Below, in pieces: positions 1 through 64,000 of a DNA stretch of 64,000 bases (positions are counted from its first letter, which is position 1; the number at the start of each line of letters is the position of its first letter). This DNA is from an uncultured Ardenticatenaceae bacterium. Its GTDB lineage: Bacteria; Chloroflexota; Anaerolineae; Promineifilales; Promineifilaceae. The position numbers and the translations under genes were made by a program. The stretch is taken from positions 143,292-207,291 of the forward strand of contig CAZIKT010000001.1 in the NCBI GenBank assembly GCA_964539885.1, given 5' to 3'. The notes below the pieces were generated by a model, which saw only the letters and a list, made by a program, of their open reading frames with translations, ran no database searches and was not told the DNA's origin.

Positions 1-386
1 ACACACGTGACGACGCTATCCTCGGCCTGCTCACCGGCAACAGCGAGGCGACGGCTCCCCTCAAGCTTTTGTCCGCCGGAATTCGGCCTGACTTCTTTCG
101 CATTGGCGCGTACGGCTCCGATCACGAGGACCGCAATCGGCTACTGCTTATCGCTATGTGCCGGGCGGAACAAGGTTCCGGTCACACGTTCAACGGGCGA
201 AACACGGTAGTTGTCGGAGACACGCCGGCCGATATCCAGTGCGCCCGCTCCGCCGGGGCCGGAGTCATTGCCGTGGCCAGCGGCTTCTATAGCTCCACTG
301 TCCTGGAGCAGCACCAGCCCGACCATCTGCTACCTGATCTGGCAGATGTGGACTATGTTATGTCTCTGTTGGTAGAGGCAGGGTAA
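1..386 (+). CDS. HAD-superfamily hydrolase, C-terminal part (5' end outside window)
   Basis: Frame 3 is open from the window edge (TRDDAILGLLTGNSE...). C-terminal HAD motif VVVGDTPADIQCARSAGAGVIAVASG. The listed start at 69 is an alternative-codon artefact. Confidence 0.7.
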   Translation, partial: TRDDAILGLLTGNSEATAPLKLLSAGIRPDFFRIGAYGSDHEDRNRLLLIAMCRAEQGSGHTFNGRNTVVVGDTPADIQCARSAGAGVIAVASGFYSSTVLEQHQPDHLLPDLADVDYVMSLLVEAG

Positions 387-464
387 CGGTGCGCGCCGCT
401 CAGTTGCCGACAACAATCACCGGGAATCGTCGGGGCAGACGGCCACCCCGCCGGCGAATGCAGA

Positions 465-1721
465 TCAGATCACCGTGTTGTCCGGCAGCACCGCGTTCTT
501 GGGCACAATGACGATACCGTCCTTGGCAACCCAGTTGTGTTCCTCCTGATCCGGACGATTGGGCAACATACGAATGATCACTCGCCTGCCGATACGCGCG
601 TTCTTGTCGATGATGGCGCCCTCAATCACGGAACCGGGGCCAATCCCAACATCGGGCCGCCCGAGTCGGCGGTTTTCCGCCTTATCTTTGTCCGTTTCGT
701 AATAGTCTGCGCCCATCAGCACGCTTCTGTGCAGCGTCACTCCCCTATTGACCACCGATCGCAACCCGACCACTGAGTAACGGATGGTAGCATCATACAC
801 GCGGCAGCCGTCCGCCATTAAGACATTGTGCATGTGGCCACCCTGCACAATCGAGCCCGGCAGAAAGCGGGGATGCGTGTAGATTGGCCGCTCCGGACTG
901 TAGAAGTCAAACGGAGGGTCCGGGGACGCCAGCTGCAGGCTGACTTCGTAAAAACGGCGGATCGTACCGATATCCTCCCAGAAGTCGTCAAAGACATAGC
1001 CCATGACGCGATGAGTGCTCATCGCCGCTGGAATCAGATCTCGACCGAAGTCGTCGCCTTCTGCCTCCAAGAGTTCCTTCAATACTTCCGTACGAAAGAT
1101 ATAGATGCCCATCGAGGCCATGAACGGCCGGTCGCTATCTGGAATACTCTCCAGACCGGCAAGCTGCTCATCGGTCTTCGGTTTTTCCACGAAACGTGAA
1201 ATGCGATAGTCAGCTCCAAGTTTCAGAATACCCAGATCGGAGGCGTCCTCCCGGCTGGCCGGCTGCACGGCAATGGTGACATCCGCCTCGCTGTCCAGAT
1301 GAAACTGGTGAAAGCGGCGGTAATCCATGCGGTACAGATGATCGCCGGCCAGCACCAGACAGAACTCGGCCTGGGCAGAGTCAATCTCGATCATCTGCTT
1401 ACGCACGGCGTCAGCCGTGCCCTGATACCAGTCCGTATGGGCCGGCGTTTGCTCAGCTGCCAGTATTTGCACCCACCCCTGGGCAAACACATCTCGAGTA
1501 TAAGTCTTGTAAAGGTGTCGGTGAAGTGAAGCGGAGTTGAACTGGGTGAGGATGGCGATTTTCTCAATGCCGGCATGAAAGCAATTGCTCATGGGAATGT
1601 CGATCAGCCGGTACTTTCCGCCCAGCGGCACAGCCGGCTTGGCCCGATCGCGCGTTAGTGGGTGTAAGCGCGTGCCGGCGCCGCCCCCAAGTATGATAGC
1701 CAGTACGTTTTTCATGCTCAT
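465..1721 (-). CDS. glgC: glucose-1-phosphate adenylyltransferase
   Basis: N-terminal LAIILGGGAGTRLHPLTRDRAKPAVPLGGKYRLIDIPMSNC signature and a left-handed beta-helix C-terminal region; 418 aa is the typical length. Confidence 0.95.
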   Translation of the reverse strand: MSMKNVLAIILGGGAGTRLHPLTRDRAKPAVPLGGKYRLIDIPMSNCFHAGIEKIAILTQFNSASLHRHLYKTYTRDVFAQGWVQILAAEQTPAHTDWYQGTADAVRKQMIEIDSAQAEFCLVLAGDHLYRMDYRRFHQFHLDSEADVTIAVQPASREDASDLGILKLGADYRISRFVEKPKTDEQLAGLESIPDSDRPFMASMGIYIFRTEVLKELLEAEGDDFGRDLIPAAMSTHRVMGYVFDDFWEDIGTIRRFYEVSLQLASPDPPFDFYSPERPIYTHPRFLPGSIVQGGHMHNVLMADGCRVYDATIRYSVVGLRSVVNRGVTLHRSVLMGADYYETDKDKAENRRLGRPDVGIGPGSVIEGAIIDKNARIGRRVIIRMLPNRPDQEEHNWVAKDGIVIVPKNAVLPDNTVI

Positions 1722-1851
1722 TAGAACCCCTTTGGTAGGTAGTCGGAAACCGCCTTCTCCCTTCCTCGTCCAGTATTATACGCCGTTACTCGGGCAATCA
1801 AAAATCGCTCCCGGCTACCCGGGCCCGGACATACATGTTAAGATCAGCCCC

Positions 1852-2286
1852 ATGAGTCGAGTCATCAATACAAACAGTCCTGGTAAGCTTCGCAATCAAC
1901 AGCGAAGAGTCATCGCCGAACTACTCCGCAACCTCGGCCAAAAGGTGCGGATAGATAGTGAGGCGCAAGATATGGTAGCGACAATCGTGGTCAATTTGCT
2001 TGAGATCTGGGACGGCGTGGATCAGACCGCGCAAGCCTGGGAGAAGCGCGGTTACTGGATGAAGGCCGAGCGCTTCTTGCGCGATTGGGAATGGACTAAA
2101 GAGCTGGCCGCCAATCTCGATGACGTCATCCGGCACCAGGCCTGGGACCTGGTTCCCGAGCTGCTAGCTGCGCTGTTCCCCCGCTTTGCTGATGTGGAGA
2201 TCAAGCGCAGCATGGTCAGGCCGTCAATTTGGCAGGGCGCACACGAGCGACTGCTGGCCACACCTCCGCTCGAGTTACCCTATTAG
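1852..2286 (+). CDS. hypothetical protein (144 aa)
   Basis: ATG at 1852 within the 1585..2286 ORF. The upstream part of that ORF overlaps glgC antisense and looks non-coding. No family recognised. Confidence 0.5.
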   Translation: MSRVINTNSPGKLRNQQRRVIAELLRNLGQKVRIDSEAQDMVATIVVNLLEIWDGVDQTAQAWEKRGYWMKAERFLRDWEWTKELAANLDDVIRHQAWDLVPELLAALFPRFADVEIKRSMVRPSIWQGAHERLLATPPLELPY

Positions 2287-2288
2287 CC

Positions 2289-3269
2289 GTGCGCCAATCT
2301 GTCTCTTTACTACTTCTTGTGGCCTTTATCATGGCGGGCTGCAGCCAGCAGGTGGAGGCCCCCGCTCCTGCCGTATCGATACTTCCCCAAACCGAAGCCC
2401 TGGACGCCGGCCTTACAGCGGACAGGAGCACGGGTGTGACGGAAATCGATGCCAACAACGAGTCCGTTGTACTGAAGCTGCCACCGTTTGTTCCCGTGCC
2501 CGGCATCGCCCCCAGCCCAGCCCCTTGCCGCTTGGAAGGTCGTGTAGTCGCCTCCAGTTTTCTAAGCGACATCGCCGGCGACCAACTCGACTACCGCATC
2601 TACCTGCCCCCCTGTTATGGTCTCGATGGACACGCCTATCCGACGCTGTACATCTTCGCCGGAAACATCCATGACGAGAACTTTTGGGACATGGCCGGCC
2701 TGGACGAAGCCGCTGAGCAGGCGATCAGGGTCGGCCGGATTCCACCGATGCTGATTGTGATGCCGGACGGCGGGTATATGGCCAACAATACCTCAGGTGG
2801 ACCCTATTCTTACGAAGGCATCATTCTGGATGAGTTGATTCCGCATATTGAAGAGAACTATTGCTCGTGGCGTGCACCTGAGGGACGCGCCATAGGCGGC
2901 CTGTCGCGGGGCGGATACTGGGCGTTGGAGATAGCCTTTCGTAACCCGGAGTTATTTGCTGGCGTGGGCGGGCATAGCGCGTCTTTGCTCGACTATGGGG
3001 CCGGCCCGGACATGGCTCCACGGTCAACAGGCGTCTCCAATCAGCTGGGCGACCTGCGAATCTACCTGGATATCGGGCAAAACGACTGGCTACGCTATGA
3101 TTTGGAGGAGCTACACAACGCTTTGGAAGCGGCAAACATCGAGCACATTTGGCATCTTAACGACGGTGAGCATGTCGACGCATACTGGGTCGAGCACGCC
3201 GCCGAGTATTTGCGCTGGTATGGCTCCCTGTGGTCTACTGAGAGAACGGATATCCCGGTCTGTCAGTAG
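2289..3269 (+). CDS. putative esterase-family alpha/beta hydrolase lipoprotein
   Basis: A GTG at 2289 gives the signal MRQSVSLLLLVAFIMAGC (lipobox MAGC). Nucleophile elbow GGLSRGGYWALE; esterase D / enterochelin-esterase-like layout. The ORF is listed from a TTG at 2229. Confidence 0.75.
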   Translation: MRQSVSLLLLVAFIMAGCSQQVEAPAPAVSILPQTEALDAGLTADRSTGVTEIDANNESVVLKLPPFVPVPGIAPSPAPCRLEGRVVASSFLSDIAGDQLDYRIYLPPCYGLDGHAYPTLYIFAGNIHDENFWDMAGLDEAAEQAIRVGRIPPMLIVMPDGGYMANNTSGGPYSYEGIILDELIPHIEENYCSWRAPEGRAIGGLSRGGYWALEIAFRNPELFAGVGGHSASLLDYGAGPDMAPRSTGVSNQLGDLRIYLDIGQNDWLRYDLEELHNALEAANIEHIWHLNDGEHVDAYWVEHAAEYLRWYGSLWSTERTDIPVCQ

Positions 3270-3292
3270 GGCACGCAGGCACTAGACAGTTC

Positions 3293-3913
3293 TTAGCCGG
3301 TCCCAAACTGGCGGTCTCCGGCGTCGCCCAGGCCGGGCACAATATAGCCGATATCATTCAGCCGCTCGTCGATCTTCGCGACGTATACGGGTATATCGGG
3401 ATGCACCTGTTGCAGGCGTTCGATGCCTTCCGGCGCTGCCAATATCGCAATCATGATGATGTGATTGGCGCCCCACTTCTTAAGCTGATCGGCAGCCGCT
3501 ACCGCTGACCCGCCGGTGGCCAACATGGGGTCTAGAATCAAGCAAACGTCTACAGTGGGGCTGGTGGGCAACTTGTTGTAGTAAAAGACCGGCTTGAGCG
3601 TCTCCTCATCACGGTACAAACCAATGTGCCACACTTCCGCGCTGGGCATCATCTCCCAGATTCCGTCGACCATTCCCAATCCGGCGCGCAGGATCGGCAC
3701 CAGGCCAATCTTTTCGTTCAGCACGTACCCTTCTGCCTCTCCCATTGGGGTCAATACGGGTCGGCTGCGCACTTTTAGGTTTGCGGTAGCCTCATAAGCC
3801 AGGAGCATGGCCAGTTCACGGATCAGTTCGCGGAACTTCTTCGGTTCCGTTGTGATGTCTCGCAACAGAGTCAATTTGTGCTTCACCAGCGGGTGAGTGG
3901 ACTCATAGATCAT
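3293..3913 (-). CDS. upp: uracil phosphoribosyltransferase
   Basis: [14 protein letters not shown]-terminus, PRPP-binding loop [13 protein letters not shown]-terminal [12 protein letters not shown]. Confidence 0.95.
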
Positions 3914-3924
3914 TGTTTTCCCTC

Positions 3925-5067
3925 CTAAGTAATCAGCATGGCATCGCCAAACGAGTAAAAGCGATACTCTGCCGCAATGGCTTCTGCATAGGCTTGCATC
4001 AGCAATTTCCGGCCAGCGAACGCGGAGACCATCATCAGCAACGATGAGCGCGGCAGGTGGAAATTCGTTATGAGGGCGTCCACCACCCGATATCTATAGC
4101 CGGGAAAGACATACAGATCCGTCCGTCCGCTAAAGGCCGACACCGGCCGCCAGGGACAATAGTCGCTCTCCAGGCCCTCCGCGTCTTTGGCGCTGACCTC
4201 GCGCAGGCTGCCGGTAATGCCGGCGGAGCGCAGAGCGGCGGTCTCCAGCACACGTGCTGTGGTCGTGCCCACTGCTACCAGCCGGCCTCCACTCAGCTTG
4301 GCCTCGTTGATTCGGCGCGCCGCCTCTGGTGTAAGCTCCGCCCATTCACTGTGAATCGTGTGCTCTTCGACCTCCCATGTCTCCACCGGCTTGAAGGTGT
4401 CCAGCCCCACATGCAGCGTACACCATTCCAAGATCACTCCGTTGATGCGAAGCTGCATCAGCAGCTCATCGGTGAAATGTAACCCGGCTGTCGGAGCGGC
4501 TGCCGAACCTTCAGATTGTGCGAAGACCGTCTGGTAGCGCTCCGGATCCTTCAGCTCATAGTGGATATAAGGCGGTAGCGGCACATTTCCCAGCCGCTCC
4601 AGAAATGAAGCGGTTGGTTGAGAAAAGACCACCTCTCGCGCCGACCCGCCGAGGTCGGCCGTCACCTCGCATGACACATCGGCCGGTCGGCCCGATTTGT
4701 CATGCAACAGTAACTTACTCCCCGGCGCGATTCGCTTTCCGCCTACTATGACCTTCCACGTGCGCTCGTTCAACGCTTCCAGCAGCAGTAGCTCAACCTG
4801 TCCACCACCCGGCACCTTGCGGCCAAATAGGCGGGCCGGAATTACCCGGCTCCGGTTCGCCACCAGGATGTCGCCGGGATGGAGCAATTCCAACAGGTCG
4901 CGGAAATCACGATGAAAGACTGAACCGTCCCTTCGATCCAAATGCAATAGACGAGCATTGTCTCGGCGCTCTAAGGGCTCTTGAGCAATGCGTTCCTCGG
5001 GCAGGACGTAGTCAAAGTCACTCGTGCGCATGTCCCGGAGTATAAGTCCCTCGCTGGGCGCAGACAA
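3925..5067 (-). CDS. queA: S-adenosylmethionine:tRNA ribosyltransferase-isomerase
   Basis: [27 protein letters not shown]-terminus, [10 protein letters not shown]-like core ([14 protein letters not shown]), C-terminal [10 protein letters not shown]. Confidence 0.95.
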
Positions 5068-5302
5068 GGATAATAATGTGGCCTCATTGCCTGGATACTG
5101 GACCAGTCTCGAAAACTCGGCGAACTGCGTGTTCCCCCAAGACTGCTCCAGCCAACCGCAGATAGAGAGCCGCTGCTCTAACAGCTTTCCAATGGCAGTC
5201 GCTGGAGAATTTCGCTATCATTGAGGCCGACGCGGAAAAGAGGACCCTGCTCCGGTTACACTAGGTGGGCGCGCTTGCGGTCTCTACTCAAACAGGTTGT
5301 CT

Positions 5303-5644
5303 ATGCGAACTCCGGCCGGCACTGAGTGCCGTTTTTATTACGAGGATTATCATCGAGGCCATGAGACTCAGGAATGTCGTCTCATCCAGGGTAATGTCAA
5401 CTCGCCCCCCTGGCGAGAAAAGGATTGCTCTAACTGCCCGGTGCCGGAGATTCTGCAGGCAAACAACAGCCCTAACCTGGTATTGGAGGCGACGGTGAAG
5501 AAAGGCGTACTTGGGATAGGGCGCAAGATTGAGGTAAACGCCTTCTGCAGCCGACATCTCGTCGAAGTGCCCAATCCGATTGTTGGCTGTCGGGAGTGCG
5601 CTCGCGAGCGTCCGGGCCTCGAAGAGTTATTTGGGGGACGATGA
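5303..5644 (+). CDS. small Cys-rich hypothetical protein
   Basis: Seven Cys arranged as CX15C, CX2C (CSNC) and CX2C (CREC). The stop TGA (5642-5644) overlaps the ATG (5641) of the next gene. The ORF is listed from a TTG at 5297; the first ATG is at 5303. Confidence 0.5.
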   Translation: MRTPAGTECRFYYEDYHRGHETQECRLIQGNVNSPPWREKDCSNCPVPEILQANNSPNLVLEATVKKGVLGIGRKIEVNAFCSRHLVEVPNPIVGCRECARERPGLEELFGGR

Positions 5645-6399
5645 TGACTGCTCGCTTCGATGCCGCCAAGTCGTACAGCGCCATCCTGTTTGACCTTGAT
5701 GATACACTGTTACACAATCCTGTTGATCGGTTTATGCGTGCGTATCTCGATCAACTGGCGGAGTACGCCAGTCCGCTTTTTGCCGACAAGTATTCTTTCT
5801 GGGCCGAATTGATGCGCTGTACACAGCAAATGATTGTCAACAACGATCGCTCCGTCACGAACCGCGAGGTTTTCTGGCGCTGTTTCACAGAACGAACCCA
5901 GCTTGACGTTGCCGAGACCGAGGCATTTTTCGCGATCTTCTACCGTGATCACTTCCCCAGGCTGCGGGCTGTGACAAGCAGTAAGCCGGCGGCAGCGCCA
6001 CTGGTGCGCACTTGTCTGGCCCAGGGGGCAAGAGTGGTCATCGCTACCAACCCGCTCTTCCCGCTGCCGGCCATACGGCACCGCCTTGCCTGGGCCGGCG
6101 TACCGGCCGATGAATTCGCGTACTCGCTGGTGACGTCATATGAATACATGCATTCGGCGAAACCACAGGCTGCTTACTATGACGAAATCCTAACCGTGGT
6201 GCGGGCCGCGCCGAATTCCGCGATAATGATTGGGGACGAGTGGCAGAACGACATCGTGCCGGCGCGCCAGGCGGGTCTGGACGCATTTTGGGTCACAGAA
6301 GACGGCAGTGATCCGCCGGACCCGGATATGCTGGTGGGCTGGGGCCCGCTTAACGCCTGTCGGGAATTTCTGTTCCCCATAGCGGCATCAGCACAGTAA
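5641..6399 (+). CDS. HAD-superfamily hydrolase
   Basis: Motif I ILFDLDDTLL directly after the ATG at 5641; motif IV MIGDEWQNDI. An ATGA overlap couples it to the upstream ORF. Confidence 0.8.
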   Translation: MMTARFDAAKSYSAILFDLDDTLLHNPVDRFMRAYLDQLAEYASPLFADKYSFWAELMRCTQQMIVNNDRSVTNREVFWRCFTERTQLDVAETEAFFAIFYRDHFPRLRAVTSSKPAAAPLVRTCLAQGARVVIATNPLFPLPAIRHRLAWAGVPADEFAYSLVTSYEYMHSAKPQAAYYDEILTVVRAAPNSAIMIGDEWQNDIVPARQAGLDAFWVTEDGSDPPDPDMLVGWGPLNACREFLFPIAASAQ

Positions 6400-6414
6400 C
6401 CATCGAACGCACTG

Positions 6415-6885
6415 ATGCAGGATCCTCCGCCAGTAGAAGTCTTGCTTGAGCAATTCGCGGCGTTTGCCCGTCGTCTGGCCCATGCGCTGGCGGACCCGGC
6501 CATCGACTGGCAGTGTCGACCGGCAGCCGGCGAATGGTGCCTGACTGAAGTTGCCTGTCATCTGCGCGACGTAGAACGCGAGGTTCACCAGTCTCGCTTC
6601 CGGGCCCTGATCGCCAACGATAACGCTTTCTTATCCGGCGCAGTCGCCGATTCTTGGGTGGAGGAGCGCAATTACCGCGCGCAGAGCGGCCCAAAGGCTC
6701 TGGCCGAGTTCCTCAGCGCGCGCGAAGAATCGATCATCCTGTTGTCCGACCTTGAGCAGCGCTATTGGCAACGCAGGGGACAGCATACCTTCTTCGGGCC
6801 AACCACCATGCACGAGCTGCTCAATCTGGCAGTACAACACGATGCGGCCCATTGGGACCAGGTCCAGGAATTGCTTGCTCTGTAG
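6415..6885 (+). CDS. DinB-family protein
   Basis: Four-helix-bundle-like pattern with conserved His (CHLRDVERE ... HDAAHWDQV), typical of DinB_2. Confidence 0.7.
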   Translation: MQDPPPVEVLLEQFAAFARRLAHALADPAIDWQCRPAAGEWCLTEVACHLRDVEREVHQSRFRALIANDNAFLSGAVADSWVEERNYRAQSGPKALAEFLSAREESIILLSDLEQRYWQRRGQHTFFGPTTMHELLNLAVQHDAAHWDQVQELLAL

Positions 6886-6904
6886 CTGTCGAGCCGGCTC
6901 AACC

Positions 6905-7552
6905 TCAGCAAGTCGATGGCTGCGCCCGCCGGTATTCGGTGAAAACAGTCAGCCAGCTGTCGTGCGGCGGGGACAACGGCGGCAAGTCGTTCAGAGGCGC
7001 CCAGAAGAGGGTAAAGAGGTGGTTGTCCACGGACACCTGCCAGTGGGAGTCTGACGGGGCGTCATGGGTCAGGTGGTAAAAGCGCCTAATAATCCTCTGG
7101 GTACAGTGCACTTCAGAGATCCAGCCGGCAATCTCCATCGTCACGTATTGCGGATCGGGGAAGCGGTCGTACTCACGATAGCGCACCTGCGCGTAGCCGG
7201 CGCTCTGTCTACCGGTCCGCTCTACCACCAACCCGCGGGGAAATGACGCCCACTGGAAACTGCCGGGGTCCGGCCGGGCGAACACCGGCGCGGGAGTGTA
7301 CAAAGCTGACAGGTCGGTCGGCAGTCGGTCCTCTTGCGTGTGGATCAAGCTCAGTAGCCTGGCCTGAGCCAGTCCGGTCTCCTCGCTCACTTCACGCCGC
7401 ACCGCTTTCTCGCTGGTCTCGCCCGGCTCTACGGTGCCGGCCGGAAATTGATTGCCGGCATAGGGGTGGCGGAGGAGCAACAATTGGTCTCCTCTCGGAA
7501 CTTGGCGAGTGATGAAGGCGGTCACTTTTTCCAGCGGCGGCGACTCATTCAC
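6905..7552 (-). CDS. NUDIX hydrolase
   Basis: Nudix box GNQFPAGTVEPGETSEKAVRREVSEETGL. The GTG at 7552 is preceded by AAAGGGAGAG (RBS). The longer ORF up to 7663 is probably an over-extension. Confidence 0.8.
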   Translation of the reverse strand: MNESPPLEKVTAFITRQVPRGDQLLLLRHPYAGNQFPAGTVEPGETSEKAVRREVSEETGLAQARLLSLIHTQEDRLPTDLSALYTPAPVFARPDPGSFQWASFPRGLVVERTGRQSAGYAQVRYREYDRFPDPQYVTMEIAGWISEVHCTQRIIRRFYHLTHDAPSDSHWQVSVDNHLFTLFWAPLNDLPPLSPPHDSWLTVFTEYRRAQPSTC

Positions 7553-7757
7553 AATGGATCTCTCCCTTTCGCGATCAGAGACGGTTGTCACATTTGAAGT
7601 GCCAGTCAGCTGAGGCGTCGTCAGACAAAAACGCCCCGGACAGGAACACCCTGTCCGGGGCAAGAGTCAGGAGATCCACTCACCGCCGGTCGGCGGCGAG
7701 AAGGATACGATTTGATGGGCCTGTTCGATTGGCGAGCCGGTCGCGGTCGTCAATCAC

Positions 7758-8012
7758 TCAGGCGTTCTTGATCACAATCTCTTCGTCGGGATCAAAGGCC
7801 TGCGCCTTACCCACTGTGTCTTTTTCCTCGCTGGGCATCAGGATTGCCAGCAGCAAGTAGGCCAGTATGGCGTGTCCGGCGGAGACCAACCCGGCCACAA
7901 TGAACACAACGCGGACGATGATCGGATCTATGTTGAAGTACCGGGCTATGCCGGCGGCTACACCGAGAAAAATACGGTCACTTTTCGCACGGACCAGTCG
8001 CTTGCCACTCAT
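7758..8012 (-). CDS. PspC domain-containing membrane protein
   Basis: RLVRAKSDRIFLGVAAGIARYFNIDPIIVRVVFIV matches the PspC domain. The ATG at 8012 has a GGAGG RBS about 8 nt upstream. Confidence 0.75.
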   Translation of the reverse strand: MSGKRLVRAKSDRIFLGVAAGIARYFNIDPIIVRVVFIVAGLVSAGHAILAYLLLAILMPSEEKDTVGKAQAFDPDEEIVIKNA

Positions 8013-8229
8013 CTTTGCTAAACCTCCAACTATTGGCGAAACTTGAGCCTGTTCGCAACTTCGACAGAGCATGTCCCTCTTGAGAACTCATCGAACGGGT
8101 TAGTGCTCGCCTGTCGAAAACGGACCTATCCGATAATTCTACCTCCAATACGGAACACTGGAGCGATAGTTGCATGAATTTCTCAACCAGTTGCACCCAC
8201 AGTGAATCCCTGCCGGCGGCGCCAATCCG

Positions 8230-9063
8230 ATGAAGCTCGCCGTCCTGTCTGACATACACGGCAATCTGCCGGCGCTGCAGGCGGTTGCCGATCACATCGC
8301 CGGATGGATGCCCGACCGGGTCATTGTCAATGGTGACGTGGTGAATCGGGGTCCCCTACCCCTTGCGTGCTGGCAGTTTGTCGAGGACCGCGGCTGGACG
8401 GTATTGGCCGGCAATCATGAGCAGTACGTGCTCAACTGGCGAGATCGCGAGCAGACCTCAACGGAGGTGATCTACCAGTTCTATGAAAGCTCCCTCTGGA
8501 CCTTCCGCCAATTGGCCGGGAAAATCGATGCGCTGGCCCAATTGCCGACAGCGCTGCCGATCACTGCCGCAGACGGCAAGGAAATTAGGCTGACGCACGC
8601 TTCCATGCGTGGCCTTGAAGACGGTATCTATCCCGAGACCGGGGACGACGAACTGCGCAAACAGATCGCGCCGGCGCCGGCGATCTTCCTTACCGCTCAT
8701 ACACATAGACCGCTGGAGCGGATCGTAGACGATACGCTCGTCATCAACAGCGGTTCCGTCGGCTCGCCCTTTGACGGCGACGAGCGTGCCTGCTATCTGC
8801 AGTTGAGCCGGTATAGAAACGGCTGGCAAAGCCAGCTCATCAGGTTGGGTTATGATCGTGATCAGACACGCGAGCACTTTCACACATCGGGCTATTTGGA
8901 GGGCGGCGGCCCCCTGACGCGCATCATCCTGCAAGAATGGGAATTGGCTCGACCATCCATTCGCCGCTTCATCCAACGCTATGAGGCTGCCGTCCTTAGG
9001 GGTGAGATCGATTTGGGCCGGGCGGTTGCAAGCTTCTTAGATCAAGAACTTGCGGCAGGTTGA
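8230..9063 (+). CDS. metallophosphoesterase
   Basis: MKLAVLSDIHGN, GDVVNRG, GNHE and THASMRG-type calcineurin-like phosphoesterase motifs. Confidence 0.85.
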   Translation: MKLAVLSDIHGNLPALQAVADHIAGWMPDRVIVNGDVVNRGPLPLACWQFVEDRGWTVLAGNHEQYVLNWRDREQTSTEVIYQFYESSLWTFRQLAGKIDALAQLPTALPITAADGKEIRLTHASMRGLEDGIYPETGDDELRKQIAPAPAIFLTAHTHRPLERIVDDTLVINSGSVGSPFDGDERACYLQLSRYRNGWQSQLIRLGYDRDQTREHFHTSGYLEGGGPLTRIILQEWELARPSIRRFIQRYEAAVLRGEIDLGRAVASFLDQELAAG

Positions 9064-9087
9064 CAGGCACATGAATCCGCATATAAT
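9060..9087 (+). promoter_or_regulatory. candidate sigma-70-type promoter for the metal ABC operon
   Basis: TTGACA (9060-9065), 16-nt spacer, TATAAT (9082-9087), about 70 nt upstream of the ATG at 9158. The AGGAG RBS lies at about 9143. Confidence 0.5.
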
Positions 9088-9103
9088 TTAGGTGCGTCTA
9101 AAT
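9086..9103. promoter_or_regulatory. AT-rich palindrome overlapping the -10 box (candidate metalloregulator operator)
   Basis: ATTTAG-GTGCGT-CTAAAT: a perfect 6-bp inverted repeat with a 6-bp spacer. The left half contains TTAGGT, as in DtxR/IdeR-type half-sites. Confidence 0.35.
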
Positions 9104-9157
9104 AGTGACTGAGTTATACTTGATCCTGGATAGTTCACTGCAAGGAGCACTGTCAAC

Positions 9158-10102
9158 ATGACAAGGATTTCAACCCTGTTGCTGCTCATCGCGCTTGCCG
9201 CGATGACAGCAGCATGTAACGCGGCTGATGCCGGCAGCACTGAAGATCTGGCCGACCAGCCAATTCGAGTAGTCACAACCACCGGCATGATCACCGACAT
9301 CGCCGAAAACGTGGGCGGAGAGCGCGTAGATGTCACCGGCTTGATGGGGCCGGGCGTGGACCCACATCTCTATCGGGCGACGGAGGGCAATGTTTCAACG
9401 TTGCAAGCGGCGGACCTCATCCTGTACAACGGCCTGCACCTAGAGGCCCAATTGATCGGCATTTTCGAGCGGATGAACGATCAGGGAATCCGCACCAAGG
9501 CGGTCACTGACAATATCGAGCGCGATATCTTGCTGGCCCCACCGGAATTCGCCGGCAACTACGATCCCCATGTTTGGTTCGATGTCACGCTGTGGATGAG
9601 CGCCACCGAAGTAGTCCGGGACACCCTGGCAGAGCTTGACCCTGAGAACGCCGAGCTCTACCGGCAGAACGCCGATGTGTACCTGGCGGAGCTGGAAGAA
9701 CTGCACACCTACGTGCAGGAACAGGCGAGTCTCGTACCGGCGGCGAAGCGGGTGCTGGTTACGGCCCACGACGCGTTCAACTATTTCGGTCGGGCGTATG
9801 GCTTTGAGGTGCGCGGATTGCAGGGAATCAGCACCGAATCAGAAGCCGGTACTGCCGACGTGCAGGGGTTGGCCGATTTCATCGCCGAGCGGCAAATCCC
9901 GGCTATTTTCGTCGAATCCTCGGTTCCCCGGCGCAACATTGAGGCGGTGCAGGCCGCTGTTGAGGCGCAGGGCTTTCAGGTGGAAATCGGCGGCGAGCTG
10001 TTCTCGGATGCGATGGGCAATCCCGGCACTGCCGAAGGCACATACCAGGGCATGGTGCGGCATAACATCGACACTATTGTCGGCGCACTACTTGGCCAAT
10101 GA
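9158..10102 (+). CDS. metal (Mn/Zn/Fe) ABC transporter substrate-binding lipoprotein, TroA/ZnuA family
   Basis: Lipobox AAMTAAC. Cluster-9 binding-protein motifs ([40 protein letters not shown]). Confidence 0.9.
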
Positions 10103-10932
10103 CGCTGAAATTCACCCGGGAGAACTACATGTCAGAAAGATCGCTTGCCGTTGAGGTTACCGACCTGACGGTCGCATACAAGGACAAGCCCGTCTTGTGG
10201 GACGTTGATCTGGAGGCGCCGGAGGGTATTCTGCTGGCAATAGTGGGGCCTAACGGGGCCGGCAAGACGACGCTGATCAAGGCCATTCTAGGGCTGGTTG
10301 AGCCCGCAGCCGGGCAAGTCCTGGTTTATGGAAAGCCTTACGTCACGCAGCGCCGCCTGGTGGGTTACGTGCCTCAGCGGGGCAGCGTCGACTGGGATTT
10401 CCCAACCAGTGTGCTGGATGTGGTGAAAATGGGCCGCTACGGTCGGTTGGGCTGGCTGCGCAGGCCGGGACCCGCTGATGAGCATTCGGCAATGGAAGCG
10501 CTGGATAAAGTGGGCATGGGGAAATTTGCCGGTCGCCAGATCAGCCAGTTGTCCGGCGGGCAGCAGCAGCGGGTCTTTCTAGCTCGCGCCCTCGCGCAGG
10601 ACGCCCAGGTCTACTTCATGGATGAGCCTTTCCAAGGGGTGGACGCTACCACTGAGCGCGCCATTGTCGATCTGCTCAAGTCGCTGCGCGCGGCCGGCAA
10701 GACCGTGATCGCCGTTCATCATGACCTGCAGACTGTGGCCGAGTACTTTGATTGGGTCACCCTGCTCAACGTGCGCCGCATCGCCTCCGGCCCGGTCTCA
10801 GACGTGTTCACCGAGCACAATCTACGCCTGACGTATGGTGGTCGGGTGGGTTTCCTGAACGGCCACGGCGTGTTGACTGGTGAGGCCGGGCCGGAAAAGG
10901 TCGTCCCTGATTTGGCCCAGAGCATTTCCTGA
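10099..10932 (+). CDS. metal ABC transporter ATP-binding protein
   Basis: Walker [10 protein letters not shown], signature LSGGQQQR, Walker B VYFMDEP. The ATGA overlap with the upstream stop suggests translational coupling (alternative ATG at 10129). Confidence 0.9.
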
Positions 10933-10941
10933 GCGATTTCC

Positions 10942-12108
10942 ATGGAACTGATCAGCGATCTCTTCTTTGATTACACGGTGCGCACGGTAGCTCTTGGAGC
11001 CCTTGTGCTGGGCGTCGTCAGCGGCGCGCTTGGCTCCTTCGCCGTTCTGCGAAAACAAAGCCTACTCGGCGATGCCATGTCACACGCCGCGCTGCCGGGT
11101 ATCGTGTTGGCCTTCATCATCACGCGCAGCAAAACGACTATCTATCTGCAAATCGGCGCGATGATAGCGGCGTGGCTTGGAGCCATTGCGATCAGCCAGA
11201 TAGTGCGCCACAGCCGCATCAAACAGGATAGCGCCCTGGGGCTGATACTTTCCGTCTTCTTCGGCTTTGGGCTGATGCTGTTGACGTTTGTCCAGCGGAT
11301 ACCGGATGCAACACAGGCCGGCCTGAACAAATTCCTCTTCGGGCAGGCGGCAGCGCTCCTACAGCGAGATGTGATTACCATGGCGGCGCTTGGCGGTATC
11401 GCGCTGCTATTGATGGCCCTCTTCTGGAAGGAATTCAAGCTACTGAGCTTCGACGCCGACTTTGGCGCGACCTTAGGTTTCCCGATGCGCTTGCTGGATG
11501 TTGCGCTGACCACCCTCATTGTGATTGCCATTGTGGTAGGGCTGCAGGCGGTAGGCGTGGTGCTCATGAGCGCCATGATTGTCGCCCCGGCAGCAGCGGC
11601 CCGCCAGTGGACGGACAAGCTGAGCGTAATGGTGCTGCTGGCGGCGTTGTTCGGCGCTCTGGCCGGCGTCTCCGGCACATTGGTCAGCAGTAGCGGAGCC
11701 GGCCTCTCCACCGGGCCGGTGATCGTATTGTCGGTCAGTCTCATCGTGCTGATGTCCTTGCTCTTTGCGCCAAACCGCGGGCTGATCTGGAACTGGATAA
11801 GCCACCGGCGCAACCGACGTCGATTAAGGATCGAAGCCGTGTTACTCGATCTTCACCGGCTTGCCGGTCAACATGGGGACACTGGACACGCCCATGATAT
11901 CGCTGTGTTGCGAGCGATGAGCGGCGGCGCCGGCGGCGTTCAGCGCTCGCTGGAGCGAATGCAGACGCAAGGCTGGGCGCAGGAAGTGCAACCCGGTTCC
12001 TGGGCGCTCACTGTCGCAGGGGTGGAGCAGGCGCGCCGGCTTGAGGATGAGCTTGCCGGGAAGTTTCCGCAGTCCGCCAAGTTGCCGGGGTCGGCCCGCT
12101 CGGTCTAG
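10942..12108 (+). CDS. metal ABC transporter permease (ABC-3 family) with a C-terminal winged-helix-like extension
   Basis: Polytopic ABC-3-like core, plus a 105-aa soluble tail (about 11791-12105) that resembles a DtxR N-terminal wHTH. Confidence 0.9.
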   Translation: MELISDLFFDYTVRTVALGALVLGVVSGALGSFAVLRKQSLLGDAMSHAALPGIVLAFIITRSKTTIYLQIGAMIAAWLGAIAISQIVRHSRIKQDSALGLILSVFFGFGLMLLTFVQRIPDATQAGLNKFLFGQAAALLQRDVITMAALGGIALLLMALFWKEFKLLSFDADFGATLGFPMRLLDVALTTLIVIAIVVGLQAVGVVLMSAMIVAPAAAARQWTDKLSVMVLLAALFGALAGVSGTLVSSSGAGLSTGPVIVLSVSLIVLMSLLFAPNRGLIWNWISHRRNRRRLRIEAVLLDLHRLAGQHGDTGHAHDIAVLRAMSGGAGGVQRSLERMQTQGWAQEVQPGSWALTVAGVEQARRLEDELAGKFPQSAKLPGSARSV

Positions 12109-12121
12109 GGGATTATCCAAA

Positions 12122-13234
12122 ATGACCATCACGCAACTCGAGATCCAGCTTATCGCCGCCGTAGTCGCCGTCGCCTGCGCATTGCCGGGAGTATTCCTGG
12201 TGTTGCGCGGCATGGCGATGATGAGCGACGCTATCAGTCATACGGTGCTGCTGGGCATCGTGCTGGCCTTTTTCTTGGTCGAGGACTTATCCTCACCCGT
12301 CCTGATTGTCGGCGCCACGCTGATGGGCGTTCTCACTGTCAGTCTGGTGGAAGCGCTGAATCGCACCCGCCTTGTCCGGCAGGATGCGGCAATCGGACTG
12401 GTCTTTCCGGCGCTGTTCAGCCTGGCCGTGATCCTCATCTCGCGCTATGCCGGGGATGTGCACCTGGACAGCGACGCTGTCCTGCTGGGGGAGCTTGCCT
12501 TCGCGCCATTCGAGCGCTTCATGCTTTTCAACCGCTTCGATATGGGACCGCTCTCGCTCTGGGTTATGGCCGGGATCCTGTTGCTGAATATCCTGTTCAT
12601 CGCGCTTTTCTACAAGGAATTGAAACTGGCAACGTTTGACGCAGCGCTGGCCGCCAGCCTAGGGTTCTCGCCGGCGCTCATCCATTACGGCTTGATGACT
12701 CTGGTCTCAATCACGGCTGTTGGGGCTTTTGACACCGTTGGATCGGTGCTGGTCGTGGCGCTGATGGTCGGCCCGCCGGTCACCGCGTACTTGTTGACGG
12801 ACAGCCTGCCGCGGATGCTGTCGCTCAGTGTCCTATTCGGAATACTGGGAGCAGTCAGCGGATACTGGTTGGCCCGGATGCTTGACGCGAACATTGCCGG
12901 CGCAATGGCGACCATGGTTGGGGTCTGGTTTCTGGTCGTCTTTCTGGCGGCCCCTGAGCGTGGGATTGTGGCCATGGCGCGCCGGCGCTCCCGCCAAAGG
13001 TGGCAGTTTGCTCAGACGGCGCTGGCTATTCACCTCTATCATCACGAGGGCCTGCCGGAGGAGAAGGAAGAAAACCGACTGGAACACCTGGGCCGCCATC
13101 TGCGCTGGCAGCCGGATTTTGCCGAACAGGTGGTCATCCGCGCCGAGAAGCAGGGGCTGATTCTGCGCAGCAATGGGGATCTGGCGCTGACCAACTCCGG
13201 CAGGAGATCAGCGCAGCAGGCGCTCGCTCAATAG
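12122..13234 (+). CDS. metal ABC transporter permease (ABC-3 family) with a C-terminal winged-helix-like extension
   Basis: ATG at 12122 (MTITQLEIQLIAAVV...). ABC-3-like core plus an 84-aa tail (about 12980-13231): TALAIHLYHHEG...AEQVVIRAEKQGLILRSNGDLALTNSGRR, DtxR-like. Confidence 0.9.
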   Translation: MTITQLEIQLIAAVVAVACALPGVFLVLRGMAMMSDAISHTVLLGIVLAFFLVEDLSSPVLIVGATLMGVLTVSLVEALNRTRLVRQDAAIGLVFPALFSLAVILISRYAGDVHLDSDAVLLGELAFAPFERFMLFNRFDMGPLSLWVMAGILLLNILFIALFYKELKLATFDAALAASLGFSPALIHYGLMTLVSITAVGAFDTVGSVLVVALMVGPPVTAYLLTDSLPRMLSLSVLFGILGAVSGYWLARMLDANIAGAMATMVGVWFLVVFLAAPERGIVAMARRRSRQRWQFAQTALAIHLYHHEGLPEEKEENRLEHLGRHLRWQPDFAEQVVIRAEKQGLILRSNGDLALTNSGRRSAQQALAQ

Positions 13235-13265
13235 TCCGTCCCTCCCCCGGTTAATTGCCTGCTTA

Positions 13266-13703
13266 CTATACGGGCTCGGCCTCTCGCAGCCAGTCGTGGA
13301 CGACCAGCCGGAAGATATCTGACTCGGTGATGATACCCACCAATACGCCGGCATCATCCACAACCGGTAGACCGCTGACCTTGTAACGCAGCATCAGGTG
13401 CGCCGCCTCTCCCACCCTCGCTTCCCGCTGCACGACAATAGGATTCGGAGTCATGATCTCTTCGACTTTGAGCCGGCTGATGAGATAGTTGATTTCCCAG
13501 ATGCTCAGCGCGGTAGCCCCGGAAGGCTCAGCGCCGCGCACATCTCCCAGGGTTACGATGCCGACCAGGCGCCCATCTTTGACCACGGGCAAACGGCGAA
13601 TCCCGTGCTTCTTCATTAACCGATGTGCCTCCGGCAGGGTGGTCTCCGGTTGGATGGTAATCGGATCTTTGCTCATCCAGTCATCAATTACTTCCCGCTT
13701 CAT
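13266..13703 (-). CDS. CBS-pair domain protein
   Basis: Two CBS repeats (HGIRRLPVVKDGRLVGIVTLGDV; YKVSGLPVVDDAGVLVGIITESDI). Confidence 0.85.
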   Translation of the reverse strand: MKREVIDDWMSKDPITIQPETTLPEAHRLMKKHGIRRLPVVKDGRLVGIVTLGDVRGAEPSGATALSIWEINYLISRLKVEEIMTPNPIVVQREARVGEAAHLMLRYKVSGLPVVDDAGVLVGIITESDIFRLVVHDWLREAEPV

Positions 13704-13743
13704 GACCTATCTCTCCTCGCTCAAGAGAACTTTCCCGTGAGAA

Positions 13744-14145
13744 TCAGGCGTACAGTTGCTTGTGGACGACCTCTGCCACCTGCTGGATTTCGGAAATCAG
13801 CCGCTCTGAATCAATGTCCTTCAACAAATAGCGGTGGGCGCCGGATTGTAGAGCTACCGCCCTCTCAAGATCATCCGGGTACGAGGTCAATACAATGACC
13901 CCGACCGAACGGCCCGAAATAGCGCGCGAAATCGCGCCAATAGGATCCAGCCTGAATTCGCTTAGCCCTTTCAGTTCAAGGATTACCACGTCCGGCTCGA
14001 GCTCCCGGATCCGCTGCAGACCACACTGAAAGGAGGTTGTAGCCGCCACAACTTCCAGGTGCGGCGCCGCGCTGAGCCGGGCAACCAACGCCTGGCTAAC
14101 CGCCGGATGCTCGTCAATGATGAGGATGTGTACCTTCTGCATCAT
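13744..14145 (-). CDS. stand-alone response regulator receiver protein
   Basis: REC fold pattern: ILIIDEHP, phospho-acceptor region DVVILEL, VIVLTSY, K in YLLKD. No output domain. Confidence 0.85.
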   Translation of the reverse strand: MMQKVHILIIDEHPAVSQALVARLSAAPHLEVVAATTSFQCGLQRIRELEPDVVILELKGLSEFRLDPIGAISRAISGRSVGVIVLTSYPDDLERAVALQSGAHRYLLKDIDSERLISEIQQVAEVVHKQLYA

Positions 14146-14687
14146 GGCTTGATGGTCTGGTTGGTTGGTGCGCTCACTGCTTCCGGCGTCTGCCGCTCCT
14201 CCTGAATGCTGCTATCGGACAAGAAGATGATGGCCCGATTTGCTCAGGGCAGCCAGATAATTCACTGTTCAGTATAGGTGAACCGTCCTGCCAACCACAG
14301 TAACAAATGTCATAAGAAAGGCATTATCGTTGTCACTCGGAAACAGGGGGAGGCGGGAGACCCCGACGGCTGATCAATCCTGGATCCTGGTCACATGTTT
14401 TGAGACAGCGGGGTCACCCGCGAAATGTGGACGCCTCGACTAGCTTTTGGGCAGCAAGCCGTTAGCTGCATGCACTGAACTGATCCAGTCTCCCAGCTGA
14501 GGGAGATGTCTGGAATTGCTGGAAGCCGCATCCGATATGGGCGAACGATCGATGATTCGGGTATACTTATGGTCAGGGAGGGTACTGCTTGGAGGCCAAT
14601 ACAGGGGTCAGCAGCGAGCCGGCCAGGAGGGCTGCGCCGGCGAGCGCTCTGCTCTGTCGATGTAGAACGCGATGTAGGAGAGCAAGA

Positions 14688-15128
14688 ATGAGCGAATTGA
14701 TGGTCTGCGATCTCATGACTTTGCACCCGGCGACTGTGACGCCAGAAACACCCTTACGAGAGGTTTTGGCCAGAATGCGCGAAGATTGTTGTCGCCAGCT
14801 CCCGGTACTCACCGAGAAAGGCAAATTGGTGGGAATCGTCACCGACAGGGACCTGCGACTGGCTATGAACTCGCCGCTCATATTGCACGAGCGCTGGCAG
14901 GATGAGACGCTATTGGACACCATGACGGCTGCCAGTTGCATGACCCCAGACCCGGTTTTTGTCACGCCGGACACGCCCGCACATAAGGCGGCCAAGTTGC
15001 TGAGCAGCTACAAATTCGGCGCTTTGCCGGTTGTGCATGAGGGAATGTTGGTGGGGATAATCAGCGTCACCGATTTCCTGGAACTGTTCATCGAACAGGA
15101 AAAGCAGACGACGGTAGTCGATTCTTGA
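14688..15128 (+). CDS. CBS-pair domain protein
   Basis: The ATG at 14688 is preceded by an AGGAG RBS. Two CBS repeats (CRQLPVLTEKGKLVGIVTDRDL; FGALPVVHEGMLVGIISVTDF). Confidence 0.85.
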   Translation: MSELMVCDLMTLHPATVTPETPLREVLARMREDCCRQLPVLTEKGKLVGIVTDRDLRLAMNSPLILHERWQDETLLDTMTAASCMTPDPVFVTPDTPAHKAAKLLSSYKFGALPVVHEGMLVGIISVTDFLELFIEQEKQTTVVDS

Positions 15129-15142
15129 GCGGACTCTAGGAT

Positions 15143-16306
15143 TCAGCCGACACCGGCGTACTTCTGCTCGGTCTGTATCGGCAGTTCAAATGTGATTAAG
15201 GTCCCCAGCCCCGGTTCCGCCTCAATATAGACCGCGCCCCCCAGCTCATCCGCACGCGCGCGCATGTTAGCCAATCCGTGGCCGGTCATGAAGGCCTGAT
15301 TCTCGCTATCAAAGCCGGTTCCATCATCCTGCACTTGCAGCGAGATCACATCCTCTCGTTGGGTCAACCTGATCAACACGTTGTCGGCTCGGGCGTGCCG
15401 GGCGACATTGGCAAGCGCCTCTTGCGCCGTCAGAAAGAGCGCCCGAGCGACGTTGGGCGGAAGACCACCAGCCGCGGGGGGCGGCACATGCATGATCACC
15501 GGCACCATCGTATTCGCCTGAAACTCGCGAGCCAGCCGGGCAAGCCCCTGGCTGAGGTTGCCTTCGAACCGTCTGGGCCGCAAATCCAGGATGAAGTTGC
15601 GCATATCGCCAATGGCATCATTCAAGCCGGAAATAGCCCGGTCGATCAGCGCGATCGCTTCCACCTGATCTTCAAGAAGCAGAAGTCGCGTAGACTCTAG
15701 TGTCAGGCCGACCGCGTATACCGCCTGAATGACGCCGTCGTGTAAATCCATACCGATCCGCGAGCGCTCTTCGACTACCGCTAGCCGCCGAACCTGCTCA
15801 TAAAGGCGGGCGTTTTGAATGGCGATGGCTGCGTGCGCCGCCAGCAACTCAATGAGCCCTTGATCATCCGCCGTAAACGGCTCGCCGCCCTGCTTCTCCG
15901 TCAGATAGAGATTGCCGATGATGCCTTCAGCGCCTCGGATCGGCACGCCAAGGAAGGAGTGCATGCTCGGATGGCCGGGCGGGAAGCCAACCGATCGCGG
16001 ATCATCGGCTATGTTGGGAATCCTGATCGTCTTGCCTTCGGTTAGAATTGCGCCGAGAAGCCCCTGCCCACGGGGAAGGCGGCCAATACTGTTTACCTGT
16101 CCGAGTTCCATTCCCCCGTGCACAAACTCGACTAACTCCCCGTCCTGGTTTGGCACTCCCAGGGCTGCGTATCGCGCGTTAACAAGCTTCCGCGCCGACT
16201 CAACGATCTGGCGCAGAACCTTATCCAGCGCCAGATTAGAGGAGACTGCCAGGGCCGCGTCACTGAGAGCCTTCAGCGCGTACTCGTCGATTACTTGCTT
16301 CTGCAT
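15143..16306 (-). CDS. GAF-domain sensor histidine kinase (HisKA_3/NarL-partner type)
   Basis: N-terminal GAF (ARYAALGVPNQDGELVEF...GNLYLTEK), H-box RSRIGMDLHDGVIQ, HATPase N/G boxes (EALANVARHA, DDGTGF, GHGLANMRARA). Confidence 0.9.
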   Translation of the reverse strand: MQKQVIDEYALKALSDAALAVSSNLALDKVLRQIVESARKLVNARYAALGVPNQDGELVEFVHGGMELGQVNSIGRLPRGQGLLGAILTEGKTIRIPNIADDPRSVGFPPGHPSMHSFLGVPIRGAEGIIGNLYLTEKQGGEPFTADDQGLIELLAAHAAIAIQNARLYEQVRRLAVVEERSRIGMDLHDGVIQAVYAVGLTLESTRLLLLEDQVEAIALIDRAISGLNDAIGDMRNFILDLRPRRFEGNLSQGLARLAREFQANTMVPVIMHVPPPAAGGLPPNVARALFLTAQEALANVARHARADNVLIRLTQREDVISLQVQDDGTGFDSENQAFMTGHGLANMRARADELGGAVYIEAEPGLGTLITFELPIQTEQKYAGVG

Positions 16307-16317
16307 GAATACGTGAT

Positions 16318-16974
16318 CTAAGACAGGTAGTCCCTGAGGTGGTGCTGAACCGCGTAGGCTGCTGCTTCCGCCCGGTTAGATACTCCCAGCTTCGACAACA
16401 CACTGCTCACGTAGTTGCGTACAGTGCCCTCACTCAAGAAAAGCGCCTCGGCGATTTCCCGATTGGTCTTGCCTTCCGCTATGAGCGATAGGACTTGCAT
16501 CTCCTGGGGGGTGAGGTTTGTGAAGGCGGCCTTCTCCTCATTCTGGATGGCGCGGCGCATCTCGTTGAACACTCGCTGCGTCAACGACGGATCAAGCGTC
16601 GCTTCACCCTTGGAGGCCGCCTCGATGGCGCGGATGAGGTCTTTGCTGTCGATCTGTTTCAGAACATAGCCGGACGCGCCGGCGCGAATGGCCGAAAAGA
16701 GCAATTCGTCTTCCGCGTAGGAAGTCAGCATCACTACTTTGGTGGCCGGCAGTAAGCTGGTGATCTCCTTGCAGGCCTCGATGCCGCTGCCGCCCACCAG
16801 CCGGATATCCATCAATACGATGTCCGGCTCAAACTGAACGGCCTTTTCCACCGCCTCTTGTGCGGCCGCGGCTTCCGCGACCACCTCAAAGCCGGCATGT
16901 CGCTCCAACAGGCTCTTCAAGCCCAGGCGAACAACCTCATGGTCATCTACAAGCAGGATTCGCAAGTGAGTCAT
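16318..16974 (-). CDS. NarL/FixJ (LuxR-type) response regulator
   Basis: REC domain ([26 protein letters not shown]) plus a LuxR HTH ([45 protein letters not shown]). Confidence 0.9.
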
Positions 16975-17139
16975 AGAATGGCGATCGTGGAAGGCCGGAG
17001 CACATGCTCACGGTCTAATGGGTTTCTTGAGCCGACTTTCCAGGTACTCGAGTTCACTCAAGTATAGCCCTCTTCATTTCATTCCGCCAGTGACCGTGAA
17101 AGGGCACAGCATTTCCGGATATGGCCTCTTAGCCGGGGG

Positions 17140-17193
17140 ACTGGACCAGTTTCGAGTAGTGGTTAATGGCTCACTCTTCGAAACTGGTCCAGT
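17140..17193. repeat. perfect 16-bp inverted repeat with a 22-nt loop
   Basis: ACTGGACCAGTTTCGA (17140-17155) pairs with TCGAAACTGGTCCAGT (17178-17193). It lies about 95 nt downstream of the cytochrome c stop and about 170 nt upstream of the response regulator start. No U-tract follows. Confidence 0.6.
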
Positions 17194-17286
17194 GATCTGC
17201 AAATCTCAAACGGATGGCGAGCGCATGATCGATGCGGAGATGAGAGCACCGCCAGTACCGTTGCCCACTCGCCGCCTACCGGCGGC

Positions 17287-17733
17287 TTACTCTAGCGTCA
17301 ACAGGAAGGCAACCAGGTCGTCGACCTCCTGGTCCGTCAGATCCTCCCCAAAGTTCTGATACATGACTCCCGGCACAAAGCCGTCAACGATGTGTGCGTC
17401 CGGACTCACGATGGACTCCCGCAGGTAGTCCTCGGCCGATTGGCCGGAGACGTACATACCCGCGCGGGTCGCTACGCCGGCGTGTGAGGGACCAACCAGC
17501 ACAACACCGTCTTCGAGCGAGTGGCACGTAGCGCAGCCGGGGGCGCCAGCTGAGCCAATTGTCGTCTGGTTGTATAACTCCTCGCCGCGAGCAGCATCGC
17601 CGCCCGAGGCGGCGCCTTCATTTGCGCCGGATTCGGCGTTGTTCTCTCCTCCGCCGCAAGCAGCGAGCGCCAGGGCAAGAAGGAAAACTAGAATTGAGAG
17701 CACTAGATTCTTGCGCATACTGGTTACCTCCAT
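17287..17733 (-). CDS. monoheme class I c-type cytochrome lipoprotein
   Basis: Lipobox LALAACGG, a single CATCH heme site, distal Met region. Paralog of 18087..18746. Confidence 0.85.
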   Translation of the reverse strand: MEVTSMRKNLVLSILVFLLALALAACGGGENNAESGANEGAASGGDAARGEELYNQTTIGSAGAPGCATCHSLEDGVVLVGPSHAGVATRAGMYVSGQSAEDYLRESIVSPDAHIVDGFVPGVMYQNFGEDLTDQEVDDLVAFLLTLE

Positions 17734-18086
17734 GTTAACTAGACAACCCCGTGAGCAAGAATTCGGGGTACAAAGTAGCGAGTACCGGCGCGCCGCCGCA
17801 AGTACAGCAGCCTAGCTTCCCGGATTCGCTACTCAACACGGATCTTATCACACTTTGACTACGGGTGACGTAAGGTTTGGGCCAGCCGGCATCGGCTCTC
17901 AGCCGCCTTGGGGCGGCTCCAACGACCCTGGTGCGTCACGGTCGCCTGTCGATCCCCCTTGATAGCGCCGGCACAAAAATGCCCCGCAGCTCACTGTCGG
18001 GCAAGTCCCCTCCGGAACATGCTCGCTAGTGGCTACGGGGCTGTTTCTGTTACTCATCAGGCAAGCGACTTGCCTGGCCGTGCTGA

Positions 18087-18746
18087 TTACTGCAGAGACA
18101 AGAGGTAGGCTACCAGGTCGGCGATATCTTCTTCCGACAGCTGCTCACCATATAGTTGGTACATGATGTCGGCGACAAATCCATCCACAATGAAGGCGTT
18201 CGGATCCACGATCGATTCGCGCAAGTACTCCTCAGCCGACATTCCCGACACCCGGGAGGCTGCCGCCGTTCCAACGCCAAAGTGAGAAGGGCCAACGATG
18301 ACCGTGCCCTCCAGAGGAGAGTGGCAGGCCGCGCAGCCGGGGGCGCTGCCCGCTGCGCCAAGCGTTGGCAGGTTATAGAGTTGCTCACCGCGAACGGCAT
18401 CGCCAGCCGGTTCAGCGGTCGGCTCTTCGGTTGGCTCAGCGGTTGGCTCTTCGGTTGGCTCAACAGTCGCTACTTCTGTCGACTCGGCGGTAGGTTCCTC
18501 TGTCGCTTCAGCCATCGGTTCTTCTGTCGGCTCAGCCATCGGTTCCTCTGTCGGCTCAGCCATCGGTTCCTCTGTCGGCTCAGCCGTCGGTTCCTCAGTT
18601 GGCTCAGCAGCCTCTTCGTCCGCGCCGTTGTTTTCGCTGACCGCCTGGCCGTTGTTCGACTCGGCTGAGTTGTCGCCGCCCCCACAGGCGGCCAACACCA
18701 GGAGCAGCAAAAGTGTGAATGTAATCATCAACAACTTCTTCATCAA
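18087..18746 (-). CDS. monoheme class I c-type cytochrome lipoprotein with a repetitive acidic Pro/Thr/Glu linker
   Basis: Lipobox VLAACGG, a single CAACH site. The C-terminal domain is roughly 60% identical by eye to 17287..17733. The linker is built of AEPTEEP(T/M) units. Confidence 0.85.
   Translation of the reverse strand: MMKKLLMITFTLLLLLVLAACGGGDNSAESNNGQAVSENNGADEEAAEPTEEPTAEPTEEPMAEPTEEPMAEPTEEPMAEATEEPTAESTEVATVEPTEEPTAEPTEEPTAEPAGDAVRGEQLYNLPTLGAAGSAPGCAACHSPLEGTVIVGPSHFGVGTAAASRVSGMSAEEYLRESIVDPNAFIVDGFVADIMYQLYGEQLSEEDIADLVAYLLSLQ
18408..18608 (-). repeat. in-frame 24-nt tandem repeat (about 8 units) encoding an (A/V)EPTEEP(T/M) linker
   Basis: The plus strand shows repeated ggctcagccatcggttcctctgtc units with small variations. 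Confidence 0.9.
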
Positions 18747-19012
18747 GAAATCCTCCTTTAGACCTTGCTGACAAAAACTGGAACAAGCGTGGGGCGCAGC
18801 TTGTGAGGCCGCGCCCCGATTTAAGAAGCAGGCATCCAGTCAAAGTAGCCCAGGTAGTTGCCATCATATTCGAATACCATTGCGGCGAAAAGCGACCAAA
18901 GTCGGAATGTGGCCTTGCCAGGCTAAGACTATTGGATGTCCCGAACTTCCATTATGTCATATTACCTCATCAATGCGCGCTCGTGTCAAATGCGTAGCAC
19001 GAACTCCGGCTC

Positions 19013-19039
19013 TTGGTCTCGGCGCAGGAAGTGTATAAT
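19013..19039 (+). promoter_or_regulatory. candidate promoter giving a leaderless or near-leaderless ywiC-like mRNA
   Basis: TATAAT at 19034-19039 is only 8 nt before the ATG at 19048. There is no purine-rich RBS. The -35 is weak: TTGGTC at 19013-19018 with a 15-nt spacer. Confidence 0.3.
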
Positions 19040-19047
19040 CTGATGCC

Positions 19048-19878
19048 ATGATTGACGAAGCAACGCAGACTGCCGACCGCCGCCGTTCCAGAGCCATCTT
19101 TCGCAGAAACCTGCTTTTGCCTACCGAGCATGGCTCCTGGTCCTGGTTCCTCGTTCCATTCGGGGTGGGTGTGCTGGTCGCCGGCGCCTTGACGTTGGCC
19201 ACGCTGCTGACGCTTGTCGGCGGCCTGGCGCTGTTTCTGATGCGCCAGCCGGCCACCCGCTGGGTTCGCATCCGGGCCGGCAAAGGTCGCCGCGCTGACG
19301 AATCGCTCGCCGCCGGCTGGACGGCCGCATTTGCCCTGATCGCACTCACTTGCCTGATCGGGCTGGTTGTAATGGGAGCAACCGCCCTTCTGTGGCTGAT
19401 TCCGCCGGTGCTGATCCTATTGACCATTTACCTTGCCCTGGCGTTCAGCAAGCCGTCCAACGTGCGCACGTTGTGGATGGAGGTCGCCGGCGCCGCCGGG
19501 TTGGCGCTAATGGCGCCGGCTGCCTATATCACCAGCGCAGGGGTCGCTGACGTTGTGGCGCTGCTGCTCTGGTTACTGCTGGCCGGGCAAAATCTGCTCG
19601 GGGTGCTCTATGTCCGGGTGCGCATCGCCGACACCCATGGCCGGCCTGCGCCGCGCCGCACCTCCTTTCTATTACACGTGGCGGTAACGGCATTGTTCAT
19701 ACTCATTGCGGCCGCCGGGTACTTGCCGTGGTTGGCTGTGCTCCCTTTCCTTGGCTTCGCCGTTCGCTCGGCGTGGGCGGCGGCCGCTGCGCGGCCGATA
19801 CCGAACATCAAGCGCTTCGGATTTCTGGAGATCGCGGTTGAAGTAGTTGGCGGACTGATCTTTGTGGCTGCGTTATGA
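19048..19878 (+). CDS. YwiC-like family polytopic membrane protein
   Basis: N-terminal LPTEHGSWSWFLVPFGVG motif followed by about 8 hydrophobic helices. Family recalled from memory, not searched. Confidence 0.6.
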   Translation: MIDEATQTADRRRSRAIFRRNLLLPTEHGSWSWFLVPFGVGVLVAGALTLATLLTLVGGLALFLMRQPATRWVRIRAGKGRRADESLAAGWTAAFALIALTCLIGLVVMGATALLWLIPPVLILLTIYLALAFSKPSNVRTLWMEVAGAAGLALMAPAAYITSAGVADVVALLLWLLLAGQNLLGVLYVRVRIADTHGRPAPRRTSFLLHVAVTALFILIAAAGYLPWLAVLPFLGFAVRSAWAAAAARPIPNIKRFGFLEIAVEVVGGLIFVAAL

Positions 19879-19893
19879 GCGCGTCCGAGTGAA

Positions 19894-22137
19894 GTGAGCG
19901 GGGGTGTCATGCAGGGCGAACCACCAGCAGGGCCGACCCACCTGAAACCAATCGCACGGAACTTACGCCAAATGTGCCGCCCTGGAGCGCGAGGCGGTCG
20001 AGCCTGGAAGGGCGCCTCAATCGGGGTAGCCGCCGCCTCGCTACTGATGCTCCTATGGGTAAGCCATTCTCTCTTTGCCGCTGCGGGGCCGCTTTATTTC
20101 GTCGCCGGCTTCCTGCTGTTCGTGCTGCTTGGCTTGGCGGCTGCCGGGATCGCCGTTGTCCTGCTGGCCACCCTCAACCGACTTCCCCGCGGCTATCAGT
20201 TCTGGCTGGTGGTTGGCGTCCTGGCACTCGCGCTGCCCCTGATCAACGTCCCGCTTCGGGGAGTAGCACTCCTGGTAGCCGCGGTGTTGCTCCTGTCGTC
20301 GATTGCGGGCGCGGCGCTGTGGGCGTGGTTGGATCCCCGCCGGAAGCCCTCGCGAGCCGCTCCGTTGGTGCTCGCGCTAAGTTCTGGCGGACTCCTGGCG
20401 GGTGCCGTCTGGTTGTTCCAGGTGAACACACACCGGCCGGCACAATCGCAATTCCAGCAGCAACCGTCAATACTTGAAACCGCCCTCCCGAACCCGGCAC
20501 TCCCGGGTGTTCGGGAGGTGCTTAGCCTGACGTACGGGAGTGGCGCGGATCGACATAGGCCGGAATACGGAACGCAGGCAATGCTTTTGACCGAGCCAAT
20601 TGACGGCCGTTCGTTTGTCAGCGATTGGAGCGCGCTGCGAACACAGTTCTGGGGCTTCAACCAGCGTGCAATGCCGCTCAACGGGAGAGTCTGGTACCCG
20701 GCAGGAGATGACACCGCCCCGCTGATACTGATGGTACACGGCAACCATGATATGGCCGATTTCTCTGACCCGGGTTACGCATACCTGGGAGAATTGTTGG
20801 CCAGCCGAGGGTTCATCGCGGTATCCATTGATCAGAACTTCCTGAACGGCTCCGCCGTCGGTGACATACTGGATATGGAACGCCTGAGCAACGAGAACGA
20901 CGCCCGGGCCTGGCTGATATTGCAGCACCTCGCGCAATGGCAGCGCTGGCATAATGGTGCGAACAATCCCTTCGCCGCGAGGGTTGATCTGAACAACATC
21001 GGCCTGATCGGTCACTCTCGGGGAGGGGAAGCGATTGCCGTCGCAACGCTCTTCAACTCGTTGGGGCGCTACCCTGAGAACGCGCGCGTCGCCTTCAATT
21101 TCGGCTTCAACATTCGCGCCGTCGCTGCCATCGCCCCTGTGGATGGGCAGTATTTGCCCGGCAGTCGACCAACCCCGCTGGAAAATGTCAGTTATCTTGT
21201 GCTACAGGGTTCCCATGACGCTGACGTTTCATCGTTTGCCGGCATCGATCAATACGCCCGGGTCAATTTCCCTGACGGCAGGCCGGATTGGTTTAAGAGT
21301 GCCATCTACATGTATGGTGCCAATCATGGGCAGTTTAACTCTACCTGGGGGTCGCTCGACCGCACCCCTCCCCGTGGCCTGCTCCTTGAGCGCAGCGAGT
21401 TGCTCAGTGCAACCGACCAGGAGCAGGCGGCCGCCGTTTTCCTGTCCGCCTTCATGGAAACCATGCTGCGCGGTGAATCTGACTACCGGCCATTCTTTCA
21501 GGAAGCTTCGATAGGAGCCGCCTGGTTACCGGCGACAACCTACATCACGCAGTACAGTGATCCCTCATACCATTACCTGGCTACATTCGAGGAAGACGTC
21601 GATGTGCTGACGGGCACGGCGCCGGGTGTGAGCATGAACGCCACGACCCTCACCACCTGGCGCGAACGAGCCATACACAGCAAGTGGGGCAGCCGGCAAG
21701 ACCATGCTGTCTACCTCGGCTGGGATCGCGAGCGAGCATCGCAGATGCCGACCTTCACCCTGTCTATGCTGTCGCCCCCGGGTTCACTGTCGAAGGACAG
21801 TGTTCTCCTTTTCTCTTTGGCCGATGATCGCGAGCCGGAGGAAGATCTTGCCCCACTGGAATTCACCGTTGAACTAAGCGATCGCTTCGGAGCGCGCGTA
21901 ACATCCCAGTTCGGTGAGGAGCAATTCCTTTCGCCTCCGCTGGTTGTGCCACTCGTGAAACTTGGGCTGTTCACCGACCTGGAGCCGGCCGAACCGATAC
22001 TCGCAAGTTTTCGACTGCCACTGGCTGACTTTACGGGTGATGACGCATTCCAGCCAGAGGCTCTCTCGACGATACGGTTGCTCTTTGACAGGTCGCCGGC
22101 CGGAGACGTGATCCTGGATAACATTGGCTGGCAGTGA
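19894..22137 (+). CDS. membrane-anchored alpha/beta hydrolase (multi-TM N-terminus plus large extracytoplasmic domain)
   Basis: Five to six N-terminal TM helices. Hydrolase core with ILMVHGNHD and nucleophile elbow GLIGHSRGGEA. The start is ambiguous (GTG 19894 or ATG 19909). Confidence 0.7.
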   Translation: MSGGVMQGEPPAGPTHLKPIARNLRQMCRPGARGGRAWKGASIGVAAASLLMLLWVSHSLFAAAGPLYFVAGFLLFVLLGLAAAGIAVVLLATLNRLPRGYQFWLVVGVLALALPLINVPLRGVALLVAAVLLLSSIAGAALWAWLDPRRKPSRAAPLVLALSSGGLLAGAVWLFQVNTHRPAQSQFQQQPSILETALPNPALPGVREVLSLTYGSGADRHRPEYGTQAMLLTEPIDGRSFVSDWSALRTQFWGFNQRAMPLNGRVWYPAGDDTAPLILMVHGNHDMADFSDPGYAYLGELLASRGFIAVSIDQNFLNGSAVGDILDMERLSNENDARAWLILQHLAQWQRWHNGANNPFAARVDLNNIGLIGHSRGGEAIAVATLFNSLGRYPENARVAFNFGFNIRAVAAIAPVDGQYLPGSRPTPLENVSYLVLQGSHDADVSSFAGIDQYARVNFPDGRPDWFKSAIYMYGANHGQFNSTWGSLDRTPPRGLLLERSELLSATDQEQAAAVFLSAFMETMLRGESDYRPFFQEASIGAAWLPATTYITQYSDPSYHYLATFEEDVDVLTGTAPGVSMNATTLTTWRERAIHSKWGSRQDHAVYLGWDRERASQMPTFTLSMLSPPGSLSKDSVLLFSLADDREPEEDLAPLEFTVELSDRFGARVTSQFGEEQFLSPPLVVPLVKLGLFTDLEPAEPILASFRLPLADFTGDDAFQPEALSTIRLLFDRSPAGDVILDNIGWQ

Positions 22138-22184
22138 AGCTGTGAGACATGCACTGATGCAACGGCCGGTACTTCACATTACAC

Positions 22185-22226
22185 TTGTCACAGAAATCAG
22201 TGACAATTGTCCCTTTTCCAATTGTC
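22185..22226. promoter_or_regulatory. clustered TTGTC-containing inverted and direct repeats upstream of the plus-strand cytochrome operon
   Basis: Inverted repeat TTGTCAC-N8-GTGACAA (22185-22206). Direct repeats CAATTGTC at 22204-22211 and 22219-22226. These lie about 160-200 nt upstream of the ATG at 22383. Confidence 0.3.
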
Positions 22227-22382
22227 GCTAGCATAGCAATCTTGAGCCTGCCAGGATGGACATACGCGCCCAGCGTAAGTAGTTCGCAGATCGGTCAAAG
22301 GATTGACCAAGCGGGTTAAGGAACCGTGCGTTGCGCCGGTCTCCCAGGTTTCCAAGCTAGGCAAAAAAAGGGGCACGATATT

Positions 22383-23666
22383 ATGAAAGCTCGGTTTCGT
22401 CTTCCTGCAATCTTGCTTATGCTGTTGGTTGCCGCCTTGATAGGGGGATGCAGAGAGCCTGCGCCGGATAGTGGGCCGGTCGGACCTGCGGGGCCGCCCG
22501 GACCGATGGGGCCGGTTGGTCCCGCCGGAGAAAACGCGTCGGCCAGCCAGCAGTACGTCGGCTCCGAAAGCTGCGGCTCTTGCCACGAGGACCAATACGC
22601 TACCTTTGTCCTGTCCGGCCATCCCTACCAGCTGACCAAGATTGAAAACGGAGAGCCACCGGTATTCCCTTATGATGAGATAACCGACGGCATCCCCTCT
22701 CCGCCGGACGGCTATGAGTGGGCCGATGTCTCCTACGTCGTGGGCGGTTATGGTTGGAAGGCGCAGTTCCTGGACCTGGACGGCTACATCATTGCGGGAG
22801 ATGAGGAGACTGCCACCCAATACAACTTAGCCAATGAAGATCTGGAGTTGCCGGCTGGCTGGGTCCCCTATCATTCCGGCGAGCAACTATCCTACGACTG
22901 CGGCACCTGCCATACGACCGGCTATCAGCCGGAAGGTCATCAAGATGCCTTGGAGGGAATTGTGGGCGTCTGGGCCTACCCCGGCGTCCAGTGTGAGGCG
23001 TGCCACGGGCCGGGCAGCCTGCATGCCGCCGATCCCTATGGAGTCCGCATGGTCCTCGATCGCTCCTCACAGATGTGCGGCGATTGCCACATGCGCGACA
23101 ACCCGGCGCTGATCGACGCCGGCGACGGCCTTGAGCAGAATTATCAGCAATATGACGACCTGTACAACTCCCGCCATTTCGCCATTAGCTGCGTGACTTG
23201 CCACGATCCGCATGCCGGCGTGCGCTTCACCGACCCGGAGGCAACGAGCGCACAGGGTATTCGGCAATCATGTGAGAATTGCCATTGGGCGCAGGTCATA
23301 CAGAAGAATGAGCGCCGGCACTTCAACCTGACCTGCACCACATGCCACATGCCGGCCATGGCCGTCTCCGCGCAATCCATTGCGGAGGAATTCAGCGGCG
23401 ATATTCACTCCCATCAATTCGCCATCAACACGGACCCGAACGCGCCGCAGTTCAGTGAAGACGGCAGTCAGGTAATGCCGTACATCACGCTGCAATATGC
23501 CTGCCAGCAGTGCCATAACGGTTCCTTTTTCAGTGAGCAGGACCTTGTGACGCTGTCGGAGATGGCCCGTGACTATCACGAGCCGGCGACCGCCACGCCT
23601 ACGCCGGAACCGACGTCGACAGTCGAATCAGGCGAGGAGACGCCCACCCCCACGCCGACTCCGTAG
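22383..23666 (+). CDS. octaheme c-type cytochrome lipoprotein with an N-terminal collagen-like stalk
   Basis: Lipobox LIGGC. Eight CXXCH sites (CGSCH, CGTCH, CEACH, CGDCH, CVTCH, CENCH, CTTCH, CQQCH). First site resembles the cytochrome c554-type context (C..CH...Y......GH). Pro/Thr-rich C-terminal tail. Confidence 0.9.
   Translation: MKARFRLPAILLMLLVAALIGGCREPAPDSGPVGPAGPPGPMGPVGPAGENASASQQYVGSESCGSCHEDQYATFVLSGHPYQLTKIENGEPPVFPYDEITDGIPSPPDGYEWADVSYVVGGYGWKAQFLDLDGYIIAGDEETATQYNLANEDLELPAGWVPYHSGEQLSYDCGTCHTTGYQPEGHQDALEGIVGVWAYPGVQCEACHGPGSLHAADPYGVRMVLDRSSQMCGDCHMRDNPALIDAGDGLEQNYQQYDDLYNSRHFAISCVTCHDPHAGVRFTDPEATSAQGIRQSCENCHWAQVIQKNERRHFNLTCTTCHMPAMAVSAQSIAEEFSGDIHSHQFAINTDPNAPQFSEDGSQVMPYITLQYACQQCHNGSFFSEQDLVTLSEMARDYHEPATATPTPEPTSTVESGEETPTPTPTP
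22473..22535 (+). repeat. collagen-like Gly-X-Y repeat (7 triplets) within the octaheme cytochrome
   Basis: GPV GPA GPP GPM GPV GPA GEN, starting 7 residues after the lipobox Cys. Confidence 0.85.
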
Positions 23667-23700
23667 CGGAGCCGCAATCAAGTGACTCGGAGGTAATCCT

Positions 23701-25425
23701 ATGCGCAGGCTCTTCAGGGGTATCAAGCATTTCTTTCTTCCTCCACCAGGGAGTTCAGTCTGGCTGCGCATCCTGCCGTTTGTCGTCCTTGGTGTACTGA
23801 CAGTATTTGTGCTCAGCGGCTCGTCTTACGCCTGGACGTACACCAACTCGCCTGAGTTTTGCGGGAGCGCCTGCCACACGATGCCGCCCAACTACAGCAC
23901 CTATCTGCAATCGCCGCACGCCCGCGTGCAGTGCGTCGAATGTCATATTGGCCGGGATGTGATCACCACCCAATTCACCCGCAAGGCTGGCGACCTGCGA
24001 CATGTCTACTACACGATTACTCAAGACTTCGAGTATCCCATTCATTCCGAGGCGATGCGCCCGGCGCGGGACAGCTGTGAAAGATGTCATTTCCCCGAGA
24101 AGTTTTCCGACGATAGCCTGCGCCTTATCCGCGACTATGAGGGTGAAGACAACTCGCTGCTCACCACGCATCTACTGATGAAGACCGGCGGTGGCAGCCA
24201 ACGCGAGGGCCTTGGACGGGGCATACATTGGCACATCGAAAACGAGGTGTGGTATCTGGCCGAGGACCAGCTCGAGCAAGACATTCCTTATGTGCGCGTC
24301 GTAGACGAAGATGGGCAGATTTCGGAATTCTACGACATTGAATCCGGCATCACGCCGGATGATGTTGCCGGCAAAAGCCTGGAGCTGATGGACTGTATCA
24401 ATTGCCACAATCGCGTGACCCACACCGTGCCCAGCCCGGAAGACGCCATCGACCTGGCCTTCACGAGCGGGCAGTTGTCCAGAGACCTGCCGGCAATTTA
24501 CGATGCCGCGTATGAGCGGCTCAGTCAGATCTACACCGACAGTCAGGCCGCGGAAGAGAGCTTTGACTCCGTGGTGGATTTCTATGCCGAGGGGTATCCG
24601 GACATCTACAGTGAGCGCCAAGAAGAAATCGAGGCGATCCCGGCCGTGCTCGCGGACCTCTATAGTCAGATGGTGTTCGGCGACCAGCGCGTGGATTGGA
24701 AGACACATCCAGATAATCTGGGCCATGTCAACTCTCCCGGCTGTTTTCGCTGCCACGACGGCAAGCATCTGAGCGGCACAGGGGAGGCGATCCGCCTGGA
24801 GTGCAACCTGTGTCATTCAGTGCCGATCATCAGCGATGAAACCACCCTGGTCACTAACCTGGAACTTGTGCGCGGGCCGGAACCGCCGTCGCACATTCAT
24901 AGCAGTTGGATAGCGTTGCACGGTAAAGCCATTGATTCCTCATGCGCGGCCTGCCATGAACCGGCCGATCCGGAAATGGATTACACCGCGCTGGAAGGCA
25001 GACCTCCCAATGACGGCTCTTTTTGCGGCAATGCGGCCTGTCATGGCCCTGACTGGGAGTATGCCGGCTTCGACTCCCCGGCGCTGGAACCCTTCCTGGA
25101 GCGCCAGCTTTACATCCTGCAAAACACCAGCCCTTATCTGCTGGAAGGCGTGCCGCGCACATATGACAGTACTTTCAAAGCGCTGTTCGATGGACGTTGC
25201 GTCTTCTGCCATGGGACGGAGGAGACCAAGGCAGACCTGGACCTGAGTAGCTATGAGGGGATCATGCAAGGCGGCAAAAGCGGACCCGTCATCGTTCCTG
25301 GCGACCCGGAGAACAGCGCACTGATCGCAGTGCAATCGGCCTCCCAGGAGCACTTCGGGCAGGTATTGGATGACGAATTGGTCGCGCTGTGGGAATGGCT
25401 TTTGGCGGGGGCGCCTAGGGAATAA
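23701..25425 (+). CDS. NapC/NirT-like membrane-anchored multiheme cytochrome with a C-terminal Planctomycete-cytochrome-C-like domain
   Basis: N-terminal TM helix, then a NapC/NirT-like context (SPEFCGSACHTM...SPHARVQCVECH). Seven CXXCH sites plus CGSACH (CX3CH) and CGNAACH (CX4CH). C-terminal FDGRCVFCHG...LDLSSYEGIMQGG...VPGDPENSALI. RBS GGAGG lies before the ATG. Confidence 0.9.
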   Translation: MRRLFRGIKHFFLPPPGSSVWLRILPFVVLGVLTVFVLSGSSYAWTYTNSPEFCGSACHTMPPNYSTYLQSPHARVQCVECHIGRDVITTQFTRKAGDLRHVYYTITQDFEYPIHSEAMRPARDSCERCHFPEKFSDDSLRLIRDYEGEDNSLLTTHLLMKTGGGSQREGLGRGIHWHIENEVWYLAEDQLEQDIPYVRVVDEDGQISEFYDIESGITPDDVAGKSLELMDCINCHNRVTHTVPSPEDAIDLAFTSGQLSRDLPAIYDAAYERLSQIYTDSQAAEESFDSVVDFYAEGYPDIYSERQEEIEAIPAVLADLYSQMVFGDQRVDWKTHPDNLGHVNSPGCFRCHDGKHLSGTGEAIRLECNLCHSVPIISDETTLVTNLELVRGPEPPSHIHSSWIALHGKAIDSSCAACHEPADPEMDYTALEGRPPNDGSFCGNAACHGPDWEYAGFDSPALEPFLERQLYILQNTSPYLLEGVPRTYDSTFKALFDGRCVFCHGTEETKADLDLSSYEGIMQGGKSGPVIVPGDPENSALIAVQSASQEHFGQVLDDELVALWEWLLAGAPRE

Positions 25426-25437
25426 GCTTTCCAAAAG

Positions 25438-25475
25438 AGAGGTCCCGTGGGATGCAGTATCGTCACGGGACCTCT
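25438..25475. terminator. hairpin between the convergent cytochrome operons
   Basis: AGAGGTCCCGTG (25438-25449) pairs with CACGGGACCTCT (25464-25475), with a 14-nt loop. An A-run on the plus strand (CCAAAAG) gives a CUUUUGG tail for minus-strand transcripts. There is no T-run for the plus strand. Confidence 0.5.
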
Positions 25476-25544
25476 ACGATTACTCAGTTCAGGCCGCGAG
25501 AATCAGTCGTTTCCGACCAACCGGCAACCGTCTTGCTGTACAGC

Positions 25545-27797
25545 CTAAGGCGCCGGTTCTTCAGGGACGACAACCGGCGGCCGGCTCAGCGCTGATACAT
25601 CCCCACCCACACTGGCAATCGAATCGTAAAGGATCTGCATCACGTAATCGCCGTTGTGGGCGAACGCGCCGGGATCCTTCTGCGAATACTGATAGTTGTA
25701 GGCGGCGCGCAACAGGGCCGGCGTCCAGGATGCATACCCTTCGGTATCGGCGGCAGACGCTACACCATCGGCGTCCGCATCCACAAAGAAGTATGGATAG
25801 CGAGCCGGGTTGTACACAATCGGCGTGCCGATCGTGTTAGCCGCGTAACCTTGGAATGCGGCGTAGAGTAACTCGGCTAGTGTTGCCACCTCGCCGGCGA
25901 TGCCTTCGGTTACGTCGCCATCCCCATCGTAATCGACCGGAGTTTCATCATCATCGTCGAAGCGGATGTTGACCAGATCGTCCATGGTCTCGACGCCCTC
26001 GTGGCAGTCAGCGCATTCCTCGAACTGCACTTCCAGGGTATGGGTACCGTGACATTCCGTGCAGGCGTTGAAAGCGTTAACGTGTTCGTTTTGGCCGTTG
26101 TACTCCAGGCCCTCGAACTCATATGCCCCTTGAGCCTCAGTTCCAAAGAGCGTCGCGCCGGCGGCGAAGTAATGGATGTTGCGGAATCCCAGCGAATCCG
26201 ACACCTCGTCATCGCCCAGCTCACCTATCGCGCGATTCACACTCGCCGTGGACTCGCGCCCCTGGTGGCAATTCAAGCAGAGGTTGCTGCCGGGATCGTC
26301 CAGGGCTAGCTCGGCTCCACTTGGGAACGTGACTGACTCAACCTCATAGATGGTGAACTCGCCCACATCACTGTGGCAGGTGGAGCAGGCCAAGCCGTTG
26401 GAAGCCGGCTGGTTGATGGCCACGTTCTGCTCGATGTACAGCGGCAGGCCGGCAGCGCTGTGGCAGCGGCTGCAGCTCCCCGGCACGATCCCACCGTCTT
26501 CTTCGCCGTCCCAGTGCCGGAAGGCTTCTTCGGAGCCGGCGAAGTGCCCATGATCAATTCGCCGCAGGGCGGCCAAATCCACCGGGGCTGCGATCGATCC
26601 ATTCAGATCTTCGATCGAGTCGTACAGCAACTGGATGATGTATTTGCCGCCATGTGCGAAGCGACCAGGATCCTTCAGGGACACCTGGTAGTTGTATGCG
26701 GCGCGGGTCAGGCGCGGAGTCCAGGTGGCATAGCGCTCGGTCTCATCTTCGCCGATGGTACCATCGCCGTTGGCGTCGATGAAGAAGTAGGGATGGCTAT
26801 CGCCGTTGTAGCCAATGGGCGAGCCGGCTACCTCGTTTGCATATGCTTGCACTGAGGTGAGCAGAATGTCCCGCATGCCGTCAATCTCGAATGCAATGCC
26901 TTCGTCCATGTCGCCGTCGCCGTCGTAGTCAACCAACGACCCCGGCATACGCACGTCCTGGAAATCCTCAACTGTTTCCACGTCAGTGTGGCATGCAGTG
27001 CACTCCTCAACCTGCACCTCCAGGGTGTGCGGGTCATGGCAAGAGTTGCACGTGTTGTACCCATCTACATGGTCGTAACGGGCATCATATGATTTCCCCG
27101 CGTATTCATAACCACCCTTCGCCAGCGTGCCGTACTGCGTCGCTGCCGCCGCGTAGTAATGGATATTGGAGAAACCGAGGTCTTCACTCACTGTGTCGGG
27201 TGCCTCCGCCAATCCCGCGTCCGCGATCTTCTGATCAACAGAAACGGTAGATTCGCGACCCTGGTGACACTCCATGCAGCGCGACTCATCACCCAATCCG
27301 GTGACTTCAAGCCCTGATGGGAAGACCACACTGTCCTTGGTAATCGTTACGTCATTGTGGCAGGCAGCGCACTCCACCGTGGTACCGATCGGCGCCGCCA
27401 CATCCACCACACCGGCTTCCGATCCATCGAGACCAAGGAAATCCTGGTATCCCGGCGTGCTGTGACACTTGGCGCAACTCGTCGGAATCTCTGCTGGATC
27501 CTCTTCGTTCCAGTGGACAAACGCCTCGGCGGTGGTGTCGTTGTGCGGAGACGATTCCCAGCGCTCGACGAAGACCATCTCGTCCGCCGCGCTGACTTCG
27601 GGCACCGGACATTCTTCACATACCGGCGCCTCAACTTCCGGGCACACAGCCTCTTCCACGTCCGGACATTCCGCCGCGACTTCCACCTCCACAATACGTG
27701 TTACTTCTACCGGCTCTTGCTGTTCGTCGCTACATGCCGCCAGAGCCAGGGCGACGAGGAGCAGTAGCGCCATGATAATCAGGCTTTTTCGTTGCAT
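25545..27797 (-). CDS. decaheme c-type cytochrome lipoprotein built from a tandemly duplicated pentaheme module
   Basis: ATG at 27797, lipobox LALAAC. Ten CXXCH sites (CAKCH, CAACH, CMECH, CNSCH, CTACH / CSRCH, CSTCH, CLNCH, CTECH, CADCH). The two halves align residue-for-residue over about 310 aa. Confidence 0.9.
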   Translation of the reverse strand: MQRKSLIIMALLLLVALALAACSDEQQEPVEVTRIVEVEVAAECPDVEEAVCPEVEAPVCEECPVPEVSAADEMVFVERWESSPHNDTTAEAFVHWNEEDPAEIPTSCAKCHSTPGYQDFLGLDGSEAGVVDVAAPIGTTVECAACHNDVTITKDSVVFPSGLEVTGLGDESRCMECHQGRESTVSVDQKIADAGLAEAPDTVSEDLGFSNIHYYAAAATQYGTLAKGGYEYAGKSYDARYDHVDGYNTCNSCHDPHTLEVQVEECTACHTDVETVEDFQDVRMPGSLVDYDGDGDMDEGIAFEIDGMRDILLTSVQAYANEVAGSPIGYNGDSHPYFFIDANGDGTIGEDETERYATWTPRLTRAAYNYQVSLKDPGRFAHGGKYIIQLLYDSIEDLNGSIAAPVDLAALRRIDHGHFAGSEEAFRHWDGEEDGGIVPGSCSRCHSAAGLPLYIEQNVAINQPASNGLACSTCHSDVGEFTIYEVESVTFPSGAELALDDPGSNLCLNCHQGRESTASVNRAIGELGDDEVSDSLGFRNIHYFAAGATLFGTEAQGAYEFEGLEYNGQNEHVNAFNACTECHGTHTLEVQFEECADCHEGVETMDDLVNIRFDDDDETPVDYDGDGDVTEGIAGEVATLAELLYAAFQGYAANTIGTPIVYNPARYPYFFVDADADGVASAADTEGYASWTPALLRAAYNYQYSQKDPGAFAHNGDYVMQILYDSIASVGGDVSALSRPPVVVPEEPAP

Positions 27798-27923
27798 AGT
27801 TCTGCGCCCCTTTATTATCATTCACTCCCGGGTCCGGAGGGCATGCGCACAGGGCAGGTGCTCCTGACAGACCCTTTTCCTGTACAAGGCCGGCTGACCA
27901 ATGACCGGCGTGACGACCATCTC

Positions 27924-28769
27924 TTATGGCGCCGGCGTAACGGTTGGCACCACAGTAATGATGGCCGTCTCTTCAAAGGTAAATGCCCAGATTATTACGA
28001 CTAACAGCAGTGCGCCCACCACCAAGCTGAACGCAAAGAAGATTCGCTGCCGGTGTCGCAATACGGGCTTCTCAACGATTGGCCACGGTTCGCCTCCGGC
28101 ATCTAGCCGCTCCAGTTCCAATGCATGTTCCTCCTCCATTTGCTTACGCGACATCGTGCCTGTAAACATACTGCGATTAAAATGCTTGATGTGCACATTG
28201 TACATGTGCCAGACGATCAGGGCGGAGACAGCGAGGATGGCCTCCCAGCCATGCGCCGCCTTCGCCATGGGAATGAGTTCGCCGGGAAAGATAGAGGTAA
28301 AGGCAATGGGGTTCCACATGATGAAGCCGGTAATGGTCATCAGCGCGGTACCCCAAAGTACAGCCCAGTACTCGAATTTTTCGCCGAAGTTGAACTTCAG
28401 CATCTTGGGCGGCTCCTCCTGCAAACCCAAATTGTGTTTGACGGTGCCCGTTAAGTCGTCCAGGTCCTTGCGGGTCGGGAACATCGGCATGCGTTCCCGC
28501 CGGACAAAAAAGCGATATGCAGCCACCCCCAAACTATAGATTGAGCCGAGCACCAGCACGACCGCGGCATAATGGTGAATGATGCGCACATTGGTGATGC
28601 CCCCCAACCAACCGACAAGCGTCTGTGCCCACGGTTGAGTCTCCCACATTTGTGGCAGGCCCGTGATCGCCAGAGTTGTGAAGCTGAAGATCAGTATGAG
28701 ATGTTCGATCCGCGCTCCCAGGCGGAATCGGGGGTAATGGGTTGGTAACTCGCGGGTGGACTCACTCAT
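27924..28769 (-). CDS. b-type cytochrome membrane subunit (FdnI / Ni-Fe-hydrogenase cytochrome b-like)
   Basis: Four core TM helices with conserved His (IEHLIL, IIHHYA, AAHGWE, VWHMYN), plus an extra C-terminal TM helix. Lies immediately downstream of the 14-heme gene. Confidence 0.8.
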   Translation of the reverse strand: MSESTRELPTHYPRFRLGARIEHLILIFSFTTLAITGLPQMWETQPWAQTLVGWLGGITNVRIIHHYAAVVLVLGSIYSLGVAAYRFFVRRERMPMFPTRKDLDDLTGTVKHNLGLQEEPPKMLKFNFGEKFEYWAVLWGTALMTITGFIMWNPIAFTSIFPGELIPMAKAAHGWEAILAVSALIVWHMYNVHIKHFNRSMFTGTMSRKQMEEEHALELERLDAGGEPWPIVEKPVLRHRQRIFFAFSLVVGALLLVVIIWAFTFEETAIITVVPTVTPAP

Positions 28770-28800
28770 CAGTACGCTTTACCTCATTTCCGTCAACATT

Positions 28801-30477
28801 TCATTCCAGTTGGCGACCAAAACGCAGCCGAACGCGCCGGAAGATATCCGTCGCAACCAAGAAACCGAACCCGATCAGCGTCATGGGAATAACGATGCGG
28901 TAGAAGGTTTCAACCAGGAAGACGCCGGTGTTGTTTTGCAGCGACGGCTCGTAATGACTGGTCCAGGCTGCCGGGAAGTTCTCCGTAGCGTTCGGGTGAC
29001 ATTTCTGGCACGTCTCTAGCAGGTTAGCCTGGATACCGTTTTCGGGATCATCGGGCCGCCGAATGTCGTGCACGCCGTGGCAGTCATAGCAGACCGCCTC
29101 GTTAAAAGGAGCGTTCGGATCTGCGGTCGGATCAAACAACACCGCGGAAGTGCCGTGAAAATCTGACACGTAGGTGTCAAACACGCTGGTGGAGATCTCA
29201 TATTTGGTCATCAGCTCTTTATCAGCGTGGCAACGCGCACAAATCAGCGGCGACCGGGAGCGATAAAGGGTGGTGGTGGGGTCCTGGATATTGTGCACGC
29301 CGTGACAGTCTATGCAGGTGGGCACATCCGGATTGCTGTTTTGCGCCAGCGCCTCACCGTGAACGCTGTCCACGTACTCGTCATGGATCTCCTGGTGGCA
29401 TTGGGCACACGTCTCTGAGATGCGTTGTCGAGGCTGATTCGGCGGCGGCGTATCGTGCGCGCCGTGACAGTCGGTGCAGACCGCGCCATCCAGATTGCCG
29501 CCGGCGACCAGGGCGCCATGTACATCATCTACGGCCTTCTCCGCATTCTGTTCGTGACAGCGATGGCAAAGCAGGCTGTTGGCGACAGTGTATTCACGCA
29601 AGCTGCCGGTGTTTGCCGGCGCCTCATGCGGAAATCTGTAGTTCTCGTGACAGTCTGTGCAATTCAGTGGTTGCCAGGGATTATCAGCGCCATGCACTGA
29701 TCCACCAAAGTGGGTCCGATCGACGGTTAGCGATAGCTCCTCCCCATTATCCAGCGTCAGTGTACGCCCCGGCTGATCGTGACAGGCCAGGCAATACTGG
29801 TTATCCACCTGGGACGTGAATAGGCCGTCTCGGATGATTGTCTCAAGGATTTCCGGGTCGGTTTGTGGGACGTCGTTTTTGGTATGACAGTTGACGCATG
29901 CCTGGACACCTTCCGGAGTGGTGAGTGTGGCAACCGGCATCACCTCGTGCGAGCCATGACAATCCGTGCAGACGACTGGATTATCGCTATCCGGGCCGGC
30001 GTGCGCGGTTTCATGCGGCTGCTGATGACAACTCAAACAACTCTCTGAGCGAGCGATCTGGAAGCTGCGCAGATCCGCGGCATCTGTCGGCCCGTGCGGA
30101 AACTGATAATCGCCGGCCGCATGACAACTTGTGCAATTGAGCGGCTCTTCGGCCGACGCGCCGTGAACGGAATCGGCCAATGTCTGCGGGTCCACGGCTA
30201 CCGGCAGCTGCGACCCGTCCGGCAACTCAAGGATTGCCTGTGAACCCTCATGGCAGATCCGGCATTGCAGGTCATCGCCGGGGTGAGGCAGGGGTTCGGC
30301 CGATTGCGCCAACACGCTAGCGACCGGGAGAGCGGACGGTGCAGGGCTATACTTCGTCGGCGACGGATCGCTGGCGGCGCGGCCGGCAGCAAACCACAGC
30401 GCCGATATGAGGAGTACCAGCGCCAGTGCCATACTCACACTGATCAGACTACGATTTCGTCGCTGTGACGAGCCCAA
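28801..30477 (-). CDS. 14-heme c-type cytochrome with a signal peptide and a C-terminal TM anchor
   Basis: 14 CXXCH sites, many in the doubled-CXXCH context C..CHG.H (CTDCHGSHE, CTDCHGAHD, CIDCHGVHN, CYDCHGVHD). The TTG start at 30477 has a GAGGAGAG RBS 9 nt upstream. C-terminal helix IVIPMTLIGFGFLVATDIF. Confidence 0.9.
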   Translation of the reverse strand: MGSSQRRNRSLISVSMALALVLLISALWFAAGRAASDPSPTKYSPAPSALPVASVLAQSAEPLPHPGDDLQCRICHEGSQAILELPDGSQLPVAVDPQTLADSVHGASAEEPLNCTSCHAAGDYQFPHGPTDAADLRSFQIARSESCLSCHQQPHETAHAGPDSDNPVVCTDCHGSHEVMPVATLTTPEGVQACVNCHTKNDVPQTDPEILETIIRDGLFTSQVDNQYCLACHDQPGRTLTLDNGEELSLTVDRTHFGGSVHGADNPWQPLNCTDCHENYRFPHEAPANTGSLREYTVANSLLCHRCHEQNAEKAVDDVHGALVAGGNLDGAVCTDCHGAHDTPPPNQPRQRISETCAQCHQEIHDEYVDSVHGEALAQNSNPDVPTCIDCHGVHNIQDPTTTLYRSRSPLICARCHADKELMTKYEISTSVFDTYVSDFHGTSAVLFDPTADPNAPFNEAVCYDCHGVHDIRRPDDPENGIQANLLETCQKCHPNATENFPAAWTSHYEPSLQNNTGVFLVETFYRIVIPMTLIGFGFLVATDIFRRVRLRFGRQLE

Positions 30478-30565
30478 AACTCTTATCTCTCCTCAACAAA
30501 GCGCCAAGAACAAATCACTTTACGCGCCGACAATCTGTTCTGCGGCGGAATCGCGGCTTGTGACC

Positions 30566-31858
30566 CTAGGGGGTCGGAGTTCCCTCGGTCGGCGCTCCTT
30601 CTTCGATCACTTCTTCAGCCGACGCCTCAACCGGAGGATTATGATATCCTACCGCGGTTTCGATCAACTCCTCATCCGTCTTGTCTCTGCCCAAGCCATC
30701 CGGGTTGTGGCAGCTCCGGCAAGAAGAATTCAGCGCGAGGCGTGGATGGGCCACTGTGCCGTCTTCGTTGAACTGCTCGATCTGGAGCGGGTCAATGGAC
30801 ACTTGATGCGTGCGCATATCGCCTGTGAACTTGGCCGGATCGCCGGCAGCAACCTGGATTATCCTGGGCATGTGGCAGGAAACACAATTCACGTCTATTC
30901 GAGCGTGCACTTCGTTATTCTGGTTCTGCACCTGCGCGAAATGACAGTTCTCGCAATTGACAATTGTGGTAGGCAGTTCAGCTTCACGAAGCTGGACTAC
31001 CCCGGTATGCGGGTCATGACAGACCACACAGTCGAGTATCACATGCTTGCCTTCAAAGAGGTCCTGATACTGGTCGTGATGCTGGATGAAGCCGTCGCTG
31101 CCGGCGACTTCGTCAACCGTTCCCCGGGCGTGACAGGCGGCGCAAGCTGCACTGTCCCGGTCCACGACTGGACGGAAGGAAAGCGGGTGATTGGCATGCA
31201 GGCTGCCGGGGCCGTGACATTCCTCACAACCGATGCCCGCTTCCGCCCAGGTGCCGGTTATGCCCGGCAGACCATCCTGGTTGCCGGATGAGGAGTAGCC
31301 GGTCGTGTGGCAGCGGCCGCAATCGTATGAAATCTCCTCTCCCGGGTGATAGGCTACCCATTCGTCGCGAGTCTCCAACTCGTCATTAGGAAGATTGTAC
31401 TGCGTGGTGGCTTCGGCGCTGTCTCCGGTAATGATCAAGCCGTCCAGACCGATAAAGCGAGCCTTCCAGTTATAGCCGCCTATTACAAACGCTATGTCTT
31501 CCCAGGTGTATCCCTCCGGCGGGTCAGGCACTCGACTGAATGGATAGGTCGGCTCCTCTCCATCAACGACCGCGTTGAGCTGGAAATTGTGCCCACTCAG
31601 AGCGTAGATATCAAACAATTCCTGGTGGCACTCTGCGCAGGCTTCGCTTCCAATGTATTGCGCCGGCTCGAAACTCACCCCGTCCGCTCCTGCCGGCCCG
31701 GACGCGCCGGGCGCTCCATCTCTGCCGGTGGGTCCAGGAAGGCCCTGTGGTCCCTGCGGACCTGGAGGTCCTTGCGGTCCTTCCTGCGGGGCGCAGGCGG
31801 TTATTAACAGGCCTACAGCGATGAAGATGATCCAACTAGAGAGATGAATGCGCCTCAT
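30566..31858 (-). CDS. octaheme c-type cytochrome lipoprotein with an N-terminal collagen-like stalk (paralog of 22383..23666)
   Basis: Lipobox LITAC. Eight CXXCH sites (CAECH, CGRCH, CEECH, CAACH, CVVCH, CENCH, CVSCH, CRSCH). Roughly 50% identity by eye to the other octaheme protein. RBS GGGAGGGAA. Confidence 0.9.
31673..31780 (-). repeat. collagen-like Gly-X-Y repeat (12 triplets) within the octaheme cytochrome
   Basis: [36 protein letters not shown], starting 4 residues after the lipobox Cys. Confidence 0.9.
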
Positions 31859-32275
31859 TATTCCCTCCCAGGCCCATTGTGGGCAGGAGACTCAATTAGC
31901 TATGCGGTTCGAGTCGCCGGAACTGCCGGCTTTGTGCTAGACAAGAGAATACTCGTTCCAATTCTAGAGCAAGTGCCCCGCTACGCCAACCAGCCCGGTG
32001 TAGTTATTCGAGTCGGCTTCGTCCGCCTACGATCTCACCAGAGCAGGCGTAATATCCTCTTATCCTAGTCAGGAGAGAGTACCAGATGACGCCAAGTGTA
32101 TCAAGGGCGGAGACTCCGCCAAGGTAACATTCTGCATATGCAAGATATGACAATCGTCACAATGATGCTTTCACACTATGTGCTTGCCGGCCGCCCTAGC
32201 ACATTTATCAGCCCCTTGATGCAGCGGTAAGCGATATCTACCGCACGTGTGGACTTCCCTGATAGTCGACTCGTT

Positions 32276-33727
32276 TCAAAGCATTGCCAGCGCTTCATGA
32301 ATCCTGACCATCGCCAGCGTATCAAGGCCGCAATACCTGCGCAGTTCATTCATCAGGAACTCCCTCTCCAGCTGATCTTCACAGGTGATCATTTGTTCCC
32401 AGGCGGCCTGCGCCTGGGAACCGTTCTGCACAATCAGATGTTCGTAGCTTAGCTCAGGCACGATCACCGGCAGCACCGACTTCAGCGAATTCGATTTGCC
32501 GAAGCCGTAATGGTGATAACTGCGCTTGATCAGCTCGTATTGGTCCCACAATCGGCCGATGATATGCAGCAACCGCTCGCTATGCGCCGGAAAGGCCTCA
32601 GCCAATTCAAGCAGCCGCGACCGCTCAAAAGAGGCGTAGTAAACAACTATGTGTCCCCGTTCTCCAATATCGTTCAACAACGACGTGACCAGCGTTTGTC
32701 GCGGATCTGTGCCGTCCAAGTGTAGGAACTCGCGGTGCTCAAGTGCGCCGTTTTCGTGCAGGATATGGCAACTGTACTGGAATGGTACGTTCTGATAGGG
32801 CCGGCAGCCGGCGTAGATCGGTACCGGGTACTCGATGGTCTCAAAATCAAGGAAGTGCAGCGGGAATTCCAGCCCTGCCAGCTCGCCGCGAAGCGGCTCG
32901 TAGTCAATCTGTACCAACCGCTGATTGATACGGGAGGTGAAGGTGCGCTGATTCTCCGTAAGCGCGAAGTCAGCCGGCACGTCTGCCAACGACAGTATGC
33001 CCATTGCGCGAAGGCGCAACTCCCGTTGGCCGCCCAAACGTGGAATGTCATAGATGGTAAGGCCCGGTACGAGCTGCCAGCAGTGGTCATATAGCGGGCA
33101 GCGATCCGGCCTCTGACAGTGGCGGCCGACGTCAATCTGTGGAGCTCGAGGCTGGGAATTGACCTCGCGCATTGCCGCTATGTCCTCCGTTATCCGACCT
33201 GTCATCGACACAGCCTGCTCCGTCACGTCAGCTAGTACGAACAGGTCCTCAAGGTCAGGGTACCGGCACTGTCCGTTGATATGCATGATGCTGACCTGGC
33301 TCACCGGCATCCCGGCCTGGCGCAACACGTAGTATTGGAAAGCGACATCCGGCAAGTGCTCTTCCTTAACGCTGAGCCCTGCCTTAACCTCGATCAGATG
33401 CCAGCTCTGATCCCGGCGCAGCAGGATGTCACTTCTACATAACAGGTCTTCCGCAGCGAATGTCGCCTGGAAAAGCACGTTCGCCCCCGCATCCAGAGCG
33501 TCCCGGGTACGCGAGACCATTTCCGCCGGCTGCGGCTCATAAGGAATGAGCACACCTCCTAAGAATCGGTCGCGAGCCGTGCGATCTACGTCCTGTCCCA
33601 GGCGCATCCGGCGCAGGGCGGCGTCATCCGGCGGCGCGACCAGGTCGGGCTGATACTCCTCAAGCCAAAGTCTCTTTGCGCAGCGCAGGAAGTTCATGTA
33701 GCGGCCCTTGGTGATGATCTTGCTCAC
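32276..33727 (-). CDS. DUF2779-like protein (putative PD-(D/E)XK-type nuclease fold)
   Basis: The N-terminus (SKIITKGRYMNFLRCAKRLWLEEY) resembles the DUF2779 family start as I recall it. IEVK motif and a C-terminal Cys cluster. Not verified by search. Confidence 0.6.
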   Translation of the reverse strand: MSKIITKGRYMNFLRCAKRLWLEEYQPDLVAPPDDAALRRMRLGQDVDRTARDRFLGGVLIPYEPQPAEMVSRTRDALDAGANVLFQATFAAEDLLCRSDILLRRDQSWHLIEVKAGLSVKEEHLPDVAFQYYVLRQAGMPVSQVSIMHINGQCRYPDLEDLFVLADVTEQAVSMTGRITEDIAAMREVNSQPRAPQIDVGRHCQRPDRCPLYDHCWQLVPGLTIYDIPRLGGQRELRLRAMGILSLADVPADFALTENQRTFTSRINQRLVQIDYEPLRGELAGLEFPLHFLDFETIEYPVPIYAGCRPYQNVPFQYSCHILHENGALEHREFLHLDGTDPRQTLVTSLLNDIGERGHIVVYYASFERSRLLELAEAFPAHSERLLHIIGRLWDQYELIKRSYHHYGFGKSNSLKSVLPVIVPELSYEHLIVQNGSQAQAAWEQMITCEDQLEREFLMNELRRYCGLDTLAMVRIHEALAML

Positions 33728-34260
33728 TGCCGGCCGTCCTTGTGCGTCACATCCTTCATCTCCGTCAGTATCGACCCAGTCGTTTGCATGGTTTCATTCC
33801 CCGATTGGCTAGCCCGATTGTACCAGACGCCCTCCAATATGAGCCGGGATTGGGCGAGCTATTTTCTATGTGTAAATTGCTTTACTGTGAGCGGCGGCCG
33901 TTTTCGTTTATTGTTGCGACTGATGAAAGTCTTCGCTAGGATGCACGAGGACAAGGTCGGGGGACCATTCAGCGTTGGTGATGGCGTCTTGAGTCAGTTT
34001 GGGCACATACCGGATATCCGGCATTTTCGCGTTCACTAGCAGAGGTTGAGAACCTGCATACGCAAGTTAACGGTGGGTGGAACAGTGATCACCCGCCTGC
34101 TCACTTCCCACTTCGGTCTTGAACGCCATTTGACCAGTGCTTCTCAATACCCAGTACAAGGAGGTACTCGATAGCGCATGTTTTCTGGTGCCGGCAGTTT
34201 TGCCACGAAATGACGCGGCAGAATCGTTCAACGTGACTATCGCTCAAAGGAGGCGTTTTC

Positions 34261-37200
34261 ATGTTTAGACACTCGCGTACCCTATTCTTGCGGCTGCTGA
34301 TTATCGTAGCAGCCGCCTTCTTGTTAGCCCAGTTGCCCGGCAAGAGCGAGGCCGTCTCGCCGGCGGTCGCCGATCACGAAATATCCTTGCTCATGGTCGC
34401 ATCTTCCGTTGCCGGCGCTCCTCTGCAGCAGACGGAGGGTGCGAATCCGGCGGTCCCTACCGCCTGTCCCCTCAACAATCCCCCATACACGGCCGGCTTG
34501 GAGATCATCGAGCGCACCGACTTCTGTCTCTACTACGAGGAAGGGGTGACCAGCGACTACGCGAACGGGATCCTTTCCGCAGCTGACGCGATCATCGCCG
34601 CCGACCACGTCGAAGACTATTGGGATCGCTACGCCGTTGATTTCGGCTTCGAGGAACCGTTTATCCTGGCCCCAAACACCAAGCTCGAGGTGTTGGTCGA
34701 GGGCGGCGGTAGCTGTAACGGCGCCACGAACTCAACGTGGAATTACATGTACAGCTATACAGAATGTTACGGCAACGCCGAGTCCATTCAAAAGGTCCTG
34801 GGCCATGAGCTGTTCCATCGCGTGCAATACAGCTACGACGGCTCCGAGGTGAAGTGGTTCAAGGAAGGCACAGCCCGGGCTATGGAGGATCTGGCATTCA
34901 CCAATATCGACAACTGGGCCACGACATTGACCGCTGTCTCCTCATCCTTCAACAAACAGGTTAACACCTACCTCTCCGGCACCACGGCGAACGAAGACAT
35001 CACCAGTGACAACCAGCGCTACAATTCGGCGCTTTGGTGGAAGTACTTTACGGAGCAGTACGGCAGCACTCCCGGCGAGCCGCAACTGGGCGTCGGTGCA
35101 TTCCTGGCTCTGTGGGAGGCGGCAGAGACGAGTGACGATCTGGCTGCCCTGAACAGCGCCCTGGCAGCGCTCGGCGCCAGTGACAACTTCAACGATGCCT
35201 TCCGCCAATTCGCCGTCGCCAACTGGACAAAGGACCTCACCGGCGTGCCGGATGACTCCTACAACTACGCCGACGAGGATCAGGTCGGCAATGGGGCTCC
35301 CTATGGACCGCTGGTGCCGACCAACGGCGGCACAATCACCACGGCGACAACTGCGGTCTGGAACAATCAGTGGGTAGATCGTTATGGGCTCCGCTATTAC
35401 CAGGCAACGCCGGGCGCCGACTGCCCGGCGATCAGCGCAACGTTCCACCAGGATGAAGGGCCGGACGCCTTTTATCACGTAATCACCCAGATTGGCAGCG
35501 CCTTCCAGACTCACGTGGAGGGTAGCGGCACTGACTGGACGCAGAATTTCCTCAACAACGGCATCACAAAGGTGGTCGCCATCATCGGCGGGCAGGACAG
35601 CGATGCCACGATAGATATCGAGATCGGCTGCGTAGACCCGGTCATTGACATCGAGATCCCGAACCAGCTCGCCCCGGCCTACGTGGGCAATTCCGGCAGC
35701 CCGGACGACATCATCATTCAGGTGTCCGTTACCGATGGTTCCCCCACCGGGCCGGTCGTCGGCGGTATCGCCAACTCCGACTTCAAAGTGGAAATCGGCG
35801 GCGATCCGGCGCTGGTCGTCGGCGGCGGCTTCGTGCAGGAGGAGTACTTCTTGCGGGTAGACACGCCGACCCAAGGCGCTAATGGCCCATACGACCTGGA
35901 GGTGTTCCTGGAGGAGCCGGGCACAACCACCGTGATCGCCTCAGACACCGAAACTGATGCTGTCGTTTACGACAACACCAATATTGACCACATCATTATC
36001 ACCGATGTCTCCTACTCGATGAACGATGACGGCAAGCTAATCGCGGCTGCCGATGCCGCGCATCTGTACATAGACGTCAGCAACAGCTCAGACGGGTTGG
36101 GGCTGGTCTCGTTTAGCACAGATGTGGAGGACTTCCTGGATGTCGAGTTCGGGACCTTGGGCCACAGGAACGATGCCCATGACCAGGTGGACAGCTACGT
36201 GCCGACCCTGGCGACAAGCATCGGCGATGGCCTGGACAAGGCGGTTGACCTGCTGAACGCCAGCCCAACCGGCAACACGCGCTGCCAGTTCACGCTGTTG
36301 TCTGACGGCATGGAAAATCGTGATCTGTACTGGGCAGATGTAGAGGGTGATGTCAAGGATACCGACTGCCCGGTCATGACCGTTGCCTTCGGCGAGGCCA
36401 GCAACGAACTGCTGATGCAGGAGATCGCTACTGAGACCGGCGGCGCGTCTTACTACAATGACGTCTACGTCAGCAATCAAGATGGCGGCGGAGGAATAGA
36501 CCAGACCGAATTGGAGTTGGGCAATTCATACATGCACGCTTTCTGCGAAGGTCGAGGATGTGAGCGCCTGTACTCGGTACAGGGCGAGATTGGTTACGCT
36601 GAACCGATTTCCCACTCGTTTAGCGTCGACAGCTCCGTTCTCGACCTGACTGTCGTCCTTGATTGGTATCCTAGTTATGTCATCCCCCTAGAGGGCGAGA
36701 CCCCGATGTCGGTCTATCTGCAATCACCATCAGGTGTCACCTATACCCCGCAGTCGCCCGAGTACTTCTATGATGGTTCCGCGGGCTTTGCCGGCTATAG
36801 GATCGACAATGCGAACATAGAGAGCGGCGAATGGTCAGTGGTGGTCCTCTCCTTCTTCGACGACAATGACAAGCCATATCAGGTGATGGCCTTCGGTCGG
36901 ACGCCTGTTACTGCCGACTTGTTGCTGCCCGCCGGCTTCCTTGCTACAGGCCAGTACTTCCCGCTATACGCTATCTGGCGTCCCGGCGGACAGGTTATGG
37001 TCAGAGTCACTGCCATGGACGGCACAGCTAACACAATGTTCCTACACGACGACGGGCAGCACGGAGACGGGCGGGCCGGCGACGGCTTCTTTGCCGGCCT
37101 GTATACACTCGTAAATCAGGCTGAAATCGTGCAGCCGGTAGACGAACAGGGTGTGCCCAGCCCGCCGGCTCTGGATGAAGGTGCATACAGAGTCGATATG

Positions 37201-38097
37201 CTGGCAACCGATGGCGAATTGCGCCGTGAAACCCGCGGCTCGTTCAGCGTCGAGGCCGGCGAGGAGACCGTCGTCCCTGGCGTGCCGGATGACTTCATTG
37301 AGACGCATTGCCCGGCTGCGCCGAATTCTGACAACGACCTCGACCAGCTCTCTTGCGCCGATGAGTACTATGTCGGCACCGATCCCAACAACTCAGACAC
37401 CGACGGCGGCGGCGAAAACGATGGATCGGAAGTGAACATGGGCCAGGACCCGCTGGACCCGAGCGACGACCTGATCGTCGCGCCGGAGTACTTGAAGACT
37501 ACCAATCAGAACAGTTCTGTACTTGTCGAATACGACGTGCAGCCGGAATATGAACAGATCGCGCTTTATCGTGCAAACAGCGCGGACGGCCCGTACTCGC
37601 TGCTGGTAAGCGAGCTTCCGCTCGACGGCTCATACGACGATGACAGCGCCAACAATGGCGAGAGCTACTGGTACAGGATGGTTGGGCGTGACTCCGATGG
37701 TCATTGGAGCGCAATTCCGACCAGCACGGAAGCGAACCCCAGCGAGGATCCTTATCCGCCGGAAGCGCAGGTGCTGATCAACGGCGGCGCCCCTTCGACC
37801 AACTCGCGAAACGTGGTCCTCTCGTTCATTCCTTATGAGGACACCATGGAGGAGCTGGCGGAGGTTTTCGACGACATCGTTGAGATGAAGATCAGCAACG
37901 ATCCCAGCTTCGCCGGCGCGGATTGGCAGCCTTTTGAGCAGGACGTGCCCTGGGTGCTGCCCAATACGCCGGGAATGGTCTCCGTCTACGTCATGTTCCG
38001 CGACGATTTCGGGAACGAATCGATCGGTCCAGCGGTGGGGATGATCCTGTACAATCCGGATCTGCTCTTCCTGCCGATCATGCTTCGACAGCCGTAG
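34261..38097 (+). CDS. large secreted multidomain protein: zincin-like HEXXH region, vWA domain, thrombospondin-type-3-like Asp-rich repeat, Ig/FN3-like modules
   Basis: Signal peptide ending KSEA; RBS AAAGGAGG. HELFH at 34804-34818. vWA MIDAS-like DVSYSM at about 36004-36021. DPNNSDTDGGGENDGSEVNMGQDPLDPSDD near 37380-37470. Confidence 0.8.
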   Translation: MFRHSRTLFLRLLIIVAAAFLLAQLPGKSEAVSPAVADHEISLLMVASSVAGAPLQQTEGANPAVPTACPLNNPPYTAGLEIIERTDFCLYYEEGVTSDYANGILSAADAIIAADHVEDYWDRYAVDFGFEEPFILAPNTKLEVLVEGGGSCNGATNSTWNYMYSYTECYGNAESIQKVLGHELFHRVQYSYDGSEVKWFKEGTARAMEDLAFTNIDNWATTLTAVSSSFNKQVNTYLSGTTANEDITSDNQRYNSALWWKYFTEQYGSTPGEPQLGVGAFLALWEAAETSDDLAALNSALAALGASDNFNDAFRQFAVANWTKDLTGVPDDSYNYADEDQVGNGAPYGPLVPTNGGTITTATTAVWNNQWVDRYGLRYYQATPGADCPAISATFHQDEGPDAFYHVITQIGSAFQTHVEGSGTDWTQNFLNNGITKVVAIIGGQDSDATIDIEIGCVDPVIDIEIPNQLAPAYVGNSGSPDDIIIQVSVTDGSPTGPVVGGIANSDFKVEIGGDPALVVGGGFVQEEYFLRVDTPTQGANGPYDLEVFLEEPGTTTVIASDTETDAVVYDNTNIDHIIITDVSYSMNDDGKLIAAADAAHLYIDVSNSSDGLGLVSFSTDVEDFLDVEFGTLGHRNDAHDQVDSYVPTLATSIGDGLDKAVDLLNASPTGNTRCQFTLLSDGMENRDLYWADVEGDVKDTDCPVMTVAFGEASNELLMQEIATETGGASYYNDVYVSNQDGGGGIDQTELELGNSYMHAFCEGRGCERLYSVQGEIGYAEPISHSFSVDSSVLDLTVVLDWYPSYVIPLEGETPMSVYLQSPSGVTYTPQSPEYFYDGSAGFAGYRIDNANIESGEWSVVVLSFFDDNDKPYQVMAFGRTPVTADLLLPAGFLATGQYFPLYAIWRPGGQVMVRVTAMDGTANTMFLHDDGQHGDGRAGDGFFAGLYTLVNQAEIVQPVDEQGVPSPPALDEGAYRVDMLATDGELRRETRGSFSVEAGEETVVPGVPDDFIETHCPAAPNSDNDLDQLSCADEYYVGTDPNNSDTDGGGENDGSEVNMGQDPLDPSDDLIVAPEYLKTTNQNSSVLVEYDVQPEYEQIALYRANSADGPYSLLVSELPLDGSYDDDSANNGESYWYRMVGRDSDGHWSAIPTSTEANPSEDPYPPEAQVLINGGAPSTNSRNVVLSFIPYEDTMEELAEVFDDIVEMKISNDPSFAGADWQPFEQDVPWVLPNTPGMVSVYVMFRDDFGNESIGPAVGMILYNPDLLFLPIMLRQP

Positions 38098-38151
38098 CTG
38101 ATCGGCTGAGCAGACCGCGGTTGATCCGTTTCGGCGCGGCCGCATGATTGA

Positions 38152-38212
38152 CTGCCGCCCGCTGTCAGGCTCTCATCAACGAGCCGGCAGCGGCGCGGCA
38201 GTCATTGTTTTG
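38152..38212 (+). terminator. candidate intrinsic terminator after the large secreted protein gene
   Basis: GC-rich imperfect stem CTGCCGCCCGCTG / CAGCGGCGCGGCAG (one bulge), followed by TCATTGTTTTG. Confidence 0.35.
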
Positions 38213-38260
38213 CGGGTCCGGCCAACGCGAACCGCCTATTTGCTGCAGAAAGGCCGGATC

Positions 38261-39910
38261 TCAGACGCCCGCCGCCTCGAAAGCGTCGCTGACGATCTCC
38301 CGCGCCTCCTCCTGTATCCGTCGCAGATGGGCCTCACCCCGAAAGCTCTCCGCGTAAATCTTGTAGACGGCCTCCGTGCCGGATGGCCGGGCGGCAAACC
38401 AGCCGTTCTCGGTGGTAATTTTCAGCCCGCCAATAGCGGCCCCATTTGCCGGGGCGTGGCTGAGCTTGGCCAGGACAGGCTCTCCAGCCAGCGTGTGGGC
38501 GCGGATCAGGTCCGGCGACAGCGAGGCCAAAGCGCTCTTCTGCGCCGCTGTTGCCGGCGCGTCTGCTCGCTCGTATACGGGCGCGCCGAACATCGCGGTC
38601 AGCGACTGGTAGTGCTCGCCAGGGTCGCGGCCCGTGCGGGCCATAATCTCGGCCGCCAACAAGTCCATGATGATACCGTCCTTGTCCGTCGTCCATACCC
38701 GCCCGTCCCGGCGTAAGAACGACGCTCCGGCGCTCTCTTCACCGCCGAAGCCAAAGGAGCCGTCAATCAGCCCGTCGACGAACCACTTGAACCCGACCGG
38801 CACCTCAGCCAGTCTGCGCCCTAGGTGGGCCGCCACGCGGTCGATGATGGCGCTGGAGACAAGGGTCTTGCCTACTGCCGCGTCGGGTCGCCACTGGGGC
38901 CGATGTTGAAAAAGGTACCAGATAGCCACAGCCAGATAATGGTTGGGGTTCAGCAAGCCGCTGCTGCGCGTGACAATGCCATGCCGGTCGTAGTCCGGAT
39001 CGTTGCCGAATGCGACGTCAAATCTGTCCTTCAGGCGGATCAAAGAGGCCATCGCGTATGGCGACGAACAGTCCATACGGATTTTGCCGTCGCGGTCAAC
39101 GGTCATGAATGAGAAGGTGGGATCGGTCGCCTCGTTGACCAGCCGCAGGTCCAGCCGGTAGCGCTCGGCTATTGGCGCCCAATACTCTATTCCCGCGCCG
39201 CCCATCGGATCAACCCCGATGGTCAGCCCGGCATTAGCCACAGCATCCATGTCCAATACATCAGCCAGGTCGTTAACGTAGGGCGTCACGAAGTCATGGG
39301 CATGGACACAGTCAGCCTGAAACGCACGGGCCAACGGCATGCGCCTAACCCCTTGCAGCCTGCCTTCGAGAAGCTGGTTGGCCTCGGCGGCGATGCGGGA
39401 GGTAATCTCCGTCCCGGCCGGCCCGCCGGAAGGCGGATTGTATTTAATCCCGCCATCCTCGGGTGGGTTGTGAGATGGCGTAATGACAATGCCGTCCGCC
39501 AGTTGGTCGTGGTCCCGGTTGAAAGTCAGGATTGCATGGGAGATGGCCGGCGTAGGCGTGTAACCGCGCCCGGCCTGAATCATGACCTGCGCGTCGTTGG
39601 CCGCCAGAACCTCTACGACGGTATCCAGAGCCGGCTCCGATAGCGCATGGGTATCCATGCCGACATAAAGTGGCCCGCGGATGCCTTCCGCCCGGCGATA
39701 GTCGCAGATCGCCTGCACGATGGCGAGGATATGCGCCTCGTTGAAGCTGCCTGCCGTTGACGTGCCCCTATGACCAGATGTGCCGAATGCGACGCGCTGC
39801 GCCGGGTCAGCTGGATCAGGAGCATGTGTAAAGTAGGCGGACACGAGGCGGGGAACGTTGACGAGAAGACTTCGTGGCGCCGGCTTCCCGGCTAGTTCAT
39901 GAAGTGACAC
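38261..39910 (-). CDS. pgm: phosphoglucomutase (alpha-D-glucose phosphate-specific)
   Basis: Active-site [10 protein letters not shown], metal loop GVDPMGGAG-like region, GEESAG sugar-binding loop; 549 aa. Confidence 0.95.
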
Positions 39911-40315
39911 CTGTTACTCCTGGCTGTCCCGGCATACGGGTCGTATGGTTGAGCGGATGTCGGCACTCCGCTGCGCGGTCGTTGAGCGCCGCTTTTAAGC
40001 CAGTATAAACGCAGACCGGCGAAGCGCAAGCAACAGGAGCGGAAGGTTTGCCCGCGCTGGTTGGGATTCCCTGCCGGAGTCGGCTATAATCGCTGAGCTT
40101 GGCATGACTTTTGTCGAAGTCAAACGTGCCTTCTGTCACTGCCTGCAAAGTGACATCGAACATACAATGAGTTGTCGGGCGGCACATTCTGTGCTGCATC
40201 AGATATAACAGGCCATCTACATACAAAAACTAGGCTAAAGCGGATCGACGTGCCGCTATCTGGCGACACAGATGCGACGTCGTGCAGGCAAGTCGCTCAC
40301 GCCGGGAGGAAAACA

Positions 40316-43090
40316 ATGGATTCAGTAGTTAGTGGGACAAAGGAGCAGGCTTCATGGAACGGGAAACCGGCCCAGGAGAAGTGGGTCTTCCTCTTCAATG
40401 AAGTGGAAATTGCGGAGGAGATAGTCGGCGGCAAGTGGGGCGATGTACGCGGCTTGCTGGGCGGCAAGGGCGCCAATCTGGCCGATATGACGCGAGTCGG
40501 TGTGCCGGTGCCGCCGGGTTTTACGGTGACCACGCGCGCCTGTAATGCTTACCTGGCCAATAATTCGCAGTTCCCGGACGGTATGTGGCAGGAAGTGCTG
40601 GATGCTATCTCTGCTATCGAGAAGCAAGTTGGAAGGAAGTTCGGCGACCCACAGAACCCCTTGCTTGTTTCCTGTCGCTCCGGCGCTAAATTCTCGATGC
40701 CGGGCATGATGGATACTGTCCTGAACATCGGCTTGAATGACGAGGTTGTTGCCGGCATGATCGCTCGCGGCGCTGATGCGCGCTTCGTTTATGATCTGTA
40801 CCGCCGGCTGGTGCAGATGTTCGGCAGCGTCGTGTTGAACGTGCCCGATGAAGTCTTCGAAGAGGTGATTACCGAGCGCCGTGCTCACGCCGGTGTGACC
40901 ACGGACACAGAACTGAGCGCTGCCGACTGGCGAGAAGTCACCGGCCGATTCAAAGAGATTACCCGCGTCTACGCGCGCACGGAGTTCCCGACCGACCCAT
41001 TCGAACAGTTGCGACTCGCGACCGAAGCAGTGTTCAAGTCCTGGAACGGTAAGCGGGCCATTGATTACCGCAACGCCGCCGGCATTGCCCACGATCTGGG
41101 CACAGCGGTAAACATTCAAACGATGGTATTCGGCAATCTGGGCCGCAACTCCGGCACCGGCGTGGCCATGTCCCGCAACGCTTCCACGGGAGAGCAGGAG
41201 CTTGAAGGCGACTACTTGCTCAACGCGCAGGGCGAGGACGTGGTGGCCGGCATTCGCTTGACCAATCCAATGAGCCAGCTGAAGGAAGAAATGCCGGTTC
41301 TCTACGCGGAGTTTGAGGAAATCGCCAAGAAGCTGGAGCGCCACTACCGCAATATGCAGGACCTGGAGTTTACGATTGAGGATGGTAAGCTCTGGTTGCT
41401 GCAGACACGCGACGGCAAGCGCACGGCGCAAGCCGAAGTGCGCATTGCGGTCGACATGGTCGAAGAAGGCTTGATCACCCCGCGGGAAGCCGTGGCCCGG
41501 GTGAAGCCTGAGCAGGTCGATTTCTTTCTACATCCCCAGTTCGATGCCGAGGCTCGTAAACAGAACAAGCCGATTGCCACGGGCCTGAACGTCTCGCCAG
41601 GCGCGGCGGTAGGCGTCATAGCCTTTGACGCTGACACGGCGGAGCGCTGGGCGAAACAGGACGGCAGAGCGGTGATCATGGTCCGCCCGGAAACAAAGCC
41701 GGACGATGTGCACGGCATGCTGGCCGCCAAAGGCATATTGACCAGCCGCGGTGGGCGCACCAGCCACGCCGCCCTGGTGGCCCGGCAGTTCGGTATCCCG
41801 GCAGTTGTCGGCGTCGGCGAGCTGGATATCGACATGGATAACCGGCGCATGAGTCTCGACGGTCAGCAGGTCATCAAGGAGGGAGAGTGGATCTCCATTG
41901 ACGGCACTGAGGGTCTGGTTTACTATGGCCAGTTGCCGACCGTTGTTCCTGACCTCAAGAACCCATATCTGATCAAACTCCTCAGCTGGGCGGATGACAT
42001 TCGAAAGCTGGGCGTCTGGGCCAATGCCGACTATCCCCGCGATGCGCAGCGTGCTCGCGAATATGGCGCTCAGGGAATTGGTCTCTGCCGCACCGAGCAC
42101 ATGTTCTTTGAAAACGAAAGATTGCCCACCGTGCAACACATGATCATGGCCAAGAACGTCACCGAGCGGAATGAGGCCATCAAGAGACTGCTGCCACTGC
42201 AGCGCGCAGACTTCGAAGGCATCTTCCGCGCCATGGACGGATTGCCGGTGATTATCCGGCTGATCGACCCACCGCTTCACGAGTTTTTGCCCGCTTACGA
42301 TGAGCTGATTCAGGAACTGGCTGATCTCAAGCTGAGCGTGCAGCATCTGACTTCCATGAGCGAAATGGACAGGGTGCTCTCAGAAATCCGCGTCAAACAG
42401 GACTATCTGGAGCGCGTGCGGACGTTGCGCGAATTGAACCCAATGCTTGGGACGCGCGGCGTGCGCCTGGGCATCATCATTCCCGAACTCACCAAGATGC
42501 AGGTACGGGCGATTTTCGAGGCGGCCTGCAACGTCACCCGAGAAGGAGTGTCGGTGCTGCCGGAGGTAATGATCCCGCTCACCTTCCACGTGAATGAGTT
42601 GCGTGTGCAGCAGACCGCTCTGGAAGATGAAGCGAAACAGGTAATGGAGGAGCAGGGCATCACCATCAACTACAAGTTCGGCACGATGATCGAGATCCCG
42701 CGCGCGGCCATCACTGCCGGCGAAATGGCCGAGTATGCCGAGTTCTTCTCGTTCGGCACCAACGATCTGACCCAGACCGCTTTCGGCGTTTCGCGAGATG
42801 ATGCGGAAGCCGGCTTCCTGGTGCACTACATTCAGGAAGGCATTCTGCCGGATAATCCGTTCGCTACGATTGATCCTGCCGGCGTCGGCAAGCTGATGGA
42901 GTGGGCTGTCACTGAGGGCCGCAAGGTGAGGCCTGACCTGGAGGTCGGCATTTGCGGTGAGCACGGCGGCGATCCCAAGAGCATCGCCCTCTGCCACAAG
43001 CTGGGGCTGAACTACGTCTCTTGCTCGCCCTTCCGTGTGCCCATTGCCCGGCTGGCGGCGGCACACGCTGTTCTGAAAGAAGGCGGTTGA
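40316..43090 (+). CDS. ppdK: pyruvate, phosphate dikinase
   Basis: KWVFLFNE...LLGGKGANLADMTRVGVPVPPGFTVTTRAC N-terminus, phospho-His loop GGRTSHAALVARQFG, C-terminal CGEHGGDP...VSCSPFRVPIARLAAA. The ATG at 40316 has a GGGAGGA RBS. The ORF is listed from 40172. Confidence 0.95.
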   Translation: MDSVVSGTKEQASWNGKPAQEKWVFLFNEVEIAEEIVGGKWGDVRGLLGGKGANLADMTRVGVPVPPGFTVTTRACNAYLANNSQFPDGMWQEVLDAISAIEKQVGRKFGDPQNPLLVSCRSGAKFSMPGMMDTVLNIGLNDEVVAGMIARGADARFVYDLYRRLVQMFGSVVLNVPDEVFEEVITERRAHAGVTTDTELSAADWREVTGRFKEITRVYARTEFPTDPFEQLRLATEAVFKSWNGKRAIDYRNAAGIAHDLGTAVNIQTMVFGNLGRNSGTGVAMSRNASTGEQELEGDYLLNAQGEDVVAGIRLTNPMSQLKEEMPVLYAEFEEIAKKLERHYRNMQDLEFTIEDGKLWLLQTRDGKRTAQAEVRIAVDMVEEGLITPREAVARVKPEQVDFFLHPQFDAEARKQNKPIATGLNVSPGAAVGVIAFDADTAERWAKQDGRAVIMVRPETKPDDVHGMLAAKGILTSRGGRTSHAALVARQFGIPAVVGVGELDIDMDNRRMSLDGQQVIKEGEWISIDGTEGLVYYGQLPTVVPDLKNPYLIKLLSWADDIRKLGVWANADYPRDAQRAREYGAQGIGLCRTEHMFFENERLPTVQHMIMAKNVTERNEAIKRLLPLQRADFEGIFRAMDGLPVIIRLIDPPLHEFLPAYDELIQELADLKLSVQHLTSMSEMDRVLSEIRVKQDYLERVRTLRELNPMLGTRGVRLGIIIPELTKMQVRAIFEAACNVTREGVSVLPEVMIPLTFHVNELRVQQTALEDEAKQVMEEQGITINYKFGTMIEIPRAAITAGEMAEYAEFFSFGTNDLTQTAFGVSRDDAEAGFLVHYIQEGILPDNPFATIDPAGVGKLMEWAVTEGRKVRPDLEVGICGEHGGDPKSIALCHKLGLNYVSCSPFRVPIARLAAAHAVLKEGG

Positions 43091-43120
43091 ACGCCTCGCG
43101 TTTAGCTAGATAGTAAACGA

Positions 43121-43152
43121 AAAAGGGGCCGACAGATCAGTCGGCCCCTTTT
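43121..43152. terminator. bidirectional intrinsic terminator between ppdK and the convergent small ORF
   Basis: AAAA-GGGGCCGAC-AGATCA-GTCGGCCCC-TTTT: a 9-bp GC stem and 6-nt loop, flanked by A- and T-runs. Confidence 0.7.
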
Positions 43153-43280
43153 GCCTCCACGCTCGCTGTGAGGCGGGTTGACGATGAGTCTGAACTGGCT
43201 GCCGTCTCCTTTGTGTCGTTGGCAACCGACAAACGGCCCGCAGACTCACCTATCCGGCCGGGCCAGCCGGGCAAGGGTCA

Positions 43281-43616
43281 TTAACCGCTGGCTTCCTCAG
43301 TGGGTGGATTGTAAGGCGCCATCCTAATTTCGTGCCACCGCTCCATCGCGCCGGTCCGGAAGAGGGCCGGGTCAAAGTCGGCCAGGACCTCCCAACCTTC
43401 GATAGCGGCCAGTTCCCGCTCCTCGTCGGACAACTCTACTTCGAGTACCCGGCCATCGGTGAACATCTCCAATGTCAGCAGATCGCTTCCATCGTCCACA
43501 ACGTCAATGATGCAATGCCGGTCGACGCCCTCGGGGTGCCGAATGAGCGCGGCGGAACAGCGCTGGCAGAAAGCCAGATTCGCGTCGCATAACCGGCGAT
43601 CAATGATAACTCTCAT
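43281..43616 (-). CDS. small hypothetical protein with an N-terminal Cys cluster (ferredoxin-like start?)
   Basis: MRVIIDRRLCDANLAFCQRC...C35: a CX6CX2C...C pattern after a beta-strand-like MRVIID start. No family recognised with confidence. Confidence 0.5.
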   Translation of the reverse strand: MRVIIDRRLCDANLAFCQRCSAALIRHPEGVDRHCIIDVVDDGSDLLTLEMFTDGRVLEVELSDEERELAAIEGWEVLADFDPALFRTGAMERWHEIRMAPYNPPTEEASG

Positions 43617-44032
43617 GGCAACCTCCTAAACAGCGCCTGCTATTACCACATCTACGCCTGAGGTACTCTGAAACCAACGCCTCAGGTTCCACGGCATACC
43701 ACTATGTACCCAATTATAGGTAAAGCATATCCGCGCCGCAGCGACATCTGTCACCAACTGTCGGTGACAACTGTCATAGAGAGCAGAATCCGTCTGTCTT
43801 GCCCGGACTCTTAACATCCAGCGCGATCGGCGCTGAACCCAGGCGATTTCAACCCACTTCCTGAACTGACATTGGCCGGCCGTCGAATGACAATCATCAT
43901 CGGCATTGGTGTATTCTGTCACTGCCCCCCGTCAAGAGCCGGCAAGTACAATAGCGACGTAGGCTTGAATGGGCCCATCGCTGGGATGCCAAGAGGCCTG
44001 CACCGGAAACAATGCAGCAAGGAGCGGGAATA

Positions 44033-47000
44033 ATGCCCAAGCAAATAGCTACGCTAGACGGCAACGAAGCCACAGCGCGTGTGGCGCACAAGGTAAGTGA
44101 AGTAATTGCCATATATCCTATTACCCCGTCCTCGTTGATGGGCGAAATCGCCGATGAGCTGTCGGCGAACGGGGAGACCAACATCTGGGGTGCTGTGCCG
44201 CAGGTTGTCGAAATGCAATCGGAAGGGGGCGCTGCCGGCGCTGTGCACGGCGCATTGCAGACCGGCGCACTGACCACCACCTTCACGGCATCGCAGGGTC
44301 TGCTTTTGATGATCCCAAATATGTACAAGATTGCGGGTGAACTGACCGCTGCTGTGTTCCATGTGGCTGCCCGTTCGCTCGCCGCCCAGGGCTTATCAAT
44401 TTTCGGCGACCATTCCGACGTGATGGCGGCGCGAAATACCGGCTTCGGGTTCCTGGCGGCCAATAGCGTTCAAGAGGCGCATGATTTGGCGCTCATAGCG
44501 ACCGCCGCCACGCTGGAAGCCAGAATACCCTTCGTCCATTTCTTCGATGGCTTCCGCACCTCACATGAGGTCAACAAGATTGAGCTGCTGGACGATGAGA
44601 CCATCCGTGCGATGATCAATGAGGAGCTGGTGCGGGCACATCGCGCCCGCGGACTGACGCCGGACGCGCCGGTCATGCGCGGCACCGCCCAGAATCCAGA
44701 CGTCTACTTCCAGGGCCGCGAAACCGTCAATCCCTTCTACCTGGCCTGCCCCGGCGCCGTACAACGGACGATGGACCGATTTGCCGCGCTAACGGGACGG
44801 CAATACCGGCTGTTCGACTATGTTGGCGCTCCGGACGCGGAACGGGTGATCGTGATCATGGGTTCCGGCGCTGAAACGGCGGAAGAGACCGCACTATTCC
44901 TCGCCGAGCGGGGAGAAAAGGTCGGCGTGCTGAAAGTGCGCCTGTATCGCCCGTTCGATGTCGAGGCTTTCGTCGCGGCTCTACCACGGAGCGTGCGGTC
45001 AATTGCCGTCCTGGACCGCACAAAGGAGCCGGGCGCGACCGGCGAACCGCTCTATCTCGATGTTGTGTCAGCCCTGATGGAAGCGGAAGTGGGCGACCTG
45101 CCTGAGATCGGGCTGCCGCGCGTCATCGGCGGTCGCTACGGCCTCTCTTCCAAGGAGTTCACGCCCGGTATGGCGAAGGCCGTCTTTGATGAATTGAGCG
45201 GAGAAAAGCCGAAGAAGCACTTCACCATCGGTATATACGACGACGTAACGAACACCAGCCTGCCCTGGGAGGAGGACTTCAACATCGAGCCGGATGAAGT
45301 GGTGCGGGCGGTATTCTATGGTCTGGGCGCTGACGGCACGGTTGGCGCGAACAAGAACTCGATCAAGATCATCGGCGAGGACACCGATAACTACGCCCAG
45401 GGTTACTTTGTCTACGACTCCAAGAAATCCGGGGCGGTCACAGTGTCCCACCTGCGCTTTGGGCCAAGACCGATCCGGCTGACAAACCTCATTCAAGCCG
45501 CCGGCTTTGTCGCCTGCCACCAGTTCAATTTCCTTGAACGGTATGAGGTCCTGGACCTGGCCGCCCCCGGAGCAACCTTTCTGCTCAACAGCCCATATGG
45601 CCCTGATGAGGTCTGGAATCACCTTCCCCGCTCCGTTCAGGAGACAATAATCGAGAAGCGCTTGCGGTTCTATGTTGTGGACGGTTACCTCGTTGCGCGC
45701 GAGGCGAAGATGGGCCAGCGGATCAACACAATTATGCAGACCTGCTTCTTCGCTCTCAGCGGGGTTCTGCCAAAGGACGAAGCGATTGCCGCCATCAAAC
45801 ACGCGATCGAGAAAACCTATAGCAAGCGCGGCGAAGCTGTCGTGCAGGCCAACTTCGATGCTGTCGATGCCGCGCTGTCGCATCTGCACCAAGTAGCTGT
45901 CCCGGCCAGAGTGGACAGTGCTTTCGAACGCCCGCCAATCGTCTCCGAAAGGGCGCCGGAGTTTGTGCGCAAGGTGACTGCGCGGATGATGGAGAGACAG
46001 GGCGACCTGCTCCCGGTGAGCGCTATGCCCATTGACGGCACTTACCCCACCGCGACGACGCAATGGGAGAAGCGGAACATCGCCACCGAGATACCGGTAT
46101 GGGATCCCGAGGTCTGCATCCAATGCGGCAAGTGCGTGCTGGTCTGCCCGCACGCGGTGGTGCGCGAAAAGATCTACGATTCGGCGCTGTTGAACGGCGC
46201 GCCGGCGACGTTCAAGTCCACGCCGGCCCGTTTCAAGGAATTCAAGGATCAGGTATACACACTGCAAATATCGCCGGAAGATTGCACCGGCTGCAGTCTC
46301 TGTGTCGAAGTCTGCCCGGCTAAGAACAAGCGCCAGCCCAAGCTGAAGGCGATAAACATGGAGCCGATCCTCCCATTGCGCCAGGCGGAAGTGGAGAACT
46401 GGGAGTTCTTCGAGACGCTGCCGGAGATAGACCGCACCGCCATCCCGGTTGGTCAGGTCAAATACTCGCAGCTGCTCCGGCCGCTTTTCGAGTTTTCCGG
46501 CGCCTGCGCGGGTTGCGGCGAGACCCCATATCTGAGCTTACTGAGCCGGCTCTTCGGCGATCGCGCAATCATTGCCAACGCCACCGGCTGTTCCTCCATC
46601 TACGGCGGCAACCTGCCCACCACACCCTGGGCAAAAGACGCCAACGGGCGCGGGCCGGCCTGGTCAAACTCCTTGTTTGAAGACAACGCCGAATTTGGCC
46701 TAGGAATGCGCATCGCCCTCGATCAGCGATTGGAGGCGGCAACTGATGTTCTGCGCGCGCTTCGGGATGAAATTGGGTCCGAATTGGTGGACGCAGTCCT
46801 GTACGCCGAGCAACTGGATGAAGCCGGCATCGAGCGGCAACGCGCCCGGGTAGCCGACCTGAAGAATCGTCTGACCATGCTACTCGAGGTACATCCGCCG
46901 GAAATGACAGCCGACGAGGTTGCCGTTCATCATCAGCGGGTGGAGCAGCTGCTCAGCGTGGCGGATGTCTTCGTCAAGAAGTGCGTCTGGATCGTGGGCG

Positions 47001-47644
47001 GGGACGGCTGGGCCTATGATATCGGCTACGGCGGGCTGGATCACGTCCTGGCTTCCGGCCGCAACGTGAACGTGCTGGTCTTGGACACCGAGGTGTACTC
47101 GAACACCGGCGGACAGATGTCCAAATCTACACCGCGCGGGGCCATCGCCAAGTTCGCCGCCGCCGGCAAGCCGTTACCCAAGAAGGACCTGGGTCAACTG
47201 GCTATCAGCTACGGTAACATCTACGTCGCCCGCATCGCCTTTGGCAGCAACGACAGCCAGACGATTAAGGCCTTCCTAGAAGCGGAAGCTTATACCGGCC
47301 CATCTCTGATCCTGGCCTACAGCCACTGTATCGCGCATGGCTATGACATGAAGTACGGCCTGGATCAGCAGAAGGCGGCCGTTGACAGCGGTTACTGGCC
47401 CCTCTACCGGCACAATCCGGAGCGTGCGAGCGAGGGATTCAATCCCTTCCAGCTTGACTCGCGACCGCCCAGCATCCCGCTGGAGCAGTACGCCTATCGT
47501 GAAGGTCGCTACCGCATGCTGACCCAGAGCCACCCCGAGCGCGCAGCACGATTGATGGAGCTGGCCCAAAACGATGTGAAGAGTCGCTGGGAACGTTACG
47601 CCGAAATGGCCGGCAAGCACAAGGAAAACGGACACCAGGAATAA
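44033..47644 (+). CDS. nifJ: pyruvate:ferredoxin (flavodoxin) oxidoreductase, single-polypeptide type
   Basis: ATLDGNEATARVAHKVSEVIAIYPITPSS N-terminus. Two 4Fe-4S motifs (CIQCGKCVLVCP, CTGCSLCVEVCP). TPP-binding GGDGWAYDIGYGGLDH. About 1200 aa. The ATG at 44033 has an AAGGAG RBS. Confidence 0.95.
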   Translation: MPKQIATLDGNEATARVAHKVSEVIAIYPITPSSLMGEIADELSANGETNIWGAVPQVVEMQSEGGAAGAVHGALQTGALTTTFTASQGLLLMIPNMYKIAGELTAAVFHVAARSLAAQGLSIFGDHSDVMAARNTGFGFLAANSVQEAHDLALIATAATLEARIPFVHFFDGFRTSHEVNKIELLDDETIRAMINEELVRAHRARGLTPDAPVMRGTAQNPDVYFQGRETVNPFYLACPGAVQRTMDRFAALTGRQYRLFDYVGAPDAERVIVIMGSGAETAEETALFLAERGEKVGVLKVRLYRPFDVEAFVAALPRSVRSIAVLDRTKEPGATGEPLYLDVVSALMEAEVGDLPEIGLPRVIGGRYGLSSKEFTPGMAKAVFDELSGEKPKKHFTIGIYDDVTNTSLPWEEDFNIEPDEVVRAVFYGLGADGTVGANKNSIKIIGEDTDNYAQGYFVYDSKKSGAVTVSHLRFGPRPIRLTNLIQAAGFVACHQFNFLERYEVLDLAAPGATFLLNSPYGPDEVWNHLPRSVQETIIEKRLRFYVVDGYLVAREAKMGQRINTIMQTCFFALSGVLPKDEAIAAIKHAIEKTYSKRGEAVVQANFDAVDAALSHLHQVAVPARVDSAFERPPIVSERAPEFVRKVTARMMERQGDLLPVSAMPIDGTYPTATTQWEKRNIATEIPVWDPEVCIQCGKCVLVCPHAVVREKIYDSALLNGAPATFKSTPARFKEFKDQVYTLQISPEDCTGCSLCVEVCPAKNKRQPKLKAINMEPILPLRQAEVENWEFFETLPEIDRTAIPVGQVKYSQLLRPLFEFSGACAGCGETPYLSLLSRLFGDRAIIANATGCSSIYGGNLPTTPWAKDANGRGPAWSNSLFEDNAEFGLGMRIALDQRLEAATDVLRALRDEIGSELVDAVLYAEQLDEAGIERQRARVADLKNRLTMLLEVHPPEMTADEVAVHHQRVEQLLSVADVFVKKCVWIVGGDGWAYDIGYGGLDHVLASGRNVNVLVLDTEVYSNTGGQMSKSTPRGAIAKFAAAGKPLPKKDLGQLAISYGNIYVARIAFGSNDSQTIKAFLEAEAYTGPSLILAYSHCIAHGYDMKYGLDQQKAAVDSGYWPLYRHNPERASEGFNPFQLDSRPPSIPLEQYAYREGRYRMLTQSHPERAARLMELAQNDVKSRWERYAEMAGKHKENGHQE

Positions 47645-47678
47645 CGCCGGATATCGCAGGTAGAAAGGAGAATCGCAG

Positions 47679-48722
47679 ATGGATCTGAGCACCACATACC
47701 TGGGCATGAGACTGAAGAACCCGCTCGTGCCGTCTTCGTCGCCCTTGATGCGCAGCCTGAGCAGCCTGCGCCGACTAGAAGATGCCGGCGCAGCGGCGGT
47801 CGTCTTGCACTCGCTGTTTGAGGAGCAAATGACGCTGGAAAGCCATGACCTGAACCACTATCTGACGCAGGGCATTGATAGCTTTCCGGAAGCGCTGACG
47901 TACTTTCCCGAGGCCAGCGACTACGTGACCGGCCCTGACGCCTACCTGGAGCACATTCGCCAGGCTAAGGACAGCCTGGGAATCCCGGTCATCGCCAGTC
48001 TGAACGGCGTATCCACCGGCGGGTGGATACGCCACGCGCGTGAGATCGAGGACGCCGGGGCCGACGCGCTGGAGCTGAACGTCTATTACCTGCCGACCGA
48101 CCCGCATATGACCAGCGCGACGGTTGAGCAGATCTACCTGGACATTCTGCAGGACATCAAACAAACAGTGACCATCCCGGTGGCGATGAAGCTCAGCCCC
48201 TACTTTAGCGCCATGGCCAACATGGCGCACCGGCTGGCCGACGCCGGCGTTGACGGCCTGGTGCTCTTCAACCGCTTCTACCAGCCGGACCTGGACATCG
48301 TTAACCTGGAAGTGGTGCCCAATCTGAAGTTGAGCTCGTCCAATGAACTGCGCCTGCCATTGCGCTGGATTGCCATCCTATACGGGCGCATTAATGCCGA
48401 CCTGGCGCTGACCACTGGCGTCCATAACGTAGAGGATGCTGTCAAGGGGCTGATGGCGGGCGCGAAGATCACGATGATGGCTTCCGCGCTGTTGCGGAAT
48501 GGCATTATCCGCCTGCGCGAGATGTTGTTTGAGCTGGAAGCCTGGCTGATCGAGCATGAATACAACTCCGTCGAGGAGATGCAGGGCAGCCTCAGCCAGC
48601 TCAGTTGCGCCGAGCCGGCTGCTTATGAGCGCGCGAACTATTTGCGCGTCTTGAGTTCTTACGCGCCGGATTACATGTGGCGCACCGGTTCGGTGGGCGT
48701 GGCGCCGGATACCCGTTCTTAA
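47679..48722 (+). CDS. dihydroorotate dehydrogenase-like protein (class 1 DHOD/DHPD TIM-barrel family)
   Basis: [25 protein letters not shown] and GLVLFNRF motifs. Sits directly downstream of nifJ. Confidence 0.8.
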
Positions 48723-48775
48723 GGTTCCGGCCGGTATCCGGCGGCTCTTTGCCGGGAATGAGGAAGAAAGGAGTG

Positions 48776-48812
48776 CAGAGGGCGGACGGAATCCGCCCTC
48801 TGTCTGTTTGGG
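48776..48812. terminator. bidirectional intrinsic terminator between the DHOD-like gene and the convergent peptidase gene
   Basis: CAGAGGGCGGA-CGGAA-TCCGCCCTCTG (11-bp stem), followed by TCTGTTTGG. The complement is preceded by a T-rich tract. Confidence 0.6.
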
Positions 48813-48816
48813 GCGT

Positions 48817-50730
48817 TCAGTCCGACGCGCGGTCCAGATGTTTGCTGAAGAACTCCTCGATTGAGTTGTAGCACCGCACCCGATTCTCGTATTTCAGCAC
48901 GTCGTGGCCTTCATCTTCGAACATCAGGTACTCCACAACATTTCCTTGGCCGCGCAACTCCTTGACCAGCTCACGCGACTCGATTTCCCACACTCGCGGG
49001 TCATTCTTGCCTTGAATCACCAGCGTGGGGCACTGCAATTGCTTCACATATGTCCGCGGAGAGCGCTCGCGCAAAAATTCCTGCTCAGTTTCTGGATCGC
49101 CAACCAGGAAGCGGATGTACGGCTTCCAAGTCTCCGGCACGCGATCCGCGAACGTGAGCAGGTCATAGGGGCCAAACATATCCACGGCCGCAGACCACAG
49201 CTCGGGATGCCGGGTAGCCAGGGTGAGCGTCATATAGCCCCCGTATGACCGGCCCACCACGCCCGCCCGGCTGACGTCAATACGAGGGTCGTTGGGTAGC
49301 ACTTTCGTCATCGCGTGCACATGATCGAGCCGGTCCTGTCCGCCCCAATCCTTCACCACGTGATTCATATAGCCGAAGCCGTAACCCGTGCTGCCGCGCA
49401 CGTTGGGCACGAATACCGCGAACCCGTTGAGCGTCAGGTGTTGGATCAAGGGCATCGAGAACCAGACGAAGTCGGGGCGCTCCTGCCCCTGTGGACCGCC
49501 ATGAATATAATAGACCAATGGATAGGGAGCCTGGAAGCCCGACGAGTCGGCCGGCAGGTAGAGGCGCGCTGAGATACGCAGTCCATCGAAAGTGGTGAAG
49601 GAGTAGTCTTCGCCGGCAGCCAGTAGACCATCGCGAATACCCAGTACCCTCTCGTTGGTGTGACGCACTAACTGATCTCGCTTTGGGCCGGATACCGTGA
49701 GGATTTGAGCCGGCGACGTGGCGGTGGTGAAGCTAAGCACATACCGATCGCCCTGCTCGTCGTAGTAATGGCCCTTCAGCACGCCGCCGGAAAGGCGGCC
49801 TTCGCCGGCAACCACATACTCCAGCCGCATCTCGGCCGCCTCAGAGTCGAACACTCCTTCGTAGAGCCAGTCGCAACCGTCAATGTTGTAAATCAGCTCA
49901 TAACGATTCCCATAGAGATGTTCGCATCCTTCCAATTCCCCTATGCCGGTGTGAACAATCCCCGAGATGCTGACCTCTCGAATACCTTGCGGATTGTCCA
50001 GCGGCATTAAGCCCAGGCCGCCCTCGTCAGAAAACAGCAGGGTGTTTACCAGGAGCGCCTGACCATCACCCACGAAGTGAGCACGACCAATGCCGTTTCG
50101 CGGCACTTCCTGGCCCGGCTGGCGATCCTCCAGGGGTGTGCCGAAGAGCAGCTTGCGCGCTTCGCCGCCCTCCTGCAGATATACGACATGATCGCCGGCC
50201 CCGTAAGCGTCAATCGTTACCACCCGACTGTGGTCTGCAGAATGGCCTGCCGGATAAGCGCCATACTTACTCTCACCCAGCTTCACTAGTTCGCCACTCT
50301 CAACATTTGCTCTAAAGAGGTCCGAGCGCTGCGCGCCTTGCGCTTCTGCCCATAGGTAGACGATGGATTCCTCTTCGCGGACAATTATGAGATAGACCCG
50401 ATGCTGGGAAAGCCTGTCGCCAAATGCCGGCTCTGGGAAGCCTCCGTCCATGGGTATGAACATGGGCTGATAGTTCTCATCGCCGTCGTTGTCAATCATC
50501 ACCAGGATCTTCCCCAGACGCGGGAATAGCGCGAACAAACGCCCATCCATCAGGTCCGGGTTCTGCAAGGCGAGGTGCGGCGGCAGCAATGGCTCCGGCA
50601 CACTGCCGCCGAAGCGCATCGCGTACAGGCTCAGCCGGCCGCTCAAGTTGCTGACGAAATAGATCTTGTCGCCGGCGATCTGAGGCGCCACAAAGAGGCG
50701 CGCTGCTAACAGGGATTCAATTCGTGTCAT
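48817..50730 (-). CDS. S9-family serine peptidase (prolyl oligopeptidase / acylaminoacyl peptidase-like)
   Basis: N-terminal beta-propeller-like region. Catalytic GRSYGGYMT, then D and H in the C-terminal alpha/beta fold (GKNDPRV ... EGHD). Confidence 0.85.
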   Translation of the reverse strand: MTRIESLLAARLFVAPQIAGDKIYFVSNLSGRLSLYAMRFGGSVPEPLLPPHLALQNPDLMDGRLFALFPRLGKILVMIDNDGDENYQPMFIPMDGGFPEPAFGDRLSQHRVYLIIVREEESIVYLWAEAQGAQRSDLFRANVESGELVKLGESKYGAYPAGHSADHSRVVTIDAYGAGDHVVYLQEGGEARKLLFGTPLEDRQPGQEVPRNGIGRAHFVGDGQALLVNTLLFSDEGGLGLMPLDNPQGIREVSISGIVHTGIGELEGCEHLYGNRYELIYNIDGCDWLYEGVFDSEAAEMRLEYVVAGEGRLSGGVLKGHYYDEQGDRYVLSFTTATSPAQILTVSGPKRDQLVRHTNERVLGIRDGLLAAGEDYSFTTFDGLRISARLYLPADSSGFQAPYPLVYYIHGGPQGQERPDFVWFSMPLIQHLTLNGFAVFVPNVRGSTGYGFGYMNHVVKDWGGQDRLDHVHAMTKVLPNDPRIDVSRAGVVGRSYGGYMTLTLATRHPELWSAAVDMFGPYDLLTFADRVPETWKPYIRFLVGDPETEQEFLRERSPRTYVKQLQCPTLVIQGKNDPRVWEIESRELVKELRGQGNVVEYLMFEDEGHDVLKYENRVRCYNSIEEFFSKHLDRASD

Positions 50731-50817
50731 CCTACATTCCTTTCTACATAGAGTGCGGGGTGACGCCGGGTGGCGTCGCCCGCGATATCCCAGGTTGACG
50801 ACTTACTGACCAGATGT

Positions 50818-52128
50818 TCAGGCGAGTGGCTCTACCTCCATCTCGGTTGCCGGCGAAGGAGTGAACGCCGGCTGCTGATCCAGATTCAACAACGCGCTGT
50901 TGGTGGCGCCCCAGGCAACCAGGATCAGGATTGTTATCCCGGCGACCACATACCACACGTTGACGGCAACCAGGTCTGAGAGTGGGCCGGCCAACAGCAG
51001 ACCGATCGGCGTCATGGCGGTAGCCAGGCTGGCCAACAGGGTGAACACCCGGCCTTGCATCTCCGGCGCGACCGTTACTTGCAAGGTAGCCTGCACCGGC
51101 CCGTTTGTGTTAGGTAGGGCCAGTCCTCCCAGGAACATCGCCGCCAGGGCCAGTGGGAAGAGATCAGCCGGAGCCAGCCCCAACATGAGCATCGCCCCAG
51201 CCAACACTACCAGACCGGCCAGACTGGTGACCATCCGGCGCTTGAAACCGCCCCACACGCTGAGCAGTAAGCCGCCCAGGATAATGCCGATGCCGAACGC
51301 CGCATTCAGCCAGCCGAGCTGCAGTGCACCGCCCTCAAAGTGCTCGGTAACGACGAGGGGCAGCAGTGCCATCGCCGGGCTGATCAGGAAGTTGATCAGC
51401 ACGGCTATCAGTATCAGGGCGCGTAGTCCGGAACGGCCCAGCACATAGCGGAAGCCGAGCACCAGTTCATGCCACAGGCCGGTAGACTGCGCTGGGTGAC
51501 TGTCCGATTCTGTTGCTTGTGCTTTGGCCGGCGGCTGCGGAATGGCGATGAAGAGCAGTGGTACAGCCGCAAAGAACGCCGTCACGACATCGATCAGCAT
51601 AATGCTCTGCATGGGCAGGAATTCCACCAGAACCGCGCCAATCGGCGCTGCAATGATATTCAGGCCGCCGTTCAGCATCTGGTTCAGCCCGGCTATGCGG
51701 GTCAGGTAATCGGGCGGCACCATCAACGAGGTGGAGGCGATCATTGCCGGGCCGTGGAACGCCCCACCTAACGCCCTGACAAACAGGATGGCGTAGACGT
51801 GCCAGATCTGAACCTGCCCGGTCGCGAACAGGACAGCCAGCAGCAGCGAAGCCAGCGCCACGATCGAATCGGCCCAAAACATAACCCAGCGCCGCGGCCA
51901 GCGATCGACGAGCGCGCCGGCGATGGGACCTAATAGCACCATCGGCAAGAGCCCCATCAGCGAGGCGATGGCCAGCACGGTGCCGGAGCCGGTCTCAGCC
52001 GTCAGGTACCAAATCAGCGCAAATTGGACGATCTGGCTGCCCAGCAAGGACAGCGCCTGCCCTGCCCACAGCACAAAGAAGGAGCGTACGTGATAACTGC
52101 TTGCCGGCGCGGCTGTGTTCGCATCCAT
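50818..52128 (-). CDS. MFS transporter (MFS_3 / EntS-like)
   Basis: Twelve predicted TM helices. GALVDRWPRR loop motif. Confidence 0.85.
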   Translation of the reverse strand: MDANTAAPASSYHVRSFFVLWAGQALSLLGSQIVQFALIWYLTAETGSGTVLAIASLMGLLPMVLLGPIAGALVDRWPRRWVMFWADSIVALASLLLAVLFATGQVQIWHVYAILFVRALGGAFHGPAMIASTSLMVPPDYLTRIAGLNQMLNGGLNIIAAPIGAVLVEFLPMQSIMLIDVVTAFFAAVPLLFIAIPQPPAKAQATESDSHPAQSTGLWHELVLGFRYVLGRSGLRALILIAVLINFLISPAMALLPLVVTEHFEGGALQLGWLNAAFGIGIILGGLLLSVWGGFKRRMVTSLAGLVVLAGAMLMLGLAPADLFPLALAAMFLGGLALPNTNGPVQATLQVTVAPEMQGRVFTLLASLATAMTPIGLLLAGPLSDLVAVNVWYVVAGITILILVAWGATNSALLNLDQQPAFTPSPATEMEVEPLA

Positions 52129-52256
52129 TTCTCGTTACCTCCAACTGATAATTGGCCTTGCACAACTGCATCGCGGCCCGAATTCTATGCTGTCAATCTT
52201 TTCGGAACTTGGAATAGCAGTGGGAACCTACAAAGAGAGAGACCGGTCCCGGCTGT

Positions 52257-52868
52257 TCATTCCGTTGCCGGAAGCGGATAGAAGACTTCAAGAAGTGCGT
52301 ATTCAGGCAGATCGTCCCGGGTTCTGTTCTCGCGGCCCATTGACTCGAACTGGGTCACGATCGCCTCCAATTGCGCATGGAACGCCGTGACCTGGTCCGG
52401 TGAAAGCCGGGCGTAACCTCGAACCAACACGTCGTGTTTGAACCCCGCCTGACGATCTTCCTGTAAAGCCAGGATACCTTGCCGTACTGCCCGCAGCACT
52501 TCATCCCGAGACCCATCAAACAACGCCGAAACGACCGCCTCCACATGCTCATCGGATGGCGCATTTCCCAGCAGAACTGCTTCATCAATGCGAATTCTGC
52601 GCGCGGTCACCTGATAAGTCTTCTCGATGATGCCGGACACGACGTTGGTCTCCGTCACGCCAATCAGACCATGTTGCTCCAGTAGATTGATGTGGTAGTA
52701 AAGTCTAGTCGGCGCAATATTCAGCGAAGCGCCAATCTCTTTAACGGTCCGGGGCCGGCGCATCAGGCGCAGAATCTGTAGTCGCAAGCTATCAGCCACC
52801 ACTTTCAAGGTGTCTGGATCGGAGATGATGACTTCTTCAGCCGGCGTGTAGGGCTCGTTTGCGCTCAT
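52257..52868 (-). CDS. ArsR-family HTH transcriptional regulator with a C-terminal extension
   Basis: LRLQILRLMRRPRTVKEIGASLNIAPTRLYYHINLLEQHGLI winged HTH. Confidence 0.8.
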   Translation of the reverse strand: MSANEPYTPAEEVIISDPDTLKVVADSLRLQILRLMRRPRTVKEIGASLNIAPTRLYYHINLLEQHGLIGVTETNVVSGIIEKTYQVTARRIRIDEAVLLGNAPSDEHVEAVVSALFDGSRDEVLRAVRQGILALQEDRQAGFKHDVLVRGYARLSPDQVTAFHAQLEAIVTQFESMGRENRTRDDLPEYALLEVFYPLPATE

Positions 52869-53025
52869 TGAGGCATCGCCTGTCTAATTAGTCTGGTCGT
52901 TGTAATTATTTTCAATGGTCGAAAACATTGTAACAGACAATGCCACACCTGTCAACACTTTTTAGACATTGGAAACTTTTCAAATAGAGCCTGGTTCAAT
53001 CTGGGTGCTGAGATGAGTGGGAGCA

Positions 53026-54423
53026 TTACATGACCGCGTGCGTTAGCTCGGCCTCGGCCCCTGCACTGTTTTCCAGCTTGGCTGGCTCGCCTCGTGCAAC
53101 CTCATGGTCCGGCAGCAGATCTTCGGCATTGCGGATGACCGGAAACAGGTAAGCGACAACCGCGACAACTGCAGTCAGCAGGCCGGTGGCCACCCAAATC
53201 ACCGAGATGCCTGCGCCGGCCCCGGACCCAACTAGCGGCTCCAGGAGCGGAACCATCGCGCCGCCCTCCTCCATTGCCGGGCCAAGAATCTTGTCTGCCA
53301 ACGGAATCGCAATTAAGCTTGCCAGCGGAGTGGTGACCCAGGCGATGACCCGGCGTACGGAAAAGACCCGCCCCTGCAAGTCAGGGGCTACTTTCGCTTG
53401 CCAGATGGCCTGATTGGAGCCGTTCATGATGGGGATGAGGAAGAATCCGATAAAGGCGCTCACGACCCACAAGACAATGCCCTGCGCCAGACCCATCAGC
53501 GTCATGCCGAGCAAGCCGGTCAAGAGCCAGCCAATCAGCACACCGTGCACTCTTCGCTTTGGCCCTCCCCAGGCACTCATGAGCAGAGCGCCCAACACGC
53601 CGCCGACCCCGGCAACCGATTGGATCGTACCGAAGATCAACTCGTTCGAATCTGTGCGTGCCAGAATGAGAGCCGGCATCGTGACATAGGCTATCCCAGT
53701 CAGAAAGTTGCCGGTCATGAACACAAGCTGCAGCCCCAACAGGCTGGGTCGTTTCCAGATATACCAGAAGCCGTACAGAGACTCCTTTAGCAGGCTTCCG
53801 GAACCTTCGGCACCTTCCGCAGTGCGAGGCGGCTGGGGAATGAAGACAAACACCAACGCTCCAATCGCGAAAACGAAGGTGATGATGTCAATCGTCAGAA
53901 TGCCTTGCAGACCTACAAACGCCAGTAGCGCGCCAGCCATGACCGGGGCAAAGATCTGTGAACCGCTTTCGGCCAGCGAGAGCAGGCCATTTGCCCGGCC
54001 GTACTGCTCCTTTGGCAGCATGACGCTGATGGTGGCCGAATATGCAGGCCATTGAAATGACTGGAAGACGCCGGACACGGCCGCCGTGATGTAAAGCTGC
54101 CAGATCTCCAGCCTGCCGGTCGTAAAAAGAATCAGGATGACGATGGTCATGACACCGGCGGCCAGGTCGCTGATCATCATCATCAGCTTGCGGTTCGAGC
54201 GATCGACGATCGCGCCGGCAAACGGGCTCATGATAATTAGCGGAAGCACAAAGGCCAGATTCAGCAGCGCCAGCTCCTGCACGCGCCCCGTCTGCTGAAA
54301 GATGTAGATAGGCAACGCGAAATTCGTCATCGCGGTGCCCATCAATGACACGAATTGCCCTACCCAGATAATGAGGAAGGCACGCATGCCGGTAGGTCGA
54401 TGCGCAATTCCTTCTGCTTGCAT
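53026..54423 (-). CDS. MFS transporter (MFS_3 / EntS-like), paralog of 50818..52128
   Basis: Twelve predicted TM helices. GAIVDRSNRK loop motif. Confidence 0.85.
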   Translation of the reverse strand: MQAEGIAHRPTGMRAFLIIWVGQFVSLMGTAMTNFALPIYIFQQTGRVQELALLNLAFVLPLIIMSPFAGAIVDRSNRKLMMMISDLAAGVMTIVILILFTTGRLEIWQLYITAAVSGVFQSFQWPAYSATISVMLPKEQYGRANGLLSLAESGSQIFAPVMAGALLAFVGLQGILTIDIITFVFAIGALVFVFIPQPPRTAEGAEGSGSLLKESLYGFWYIWKRPSLLGLQLVFMTGNFLTGIAYVTMPALILARTDSNELIFGTIQSVAGVGGVLGALLMSAWGGPKRRVHGVLIGWLLTGLLGMTLMGLAQGIVLWVVSAFIGFFLIPIMNGSNQAIWQAKVAPDLQGRVFSVRRVIAWVTTPLASLIAIPLADKILGPAMEEGGAMVPLLEPLVGSGAGAGISVIWVATGLLTAVVAVVAYLFPVIRNAEDLLPDHEVARGEPAKLENSAGAEAELTHAVM

Positions 54424-54519
54424 TCTAATTCCTCGCCGAATTGGCTAGTTGCGGAAAATTAATGACAACCAAACTATTTCTGATATTGTGATGGATTTTC
54501 ATGACTAATGGTGACCAGA

Positions 54520-54548
54520 ATTCTAGTTTCTCTGTGCAATATTGTCAA
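54520..54548 (-). promoter_or_regulatory. candidate sigma-70-type promoter for the MFS-ArsR-MFS unit
   Basis: On the minus strand: TTGACA (54548-54543), 17-nt spacer, TAGAAT (54525-54520), about 95 nt upstream of the start at 54423, within an AT-rich gap. Confidence 0.45.
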
Positions 54549-54627
54549 GTCATATAATAAAATCTTACATCCGTGTCAATTATGTTGCGGATCGCATAAC
54601 CGAACGGAGGCGAAAAGAGTCTGGCGT

Positions 54628-54657
54628 TGGTACAATTTCCCAGTAACCTGATACAAT
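54628..54657 (+). promoter_or_regulatory. two tandem extended -10-like elements upstream of the thioredoxin-TPR gene
   Basis: TGGTACAAT (54628-54636) and TGATACAAT (54649-54657). The GTG start at 54737 has a GAGGG RBS. Confidence 0.3.
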
Positions 54658-54736
54658 TGCTCCCTAATAGGGCCAGGCCCCGCGAGCGTCATTTGCGCGT
54701 CAGTTCGACACCAAACTTCCTGCATGAGGGCACCAC

Positions 54737-55585
54737 GTGAACCATAACGGTAACAGTGTTATTGATGTTTCAGAACAGGATTTTGAGTCGGCAGTTATCG
54801 AGCGCTCGCGGAGCACGCCGGTCGTTGTTGACTTTTGGGCTGCCTGGTGCGGACCTTGTCGAACGCTGGGCCCGATCCTGGAGCGGCTTGCCGGTGAGCC
54901 GAACAGCGGATTCGTCCTGGCCAAGGTCGACGTGGACGCCAACCAGCGGTTGGCGATGCAATACCAAGTGCGGAGCATCCCGGCGGTCAAAGGATTCTTC
55001 AACGGCAAAGTCGTCGCCGAATTCGTGGGCGCGCTGCCCGAGCCGCGCATCCGCCAGTTCCTGAAACAACTCGTTCCAAATGAGCTCGATCGTCACCTCA
55101 GCACCGCCCGCGAGCTTCTGGCTGAGGAAAGCTGGCCGGCAGCGGAAGGCGCGTTCCGGCTGGTGTTGCAGCGCAAGCCGGATGAACAAGCCGCCGTCAT
55201 GGGCCTGGCGCAGACGCTGCTCAGACAGGGCAAGGGCTGTGAAGCGGCGCAATTGCTTACCGAGGTCAATGCCGCGCACCTGCTGGATCAGGCCGAGCGC
55301 CTGCTCACCCTGGCCCGCTACCTGTGCGACAGCGAGCTGCAGGAACGAGAGAACGGTTGGCCGGATCTGCCGCCGCTTGACGCCCAATACATGCACTGCG
55401 CGCAGCTTGTCCGCAGCGGCAATCTGCCGGCCGCGTTCGATGGTTTGATCGGCATTGTCCGCCAGGATCGGCAGTTCCGGAGCGGCGCGGCGAAGCAGGT
55501 TTTGTTGGCAATGTTTGCGCTCCTGGGAGACCAGCATGAGCTCACCCGCCGATACCGTTCCGAACTCGCGATGATGCTATTCTGA
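54737..55585 (+). CDS. thioredoxin-domain protein with a C-terminal TPR-like domain (YbbN/CnoX-like architecture)
   Basis: VVDFWAAWCGPCR active site followed by a helical repeat region. Confidence 0.9.
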   Translation: MNHNGNSVIDVSEQDFESAVIERSRSTPVVVDFWAAWCGPCRTLGPILERLAGEPNSGFVLAKVDVDANQRLAMQYQVRSIPAVKGFFNGKVVAEFVGALPEPRIRQFLKQLVPNELDRHLSTARELLAEESWPAAEGAFRLVLQRKPDEQAAVMGLAQTLLRQGKGCEAAQLLTEVNAAHLLDQAERLLTLARYLCDSELQERENGWPDLPPLDAQYMHCAQLVRSGNLPAAFDGLIGIVRQDRQFRSGAAKQVLLAMFALLGDQHELTRRYRSELAMMLF

Positions 55586-55649
55586 GCACACCAGGCCGTT
55601 GTCTTGGCCGGGTCCCAACTCTGAGTCAACCGGAGCCGGCTTCAATGGC

Positions 55650-56738
55650 CTACTCCTCAGCAGGGGCCTCACGCCCATTCTCAGCCGGCTCGCTTTCCAG
55701 AAAATGCTGCAGCGCCGCGAAGGTCGTTTCTACTGCCCCGGCCCTTGCTGCATAACGTCGCTTGCCTTCCTTGCCCATGGTCAGATGCACCAGTCGCGCC
55801 AGGCGTAACACATGTAAATGATGCACGACTGTGGGTGCGCGCAATCGCAGCCGGCGGGCCAGCTTTGATGGGCTCATCGGCTCAGCGGTCAGATCATGCA
55901 GTATGCGCAGGCGAGTGGGATCGGCCAGCGCCTTAAGCGCCTGGTAAAGGGCGTCGGGTACGAACTCACCCGGCACCAACGAGGCATCCTGCGGCCGGGC
56001 CCCGAAGATAAAGAGCATGCCGGATTGTCCCACGGGTAACTGGATAATGAGCGGTGTGCTCCAGAACGATGGAGCCATGATCAGCTCGGTCACATCCGGC
56101 ATCGTTTCATAACGCAGGCCCTGAGAGAGTTCTTCGAGCAGAGAAAGCAGGGGCAGCGTCTCCGCCAGCCGGCGGCCGGCCGATACGGCTTCTTCCAGAG
56201 CAGGCAAAATTCGCTCTTCCTCTTCGGCAAAGAAGTTATCGTAATACGCTTGCAAGCCGGAGAGGATCAACTCACCGAACTCGTCAGGGCGCGCATGCAT
56301 CTCCAGGCGCGCCTCCAGCTCCCGTTTTGCCGGCGCGTGCGACCACTTCTCAGTCATCAGCCGGCGTACGGCATCGTAGTCGGTCCGGCGCCAGGCGCCG
56401 CGCTCGGCTACTTCTCCCAGGACCTGGTTGATCGGTTCGGCCCACGTTTCCGGCAGGGCGGTCAATTGGGGCAGGCGCTGCCGGAGGGGTGTCGCGGCGA
56501 TGGCTTTCAGCACCGTCAGACCATCACGAGGCGGCGACAGGTGATGAACCCAGCCGTAGGGCCACAAGAACGGCACCACGTTGTGCAGATAATCCCGCTC
56601 CCGCGTCGGCAACCGCGAGCGCACACCCGCTGCCCACGCGCCGCGCAGCCCATACTTGTCCGGATGATAGAGGACATGCAGGCTCAAGAAGAGATCATGT
56701 CCTGTCCCAACTTCCCAACTCAGTTCCGGCTCTTGCAT
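55650..56738 (-). CDS. ArsR-type HTH regulator with a large N-terminal domain of unknown function
   Basis: C-terminal LKALADPTRLRILHDLTAEPMSPSKLARRLRLRAPTVVHHLHVLRLARLV. The roughly 260-aa N-terminal region was not recognised. Confidence 0.7.
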   Translation of the reverse strand: MQEPELSWEVGTGHDLFLSLHVLYHPDKYGLRGAWAAGVRSRLPTRERDYLHNVVPFLWPYGWVHHLSPPRDGLTVLKAIAATPLRQRLPQLTALPETWAEPINQVLGEVAERGAWRRTDYDAVRRLMTEKWSHAPAKRELEARLEMHARPDEFGELILSGLQAYYDNFFAEEEERILPALEEAVSAGRRLAETLPLLSLLEELSQGLRYETMPDVTELIMAPSFWSTPLIIQLPVGQSGMLFIFGARPQDASLVPGEFVPDALYQALKALADPTRLRILHDLTAEPMSPSKLARRLRLRAPTVVHHLHVLRLARLVHLTMGKEGKRRYAARAGAVETTFAALQHFLESEPAENGREAPAEE

Positions 56739-56931
56739 GCCACTCTCACTCTCAACGTCACTGGCTGATCGTCATCCGGTGTTCTCTGCAATCGGCCTAC
56801 CCTTGCCCGCAGCCGCCCGCAAGCGGTTGCGCGGCAACACAGATGACAGCCATCATGATATGCGCGCCCACGGGATACTGCGCAATCCGGCAGAAGATTA
56901 CATTAGATAATAGTCTAATGTCTTGCGCTTG

Positions 56932-57723
56932 TCAAGAGTAAGGGGCTTGGGTTACGCCGCCCGCGGATGCTTTCCAGGCCCGGCCCAACTTGCGATACTT
57001 GACCCATTCGTAGTAGGCCATGTAAGCGCTCAATCGCAGACCATGCGCCCCCGCCTGATATCCATTGAGCGTGACAAAGCGCCACCAGAACTGGCGAAGC
57101 GGCATCGTCAAATAAGTGTACGGTCTTGGACGCACGCCGGCTTGCAGCAGTATCTCGGCCTCAAATGCGCTGTATTGCTCCTGTTTCCGGCGGAACTGGG
57201 CAACATCCCGGTAGTTGTAGTGAATGAGCGGCTCCTGCAGGTATCCGATTGTTCCGTCCACATCCGCGATCTCATGTACGGCCCGCCGGTACCGCACGTG
57301 ACCCTGACGGAACAGTCGCAATTGGTGGTCCGGATACCAACCGGCGCAGCGCGTCAACTTGCCGAAGAGGTAATTCAGGCGAGGCACATACCAGCCCGCC
57401 TCCGGAAGTTGCGCCACAACTTGCCGGATTTCCTCTCCCAAGGCCGGCGTCCCCCGCTCGTCGGCATCCACGAAAAAGAGCCAATCTGTGCTTACCGCTT
57501 CCAACGCGGCATTCCGTTGCTGAGCGTAATTCTCAAAGCGGGAGTAGAGCACATCAGCGCCCGCAGCTTCGGCCAGCGAGGTCGTATTGTCGGTGCTGAA
57601 GCTATCAAAGACGAGGACGCGGTCCACCCATGCCAGGCTGGCAATGCACTCCTGTATGTGCGCCTCCTCGTTGAGGGTCAGAATGACGGCGGTGAGGGTG
57701 GTATGTTCTCCAGGGGACTCCAT
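56932..57723 (-). CDS. family 2 glycosyltransferase
   Basis: LTAVILTLNEEAHIQECIASL...DSFSTDNT and a DADE (DXD-like) motif. The ATG at 57723 abuts the upstream gene's stop (57731). Confidence 0.85.
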   Translation of the reverse strand: MESPGEHTTLTAVILTLNEEAHIQECIASLAWVDRVLVFDSFSTDNTTSLAEAAGADVLYSRFENYAQQRNAALEAVSTDWLFFVDADERGTPALGEEIRQVVAQLPEAGWYVPRLNYLFGKLTRCAGWYPDHQLRLFRQGHVRYRRAVHEIADVDGTIGYLQEPLIHYNYRDVAQFRRKQEQYSAFEAEILLQAGVRPRPYTYLTMPLRQFWWRFVTLNGYQAGAHGLRLSAYMAYYEWVKYRKLGRAWKASAGGVTQAPYS

Positions 57724-57730
57724 CCCGCCC

Positions 57731-58702
57731 CTACGGCCCCGCCACCACGTCCGGCTGTCTCTGATCGCCCAGGTGTGGACTCCAGAAGCCGGCCGCAGTC
57801 CGATAGGCGCGCTGCATAGAGGGGTCAATACTCTGCCGGGCCTTACGCTGCAATCCGGCAGTTACCAGCCGGCGCGCCAGTCCCAGGCGCAGCGGCCCAT
57901 GATGCCGCTCGTAAAGCCGTTGCCGGCTCTCCCACAGCTCCACCAGCGACCGCGCCGGGGCCTGGCCGGTGCTTGACCCGGCGTAGTGGACAATCTCGGC
58001 GGCCGGTACGCTGTATATTACCCAGCCCGCGCTACGAACCCGTCGGCACCAATCGATCTCCTCACAGTACATGTGGAAAGCTTCGTCAAAGCCGCCGGTA
58101 GCTTCAGCCACGTCCCGACGCACCAGCATCGCCGCGCCGAGAATGACGTCCACGCTGAAGGGGTCGCCGGTTGGCTGGTAGTACCGTCGGGCATATCGGC
58201 CATTCAACCGGCTGTCGTACAGTCGGTGCGGTACTGGCCAGAGATCAAACACCGCCTGCAAGACACCCGGGAAAGCAAAGGCGCTGTGTTGAAAGCGACC
58301 GTCGCCATAGACGAGCCGCCCGCCTGCCATGCCGGCTTTTGGCCGTGCATCCAGGCAGTCCACCAACGCCGCAATCGCCCCGGACCGAACGACAGTGTCC
58401 GGATTGAGCAGAAGAAAGCATCGGGGATTGTCTTCCAGCGCCGCTCGCATCCCCTGGTTGTTGGCCGCTCCGAAGCCCACATTCTGGGCGTTGACCAGCA
58501 CCGTCGTGCTTGGAAAGAGGTCGTCTAGTAGCTCCAGCGTTCCATCCGTGGAGCCGTTATCTACCACCCAGATCTTGCCGGCGAGATTCGAGCGCCGCAG
58601 ATCCTCGTAGGTCGAGGCCAGGCATTTCGCCAGGTAATCGCGCACATTCCAACTTACGACAATGACCGCTACATCCAGCATAGTCTTGGGCCTACTGTCC
58701 AA
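57731..58702 (-). CDS. family 2 glycosyltransferase
   Basis: VAVIVVSWNVRDYLAKCL, VVDNGSTDGT, NVGFGAANNQG and the rhamnosyltransferase-like motif LLNPDT. Confidence 0.85.
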   Translation of the reverse strand: MDSRPKTMLDVAVIVVSWNVRDYLAKCLASTYEDLRRSNLAGKIWVVDNGSTDGTLELLDDLFPSTTVLVNAQNVGFGAANNQGMRAALEDNPRCFLLLNPDTVVRSGAIAALVDCLDARPKAGMAGGRLVYGDGRFQHSAFAFPGVLQAVFDLWPVPHRLYDSRLNGRYARRYYQPTGDPFSVDVILGAAMLVRRDVAEATGGFDEAFHMYCEEIDWCRRVRSAGWVIYSVPAAEIVHYAGSSTGQAPARSLVELWESRQRLYERHHGPLRLGLARRLVTAGLQRKARQSIDPSMQRAYRTAAGFWSPHLGDQRQPDVVAGP

Positions 58703-59951
58703 GGTCTTCCCAGAGCTGTTCGGCTGTCAATCCCAGGTGCTCCTGAATGAAGCGCAGGGGGTTGTATGCCTGATCATCAACCGGCGCCGCCCCGTCCCAA
58801 CCATAGAAGTCGTTTGAACAGAGCGCCTCAGCACAGGCTTCTGAGGCAGCGAACGCCACAATGCCTTCCTGTAGCTTTCGCGCCAGCGATAGCGGGAACT
58901 CGGCCCCAAACGCGACGGATGTGTTGGGAATCGGTTCACTAATACCGATGATCCTCGTCTGGCGAAATATCTCCGGCTGCACATCGAACAGACTCGCCCG
59001 TGCATCCCGGATGCGGTACCCGCCATCTTCAGGGTCGGCGATGACTACAATGTAACCAACCGGCAGTCTTTCGGGCGCGATCCCCAGTCGGCGCCAAACC
59101 TCCGGCTCATCTTCGCCGTAGACCCAGGGTCGCTCGTTGTAGGGCAGGATGGGTGGCAAGTAGGTGGCAGTAGCGAAGTCGGCCTCGCCGTTGAAGACCG
59201 CCAACAATGCGCTGTTTTCGCTGTCATACTCCACCACTTCCGCCGGTTCGATGCCGGCATCCTGCATGAGTGCCTGAAAATACAGGTCGCGGGTGACCGA
59301 CATTAAGGCCGGTTTCGCCCACCGCCTGTCGGCCAGGTCTTCCAGCGAAGTAATGCCGCTGTCCGCGCGGGCCACGATCATCCCCATCTGCCAGGGCAAG
59401 TCGGATTGCAGCGCCGTCGCGCCGGCCTGCACGTCGCACAGCTCATTAGCCAGCACGTACCCCATCGCAGGCAGGAGACCAATCGTATCTGCCGGGGCGG
59501 CGCACATCGCGTCTACCACTGCCTGGTAGCTTTCGAGGCGTTCAATCTGCAGGGTTATCCCTGTTTCCTCCGATAGGGCCTCACTGAGCGTCTCGCCACG
59601 GACGTTCAGTACGCGCTCCGGCACATCCGCCGGAAACAGCAGCCTGACCGGGCGCTCCGGCGCTCCCACCATCACCGGAGTCGCCGGCACAGCAACTGTC
59701 ACTGTGACCACCCGTTCTTCAATCAGGGGAGTCAACGTTCCCGGGATGGCTGGTCCCGCCCCTTCCGGCGTTACCATGACCAACCGGGTCACCACGACCT
59801 GGTCAGGTTCACTCATCTGGCCGGATTCCACGGTCACAACTTCCACTCGAGGCTGGCAGGCCGCTGCGCCGACAATCAACAAGAGTATTCCGGCCAGCGA
59901 GCATATGAGGGCATTTGTCTTTGAGGGCAATATCACACCGTTCCGGCTCAC
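58692..59951 (-). CDS. PhnD-like (phosphate/phosphonate-type) substrate-binding lipoprotein, orphan
   Basis: Lipobox GAAAC. The core resembles the Phosphonate-bd family (SYQAVVDAM...IGLLPAMGYVLA...MIVARADSGITSLEDLADRRWA...LLAVFNGEADFA). No adjacent permease or ATPase. Confidence 0.7.
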   Translation of the reverse strand: MSRNGVILPSKTNALICSLAGILLLIVGAAACQPRVEVVTVESGQMSEPDQVVVTRLVMVTPEGAGPAIPGTLTPLIEERVVTVTVAVPATPVMVGAPERPVRLLFPADVPERVLNVRGETLSEALSEETGITLQIERLESYQAVVDAMCAAPADTIGLLPAMGYVLANELCDVQAGATALQSDLPWQMGMIVARADSGITSLEDLADRRWAKPALMSVTRDLYFQALMQDAGIEPAEVVEYDSENSALLAVFNGEADFATATYLPPILPYNERPWVYGEDEPEVWRRLGIAPERLPVGYIVVIADPEDGGYRIRDARASLFDVQPEIFRQTRIIGISEPIPNTSVAFGAEFPLSLARKLQEGIVAFAASEACAEALCSNDFYGWDGAAPVDDQAYNPLRFIQEHLGLTAEQLWEDLGQ

Positions 59952-60047
59952 CGTATCTCGCCCTGCAAGTATACCTGACTACAAAGCGAAGCAGTTTAGA
60001 GCCCGATTAGAGGGGTGGTTCAAGCAAGCGGCGTGTCCGGGCAAGGC

Positions 60048-61382
60048 TCATGGAGCGGCAGCTTCGATCTCCCTGGGCTCACAGGCCGGCTCCTGATCCG
60101 GATCAGGGAACTCAATCAGTATGTCATGCGGGTCAACGCGATTGTTGAACTGCGAGATCTCGACGTCTTCGTGGATCAGGCCGGCCCACACCGGCTGCGG
60201 GTTGCGCACGCCCAGCTCATCAACCAGGCGGATGCCGCCGGTGACGACGGCGCGCTGGCCCGGCATCAGGTAATAGTGTCCATCAATCTCGGTCAGCTCT
60301 TCCGTCTCTCCCAGCGCCCAACGGTATGGGTAATCGGAGAGGGAGTTTTCGAAGCCGATGCCGACCCGCCAGGCGCCGGATTCCGTCGGCCAGCCAAGCG
60401 TGTTCGCGTTCCAGTCCGAGTCGTACACCGTACCCGGCGACGGGCCGGTGGTGCGAATGGGCGTGTCGCCATAGTTCTCCACTGTCAGCGTAAAGTACAG
60501 CGTATCACAGACGACCACCGACGTGGTATTGAACTCCAACGTGTCGCCGACCGGCGGGGAGACGATCTCGGCCCGGGGGACGCCGCCAAGCTCAATGGTG
60601 AGCCGGTTTTCAACCCGCATCTTCTGCCCCTCCGAGTCTTCGGCGAGGGCGACAATCGTATACTCGCCGTCCGGCGGTGGGGTAGCCCCGAAGTCAACGC
60701 CGCCTTCATAGTCGAAATAATGCCGGCCTACCTGGCCCGGCGGTACCCCGCGATCCTTTTCCGCGATCGGCAATTCGGCGCCCTCCGGCGTCAGCAAGAA
60801 TACGCGCACCGTTGCCGGTTTCTCCAGCCAGAACTGCGCTTCAAGGCGGTCGTCAATTCCGTCCCGATTCGGCGAGAAAGTGTCCCGGTCCAGGGTGAAA
60901 TTCCGCATCTCCGGCAGCATTTTGTCGGCGTTGGTGATCGTCAGCGTCCCCTGCGCCCGTTCCACGTTGCCGCTCTCATCTGTCGCTTCCAGCGTCCACG
61001 TGTATTCGCCGTTCTGCAGCAGCCGCGACACGATCTCCCCCTGCATCACCTCGCCGGGAAGTTCATAGCCCTCCACAACACCGCTGAAATACACCTCGTA
61101 CCGGCCTTTCCCTCGAGGTCTCTCGTCGCGAAAATGGTAACGCTGCCCGTCCTGATCCTCAAAGAAGATAGTTACGTCCGCGTTCCTTGCGAGCTCGTAC
61201 GAAAAGAGCGCAATGTCGTTGTCACCGTCCGCGTTCGGGCTGATCTCCTCGGCGGAGATTCCGGCGCTGCGGATAAGCGTGTCATTCCCACGAATCAGCC
61301 GCCAGCCAATCGCCAAAGCAACAGCCACGACGACCAGGGCCACAATGCTCACCAACAACACGAAGCTCTTGCGATCGCTCAT
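60048..61382 (-). CDS. membrane-anchored hypothetical protein with FlgD-Ig-like repeats
   Basis: ATG at 61382, a single N-terminal TM helix, and two SPN(A/R)DG(D/I)(N/D)D motifs typical of FlgD Ig-like domains. The opposite-strand 497-aa ORF is Arg-rich shadow. Confidence 0.6.
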   Translation of the reverse strand: MSDRKSFVLLVSIVALVVVAVALAIGWRLIRGNDTLIRSAGISAEEISPNADGDNDIALFSYELARNADVTIFFEDQDGQRYHFRDERPRGKGRYEVYFSGVVEGYELPGEVMQGEIVSRLLQNGEYTWTLEATDESGNVERAQGTLTITNADKMLPEMRNFTLDRDTFSPNRDGIDDRLEAQFWLEKPATVRVFLLTPEGAELPIAEKDRGVPPGQVGRHYFDYEGGVDFGATPPPDGEYTIVALAEDSEGQKMRVENRLTIELGGVPRAEIVSPPVGDTLEFNTTSVVVCDTLYFTLTVENYGDTPIRTTGPSPGTVYDSDWNANTLGWPTESGAWRVGIGFENSLSDYPYRWALGETEELTEIDGHYYLMPGQRAVVTGGIRLVDELGVRNPQPVWAGLIHEDVEISQFNNRVDPHDILIEFPDPDQEPACEPREIEAAAP

Positions 61383-61504
61383 CGGGGCAAGTTTACCAGA
61401 GCGACTACAGCGGGGCGAGGCACGCTTCGGCAACGCTCAGCCGGCGCTTTGGCGGTGACAGGTCGCTTGGCCCTGATGGCGGGTGGCCCGCGAAAGTGGG
61501 CGTG

Positions 61505-62719
61505 TTAGTGGGAAGCAGGCTGCGGCTGCCGGCGGTGACGAACGATAAGCCAGCCGGCCATCAGCAGCGCCACGACGATAGACACCAACGTCGCCACCGG
61601 CAGGCCAATATCCACCCCCAGTAATTGCACTGTCCGGCTGTCCAGCCGCACCAGTTCCAACAATGTGCGCCCAACGGCGTACAGGATCAGGTATAGGGCG
61701 AAGAGGTCGCCCGGCATAATCCGGTCGTCGTCCCGCCGGGCCAGGTACAGAAGAAGCAGGAAGGCAAGCAGGCTCCAGAGAGACTCATAAAGAAAAGCCG
61801 GGTGAAAGCGCGAGACGTCAGCGAACTCAGGTAGGCGATAAGACGGGTCAATCGTGACGGCCCACGGCAAATTGGACGGCCCGCCGTAAAGCTCCTGATT
61901 GAAGAAGTTCGCCCAGCGACCAATCGCTTGGCCCAGCGCCACGCCGACCGCGGCAATGTCTGCCCAGGCCAGCAACGGGATACGCGCCCTTCTTGTGTAA
62001 ATGAAAAGCCCTATGAGCCCGCCGGCCAACCCGCCGTAGATTCCCAGCCCTCCGCGGCGGAAGTTGATCAGTTCCAGCGGGTTGCGGAAGTAATCCAGCG
62101 GCGTATTGATTCCGATTTCGGCCATGCTGGGCGACGGGGTGAGCACATGATAAAGGCGCGCGCCAATAATGGCGAAGATCAAGCACCAGATGATCCCGCT
62201 CCAGACATGGCCGGGATCCCAGATTCGCCAGGGGGCGTCGGTCAGCCATTCCGGCGCGACTCCAGGCTGTTTCTGCAGCCGGCTGCGCACTTCGCGCTGA
62301 CCGTCCTTATTGAGACCAACGTAACCCGGATTATAACCCCATGGGAGCAAGAGTTGGCCCAGGGTCGTGATACGTCTCTTTTGCAGGGTCTTCAGTAACT
62401 CAGCGGGCAACTGCAGCCGTTCGAGGGAGCGTTGGCGAACATCATCCGGCACCGTGACGACGAACAGTCTCTCCCCACGTTCGCTCGCCAGCCGGCTGGT
62501 CACATACGCGCCATACGCGATCCCGCCGGTGATTATGATACCGTACCAGAAGACATCCAGGTTGAGGAAGGGGATGGTAAAGGCTACTCGGTCAGGGGTC
62601 AGGCCGGTGATCTGATGATAGATAAACAGGACCAGCCCGGTGATGACCAGTGCCAGGATAACATACCAGTATGGCTCAATCGTGCGCCGGCTCGGGCGCG
62701 CCTCCGCGTCCTCGCTCAT
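61505..62719 (-). CDS. lgt: prolipoprotein diacylglyceryl transferase with a roughly 90-aa insertion
   Basis: GGLGIYGGLAGGLIGLFIY, GQAIGRWANFFNQELYG and PAFLYESLW Lgt signatures. At 404 aa it is longer than the roughly 260-290 aa I recall as typical. Confidence 0.85.
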   Translation of the reverse strand: MSEDAEARPSRRTIEPYWYVILALVITGLVLFIYHQITGLTPDRVAFTIPFLNLDVFWYGIIITGGIAYGAYVTSRLASERGERLFVVTVPDDVRQRSLERLQLPAELLKTLQKRRITTLGQLLLPWGYNPGYVGLNKDGQREVRSRLQKQPGVAPEWLTDAPWRIWDPGHVWSGIIWCLIFAIIGARLYHVLTPSPSMAEIGINTPLDYFRNPLELINFRRGGLGIYGGLAGGLIGLFIYTRRARIPLLAWADIAAVGVALGQAIGRWANFFNQELYGGPSNLPWAVTIDPSYRLPEFADVSRFHPAFLYESLWSLLAFLLLLYLARRDDDRIMPGDLFALYLILYAVGRTLLELVRLDSRTVQLLGVDIGLPVATLVSIVVALLMAGWLIVRHRRQPQPASH

Positions 62720-63354
62720 CCGCCATCACGCGCCACAGCCTGACGCCATACATGGAAGATGCGATGGGCAAGGGTGAAATAGGCGCCAACAGCCAAGATG
62801 ATCAGAGCGTAGTCCGGCAGACCCAGCAAGAGAAACACAATCAGCACCAGATAGCGTTCCACGCGACTGAAGACGCCCACTTTGCAGTCGAGTCCGAGCG
62901 ATTCGGCCTTTGAGCGCACATAGCTCACCATCAACGAGCCGGAGACCGCCAGATAGGAGATGGCCAACATTCGGGGGTCTTCTGCCACATAGTAATAGTA
63001 GTAGATAAAGCCGCCGTAAAGGATGATTTCGGCCAGCCGGTCCAAAGTGGAATCGAGAAACGCGCCAAAGCCACCCTGCTTTCGGCCCAGCTTGCGGGCG
63101 AGCGAGCCATCCAGAGCATCCAATGGTGCAATCAGAATCAGGCCGACGCCGGCCCAGCGCATCTGGCCGGTGGCAATCAGCGCCGCCAGGATGAAATGGG
63201 CTAACATCCCCAGCACGGTCAGCAAGTCCGGAGACAGTTTCCAGTGAGCAAATACGGTAACGATGGGATCTATCACTGGGAAAAAGATCCGCCGTAACCT
63301 ATCGGTCAGCGTCGGCTTCGCCGGTTGAGCCTTGGTCGTATCAGGGGCAGTCAT
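62716..63354 (-). CDS. CDP-alcohol phosphatidyltransferase family protein
   Basis: DALDGSLARKLGRKQGGFGAFLDSTLDRLAE matches D(x)2DG(x)2AR...G(x)3D(x)3D. The ATG at 63354 is preferred over the listed start at 63411. Confidence 0.85.
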   Translation of the reverse strand: MTAPDTTKAQPAKPTLTDRLRRIFFPVIDPIVTVFAHWKLSPDLLTVLGMLAHFILAALIATGQMRWAGVGLILIAPLDALDGSLARKLGRKQGGFGAFLDSTLDRLAEIILYGGFIYYYYYVAEDPRMLAISYLAVSGSLMVSYVRSKAESLGLDCKVGVFSRVERYLVLIVFLLLGLPDYALIILAVGAYFTLAHRIFHVWRQAVARDGG

Positions 63355-63434
63355 ACATAACCTGTTTGCGAAAGATGGCGCGATGCTACAGGAGTTAGCA
63401 GGGCATGTCAAGCCGCGATACCACTGTTGATCAG

Positions 63435-64000
63435 CTACAATGCAAACACTAACCAGGGCACGTACATCTCGTCGGCTGACAGCCCGCCATGCCGGCCCAC
63501 CATGCGTTTCAAGTAATCCGGCTCGTCCTCAGACAGCAATACGTGACCGTCGCGCATGATAACCACGACATCCCCCAGACGTTGGGCCGTCTCCGGCGCG
63601 TACACAGGTGGTCCAAACAGATGAGAGTCCAACACCTCTTCGGACGTGTAGGCCGTCATTTCCGCGCCGAGTTGTTCCTGGATGTATGCCAGCAGATCCA
63701 GGCTCGCTCCGTGTCGAGCATAGAGATAAGCTGCTCTGGGCTCGCCGGCCGGACGCATCATCAGCATGGCCGCCATCTCCGGATGATGATGCAGGAACAC
63801 CCGTTCTGCCATCGGCGTATTGATCTGCCCATGATCGGCGACAACGCACAGCAGCGTCCCGCCGCCGCCGGATTTCTCAAGCGGAGCGATCAGCTCGCGC
63901 TCCAAAAGCTCCAGCAGCATCCGCGCCTCCGCGTACACGTTGTCCGACAGCGGCCCGTGCCAATGCATCAGGGAATCAACGGTCGGCCAGTAAGCGGACA
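63435..64000 (-). CDS. alkaline-phosphatase-superfamily (type I phosphodiesterase / nucleotide pyrophosphatase-like) protein, 5' end outside window
   Basis: The ORF is open to the window edge. C-terminal ADHGQ and GRHGGLSADEMYVPW motifs are typical of the family. Confidence 0.6.
   Translation of the reverse strand, partial: SAYWPTVDSLMHWHGPLSDNVYAEARMLLELLERELIAPLEKSGGGGTLLCVVADHGQINTPMAERVFLHHHPEMAAMLMMRPAGEPRAAYLYARHGASLDLLAYIQEQLGAEMTAYTSEEVLDSHLFGPPVYAPETAQRLGDVVVIMRDGHVLLSEDEPDYLKRMVGRHGGLSADEMYVPWLVFAL

Follow-up and report, generated by a model that had tools for sequence, protein, structure and literature searches.

A six-gene multihaem cytochrome cluster, recurrent in Anaerolineae, with putative quinol dehydrogenase modules and collagen-stalked octahaem lipoproteins

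Introduction

The described systems closest to the gene cluster analysed here are those of extracellular electron transfer (EET). CbcL of Geobacter sulfurreducens, like MtrH and MtoC, is an inner-membrane protein with six transmembrane (TM) helices that joins a nonahaem c domain to a dihaem b domain resembling HydC/FdnI. ImcH is NrfH-like and electroneutral (10.1101/2023.05.03.539133). OcwA, the surface terminal reductase of the Gram-positive metal reducer Thermincola, leaves two of its haems open and shows weak activity with nitrite and hydroxylamine.

Genes for BAM and LPS are missing from Chloroflexota (PMC13319060). Zhong and Shi reported no CbcL homologue in Chloroflexi, and an ImcH homologue that has one TM helix and a CX3CH motif is reported from Anaerolinea thermophila (PMC6295460). 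Here we analyse a cluster of six genes, named A to F, in a 64 kb stretch of DNA (hereafter the window). A first-pass annotation of this DNA did not recognise the combination as a described system, and our literature search likewise found no published description of it; its component proteins are, however, of recognisable types (ImcH/NrfH, CbcL and the OcwA superfamily).

Results

Gene content and setting of the cluster

The six genes are real and lie where they were first placed, at positions 22383-31858, with A-B forming a + strand operon that converges on a − strand operon in the order F-E-D-C. The starts of A and C were taken from independent gene calls on identical metagenome contigs, which move that of A from 22326 to 22383 (427 aa) and that of C from 27821 to 27797 (750 aa). 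The first-pass count of 8 + 9 + 10 + 14 + 8 haem c motifs plus an FdnI-like cytochrome b is borne out by the motif count, by Pfam PF01292 and by alignment with 1kqf_C; the 49 sites comprise 47 CXXCH, one CX3CH and one CX4CH, the total requiring that both non-canonical motifs of B be counted. Across the six reading frames of the window, 47 of the 53 CXXCH strings fall inside A, B, C, E and F, a concentration in five genes that is far beyond chance. Furthermore, A, B, E and F contain no spare Cys outside their haem motifs and lipoboxes.

Between the convergent stops of B and C, a hairpin at 25438..25475 comprises 17 pairs, 12 of them in an uninterrupted inverted repeat (dG -26.8 kcal/mol; z -3.9 on the + strand and -3.6 on the − strand). 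It is followed by a U-run on the − strand transcript only and was not reported by a consensus terminator scan; it is likely a bidirectional terminator.

The description of the locus as an island does not hold, because its GC content (0.565-0.59, against 0.56-0.63 over the rest of the window) is like that of the flanking DNA and the same set of genes is found again across Anaerolineae. Within the 64 kb window, the cluster is flanked by no molybdopterin, Fe-S, copper or siroheme reductase gene and by no beta-barrel gene, in agreement with the first-pass view that porin and classical reductase are missing, and no oxidase or Nir/Nor gene is present in it either. The window does encode Lgt, PFOR and PPDK.

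E and D resemble a split CbcL

D (27924..28769, − strand, 281 aa, no CXXCH) is of the FdnI/HydC dihaem cytochrome b type, with four core TM helices and a fifth at the C-terminus. It scores 53.5 bits with PF01292 (cut-off 30.1) and 67 with the NCBIfam formate dehydrogenase gamma model (cut-off 116). Aligned with Escherichia coli FdnI (1kqf_C, E 1e-10), it places His opposite His18, His57, His155 and His169, which we take to be the four b-haem ligands of that chain, so that all four b-haem histidines appear to be kept. E (28801..30477, − strand, 558 aa) has an N-terminal signal peptide, 14 CXXCH motifs that are invariant in 12 homologues, and a C-terminal TM anchor, a hydrophobic helix being found there in 113 of 120 homologues. 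Its matches in the PDB are to MtrA (6r2q) and NrfB, with partial matches to MtrA/DmsE and NrfB.

Residues ~225-549 of E, holding haems 6-14, constitute a nonahaem module that is fused to D in several relatives, namely P0391 (51% and 48% identity), P0402, P0464, P0465, P0489 and P0510. Since such fused relatives exist, E and D together are best described, on their sequences, as a split CbcL-type module. Relatives of D are also fused to PSCyt1 cytochrome c domains, which must sit outside the membrane.

C is a duplicated decahaem lipoprotein

C (25545..27797, − strand, 10 CXXCH) consists of a lipobox, an acidic linker of ~65 aa that holds all four of its extra Cys, and two tandem five-haem-plus-helical units with 47% identity to each other across 330 aa. 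Its homologues at 60-70% identity number more than 100, and a lipobox is found in 103-115 of 120. Neither its sequence nor the fold of its AF2 model (pLDDT 69) matched an entry in the PDB. In one relative (P0382, 48% and 48% identity) D and C are fused, and some relatives of C carry fused Ig-like surface domains of Big_2/invasin type, which supports a location of C at the surface.

B resembles a one-helix quinol dehydrogenase

B (23701..25425, + strand, 574 aa) is a nine-haem membrane cytochrome with one N-terminal TM helix, a region of the NrfH/NapC quinol-site type and a C-terminal PSCyt1 monohaem domain. Seven of its motifs are CXXCH and two are atypical, CGSACH at residue 54 (CX3CH) and CGNAACH at residue 442 (CX4CH), both being kept in 45-66% identical homologues (L010, L054); the first motif reads CGSACH-T-M, i.e. 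CX3CH-x-M. Scores for PF03264 (51 bits, cut-off 24.1) and PF07635 (47.7, cut-off 22) exceed the Pfam thresholds, and every NCBIfam equivalog score lies under its cut-off (63.5 against 134.2 for NrfH). The N-terminus matches NrfH (2j7a_C) and the C-terminus the iron oxidase FoxE (5mab, E 4e-6). Taken together, these matches assign B to the one-helix, ImcH-like quinol dehydrogenases of NrfH/NapC type. Two membrane modules of quinol type are thus predicted, as first proposed, one being B and the other D paired with the C-terminally anchored E.

A and F are octahaem lipoproteins with a collagen-like stalk

A (22383..23666, + strand) and F (30566..31858, − strand, 430 aa) are paralogous octahaem c lipoproteins, each with eight CXXCH motifs, that share 44% identity. 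The signal peptides of A, C and F all end in a lipobox Cys (IGGC, LAAC, ITAC), in line with the three lipid-anchored multihaem proteins first announced, and a lipobox is found in 92-116 of 120 homologues of F. The lipobox Cys is followed by collagen-like Gly-X-Y triplets: six in the short stalk of A and 11 in that of F, where the first stands 5 residues past the Cys. Runs of 10-14 triplets occur in 118 of 120 F homologues, and Pfam Collagen scores 25.2 on F, just under its cut-off of 27.2. The length of the stalk is unrelated to how many haems E carries. Our literature search found no earlier report of a collagen-stalked cytochrome.

In the PDB, A matches OcwA (6i5b) with E 1.2e-12 and carries the Pfam families Cytochrome_C7, C554 and Paired_CXXCH_1. 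The F-family profile covers haems 1-4 and the beta domain of OcwA with E 1.3e-18, followed by matches to MccA, OmhA and many collagens; the structure model of F, with a pLDDT of 51, is of too low quality to be used. These matches place A and F, by sequence, in the OcwA/c554/MccA/NrfA superfamily and raise the question of whether they are enzymes, fed with quinol electrons by B (as by NrfH) and by E-D, that reduce or detoxify soluble substrates such as nitrite, hydroxylamine, NO, sulfite or tetrathionate. The A/F profiles match MccA, octahaem nitrite reductase and NrfA with E 3e-7 to 5e-5, but OcwA, which is not a dedicated N or S enzyme, leads by a wide margin (E 1e-18, the others reaching 3e-7 at best) and is the closest solved relative of A and F. 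The nearly invariant His-His pair 260/261 of F is reminiscent of the HH motifs that lie over the open haems in OcwA; on the other side, at least ten conserved non-motif His are available for eight haems, so that all of these could be bis-His, and a motif scan of A and F finds no CXXCK and no spare Cys for an MccA copper site or a CX15CH haem. The A gene adjoins that of NrfH-like B, in the manner of nrfHA, and an NrfC-like Fe-S protein of TAT type, together with an NrfD-like one, is encoded directly upstream of F in 15-17 of 80 related loci, as mccCD lie beside mccA. A collagen-like stalk of ~10 nm speaks against a tight NrfHA-like membrane complex, and a catalytic role of A and F would leave C and the 14-haem E without one.

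The gene set recurs in Anaerolineae

In keeping with the Chloroflexota-type envelope suggested in the first pass, the cluster belongs to Chloroflexota of the class Anaerolineae, where the gene set recurs in all 80 loci retrieved. E and D are adjacent in 78 of them, that is, in every locus whose contig reaches past the 3' end of E, and the F/A, B and C families lie beside E-D in varying orders in three lineages (Promineifilaceae/Ardenticatenaceae, Caldilineaceae and Anaerolineales). In a relative of 85-89% identity the A-B block is missing at the same position, which indicates that the A-B and F-E-D-C routes are separable. Hundreds of stretches of Anaerolineae genomes match the core, including one in a MAG labelled Litorilinea aerophila. 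This species is an aerobe.

Two further gene pairs of the window may be associated with the cluster, although their membership is uncertain. One pair consists of paralogous monohaem lipoproteins of cytochrome c type (17287-17733 and 18087-18746, − strand, Pfam Cytochrom_C), the second with a PT/E-rich repeat linker. They lie directly beside C in the closest relative (L085, L086), did not turn up in the other 80 loci and may act as partners on the soluble side. A GAF-HisKA_3 sensor kinase and a NarL/LuxR-type response regulator (15143..16974, − strand, Pfam) possibly regulate the cluster, and 21-27 of the 80 related loci have a similar pair close to the E-D core.

Discussion

What the sequences show is the gene content with its haem motifs and b-haem ligands, the homologies, the gene fusions and a neighbourhood that is conserved. 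From this we propose, with about an even chance of being right, that the six genes encode two parallel menaquinone-to-surface routes for EET in an envelope without an outer-membrane porin. In the first (F-E-D-C), D would exchange electrons with quinol/quinone and move them across the membrane via two b haems. E would lie against D through its C-terminal helix, which with the five helices of D gives six as in fused CbcL, and would extend its 14-haem chain on the outer face. C, with its ten haems, lipid anchor and ~65-residue linker, would dock on the outward-facing C-terminal side of D, and F, OcwA-like and probably trimeric, would stand ~10 nm off the membrane on its collagen-like stalk as a candidate terminal or distal redox partner. 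In the second route (A-B), B would take electrons from quinol at the outer face and pass them on to the F paralogue A. As with ImcH and CbcL in Geobacter, each route would be suited to acceptors of a different potential; candidate acceptors or donors are Fe(III)/Mn(IV) oxides, humics, partner cells and electrodes. The anatomy of the proteins, the surface-domain fusions of C and the kinship of A and F with OcwA all support the extracellular conduit first proposed; EET itself and its direction are what we infer from them, a catalytic role of A and F being possible. Against EET, Ardenticatena maritima 110S, the one metal reducer of the Chloroflexota in culture for which EET data exist, is reported to have no cytochrome with more than seven haems (PMC5808234) and so apparently lacks the cluster. 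The separability of the two routes and the lack of a link between stalk length and the haems of E likewise count against the proposal.

The core is so widespread, reportedly including aerobic lineages, that an internal respiratory role is a live rival, and its wide distribution fits such a general role as well as EET. E-D and B would then be quinol:cytochrome c oxidoreductases replacing or supplementing complex III, feeding the monohaem lipoproteins c and, through them, ordinary terminal oxidases or denitrification enzymes, with A, C and F as buffers or relays in the wall space rather than exits. B and many homologues of D end in a class-I-like PSCyt1 monohaem domain, a docking domain of a kind likewise present in TorC-type proteins, and the monohaem cytochromes c lie beside the cluster both here and in the closest relative. 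System I maturation genes adjoin the cluster in 10-14 related loci, and a cytochrome b6 subunit-IV-like multi-cytochrome c protein is encoded near one. However, the 32 haems on E, C and F and the 8 on A far exceed what quinol:cytochrome c transfer needs, and stalks and long linkers keep A, C and F off the membrane. The kinship of A and F with surface EET cytochromes, the adhesin-type Ig domains on relatives of C and a 64 kb window free of oxidase and Nir/Nor genes also argue against this reading, which we consider unlikely, though the best placed of the alternatives.

The same proteins could carry electrons inward, with extracellular Fe(II), reduced humics, a cathode or partner cells as the donor and with either D reducing quinone or the monohaem cytochromes c feeding an oxidase. 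D is of the FdnI/HydC type, and FdnI-type cytochromes b natively reduce quinone on the cytoplasmic side (Fdn-N), the charge-separating direction; quinol oxidation through D would use up membrane potential, a point against the outward reading. On the other hand, at neutral pH most Fe(II) species would have to reduce quinone against the thermodynamic gradient, and PFOR and PPDK in the window are typical of a fermentative organotroph that needs electron disposal. The resemblance of the C-terminal domain of B to FoxE favours uptake; so do the anodic and cathodic currents both seen in Ardenticatena (PMC5808234) and the occurrence of CbcL/MtoC homologues in Fe(III) reducers and Fe(II) oxidisers alike, with no sequence mark of direction, while ImcH-type proteins have so far been implicated in quinol oxidation only (PMC6295460). 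An inward flow appears improbable to us, more so than an internal role, and the enzymatic reading of A and F set out above is the least probable of all.

The two proposed routes from menaquinone to the surface can be compared with several known systems. The likeness of E-D to CbcL (GSU0274) is one of architecture and of fused relatives: nine haems and one TM helix of E stand beside five helices and four b-haem histidines of D, and P0391, P0464, P0465 and P0489 have exactly the fused nine-haem-plus-b architecture. As reported for cbcL and mtoC, other multihaem cytochrome genes adjoin E-D (PMC6295460). Unlike CbcL, the module is split between two genes, E has five extra N-terminal haems, and D is followed by (in one relative fused to) a decahaem lipoprotein.

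B shares with ImcH and NapC/NirT/NrfH a first haem motif placed immediately after the TM helix and a PF03264 score over cut-off, with ImcH homologues the atypical CX3CH, and with haem 1 of NrfH a Met two residues past the His. It differs from ImcH in having one TM helix rather than three, as in the Anaerolinea thermophila type, and from all of these in its nine motifs, including CX4CH, and its PSCyt1 domain.

A and F align with the c554-like haems 1-4 and the extra beta-sheet domain of OcwA of Thermincola potens, and the locus shares with the Gram-positive EET pathway a porin-free envelope in which multihaem cytochromes would lead from membrane to surface; OmhA of Carboxydothermus ferrireducens (6qvm) is another Gram-positive surface cytochrome that is matched. 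A and F carry eight haems instead of nine, are lipoproteins on a stalk that OcwA does not have, and align poorly with it in their C-terminal half. The remaining proteins of the Thermincola pathway have no counterpart here, and a CbcL-type module is not described for Thermincola in the literature searched. As in Shewanella MtrCAB and Geobacter Pcc, long chains of bis-His c haems would lead electrons off a quinol dehydrogenase; in contrast with these systems, there is neither a beta-barrel porin nor an outer membrane, E is anchored by its own helix beside the cytochrome b, and lipid anchors attach the distal proteins to the cytoplasmic membrane. Finally, as in Scl1/2 and BclA, an uninterrupted Pro-rich Gly-X-Y run lies beside the anchor and before a globular head, and the profile matches collagens and BclA; in the F family, this run is short (10-14 triplets) and the head is an octahaem cytochrome.

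Gene content of the cytochrome cluster

The cytochrome cluster consists of six genuine adjacent genes in two convergent operons, as the first-pass annotation had proposed. On the plus strand lie gene A (22383-23666, 427 aa), encoding an octahaem c lipoprotein, and gene B (23701-25425, 574 aa), encoding a nine-haem protein of the NrfH/NapC type. The minus strand carries gene F (30566-31858, 430 aa), a paralogue of A, gene E (28801-30477, 558 aa), a 14-haem cytochrome c, gene D (27924-28769, 281 aa), a dihaem cytochrome b of the FdnI/HydC type, and gene C (25545-27797, 750 aa), a decahaem c lipoprotein; the starts of A and C were taken from independent gene calls on identical metagenome contigs. 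Motif counting gives 8 CXXCH in A, 7 in B, 10 in C, 14 in E and 8 in F. Together with the two unusual motifs of B, a CX3CH (CGSACH, residue 54) and a CX4CH (CGNAACH, residue 442), both kept in homologues at 45-66% identity, this makes 49 candidate haem c sites, in agreement with the initial estimate. Out of the 53 CXXCH strings present in the window in all six reading frames, 47 fall within these five genes and, lipobox Cys excepted, a Cys count leaves no unpaired Cys outside the haem motifs of A, B, E and F.

The designation of the cluster as an island has to be abandoned. Its GC content is that of its flanks, being flat across the window, and the genes on either side are in synteny with those of a close relative, so that horizontal acquisition of a foreign island was rejected. 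The sole variable block versus this relative, GCA_964452775.1 (85-89% identical), comprises A, B and the two genes upstream of A (19048-22137, plus strand), which encode a membrane protein resembling YwiC and a hydrolase-like, membrane-anchored protein of 747 aa. This block is missing at the same position in GCA_964452775.1, where a VWA gene and F-E-D-C are followed by two monohaem cytochrome c genes and a regulator pair. Its absence from so close a genome suggests a recent rearrangement or insertion, and the A-B route would therefore be a separable add-on. The YwiC-like and hydrolase-like genes themselves were rejected as members of the system, since no counterpart of either was found in 80 related loci. 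On its other side, the cluster is flanked by a DUF2779 gene whose product weakly matches a Cas4-like nuclease (32276-33727, minus strand) and by a gene for a 1278-aa secreted VWA-domain protein (34261-38097, plus strand); in the closest relative, too, F has the VWA gene as its neighbour.

A hairpin spotted by eye (25438-25475) separates the stop codons of the convergent genes B and C. It contains 17 pairs, 12 of which form an uninterrupted inverted repeat (dG -26.8 kcal/mol, z -3.9), and is followed by a U-run on the minus-strand transcript only. The consensus terminator scan of the window did not list it; the numbers of promoter and terminator matches equal those of shuffled sequence, and these scans thus carry no information. 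No gene for a formate dehydrogenase or hydrogenase catalytic subunit was found within the window. Likewise, and as first noticed, an MtrCAB- or PccABC-type outer-membrane beta-barrel porin is encoded neither by the window ORFs nor by the families that co-occur in the 80 loci.

The b-type module formed by D and E

D matches Pfam PF01292 (53.5 versus a cut-off of 30.1) and aligns a His with each of the positions counted as H18, H57, H155 and H169 in the E. coli FdnI chain 1kqf_C, which we take to be the b-haem ligands of FdnI; the initial description of an FdnI-like cytochrome b is thereby upheld. It lies under the cut-off of the NCBIfam formate dehydrogenase gamma family TIGR01583 (67.2 versus 115.85) and has a fifth, C-terminal helix, unlike FdnI. 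E opens with a signal peptide and ends in a transmembrane helix, which is conserved; all 14 of its CXXCH are invariant, and its matches to MtrA, DmsE and NrfB are only partial.

The relationship between these proteins can be read from gene fusions. With D as query, a search covering 1.8 billion representatives gave 263 relatives at E <= 1e-30. The homologous protein P0391 joins on one chain the nine-haem segment of E (residues ~225-549) and D (51% and 48% identity, respectively), and the same fusion occurs in P0402, P0464, P0465, P0489 and P0510; P0391, P0464, P0465 and P0489 each contain nine CXXCH and the D domain, which is the CbcL architecture in one polypeptide. Furthermore, D is fused to full-length C in P0382 (48% identity to both) and precedes between one and six cytochrome c domains of the PSCyt1 type in P0362, P0364, P0390 and P0412. 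These fusions, which constitute Rosetta-stone evidence and provide single-chain expression targets, show that E and D make up a single module of CbcL architecture (nine haems, 1+5 = 6 helices, FdnI-like b domain), that D has its C-terminus on the outer side and that C docks on D. CbcL, MtoC and MtrH carry a multihaem c domain (nine haems in CbcL) and, after it, a six-helix HydC/FdnI-like b domain on a single polypeptide, whereas in the window E and D are split into two genes instead of the single chain, CbcL being compared here by description. None of the fused E-D relatives bears the name CbcL, the cluster look-up having returned generic names only.

The lipoproteins A, C and F

The signal peptides of A, C and F each terminate in a lipobox, the Cys of which is invariant. 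Their lipoboxes are conserved within their families and an Lgt gene lies in the window (61505-62719, minus strand), so that the early proposal of three lipid-anchored multihaem proteins stands as a prediction. This Lgt has an N-terminal extension of ~170 residues without Pfam match.

C is built from a duplicated five-haem-plus-helical unit whose halves are 47% identical. No sequence relative of C was found in the PDB (the only profile hit being MtrA, E 0.005), nor a fold relative by Foldseek at E <= 0.001, using a model of moderate quality (pLDDT 69). In place of a stalk, an acidic linker of ~65 residues, modelled with low confidence, follows the anchor. Four Cys in this linker (27620-27730, residues ~45-65; pattern CP..CP..C..CP), possibly involved in disulfides or metal binding, are kept only in relatives at least 71% identical, more distant homologues having EVTR/VEVEV repeats there. 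Some homologues of 1200-1300 aa (P0249, P0251, P0252, P0261 and others) harbour three Big_2 and invasin-like Ig domains, and others of ~1050 aa (P0243, P0245 and P0246) a third five-haem repeat, which brings them to 15 haems; this points to a family that would be surface-exposed and modular.

A and F are 44% identical. Their family profile matches OcwA, the surface terminal reductase of Thermincola potens (6i5b_A, E 1.3e-18, residues 64-247 against 12-198), along haems 1-4, a c554-like tetrahaem module, and an extra beta-sheet domain; the matches to MccA, OmhA, octahaem nitrite reductase and NrfA are far weaker. OcwA associates c554-like and NrfA-like modules, exposes two open haems and displays weak nitrite and hydroxylamine activity (PMC6703420). 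It has nine haems, an NrfA-like C-terminal pentahaem module and a three-helix bundle, whereas A and F have eight haems and a C-terminal half that aligns weakly with it (second domain E 20). The open haems 2 and 5 of OcwA lie beneath His-His motifs, and a His260-His261 pair is nearly invariant in A/F. The AlphaFold2 model of F (36-sequence alignment, pLDDT 51, pTM 0.40) is confident in the beta-rich residues 90-180 only, and is too poor for a fold search or for placing His260-His261 relative to haem 2. A motif search of A and F detected neither the CXXCK of the NrfA active-site haem nor the marks of MccA, that is, CX15CH or a Cys for Cu beyond the eight CXXCH and the lipobox. Homology to catalytic enzymes had been named at the outset as what would overturn the reading of these proteins as electron carriers; the best match is OcwA and the NrfA and MccA motifs are absent, in favour of that reading, but kinship with the NrfA/MccA superfamily weighs against it.

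In the F family, an uninterrupted, Pro-rich Gly-X-Y run begins 0-5 residues past the lipobox Cys and comprises 10-14 triplets in 118 of the 120 F homologues (11 in F itself, 6 in A). Scores against Pfam Collagen reach 25.2 bits for F and 14.9 for A, versus a cut-off of 27.2, and the A/F family profile matches collagens (down to E 3e-6) and BclA. If a triple helix forms, the run would make a stalk of ~10-12 nm (12-14 triplets at about 0.29 nm/residue) and A/F would be trimers. The idea that stalk length in F tracks the haem number of E was rejected, 11-16 triplets being found whether E has 9, 14 or 15 haems.

The NrfH/NapC-type protein B

B matches Pfam PF03264 over residues 27-122 (51.0 bits versus a cut-off of 24.1) and has, as the NapC/NirT/NrfH family does, an N-terminal transmembrane helix, its single hydrophobic one, followed by a multihaem NNT region. 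It matches NrfH (2j7a_C) at E 7e-6 and, as at haem 1 of NrfH, x-Met comes after its first haem motif. Scores are under every equivalog cut-off (NrfH 63.5 versus 134.2, TorC 36 versus 455, NapC/NirT 24.6 versus 310.6), so that the NapC/NirT-like assignment made from the sequence is retained at family level only. The C-terminal end is a PSCyt1 monohaem domain, which is also FoxE-like. B also agrees with the published description of ImcH in having CX3CH, 7 CXXCH (5-9 in the family) and a NapC/NirT-like region (PMC6295460). Geobacter ImcH differs in having three N-terminal transmembrane helices versus one in B; Zhong and Shi describe for the ImcH homologue of Anaerolinea thermophila one transmembrane helix, CX3CH and 5-9 CXXCH (PMC6295460). 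Quinol oxidation by ImcH is NrfH-like and electroneutral (10.1101/2023.05.03.539133).

Conservation of the gene set in Anaerolineae

E, F and C each have more than 100 close homologue clusters at 51-70% identity, nearly all unlabelled or from Anaerolineae/Chloroflexota. Scanning species-representative genomes yielded 575 confirmed stretches, a figure that is not deduplicated (two patterns can match one gene) and does not equal 575 species. The best 80 of these belong to the Chloroflexota class Anaerolineae, except two likely mis-binned contigs. D follows E in 78 of the 80 loci, namely all those whose contig runs past E, which together with the fusions supports the suspected pairing of the cytochrome b with the membrane-anchored 14-haem protein. 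The commonest arrangement, F-E-D-C, is that of Promineifilaceae and Ardenticatenaceae, and two related loci (L010 and L007) add B-A on the opposite strand, like the window. The order becomes F-A'-B-E-D-C in Caldilineaceae and E-D-B, at times with F or C adjacent, in Anaerolineales, where E is a nine-haem protein and a PSCyt1 cytochrome c domain closes D. In 39 loci the flanks are long enough for a count: all 39 contain D, 28 A/F, 20 B and 18 C. The synteny survey first proposed thus reveals an E-D core recurrent with A/F, B and C in three Anaerolineae lineages, and the co-occurrence of the same five families in shuffled orders argues for their being a functional unit.

Other genes accompany this core. 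Two paralogous lipoprotein monohaem cytochromes c are encoded on the minus strand at 17287-17733 and 18087-18746, the latter with a long PT/E-rich repeat linker; in the closest relative (L085, L086), gene C has both as direct neighbours, and the other related loci yielded no counterpart of either. A GAF-HisKA_3 sensor kinase (15143-16306) and a NarL/LuxR response regulator (16318-16974), both on the minus strand, form a pair whose architecture we take to be DevS/DevR-like. Comparable GAF-kinase and NarL-regulator pairs accompany the E-D core in 21-27 of the 80 loci, which makes this one a possible redox regulator of the cluster. CcmE/F/H genes are neighbours in 10-14 loci. Directly upstream of F, 15-17 loci encode an NrfC-like 4Fe-4S protein with a TAT signal, a membrane protein resembling NrfD and a membrane-anchored cytochrome with eight haems. 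This trio, seen in Promineifilaceae-type loci (L030:4631-7968, L016:15779-17203) and absent from the window, would be a third quinol-interacting module. Near the E-D core of 7 loci is found a protein such as the one at L067:14079-16238 (701 aa), whose N-terminal membrane part resembles, by eye, cytochrome b6 subunit IV and precedes seven cytochrome c motifs and a terminal PSCyt1 domain; such a protein may connect the system with a bc-type complex.

Proposed electron routes and alternatives

The observed gene content, homologies, neighbourhood and fusions lead us to propose two routes. In the first, quinol/quinone exchange would take place at D, electrons would cross the membrane through its two b haems and reach, at the outer face, E with its 14 haems and C with its 10, and exchange would follow with F on its stalk, a contact that we infer together with surface exposure, the direction of the flow and its substrate. 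In the second, B would oxidise quinol at the outer face in an NrfH/ImcH-like, electroneutral manner and pass electrons to A through a presumed contact. Quinol oxidation at the cytoplasmic side by an FdnI-type module would spend membrane potential, which fits low-potential acceptors; the reverse direction, with external donors reducing quinone, fits such a module equally. CbcL serves low-potential acceptors. Geobacter ImcH is used with high-potential ones (10.1101/2023.05.03.539133), and the presence of one ImcH-like and one CbcL-like module suggests by analogy that the two routes divide acceptors by potential.

A more far-reaching and less likely possibility is that F-E-D-C would be an undescribed respiratory complex through which Anaerolineae would mainly release or take up electrons. 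In it, a split CbcL-type quinol module bearing two haem wires, E and the structurally novel C, would be served by trimeric octahaem cytochromes on wall-spanning stalks of collagen triple helix. A simple reading as extracellular electron transfer (EET) is weakened by Ardenticatena maritima, the only isolate of Chloroflexota for which EET has been demonstrated, since it is reported to possess no cytochrome above seven haems (PMC5808234).

The same genes may instead encode an internal quinol:cytochrome c route to oxidases or denitrification. Some carrier lineages are aerobic, and the very wide distribution of the system, these lineages included, fits such a route, as do the PSCyt1 domains and the neighbouring lipoprotein monohaem cytochromes c; the excess of haems, the stalks and the surface-type relatives fit it poorly, and we consider it rather doubtful. 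If true, it would define in this major class a new type of quinol:cytochrome c oxidoreductase. Electron uptake through the same hardware seems unlikely: D is of the FdnI/HydC type and CbcL/MtoC homologues are known from Fe(II) oxidisers (PMC6295460), but electron transfer from Fe(II) to quinone is uphill at neutral pH and the window carries fermentative genes. Similarly unlikely is that A/F are catalytic octahaem reductases, as their superfamily membership, the nrfH-like neighbour, the NrfCD-like neighbours in relatives and the conserved His-His pair would allow, for the catalytic motifs are absent, the conserved His suffice for bis-His ligation of all A/F haems, and C and E would be left unexplained.

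Comparison with known systems

Anaerolineae are among the most abundant bacteria of sediments, aquifers, anammox and activated-sludge reactors, and bioanodes. The cluster offers a concrete, conserved and testable gene set for the putative electron traffic of porin-less cells with their surroundings, with a defined E-D membrane core whose contacts are supported by fusions. The richness of Anaerolineae in multihaem cytochromes has been noted in general terms only (10.1101/2021.08.23.457424). In the literature searched (full text), no description of the gene cluster or of collagen-stalked cytochromes was found, in keeping with the initial impression that the gene combination is not a described system, and the word "collagen" is absent from a preprint on multihaem evolution. 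The system reached no curated equivalog family. The split E-D-C complex, the decahaem C family, which has no structural relative, the collagen-like stalks on cytochromes and the set as a conserved Anaerolineae module appear to be new; for the stalks and the decahaem family, no precedent was found in the literature searched. Should the stalk reading be true, a "cytochrome on a stalk" would be a solution to EET in porin-less envelopes. Should EET be confirmed, its mechanisms would extend past the Mtr/Pcc (diderm) and Thermincola (Gram-positive) models, and the genes would serve as metagenome markers for iron, humic and electrode respiration.

The architecture differs from Mtr and Pcc conduits, which include a porin whereas the cluster has none; this part of the first assessment holds, but B, E+D and A/F resemble ImcH, CbcL and OcwA, respectively. 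Quinol would have two candidate points of entry, in parallel with the division by potential between ImcH and CbcL in Geobacter, and, by analogy, the system would work like the porin-less, Gram-positive EET path represented by Thermincola OcwA, fed by Geobacter-type ImcH and CbcL modules.

What the first reader, a model, noticed from the sequence alone, without database searches (positions are those of the whole stretch)
22473..22535. Collagen-like Gly-X-Y stalk between the lipid anchor and the octaheme domain
Right after the lipobox Cys, the protein has seven uninterrupted Gly-X-Y triplets rich in Pro (GPVGPAGPPGPMGPVGPAGEN). The heme domain follows.

Bacterial collagen-like repeats form trimeric rods. 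Here a rod would trimerise the cytochrome and hold the heme domains at a fixed distance from the membrane, a plausible way to bridge a cell wall or sheath. I am not aware of collagen-stalked multiheme cytochromes being described.

The same feature occurs in the paralog at the other end of the island. That argues for selection rather than a chance low-complexity stretch.
Basis: partly seen in the sequence, partly recalled or inferred. Interest (0 to 1): 0.8.

Follow-up and report, generated by a model that had tools for sequence, protein, structure and literature searches.

The report
Collagen-like stalk on lipid-anchored multiheme cytochromes
Two membrane-anchored eight-heme electron-transfer proteins in this window carry a short, strictly conserved collagen-type (Gly-X-Y) segment of fixed length between the lipid anchor and the heme domain, and the same design recurs in two other cytochrome families and in several phyla; I found no description of it in the literature I could search.

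Summary
Window 22473-22535 (+) encodes seven uninterrupted Gly-X-Y triplets between a lipobox Cys and an eight-CXXCH domain. The paralog at 30566-31858 (-) has twelve.

It is not chance low complexity. In 104 orthologs at 55-66% identity, the seven Gly positions are 100% conserved. Their codons differ only synonymously. The Cys-to-first-heme spacing is 41 residues in 100 of 111 A-type sequences and 52 in 8 of 8 B-type sequences.

Relatives carry 5 to 41 triplets, and many pass Pfam's Collagen threshold. Most homologs outside Chloroflexota lack the tract. Two other lipoprotein cytochrome families have the same lipobox, Gly-X-Y, heme layout: a hexaheme family in Bacteroidota and a nonaheme family in Gemmatimonadota and Calditrichota.

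The heme domain is related to OcwA and MccA. Each paralog sits next to its own membrane quinol-dehydrogenase-like module.

The best reading is a lipid-anchored, probably homotrimeric collagen-like rod of about 6-10 nm. It would act as a fixed-length spacer and oligomeriser for an extracytoplasmic electron-transfer head.

Triple-helix formation and trimerisation are inferred, not shown. Seven triplets without hydroxyproline is marginal, and OcwA is a monomer/dimer. No paper in the searched library describes the combination.

The parts
22383..22451 (+). Protein A signal peptide and lipobox (MKARFRLPAILLMLLVAALIGG-C23)
   Evidence: orthologs all begin with a hydrophobic signal peptide ending in [AG]C. 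The JGI gene call P0001 starts at the internal Met42 and misses this region.
22452..22472 (+). Membrane-proximal part of the stalk (REPAPDS). It is equivalent to two further Gly-X-Y triplets in most orthologs and is degenerate here.
   Evidence: Gly is 63% conserved at -39 and 92% at -36 in orthologs. Protein A has E and P at these positions but keeps the 41-residue spacing.
22473..22535 (+). Seven uninterrupted Gly-X-Y triplets (GPV GPA GPP GPM GPV GPA GEN): the collagen-like core of the stalk
   Evidence: Gly is 100% conserved at all seven positions in 104 orthologs. There are 141 synonymous and 0 nonsynonymous differences at the Gly codons among 8 genomes. TRF detects only a weak 18-bp repeat.
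22536..23666 (+). Octaheme domain of protein A (8 CXXCH, first at residue 64) with a Pro/Thr/Glu-rich C-terminal tail (residues ~400-427) and the stop codon
   Evidence: AF2 pLDDT 85. The best PDB relatives are OcwA 6I5B, MccA 4RKM and OmhA 6QVM.
23701..25425 (+). 574-aa membrane-anchored NrfH/NapC-like multiheme protein (7 CXXCH plus CX3CH-x-M plus CX4CH, C-terminal PSCyt1). It is the conserved downstream partner of A-type octahemes.
25545..27821 (-). 758-aa lipoprotein decaheme cytochrome with an acidic (not Gly-X-Y) linker. It is the last gene of the B operon.
27924..28769 (-). 281-aa FdnI/HydC-like membrane cytochrome b
28801..30477 (-). 558-aa cytochrome with 14 CXXCH motifs and a C-terminal transmembrane helix. 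It is the conserved neighbour of B-type octahemes.
30566..31858 (-). Paralog B: lipoprotein octaheme cytochrome (430 aa). Lipobox Cys22 at 31793-31795.
   Evidence: It is 45% identical to A.
31673..31780 (-). Twelve uninterrupted Gly-X-Y triplets of paralog B ([36 protein letters not shown])
   Evidence: Pfam Collagen scores 25.2 bits against a cutoff of 27.2. B-type orthologs have 11-14 triplets and an invariant 52-residue Cys-to-heme spacing.

Best explanation
Proteins A and B are Sec-exported multiheme cytochromes that are lipid-anchored at the lipobox Cys to the outer face of the cytoplasmic membrane. Chloroflexota are generally regarded as monoderm.

The Gly-X-Y segment that follows the Cys is a genuine, selected collagen-like element. 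It most likely zips three chains into a short triple-helical rod. At 0.286 nm per residue the rod would be about 6-8 nm in A-type and about 10-12 nm in B-type proteins.

Three things would nucleate and stabilise the rod: three lipid anchors held close together in the membrane, the C-terminal heme domains, and a very high proline content at the X position.

The rod would do two jobs.
1. It oligomerises the heme domains into a 24-heme head. This fold family normally oligomerises through C-terminal helices, and those appear to be absent in protein A.
2. It holds that head at a fixed height above the membrane, acting as a molecular ruler.

At that height the head could exchange electrons with its operon-specific membrane module. 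For A this is the NrfH-like 574-aa protein. For B it is the cytochrome b, the 14-heme protein and the decaheme lipoprotein. From there electrons would pass to acceptors or donors further out.

Shown here: the anatomy, the conservation, the length invariance, the synteny, the fold relationship and the recurrence in other families. Inferred: lipidation, the triple helix, the trimer, the ruler function and the direction of electron flow.
For: **Selection on the Gly periodicity**
- Gly is 100% conserved at seven positions in 104 orthologs. X is Pro in 52-100% of sequences per position, and Y varies freely.
- At the seven Gly codons in 8 genomes, 141 of 196 pairwise comparisons differ synonymously and none nonsynonymously.

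**Length constraint**
- The spacing from lipobox Cys to first heme Cys is 41 residues in 100 of 111 A-type sequences.
- It is 52 residues in 8 of 8 B-type sequences, even where the membrane-proximal triplets have lost their Gly.

**Length varies between clades in whole triplets**
- Relatives carry 5 to 41 triplets.
- Pfam Collagen passes its gathering score in relatives: 29.9-39.0 bits and up to 72 bits.

**Gly-X-Y is not the default tether in this genome**
- A lipoprotein monoheme cytochrome at 18090-18746 (-) uses an (EPTEEPTA)n linker.
- The 758-aa lipoprotein uses an acidic linker.
- L044 uses a PAPAPA linker.

**Convergence in other families**
- Searches with the heme domains alone found two other lipoprotein cytochrome families with the same layout.
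- 112 of 120 Bacteroidota hexahemes have at least 5 triplets.
- 110 of 120 nonahemes from Gemmatimonadota, Calditrichota and relatives have at least 5 triplets.

**Fold and oligomerisation**
- The heme domain is related to OcwA, MccA and OmhA. MccA is a homotrimer (my own knowledge, Hermann et al. 2015).
- The C-terminal oligomerisation helices typical of this superfamily are not seen in the AF2 secondary structure of protein A.

**Synteny**
- A-type genes are followed by the NrfH-like gene. B-type genes are followed by the 14-heme, cytochrome b and decaheme genes. The whole island recurs in L011.

**Stabilisation by lipid**
- Lipidation is known to stabilise short synthetic collagen triple helices. 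This rests on the titles of Yu, Tirrell and Fields 1996/1998 in the reference list seen. The details are from my own knowledge.
Against: - Seven to nine triplets without hydroxyproline are below the length at which free (Pro-Pro-Gly)n peptides are stable at ambient temperature (my own knowledge). The helix would depend on tethering.
- Protein A has no Pfam Collagen hit, and B is just below threshold.
- The closest solved relative, OcwA, is a monomer/dimer with a weak interface.
- The AF2 monomer model gives pLDDT of about 55 over the tract and cannot address trimers.
- Nothing here tests lipidation, oligomeric state or localisation.
- The strong conservation of GPVGPAG itself could instead reflect a specific binding or processing site.
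Confidence: 0.58

Rival explanations
1. Monomeric semi-rigid spacer. The Gly-Pro-X tract adopts a single-chain polyproline-II-like extended conformation. It simply tethers a monomeric or dimeric cytochrome at a distance from the membrane, with no triple helix.
For: - There are only seven triplets in A, no hydroxyproline and no Pfam Collagen hit for A.
- OcwA is a monomer/dimer.
- The AF2 monomer model shows an extended, low-confidence segment.
- The fixed length is equally compatible with any rigid spacer.
Against: - A monomeric PPII spacer does not need Gly at every third residue. Yet Gly is 100% invariant under saturated synonymous change.
- The same genome and related genomes use PT-, PA- or acid-rich sequences when a plain linker suffices.
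- Relatives extend the same tract to 13-41 perfect triplets with significant Collagen scores.
Confidence: 0.22
2. Recognition or processing motif. The conserved GPVGPAG...GP.GP.GP.G sequence is a docking site for a partner. Candidates are the NrfH-like protein, a wall, sheath or S-layer component, or a maturation factor. Alternatively it is a collagenase-type (peptidase U32-like) cleavage site that releases the cytochrome from its lipid anchor. A triple helix may or may not form.
For: - The X and Y residues near the start of the core (GPVGPAG) are unusually invariant for a purely structural collagen repeat: V 80%, P 100%, A 100%.
- A-type and B-type stalks each co-occur with a different partner module.
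Against: - The other two families and the non-A clades keep the periodicity but not the sequence. Examples are GADGTDGVDG in Bacteroidota and GDQGPAGPEG in the nonahemes. The shared property is therefore Gly-X-Y itself.
- No protease or collagen-binding gene was identified next to the operons in the window. Only a partial Pfam scan was done.
Confidence: 0.12
3. Neutral low-complexity or slippage-prone repeat with no specific function.
For: - The DNA is GC-rich.
- TRF detects weak 18-bp and 9-bp periodicity.
- The antisense frame also reads Gly-X-Y.
Against: - 0.01 runs are expected per window and two are observed.
- Register and length are invariant across more than 100 orthologs.
- Changes at the Gly codons are only synonymous.
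- The layout has arisen independently in three families.
Confidence: 0.02

Closest known systems
OcwA of Thermincola potens (PDB 6I5B) and OmhA of Carboxydothermus ferrireducens (6QVM): cell-envelope multiheme cytochromes of monoderm bacteria
   Same: - They are the best sequence and fold matches to the heme domain: E 1.2e-12 by sequence, and Foldseek E 1e-11 with TM about 0.47.
- They are envelope-located terminal electron-transfer proteins of the NrfA/c554/MccA superfamily in bacteria without an outer membrane.
- OmhA also combines a cytochrome with a dedicated anchoring module (it is an S-layer cytochrome).
   Different: - They have nine and eleven hemes, against eight here.
- Neither has a lipobox-plus-collagen-like stalk.
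- OcwA is a monomer/dimer that uses C-terminal helices.
- Identity to protein A is only about 16-19% in the structural alignment.
MccA octaheme sulfite reductase (PDB 4RKM)
   Same: - It has the same fold family (Foldseek E 5e-11, TM about 0.5) and eight hemes.
- It is a homotrimer (my own knowledge), so a threefold assembly of this fold has precedent.
   Different: - It is a soluble periplasmic enzyme with a Cu/heme active site and a CX15CH motif.
- It is larger (about 660 aa).
- It has no stalk and no lipid anchor.
Bacterial collagen-like proteins (Scl1/Scl2, BclA, Lcl, Bucl8; Pfam PF01391)
   Same: - They have uninterrupted Gly-X-Y repeats with Pro favoured at X and no hydroxyproline.
- They form a rod that presents a globular domain, a 'lollipop' shape.
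- Bucl8 shows a collagen-like region fused to a trimeric non-adhesin machine.
   Different: - The known examples are adhesins, spore or exosporium proteins, or efflux components.
- They usually carry tens of triplets (50-79 in Scl).
- They are wall- or outer-membrane-anchored.
- None carries a redox head or an N-terminal lipobox directly abutting the repeats. The 2022 review mentions neither cytochromes nor lipoproteins.
Braun's lipoprotein Lpp (E. coli)
   Same: It is a lipid-anchored homotrimeric rod whose length sets an envelope distance. The concept is the same: a lipoprotein molecular ruler (my own knowledge).
   Different: - It is an alpha-helical coiled coil, not collagen-like.
- It has no functional head domain.
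- It is anchored in the outer membrane and linked to peptidoglycan.
Eukaryotic membrane-anchored collagenous proteins and collectins (MARCO/SR-A, collagen XIII/XVII, C1q, MBL), and synthetic collagen peptide-amphiphiles
   Same: - They have a membrane or lipid anchor, then a collagen triple-helical stalk, then a globular functional head.
- Lipid tails stabilise short triple helices in the synthetic systems (references seen).
   Different: - They are eukaryotic or synthetic, hydroxylated and longer.
- Their functions are immune or adhesive, not electron transfer.

Membership tests
Collagen-like proteins (Pfam PF01391, collagen triple helix repeat) | Uninterrupted (Gly-X-Y)n repeats | tested here: met
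   There are 7 triplets in A (22473-22535) and 12 in B (31673-31780). Orthologs have 7-10 and 11-14 triplets, and relatives have up to 41.
Collagen-like proteins (Pfam PF01391, collagen triple helix repeat) | Score at or above Pfam's gathering threshold (27.2 bits) | tested here: not met
   A has no hit at E<=0.01, and B scores 25.2 bits. Homologs of the same octaheme family do pass: 29.9-39.0 bits and 34-72 bits. The failure reflects tract length, because the model spans 20 triplets.
Collagen-like proteins (Pfam PF01391, collagen triple helix repeat) | Gly periodicity maintained by selection, with Pro enriched at X as in bacterial collagens | tested here: met
   Gly is 100% conserved at seven positions in 104 orthologs. 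X is Pro in 72% of positions overall. There are 0 nonsynonymous against 141 synonymous differences at the Gly codons.
Collagen-like proteins (Pfam PF01391, collagen triple helix repeat) | Formation of a trimeric triple helix (CD maximum near 225 nm, cooperative melting, protease resistance) | not testable with these tools
   Only monomer AF2 was available. pLDDT is about 55 over the tract.
Collagen-like proteins (Pfam PF01391, collagen triple helix repeat) | Adjacent trimerisation or nucleation domain | tested here: inconclusive
   The heme domain belongs to a fold family with a trimeric member (MccA) and a monomer/dimer member (OcwA). No coiled-coil neck was seen in the AF2 secondary structure. 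The triple lipid anchor could nucleate the helix, but that is inference.
Bacterial lipoproteins (Lgt/LspA substrates) | N-terminal signal peptide ending in a lipobox with invariant Cys | tested here: met
   A has ...VAALIGG-C23 and B has ...GLLITA-C22. Cys is 100% conserved at -41 in orthologs. Actual acylation is not testable here.
NrfA / cytochrome c554 / MccA / OcwA multiheme cytochrome superfamily | Multiple CXXCH motifs with sequence and fold similarity to solved members | tested here: met
   There are 8 CXXCH motifs. phmmer against OcwA gives E 1.2e-12. Foldseek against OcwA, MccA and OmhA gives E 1e-11 to 7e-9, probability 1.0 and TM 0.40-0.52.
NrfA / cytochrome c554 / MccA / OcwA multiheme cytochrome superfamily | Three long C-terminal helices that mediate oligomerisation in NrfA, HAO, MccA and OcwA | tested here: not met
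   The AF2 secondary structure of A shows only short helices after residue 322 (H370-374 and H388-395). The helices are described, which notes that c554 and OTR also lack them.
NrfH/NapC-type quinol dehydrogenase partner (for the A operon) | N-terminal TM helix plus NapC/NirT tetraheme module encoded next to the reductase gene | tested here: met
   Pfam Cytochrom_NNT scores 51 bits (cutoff 24.1). NCBIfam NrfH scores 63.5 bits, below its equivalog cutoff of 134. The gene is conserved immediately downstream of A-type genes. Its first heme motif is CX3CH-x-M rather than CXXCH-x-M, so it is a divergent member.

The most novel reading that the evidence does not exclude
Lipid-anchored, collagen-stalked multiheme cytochromes are a widespread and so far undescribed class. 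The class spans at least three cytochrome families. They are found in Chloroflexota, Bacteroidota, Gemmatimonadota, Calditrichota, Myxococcota and other phyla.

In this reading, a bacterial collagen triple helix acts as a length-calibrated molecular ruler and trimeriser for extracytoplasmic electron transfer. Stalk length (41 against 52 residues here, and up to 41 triplets elsewhere) would be tuned to the partner complex or to envelope geometry.

In the families where the first CXXCH follows the last triplet by 1-3 residues, the three heme-1 groups would be clustered at the tip of the rod. That would couple the three subunits electronically.
Probability: 0.42. Interest if true: 0.87.

Novelty: new variant of a known kind. 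Interest (0 to 1): 0.8.

Why it matters
**Electron transfer across envelopes.** How electrons cross the envelope of bacteria without a classical outer-membrane porin-cytochrome conduit is an open question. This applies to filamentous Chloroflexota in particular. A cytochrome head held at a defined height on a rigid, lipid-anchored rod would be a new structural solution. It gives a directly testable variable, the number of triplets.

**Biology of bacterial collagen.** So far these proteins are known almost only as adhesins, spore proteins and phage fibres. This would add a role in respiration. It would also be a natural example of lipid-stabilised short triple helices, which until now have been a synthetic-chemistry concept.

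**Experimental access.** The Bacteroidota family occurs in cultured genera (Labilibaculum, Ancylomarina, Draconibacterium, Maribellus), so experiments are feasible.

**Annotation.** Gene callers truncate these N-termini, and PGAP names some of these proteins 'nitrite reductase c552'. The feature is therefore invisible in current annotation.

Tried and rejected
**Literature.** Five differently worded full-text searches for collagen-like plus multiheme or c-type cytochromes returned nothing relevant. The following papers do not mention the combination:
- the Ardenticatena extracellular-electron-transfer paper
- a 2022 review of prokaryotic collagen-like proteins
- the multiheme-cytochrome module-evolution paper

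**Structure.** The AF2 monomer model is uninformative for the stalk.

**Regulatory signals.** The promoter and terminator scan of the island showed no enrichment over shuffles.

**DNA-level repeats.** TRF finds only weak 18-bp and 9-bp periodicity. DNA-level repeat conservation is rejected because the Gly codons are synonymously scrambled between genomes.

**'Generic Chloroflexota lipoprotein linker'.** This is rejected for the regions examined. Every lipobox-plus-Gly-X-Y ORF in the 80 fetched loci and in the window is a multiheme cytochrome, and neighbouring lipoproteins use other linkers. The loci are centred on cytochrome clusters, so this is not a genome-wide test.

**'Restricted to Chloroflexota'.** This was my initial impression: 37-38 of 41 Chloroflexota-labelled loci have the tract, against 1 of 39 others. 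It had to be relaxed after and one search showed Myxococcota-type relatives with Gly-X-Y tracts.

**MccA as a trimer.** I could not confirm this from the held papers. It rests on my own knowledge.
Full report
**1. The observation**

Window 22473-22535 (+) encodes GPVGPAGPPGPMGPVGPAGEN, seven uninterrupted Gly-X-Y triplets. The ORF's homology-supported start is the ATG at 22383. The product (427 aa) begins MKARFRLPAILLMLLVAALIGG-C23, a signal peptide with a lipobox. Seven residues (REPAPDS) follow, then the tract, then a domain with eight CXXCH motifs, the first at residue 64.

The paralog at 30566-31858 (-) is 430 aa and 45% identical to A. It has lipobox LITA-C22, four residues, then twelve triplets (31673-31780) and eight CXXCH motifs.

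In 100 second-order Markov simulations of the window, the mean number of runs of 7 or more triplets over six frames was 0.01. Two are observed. The antisense frame of the A tract also reads Gly-X-Y. This is a symmetry artefact.

**2. Conservation**

A search of 5.8 billion proteins found more than 1,872 homologs. In about 110 of the best 120 (55-66% identity; Anaerolineales, Promineifilaceae and Ardenticatenaceae MAGs), the same layout is present.

104 of these sequences were aligned without gaps on the first heme Cys.
- Gly is 100% conserved at positions -33, -30, -27, -24, -21, -18 and -15. It is 92% conserved at -36 and 63% at -39.
- The X positions are Pro in 52-100% of sequences.
- The Y positions vary: V/L/I, A/P/T, M/V/L/I and so on.

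Across eight genomes, the seven Gly codons differ synonymously in 141 of 196 pairwise comparisons and never nonsynonymously. Conservation therefore acts on the protein, not on a DNA repeat. TRF sees only weak 18-bp and 9-bp periodicity.

The distance from the lipobox Cys to the first heme Cys is 41 residues in 100 of 111 A-type sequences. It is 52 residues in all eight B-type sequences examined. This holds even where the membrane-proximal triplets have lost their Gly, as in protein A itself. Register and total length are thus both constrained. That is not how disordered linkers behave.

**3. Distribution**

A scan of one genome per GTDB species returned 80 loci.
- The tract (5-22 triplets) is present in 37 of 41 Chloroflexota-labelled loci. 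L014 makes it 38, but its gene is disrupted by a frameshift.
- It is present in only 1 of 39 loci from other lineages. Those include Methanoperedens, Nitrospirota, Proteobacteria, Bacteroidota, Planctomycetota and Zixibacteria. In these the signal peptide runs directly into the conserved YVGSxxCxxCH start of the heme domain.
- The exceptions within Chloroflexota either lack any stalk (L012, L022) or carry a PAPAPA-type linker (L044).

An exhaustive HMMER search of 1.84 billion cluster representatives found 274 clusters at E<=1e-30. Of the best 150, 25 have at least 5 triplets, with a maximum of 41 in P0376. At least one such cluster is from Myxococcota.

Pfam's Collagen model is not reached by A. 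B just misses it (25.2 against 27.2 bits). Longer-stalked homologs pass it, with scores of 29.9-39.0 and 34-72 bits.

**4. Gly-X-Y is a chosen design, not the default tether**

In the same window a lipoprotein monoheme cytochrome c (18090-18746, -) uses an 80-residue (EPTEEPTA)n linker. The 758-aa decaheme lipoprotein uses an acidic linker. A and B themselves end in Pro/Thr/Glu-rich tails.

Among all ORFs of the 80 loci and the window, every lipobox-plus-Gly-X-Y protein is a multiheme cytochrome. The loci are centred on cytochrome clusters, so this is not a genome-wide test.

**5. Recurrence in unrelated cytochromes**

One search turned up two different lipoprotein cytochromes with the same N-terminal design. 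I searched with their heme domains only, so that the Gly-X-Y tract could not drive the hits.
- **Hexaheme family, Bacteroidota.** It occurs in Labilibaculum, Ancylomarina, Draconibacterium, Maribellus and Prolixibacteraceae. 112 of the best 120 members have 5-13 triplets, with a mode of 8. The first CXXCH usually follows the last triplet by a single residue.
- **Nonaheme family.** It occurs in Gemmatimonadota, Calditrichota, Eisenbacteria and Krumholzibacteriia, and is often mis-named 'nitrite reductase c552'. 110 of the best 120 members have 5-11 triplets starting directly at the lipobox...GC-E-GDQGPAGP....

The X and Y residues differ between families. They are Pro- and Ala-rich here, Asp- and Thr-rich in Bacteroidota, and Glu- and Gln-rich in the nonahemes. 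The shared, repeatedly selected property is therefore the Gly-X-Y periodicity next to a lipid anchor.

**6. The heme domain and its context**

AF2 with a 74-sequence alignment gives pLDDT 85 for the heme domain and about 55 for the tract.

By sequence and by fold, the closest solved structures are:
- OcwA, the cell-wall terminal reductase of the Gram-positive Thermincola potens
- MccA, the octaheme sulfite reductase
- OmhA, an S-layer undecaheme cytochrome

OcwA is a monomer/dimer with a small interface. MccA is a homotrimer (my own knowledge). The long C-terminal helices that mediate oligomerisation in this superfamily are not present in the AF2 secondary structure of A.

About nine non-motif His residues are invariant or nearly so. 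That is compatible with mostly bis-His hemes, meaning an electron-transfer rather than catalytic role. This is inference.

Synteny is conserved.
- A-type genes (7-10 triplets) are followed by a 574-aa NrfH/NapC-like membrane cytochrome.
- B-type genes (11-14 triplets) are followed by a 14-heme TM-anchored cytochrome, an FdnI-like cytochrome b and a decaheme lipoprotein.
- An Ardenticatenaceae MAG (L011) has the whole island in the same arrangement.

Each stalk length class therefore goes with its own membrane module.

**7. Mechanism proposed**

After Sec export, lipidation and heme attachment, three chains associate. The Gly-X-Y segment forms a parallel triple helix. At 0.286 nm per residue this is about 6 nm for 7 triplets, 7.7 nm for 9 and 10.3 nm for 12.

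The helix would be stabilised by three co-localised lipid anchors at one end and the heme domains at the other. This is analogous to synthetic collagen peptide-amphiphiles (references seen; the details are from my own knowledge). The rod would oligomerise the heads and fix their height above the membrane, so that they can exchange electrons with the operon partner and with components further out.

Shown: anatomy, selection, length invariance, recurrence, fold family and synteny. Inferred: lipidation, triple helix, trimer, ruler function and physiological direction of electron flow.

**8. Rivals**

- **Monomeric PPII spacer.** It explains the fixed length but not the absolute need for Gly every third residue. 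It also does not explain the use of other linker chemistries nearby.
- **Docking or cleavage motif.** It could explain the unusual invariance of GPVGPAG in the A clade. It does not explain the cross-family recurrence with different X and Y residues.
- **Neutral low complexity.** It is excluded.

**9. Novelty**

Both parts are known kinds: bacterial collagen-like repeats, and lipoprotein or envelope multiheme cytochromes. The combination was not found in the literature available to me.

It is also hidden by annotation. The JGI gene call for A starts at Met42, inside the tract. I classify the finding as a new variant of a known kind, with high interest because it is widespread, strongly selected and experimentally tractable.

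Noticed in passing
L066:3919-4977 (+) and proteins P0121-P0240: This is a second, unrelated family. Bacteroidota hexaheme lipoprotein cytochromes (Labilibaculum, Ancylomarina, Draconibacterium, Maribellus, Prolixibacteraceae) have 5-13 Gly-X-Y triplets between the lipobox Cys and the first CXXCH. 112 of the best 120 members carry them. The last triplet is usually one residue from the first heme motif.
   Followed up: yes
L060:11503-12993 (+) and proteins P0241-P0360: This is a third family. Nonaheme lipoprotein cytochromes (Gemmatimonadota, Calditrichota, Eisenbacteria, Krumholzibacteriia) have 5-11 Gly-X-Y triplets starting directly at the lipobox (GC-E-GDQGPAGP...). 110 of the best 120 members carry them. 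Source annotations often name these proteins 'ammonia-forming cytochrome c nitrite reductase subunit c552'.
   Followed up: yes
P0380, P0383, P0404, P0413, P0423, P0455, P0459 (octaheme relatives; the P0413 cluster includes a Myxococcota MAG protein): In these relatives the Gly-X-Y tract is followed immediately by a Cys and by acidic Cys-containing repeats (CWDLDxxGxCDxxTEDxNGDG...) before the heme domain. The repeats look like calcium-binding or disulfide-knot modules that could staple a trimer. No Pfam family was reported for them at E<=0.01.
   Followed up: partly
window 22383-22508 versus P0001 / L081:2001-3161: The public (JGI) gene call for protein A starts at the internal Met42, inside the Gly-X-Y tract. 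It therefore omits the signal peptide, the lipobox and four triplets. The window derives from metagenome 3300009873, contig Ga0131077_10000063 (367 kb).
   Followed up: yes
window 18090-18746 (-): This is a lipoprotein monoheme cytochrome c. Its heme domain is tethered by an approximately 80-residue acidic (EPTEEPTA)n repeat that hits Pfam PT. It serves as an internal contrast to the Gly-X-Y stalks.
   Followed up: partly
window 23701-25425 (+), residues ~55-62; orthologs in L001-L006, L011, L012, L019, L021: In the NrfH-like partner, the position of the first heme motif of NrfH is occupied by a conserved CX3CH-x-M motif (CGSACHTM here, CGTTCHTM in orthologs) instead of CXXCH-x-M. The protein also has a CX4CH motif and a C-terminal PSCyt1 domain.
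   Followed up: partly
P0002, P0003, P0025, P0115, P0361; L041:8522-12520: Tandemly duplicated forms of the octaheme module exist. There are 16-heme proteins of about 715 aa, and an ORF of about 1,400 aa with four modules and 32 hemes. The 16-heme forms and the L041 ORF lack the Gly-X-Y stalk.
   Followed up: no
window 22469-22522 (-) and 31749-31784 (+): The strands opposite both tracts also translate as Gly-X-Y-like runs (GPTGPIGPGGPAGPTGPL and [12 protein letters not shown]). This is a consequence of GGN-CCN codon symmetry. There is no evidence of genes there.
   Followed up: yes
window 19894-22137 (+): A 747-aa ORF lies directly upstream of protein A. It has several predicted N-terminal transmembrane segments and no Pfam hit at E<=1e-4. 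Its function is unknown.
   Followed up: no
window 15143-16974 (-) and 32276-33727 (-): A GAF-HisKA_3 histidine kinase with a LuxR-type response regulator lies about 5 kb upstream of the island. A DUF2779 protein flanks paralog B. Any link to the cytochrome island is untested.
   Followed up: no

Follow-up and report, generated by a model that had tools for sequence, protein, structure and literature searches.

A lipid-anchored decaheme cytochrome of Anaerolineae built from two copies of a previously undescribed pentaheme module

A decaheme lipoprotein encoded in the genome of an uncultured Ardenticatenaceae bacterium consists of two copies of a five-heme module that was previously undescribed, and is a lipid-anchored electron-transfer protein. 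It is a c-type cytochrome located on the outside of the cytoplasmic membrane and arose as an ancient head-to-tail fusion of two pentaheme modules of ~320 aa. The most likely task of the module is transport of respiratory electrons to the surface of the cell. We lean towards the view that the decaheme acts there as an electron conduit or terminal reductase, in a cell without an outer membrane, and that it has structural calcium sites. In this reading we infer calcium binding, the direction and route of electrons, the surface acceptor and the coordination of heme 1. All positions refer to the window, the whole 64,000-nucleotide stretch of DNA that was analysed, and are collected in Table 1.

Architecture of the decaheme lipoprotein

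The decaheme is the 758-aa product of one open reading frame, as read from the ORF list and its translation. The start codon is ambiguous, as initiation at the ATG at 27821 gives 758 aa and initiation at the ATG at 27797 gives 750 aa; close homologues start at the second of these. The original prediction described the protein as a tandem duplication of a pentaheme module, and the self-alignment bears this out. The halves it had delimited correspond to aa 88–405 and 424–735, and by BLASTP the two halves are colinear (aa 93–403 against 426–735), with 152 identities over 321 positions (47%), 63% positives and E = 1e-98. This identity is far above background, and far more than common CXXCH spacing could yield. 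As predicted, each half has five CXXCH sites, and the protein contains exactly ten and no more, at aa 116, 151, 182, 258 and 274 in module A and at aa 450, 479, 515, 587 and 603 in module B. The motifs quoted as shared between the halves are all present, but with small slips of lettering. Before NIHY, where F or R had been given, half A has S and half B has R, and the His of HPYFF, said to occur in both halves, is found in half A only, as half B reads YPYFF.

Five His outside the heme motifs were at least 98% conserved across 532 modules (H93, H221, H251, H265 and H390), and these five extra His per module would suffice for bis-His ligation of all five hemes. The predicted structure of a single module was of high confidence (pLDDT 93.3, pTM 0.91) and contains three helices after heme 5; all models were built without hemes. 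The geometry between the modules is uncertain, since the whole-chain model reached a pTM of 0.64, compared with 0.91 for the single module, and the linker at aa 428–442 had pLDDT below 50.

The lipobox, L-A-A-C30, follows a hydrophobic stretch (aa 8–34) and is kept in 114 of 131 two-module homologues. Both lgt and lspA are found in the same genome, with scores above their cut-offs. The stalk that follows the anchor is predicted to be disordered (pLDDT below 50 for aa 29–81), and homologue stalks vary, with VEVTR repeats, Cys-Pro hinge-like segments or Big_2 domains. An acidic, Cys-rich linker with four Cys and an adjacent fifth had been reported for this region; the linker (ECPDVEEAVCPEVEAPVCEECPVPEV) exists and has its four Cys, but there is no fifth within it, and the fifth N-terminal Cys is C30 of the lipobox. 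Segments of the CPxCP type are seen in a minority of homologues, and their number of Cys is 2 or 4 without exception. By this comparison, the Cys-rich linker is one lineage's version of a stalk that is variable across the family. The host cell appears to lack an outer membrane: we found no Omp85 in its genome, which is 97.5% complete, whereas a control search found Omp85 in seven out of seven diderms.

Table 1. Features of the decaheme lipoprotein and of the neighbouring genes in the window (aa, amino acid positions in the 758-aa product)
Feature	Position	Strand	Basis
Decaheme lipoprotein, coding sequence	25545..27821	-	ORF list, translation, ten CXXCH sites
Signal peptide with lipobox L-A-A-C (Cys30)	27732..27821	-	Sequence; homologue lipoboxes
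Acidic Val/Glu/Pro-rich stalk, aa 31-84, from lipid anchor to first module	27570..27731	-	pLDDT, homologue comparison
Cys-rich segment ECPDVEEAVCPEVEAPVCEECPVPEV, C52, C60, C68, C71	27594..27671	-	Cys census
Pentaheme module A, aa 85-410, then three-helix region	26592..27569	-	Self-alignment, module HMM, AlphaFold secondary structure
Acidic loop 1, module A, aa 298-312, DYDGDGDMDEGIAFE	26886..26930	-	Conservation (532 modules), sub-threshold FG-GAP_3 match
Acidic loop 2, module A, aa 349-360, DANGDGTIGEDE	26742..26777	-	Pattern, family conservation, sub-threshold EF-hand_5 match here
Pentaheme module B, aa 418-745, then three-helix region	25587..26570	-	Self-alignment, single-module model
Acidic loop 1, module B, aa 630-644, DYDGDGDVTEGIAGE	25890..25934	-	Sequence, conservation, single-module model
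Acidic loop 2, module B, aa 681-692, DADADGVASAAD, degenerate EF-hand-type copy	25746..25781	-	Sequence, conservation, single-module model
FdnI / Ni-Fe-hydrogenase-type membrane cytochrome b, 281 aa, upstream	27924..28769	-	PF01292 53.5 bits
14-heme cytochrome c, 558 aa, N-terminal signal, C-terminal membrane helix, upstream	28801..30477	-	14 CXXCH, hydrophobic C-terminal segment, Pfam/NCBIfam matches
Octaheme lipoprotein, 430 aa, collagen-like Gly-X-Y stalk, first operon gene	30566..31858	-	8 CXXCH, 12-triplet Gly-X-Y run
Convergent gene pair ending near the decaheme 3' end	22326..25425	+	ORF list, Pfam/NCBIfam matches
Paralogous octaheme lipoprotein, in convergent pair	22326-23666	+	
NrfH/NapC-like membrane cytochrome with PSCyt1 domain, in convergent pair	23701-25425	+	

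Family distribution and gene neighbourhoods

The decaheme belongs to a family of more than 4,751 clusters at 90% identity (1,264 representatives at 50% identity), which occurs in at least 590 species genomes, mostly of Anaerolineae families and some of Acidimicrobiia. The genome loci that we list are the best 80 of these at least 590. In the sampled genomes of Anaerolineae, the module was present in 128 of 401, and in 76 of 216 genera; a sample of 401 genomes from across the phylum showed it in no class but this one. Judging by record titles, many hosts are activated-sludge filaments, which are not known metal reducers, an observation that speaks against reading the protein as a surface conduit or reductase. 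Our literature search found no description of the family, and among curated families and solved structures there was no significant match to the decaheme. Pfam and NCBIfam returned generic multiheme models only, with no NCBIfam model near its cut-off, and a whole-protein sequence search of the PDB gave nothing meaningful (best E 0.057). The module likewise maps to no well-characterised catalytic family.

Module number differs among relatives. Monomeric pentaheme homologues, which the original prediction had proposed to look for, exist as proteins of ~355–420 aa with a signal or anchor sequence, encoded on complete and long contigs, and triple-module relatives with 15 hemes exist alongside them. 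Many apparent monomers of 350–570 aa from the first module search proved to be frameshifted or truncated two-module genes on short contigs and were rejected; the genuine monomers were taken from the representative search and from whole genomes. First and second modules lie on opposite sides of a well-supported tree branch, so the duplication is old. It is a trait of the family and not a local accident.

The decaheme gene is the last in an operon that begins with the octaheme lipoprotein, followed by the 14-heme cytochrome and the FdnI-like cytochrome b, and this order is kept in about 50 of 79 related loci. The three c-type members carry 8, 14 and 10 CXXCH motifs, respectively. Considered gene by gene, the cytochrome b gene adjoins the decaheme gene in 56 of the 79 loci, and the 14-heme and octaheme genes are syntenic in 57 and 50. 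Cytochrome b matched TIGR01583 with 67 bits, under the cut-off of that model, and no NCBIfam model reaches its cut-off for the upstream pair of cytochrome b and 14-heme cytochrome. From the convergent gene pair on the opposite strand (Table 1), the NrfH-like gene is found nearby in 26 of 79 loci. The upstream pair resembles CbcL/CbcBA of Geobacter in combining a b-type membrane cytochrome with a multiheme c-type cytochrome that has a membrane helix. Cbc-type pairs are a quinol-oxidising entry point to extracytoplasmic cytochromes. The partner genes here differ from Cbc in their 14 hemes and FdnI-type b subunit, and the decaheme is not part of the likeness.

Single-module relatives adjoin a gene for a protein with Ferric_reduct, FAD_binding_8 and NAD_binding_1 domains in 12 of 15 loci, in operonic as well as divergent arrangements, whereas this NOX-type gene was found in none of the 79 two-module loci. 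The neighbour carries two pairs of His with a spacing of 13, the arrangement known from NOX di-heme domains. With cytochrome b beside the decaheme and the NOX-type partner beside the monomers, the module is paired with a transmembrane b-heme device both times. In either setting, the b-heme partner is of a kind that can move electrons across the membrane.

It is possible, and we propose it only tentatively, that the module defines an extracellular electron-transfer system, so far unrecognised, stabilised by calcium and widespread in Anaerolineae, with two forms, respiratory and minimal. If so, in the respiratory form a stalked decaheme or 15-heme protein would be fed by a quinol dehydrogenase made of cytochrome b and the 14-heme cytochrome. 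In the minimal form, a NOX-type di-heme-b flavoprotein would take NAD(P)H electrons across the membrane to one tethered pentaheme module, a route from NOX-type protein to pentaheme of which we found no description in the searchable literature. Anaerolineae are among the most abundant bacteria of activated sludge, sediments, salt marshes and electrode biofilms, and the papers on the class that we consulted note genomes rich in multiheme cytochromes, with no pathway named in any of them. The pentaheme family would offer a concrete and widely distributed candidate pathway, with a design of anchor, stalk and one to three modules, a conserved operon, and two calcium-type loops as a simple, testable structural feature. 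The pairing of single modules with NOX-type proteins suggests a very small electron-export device that could be transferred to laboratory strains for bioelectrochemistry. Additionally, relatives with 5, 10 and 15 hemes provide a clean natural series on the growth of heme wires through module duplication.

Acidic loops and likeness to known cytochromes

Each module contains two conserved acidic loops, ~50 residues apart, which flank the first long helix. The DYDGDGD sequence that had been noticed in both halves is indeed present, at aa 298 and aa 630, and each half also has a second acidic loop that the first reading overlooked (FFIDANGDGTIGEDE at aa 349 and FFVDADADGVASAAD at aa 681). Across 532 modules, few features outside the hemes are conserved as strongly as the DxDGDG of loop 1 (D 0.98, D 0.92, G 0.96, D 0.90, G 0.93, E 0.94, E 0.97). 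The family form of loop 2 has 12 residues and is of EF-hand type, D-x-N/D-x-N/D-G-x-x-D-x-x-E, with frequencies of D 0.91, N/D 0.86, N/D 0.84, G 0.85 and, at position 12, E/D 0.83. The module A copy (DANGDGTIGEDE) fits D-x-[DNS]-x-[DNS]-G-x-[ILV]-x-x-x-[DE]. In the AlphaFold model of module A, loop 1 directly precedes the first long helix, which begins at aa 309, and loop 2 lies inside a beta-hairpin (strands at 346–348 and ~362).

Loop 2 is thus comparable to the canonical 12-residue D-x-N-x-D-G-x-I-x-x-x-E of EF-hands, and loop 1 to the D-x-D-G-D-G-D of integrin FG-GAP loops. Unlike EF-hands, the protein has no helix-loop-helix unit here, as loop 2 sits between beta strands and loop 1 only stands before a helix. 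Matches to the EF-hand and FG-GAP Pfam models occur at the expected positions and are sub-threshold; EF-hand_5 scored 10.8 bits in the decaheme and 17.5 in one monomer (P0337), compared with a cut-off of 25.9. The original prediction had likened the loops to calcium-binding loops of dockerins, thrombospondins and EF-hands. The EF-hand pattern and the sub-threshold FG-GAP and EF-hand matches agree with the calcium-loop part, but we rejected the dockerin and thrombospondin likeness for lack of profile support, as the dockerin and thrombospondin type-3 models (PF00404, PF02412) gave no match even at E ≤ 10. Loop conservation together with the sub-threshold matches makes a calcium-loop reading reasonable, and both loops most likely hold structural Ca2+. 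The original prediction also did not associate such loops with classical multiheme families, and our literature search did not find DxDxDG-type loops described for multiheme cytochromes. Calcium as such is nothing alien to these cytochromes, since NrfA has calcium sites of another type.

In the fold searches, all matches covering the full module came from the NrfA/OcwA superfamily, to which the module may belong (OcwA, OmhA, Geobacter NrfA, ONR and MccA), with weak scores obtained from heme-free models (E ≥ 0.05, TM 0.2–0.38). OcwA was the best match (probability 0.99, E = 0.05) and OmhA was also among the best, all below significance; the high-confidence single-module model brought no gain over the whole-protein search. 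OcwA of Thermincola potens (PDB 6I5B) and OmhA of Carboxydothermus ferrireducens (6QVM) are surface multiheme cytochromes of cells without an outer membrane, as we propose for the decaheme. In both, the heme domain leads into a short bundle of three helices, comparable to the three helices predicted in the module; their heme motifs, too, are all CXXCH, and they match the module weakly by profile (E = 5e-5). In contrast to the tandem pentaheme repeat, they have nine and eleven hemes in a c554-like plus an NrfA-like module, and the ~14% identity and TM of at most 0.38 are too low to establish homology with the decaheme. In the papers that we consulted, neither DxDxDG loops nor a lipobox and acidic-stalk design is described for these two proteins, and calcium is unmentioned in the papers on OmhA and on evolution.

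MtrC, OmcA and MtrF of Shewanella, which are cell-surface terminal reductases for minerals and shuttles, are likewise lipid-anchored decahemes with two pentaheme domains derived by internal duplication. Their pentaheme domains II and IV alternate with beta-barrel domains I and III, whereas the models here have no beta-barrel domains, and they sit on an outer-membrane porin complex. PF22113 scored 32.6 bits over the whole decaheme against a cut-off of 30, covering profile positions 71–166 only, and 27.4 and 20.0 bits over the modules; the NCBIfam OmcA/MtrC models did not match the decaheme.

NrfA (PF02335) resembles the module in having five similarly spaced hemes, with the five motifs colinear, and long C-terminal helices after them. 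NrfA is a Ca2+-binding protein whose pentaheme units function as a dimer. In hhalign, the module matched a 10-sequence NrfA profile with a probability of 95% over 273 columns, and E. coli NrfA alone with 42% over 45 columns. Controls scored alike and also aligned all five motifs (14-heme cytochrome 96.8%, 8-heme cytochrome 97.1%, NrfB 86.5%), and reversed NrfA was the sole control to fail (0.4%). Because unrelated multiheme families score as high or higher, we rejected the NrfA match as evidence.

Proposed role and alternatives

In the role that we favour, the FdnI-like cytochrome b and the membrane-anchored 14-heme cytochrome would draw electrons from the quinol pool and pass them to the decaheme, perhaps also through the octaheme lipoprotein. 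The acidic stalk of about 55 residues would keep the decaheme off the membrane, from where electrons could reach outside acceptors such as Fe/Mn oxides, humic substances, shuttles or partner cells. The decaheme would then play a part similar to that of OcwA, a terminal reductase (PMC6703420), in monoderm Thermincola.

The real acceptor could be a soluble substrate if heme 1 were five-coordinate, a state found in OcwA. Each module would then be an enzyme with the invariant NIHY His as a non-bonded distal residue, as at OcwA heme 5, and nitrite, hydroxylamine, NO, a sulfur oxyanion or peroxide would be its substrate at the cell surface. OcwA has open CXXCH hemes and slowly reduces nitrite (PMC6703420), and in the modules the N-x-H-Y motif is 93–100% conserved. 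In the hhalign comparison, module heme 1 pairs with the CXXCK heme of NrfA, three of the four NrfA distal His pair with module His (His94, His275 and His393), and an Arg after heme 3 (CHQGR, 95% conserved) falls where NrfA has Tyr216. The His count cannot decide between a wire and an enzyme, as in NrfA, too, the invariant His outside the motifs number exactly five, of which four are ligands and one is catalytic. We nevertheless regard an enzyme as unlikely. The alignment behind these pairings is no better than the controls, and in it the catalytic residues and Ca ligands of NrfA are replaced, with Arg106, Tyr216, His264, Glu215 and Gln263 (E. coli numbering) paired with F, R, Q, G and E. In place of the CXXCK of NrfA heme 1, the first motif here is CXXCH, with its His 100% conserved across the 532 modules, and the decaheme contains no CXXCK. 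PF02335 scored 9.8 and 6.0 bits compared with a cut-off of 24.1, and the NrfA model is absent from the NCBIfam matches to the decaheme. Genuine NrfA also co-occurs with the pentaheme family in several genomes (e.g. G322, G516, G006 and G043), which shows that the family is no NrfA replacement.

A surface conduit could also run inward, with Fe(II), reduced humics, a cathode or a partner cell as electron donor to the decaheme and onward transfer through the 14-heme cytochrome and cytochrome b to the quinone pool. Multiheme conduits can in general work in both directions, and record titles point to facultative aerobes of oxic/anoxic sludge for many hosts. Ardenticatena maritima, which belongs to this phylum, yields anodic as well as cathodic current (PMC5808234). 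Inward flow still seems to us very improbable, given that the island contains no Cyc2-type or cupredoxin iron-oxidation genes, that at neutral pH energetics disfavour electron transfer from Fe(II) to quinone unless there is a high-potential branch, and that the partner of the single-module relatives is a NOX-type protein, which oxidises NAD(P)H. The known direction of electrons in NOX-type proteins is outward. Along with outward transfer, our preferred reading gives the acidic loops a structural calcium role, and the alternative here is that they are docking or adhesion elements for a partner protein, a cell-wall polymer or a mineral, in the manner of dockerins or thrombospondins. Both loops are surface-type insertions relative to NrfA, without counterpart in that alignment, and the analogy first drawn with dockerin and thrombospondin would favour docking. 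We find it highly doubtful, as the profile searches recovered neither of those models and the loops lie ~50 residues apart across a long helix, compared with the paired 22-residue segments of dockerin. The loops are also equally conserved in stalked decahemes and in membrane-hugging monomers, which fits an intrinsic structural role.

The pentaheme module and its duplication

The decaheme lipoprotein contains exactly ten CXXCH motifs, five in each half; its sequence has neither CXXCK nor CX3-4CH. The original prediction described it as a tandem duplication of a pentaheme module, and this was borne out. BLASTP of residues 81–405 against residues 406–758 gave one colinear alignment with 152 of 321 positions identical (47%), 63% positives, and an E value of 1e-98, far above anything that heme-motif spacing alone could yield. 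The halves as first delimited correspond to residues 88–405 and 424–735. Two shared motifs needed correction: NIHY is preceded by S or R rather than by F or R, and HPYFF is present in the first half but reads YPYFF in the second.

A second in-frame ATG lies at 27797, 24 nt from the ATG at 27821, and a purine-rich stretch is found upstream of each. Since the closest homologues begin at the ATG at 27797, the actual length of the protein may be 750 aa. The N-terminus is a hydrophobic signal ending in a lipobox (L-A-A-C30), followed by a 55-residue acidic, Val/Glu/Pro-rich stalk; residues 29–81 are disordered in the AlphaFold model (pLDDT below 50). Of the Cys-rich linker proposed here, four cysteines stand (C52, C60, C68, and C71), and the fifth N-terminal cysteine is instead that of the lipobox. 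About a dozen of 131 two-module homologues contain a segment of the CP..CP.CP type, which holds either two or four cysteines. Cys-free VEVTR(I/V)VEV repeats are found in most others, and the acidic stalk of one three-module protein is very rich in Cys. The even number of cysteines in stalks of the CP..CP.CP type and their hinge-like CPxCP spelling suggest disulfides, within or between chains.

With the whole decaheme as query, we recovered over 4,751 clusters (90% identity), most of them 730–760 aa long and labelled "hypothetical" or "cytochrome c3 family". A single module matched 1,264 proteins among 1.84 billion representatives at E ≤ 0.001, and 314 at E ≤ 1e-30. Many shorter matches from a separate, initial search with the module proved to be two-module genes with a frameshift or truncation, and these were set aside. 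A module HMM divided the fetched proteins into 157 two-module, 14 three-module, and 176 one-module proteins, many of the last being fragments. Genuine single-module proteins (monomers) do exist, as the original prediction had proposed to check: 16 examples of 355–424 aa combine five CXXCH motifs with a signal or anchor at the N-terminus and the "...RP" ending typical of the family at the C-terminus. Whole genomes, one of them a single contig (G076), yielded further single-module genes with uninterrupted reading frames. Overall the original interpretation holds: the decaheme is a member of a large family of pentaheme modules, each with two calcium-type loops, for which our literature search found no description.

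In a FastTree phylogeny of 108 modules, with local SH-like support only, one branch (96%) splits the modules into two groups. All 42 first modules group with 15 of the 16 monomers, and all second and third modules group with the remaining one, which indicates that the duplication in the window's decaheme is ancient and conserved. Third modules are sister to second modules of their own lineage (e.g., P0006, P0004/P0007, and P0010/P0012), so triplication occurred repeatedly, by copying of a B-type (second) module. In three-module proteins the totals rise to 15 hemes and six acidic loops. Some genomes have tandem arrays of two or three two-module paralogues, at 3374–10016 in L054, 3204–10016 in L058, and 5626–10139 in L041. 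A phylum-wide sample of 401 genomes contained the module family in 27, every one of them from the class to which the window belongs; a denser sample of that class placed it in 128 of 401 genomes and 76 of 216 genera (9 of 14 genomes in the window's own family). Hosts of related loci were Promineifilaceae, Ardenticatenaceae, Caldilineaceae, and a few Acidimicrobiia.

Two acidic loops per module

The DYDGDGD loop of the original prediction (loop 1) is real and, across 532 modules, among the most conserved non-heme features (module A numbering: D298 0.98, D300 0.92, G301 0.96, D302 0.90, G303 0.93, D304 0.73, E307 0.94, E312 0.97), but a second loop in each module had been overlooked. In AlphaFold models the first long helix begins where loop 1 ends, and loop 2 lies about 50 residues past loop 1, within a beta-hairpin that separates the first long helix from the second. 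Its sequence is DANGDGTIGEDE in module A and DADADGVASAAD in module B. It fits the 12-residue pattern canonical for EF-hand loops, and about 88% of modules carry it (D 0.91 at position 1, N/D 0.86 at position 3, N/D 0.84 at position 5, G 0.85 at position 6, D/S/N about 0.7 at position 9, and E/D 0.83 at position 12). Sub-threshold Pfam matches fall exactly on the loops, FG-GAP_3 on loop 1 and EF-hand_5 on loop 2 (E = 0.0028 in the monomer P0337). The suggested likeness to dockerin or thrombospondin was not recovered, as no such Pfam model appeared even at E ≤ 10. As a prediction from sequence, the assignment of both as calcium-type loops is well founded. Their conservation is equal in stalked decahemes and membrane-hugging monomers, so an intrinsic structural role would fit better than a docking role.

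Relation to known multiheme families

Pfam returned only generic multiheme models for the decaheme, no NCBIfam model came near its cut-off, and a PDB sequence search with the decaheme alone gave no match. A profile of 18 module sequences matched several PDB proteins weakly and to a similar degree: NrfA (E = 3e-6), a nine-heme cytochrome c3, a chain of entry 6R2Q, and OcwA (E = 5e-5). AlphaFold modelled the whole decaheme with pLDDT 80.9 and pTM 0.64, the inter-module linker being floppy, and the single module (120 module sequences) with pLDDT 93.3 and pTM 0.91; in the latter, three long helices follow a heme region rich in loops. The only module-length Foldseek matches in the PDB were OcwA (E = 0.05, probability 0.99, TM 0.33), OmhA, two Geobacter NrfA, octaheme nitrite reductase, and MccA; all belong to the NrfA superfamily, yet TM was at most 0.38 and E values were non-significant.

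Using hhalign, we compared the module with a profile of E. coli NrfA and nine class members. The match had 95% probability over 273 columns, with the five heme motifs paired in order, NrfA His94, His275, and His393 opposite module histidines, and both acidic loops as insertions. We rejected this match as evidence of homology because the neighboring 14-heme (96.8%) and 8-heme (97.1%) families and NrfB (86.5%) scored alike, with all five motifs aligned in each; the reversed NrfA profile (0.4%) was the sole control to fail. Remote membership in the NrfA/OcwA superfamily is therefore likely but unproven. The module is not an NrfA enzyme: CXXCK is missing, other residues take the place of the NrfA catalytic triad (Arg, Tyr, His) and Ca ligands in the hhalign alignment, the score for PF02335 is 9.8 bits, below the cut-off of 24.1, and genuine NrfA genes coexist with the module family in several genomes.

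Five non-motif histidines per module are at least 98% conserved (H93, H221, H251, H265, and H390; a sixth, H103, reaches 87%), exactly the number required by five bis-His hemes. However, ten aligned NrfA sequences also have five invariant non-motif histidines, four ligands plus the catalytic His264, so the count cannot tell a closed from an open heme 1. An enzyme with an open heme 1 seems unlikely to us.

Genomic partners and probable cell-surface setting

Features of the decaheme region and an lgt-like gene in the window
Feature	Coordinates	Strand	Description
Octaheme paralogue, lipoprotein	22326–23666	+	8 canonical CXXCH, 7 Gly-X-Y triplets
NrfH/NapC-like cytochrome	23701–25425	+	7 CXXCH, one CX3CH, one CX4CH; C-terminal PSCyt1
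Decaheme lipoprotein	25545–27821	-	758 aa, single ORF
Cytochrome b	27924–28769	-	PF01292
14-heme cytochrome	28801–30477	-	14 hemes, C-terminal membrane helix
Octaheme lipoprotein	30566–31858	-	8 hemes, collagen-like stalk of 12 Gly-X-Y triplets
lgt-like gene	~61532–62203	-	

We favor, with moderate confidence, a reading in which the decaheme would act at the surface, as an electron conduit or a terminal reductase, and would receive electrons from the upstream cytochrome b/14-heme complex. Across 79 related loci from species-representative genomes, which are among the best 80 of at least 590 genome loci, the recurrent order was octaheme lipoprotein (50 loci), 14-heme cytochrome (57), cytochrome b (56), and decaheme; contig ends interrupt many of the remaining loci. 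An NrfH-like cytochrome was near the decaheme in 26 of the 79, and in the window the octaheme paralogue and NrfH-like gene form a pair (22326–25425) convergent to the decaheme.

Monomers have a different partner. Twelve of 15 fetched single-module loci (L094–L097, L099, L101–L103, and L105–L108), from several families, carry a NOX/ferric-reductase-type neighbor of about 430–475 aa, in which FAD_binding_8 and NAD_binding_1 domains follow a transmembrane Ferric_reduct domain. Four neighbors were assigned by Pfam (NAD_binding_1 in all four, Ferric_reduct and FAD_binding_8 in three each) and the remaining eight by BLASTP to the L095 protein. The latter has two His-x13-His pairs, which is the NOX/ferric-reductase design that moves cytoplasmic NAD(P)H electrons across the membrane. 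The two genes are either co-directional, with gaps of about 30–150 nt, or divergent, and may form a minimal pair for exporting electrons from NAD(P)H to the surface. The NOX-type gene is absent from all 79 two-module loci and from the window's genome, where neither Ferric_reduct nor NrfA (PF02335) was found at 97.5% completeness. Two unrelated partnerships thus join the module to a b-heme device able to move electrons across the membrane, and they are the strongest support for electron export; a system running inward seems improbable, more so than the open-heme enzyme.

Surface exposure of the decaheme is consistent with the window's genome, which encodes Lgt and LspA, with two lgt-like genes above cut-off, one of them within the window. 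Omp85/BamA was not found in this 97.5%-complete genome, and the same search was positive in seven of seven diderm controls, so a lipoprotein outside the cytoplasmic membrane would be at the cell surface. Monomers have short anchors, whereas decahemes have long and variable stalks (VEVTR repeats, Cys-Pro hinge-like segments, or Big_2 domains), a pattern that fits a heme domain held at varying distances from the membrane.

Relatives freely exchange the spacer that separates the anchor from the heme domain. In three-module, 15-heme relatives (P0013, P0113, P0010, and P0004), the acidic stalk is replaced by three Big_2 Ig-like domains, by long VEVTREV repeats, or by an extremely Cys-rich acidic segment. 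The Gly-X-Y runs of both octaheme lipoproteins sit between lipobox and heme domain. Short Pro/Thr/Val-rich C-terminal tails occur in four island proteins, the membrane cytochrome b among them (25545–25580, 27924–27950, 30566–30590, and 23640–23666); these tails may be a shared sorting, glycosylation, or wall-attachment signal.
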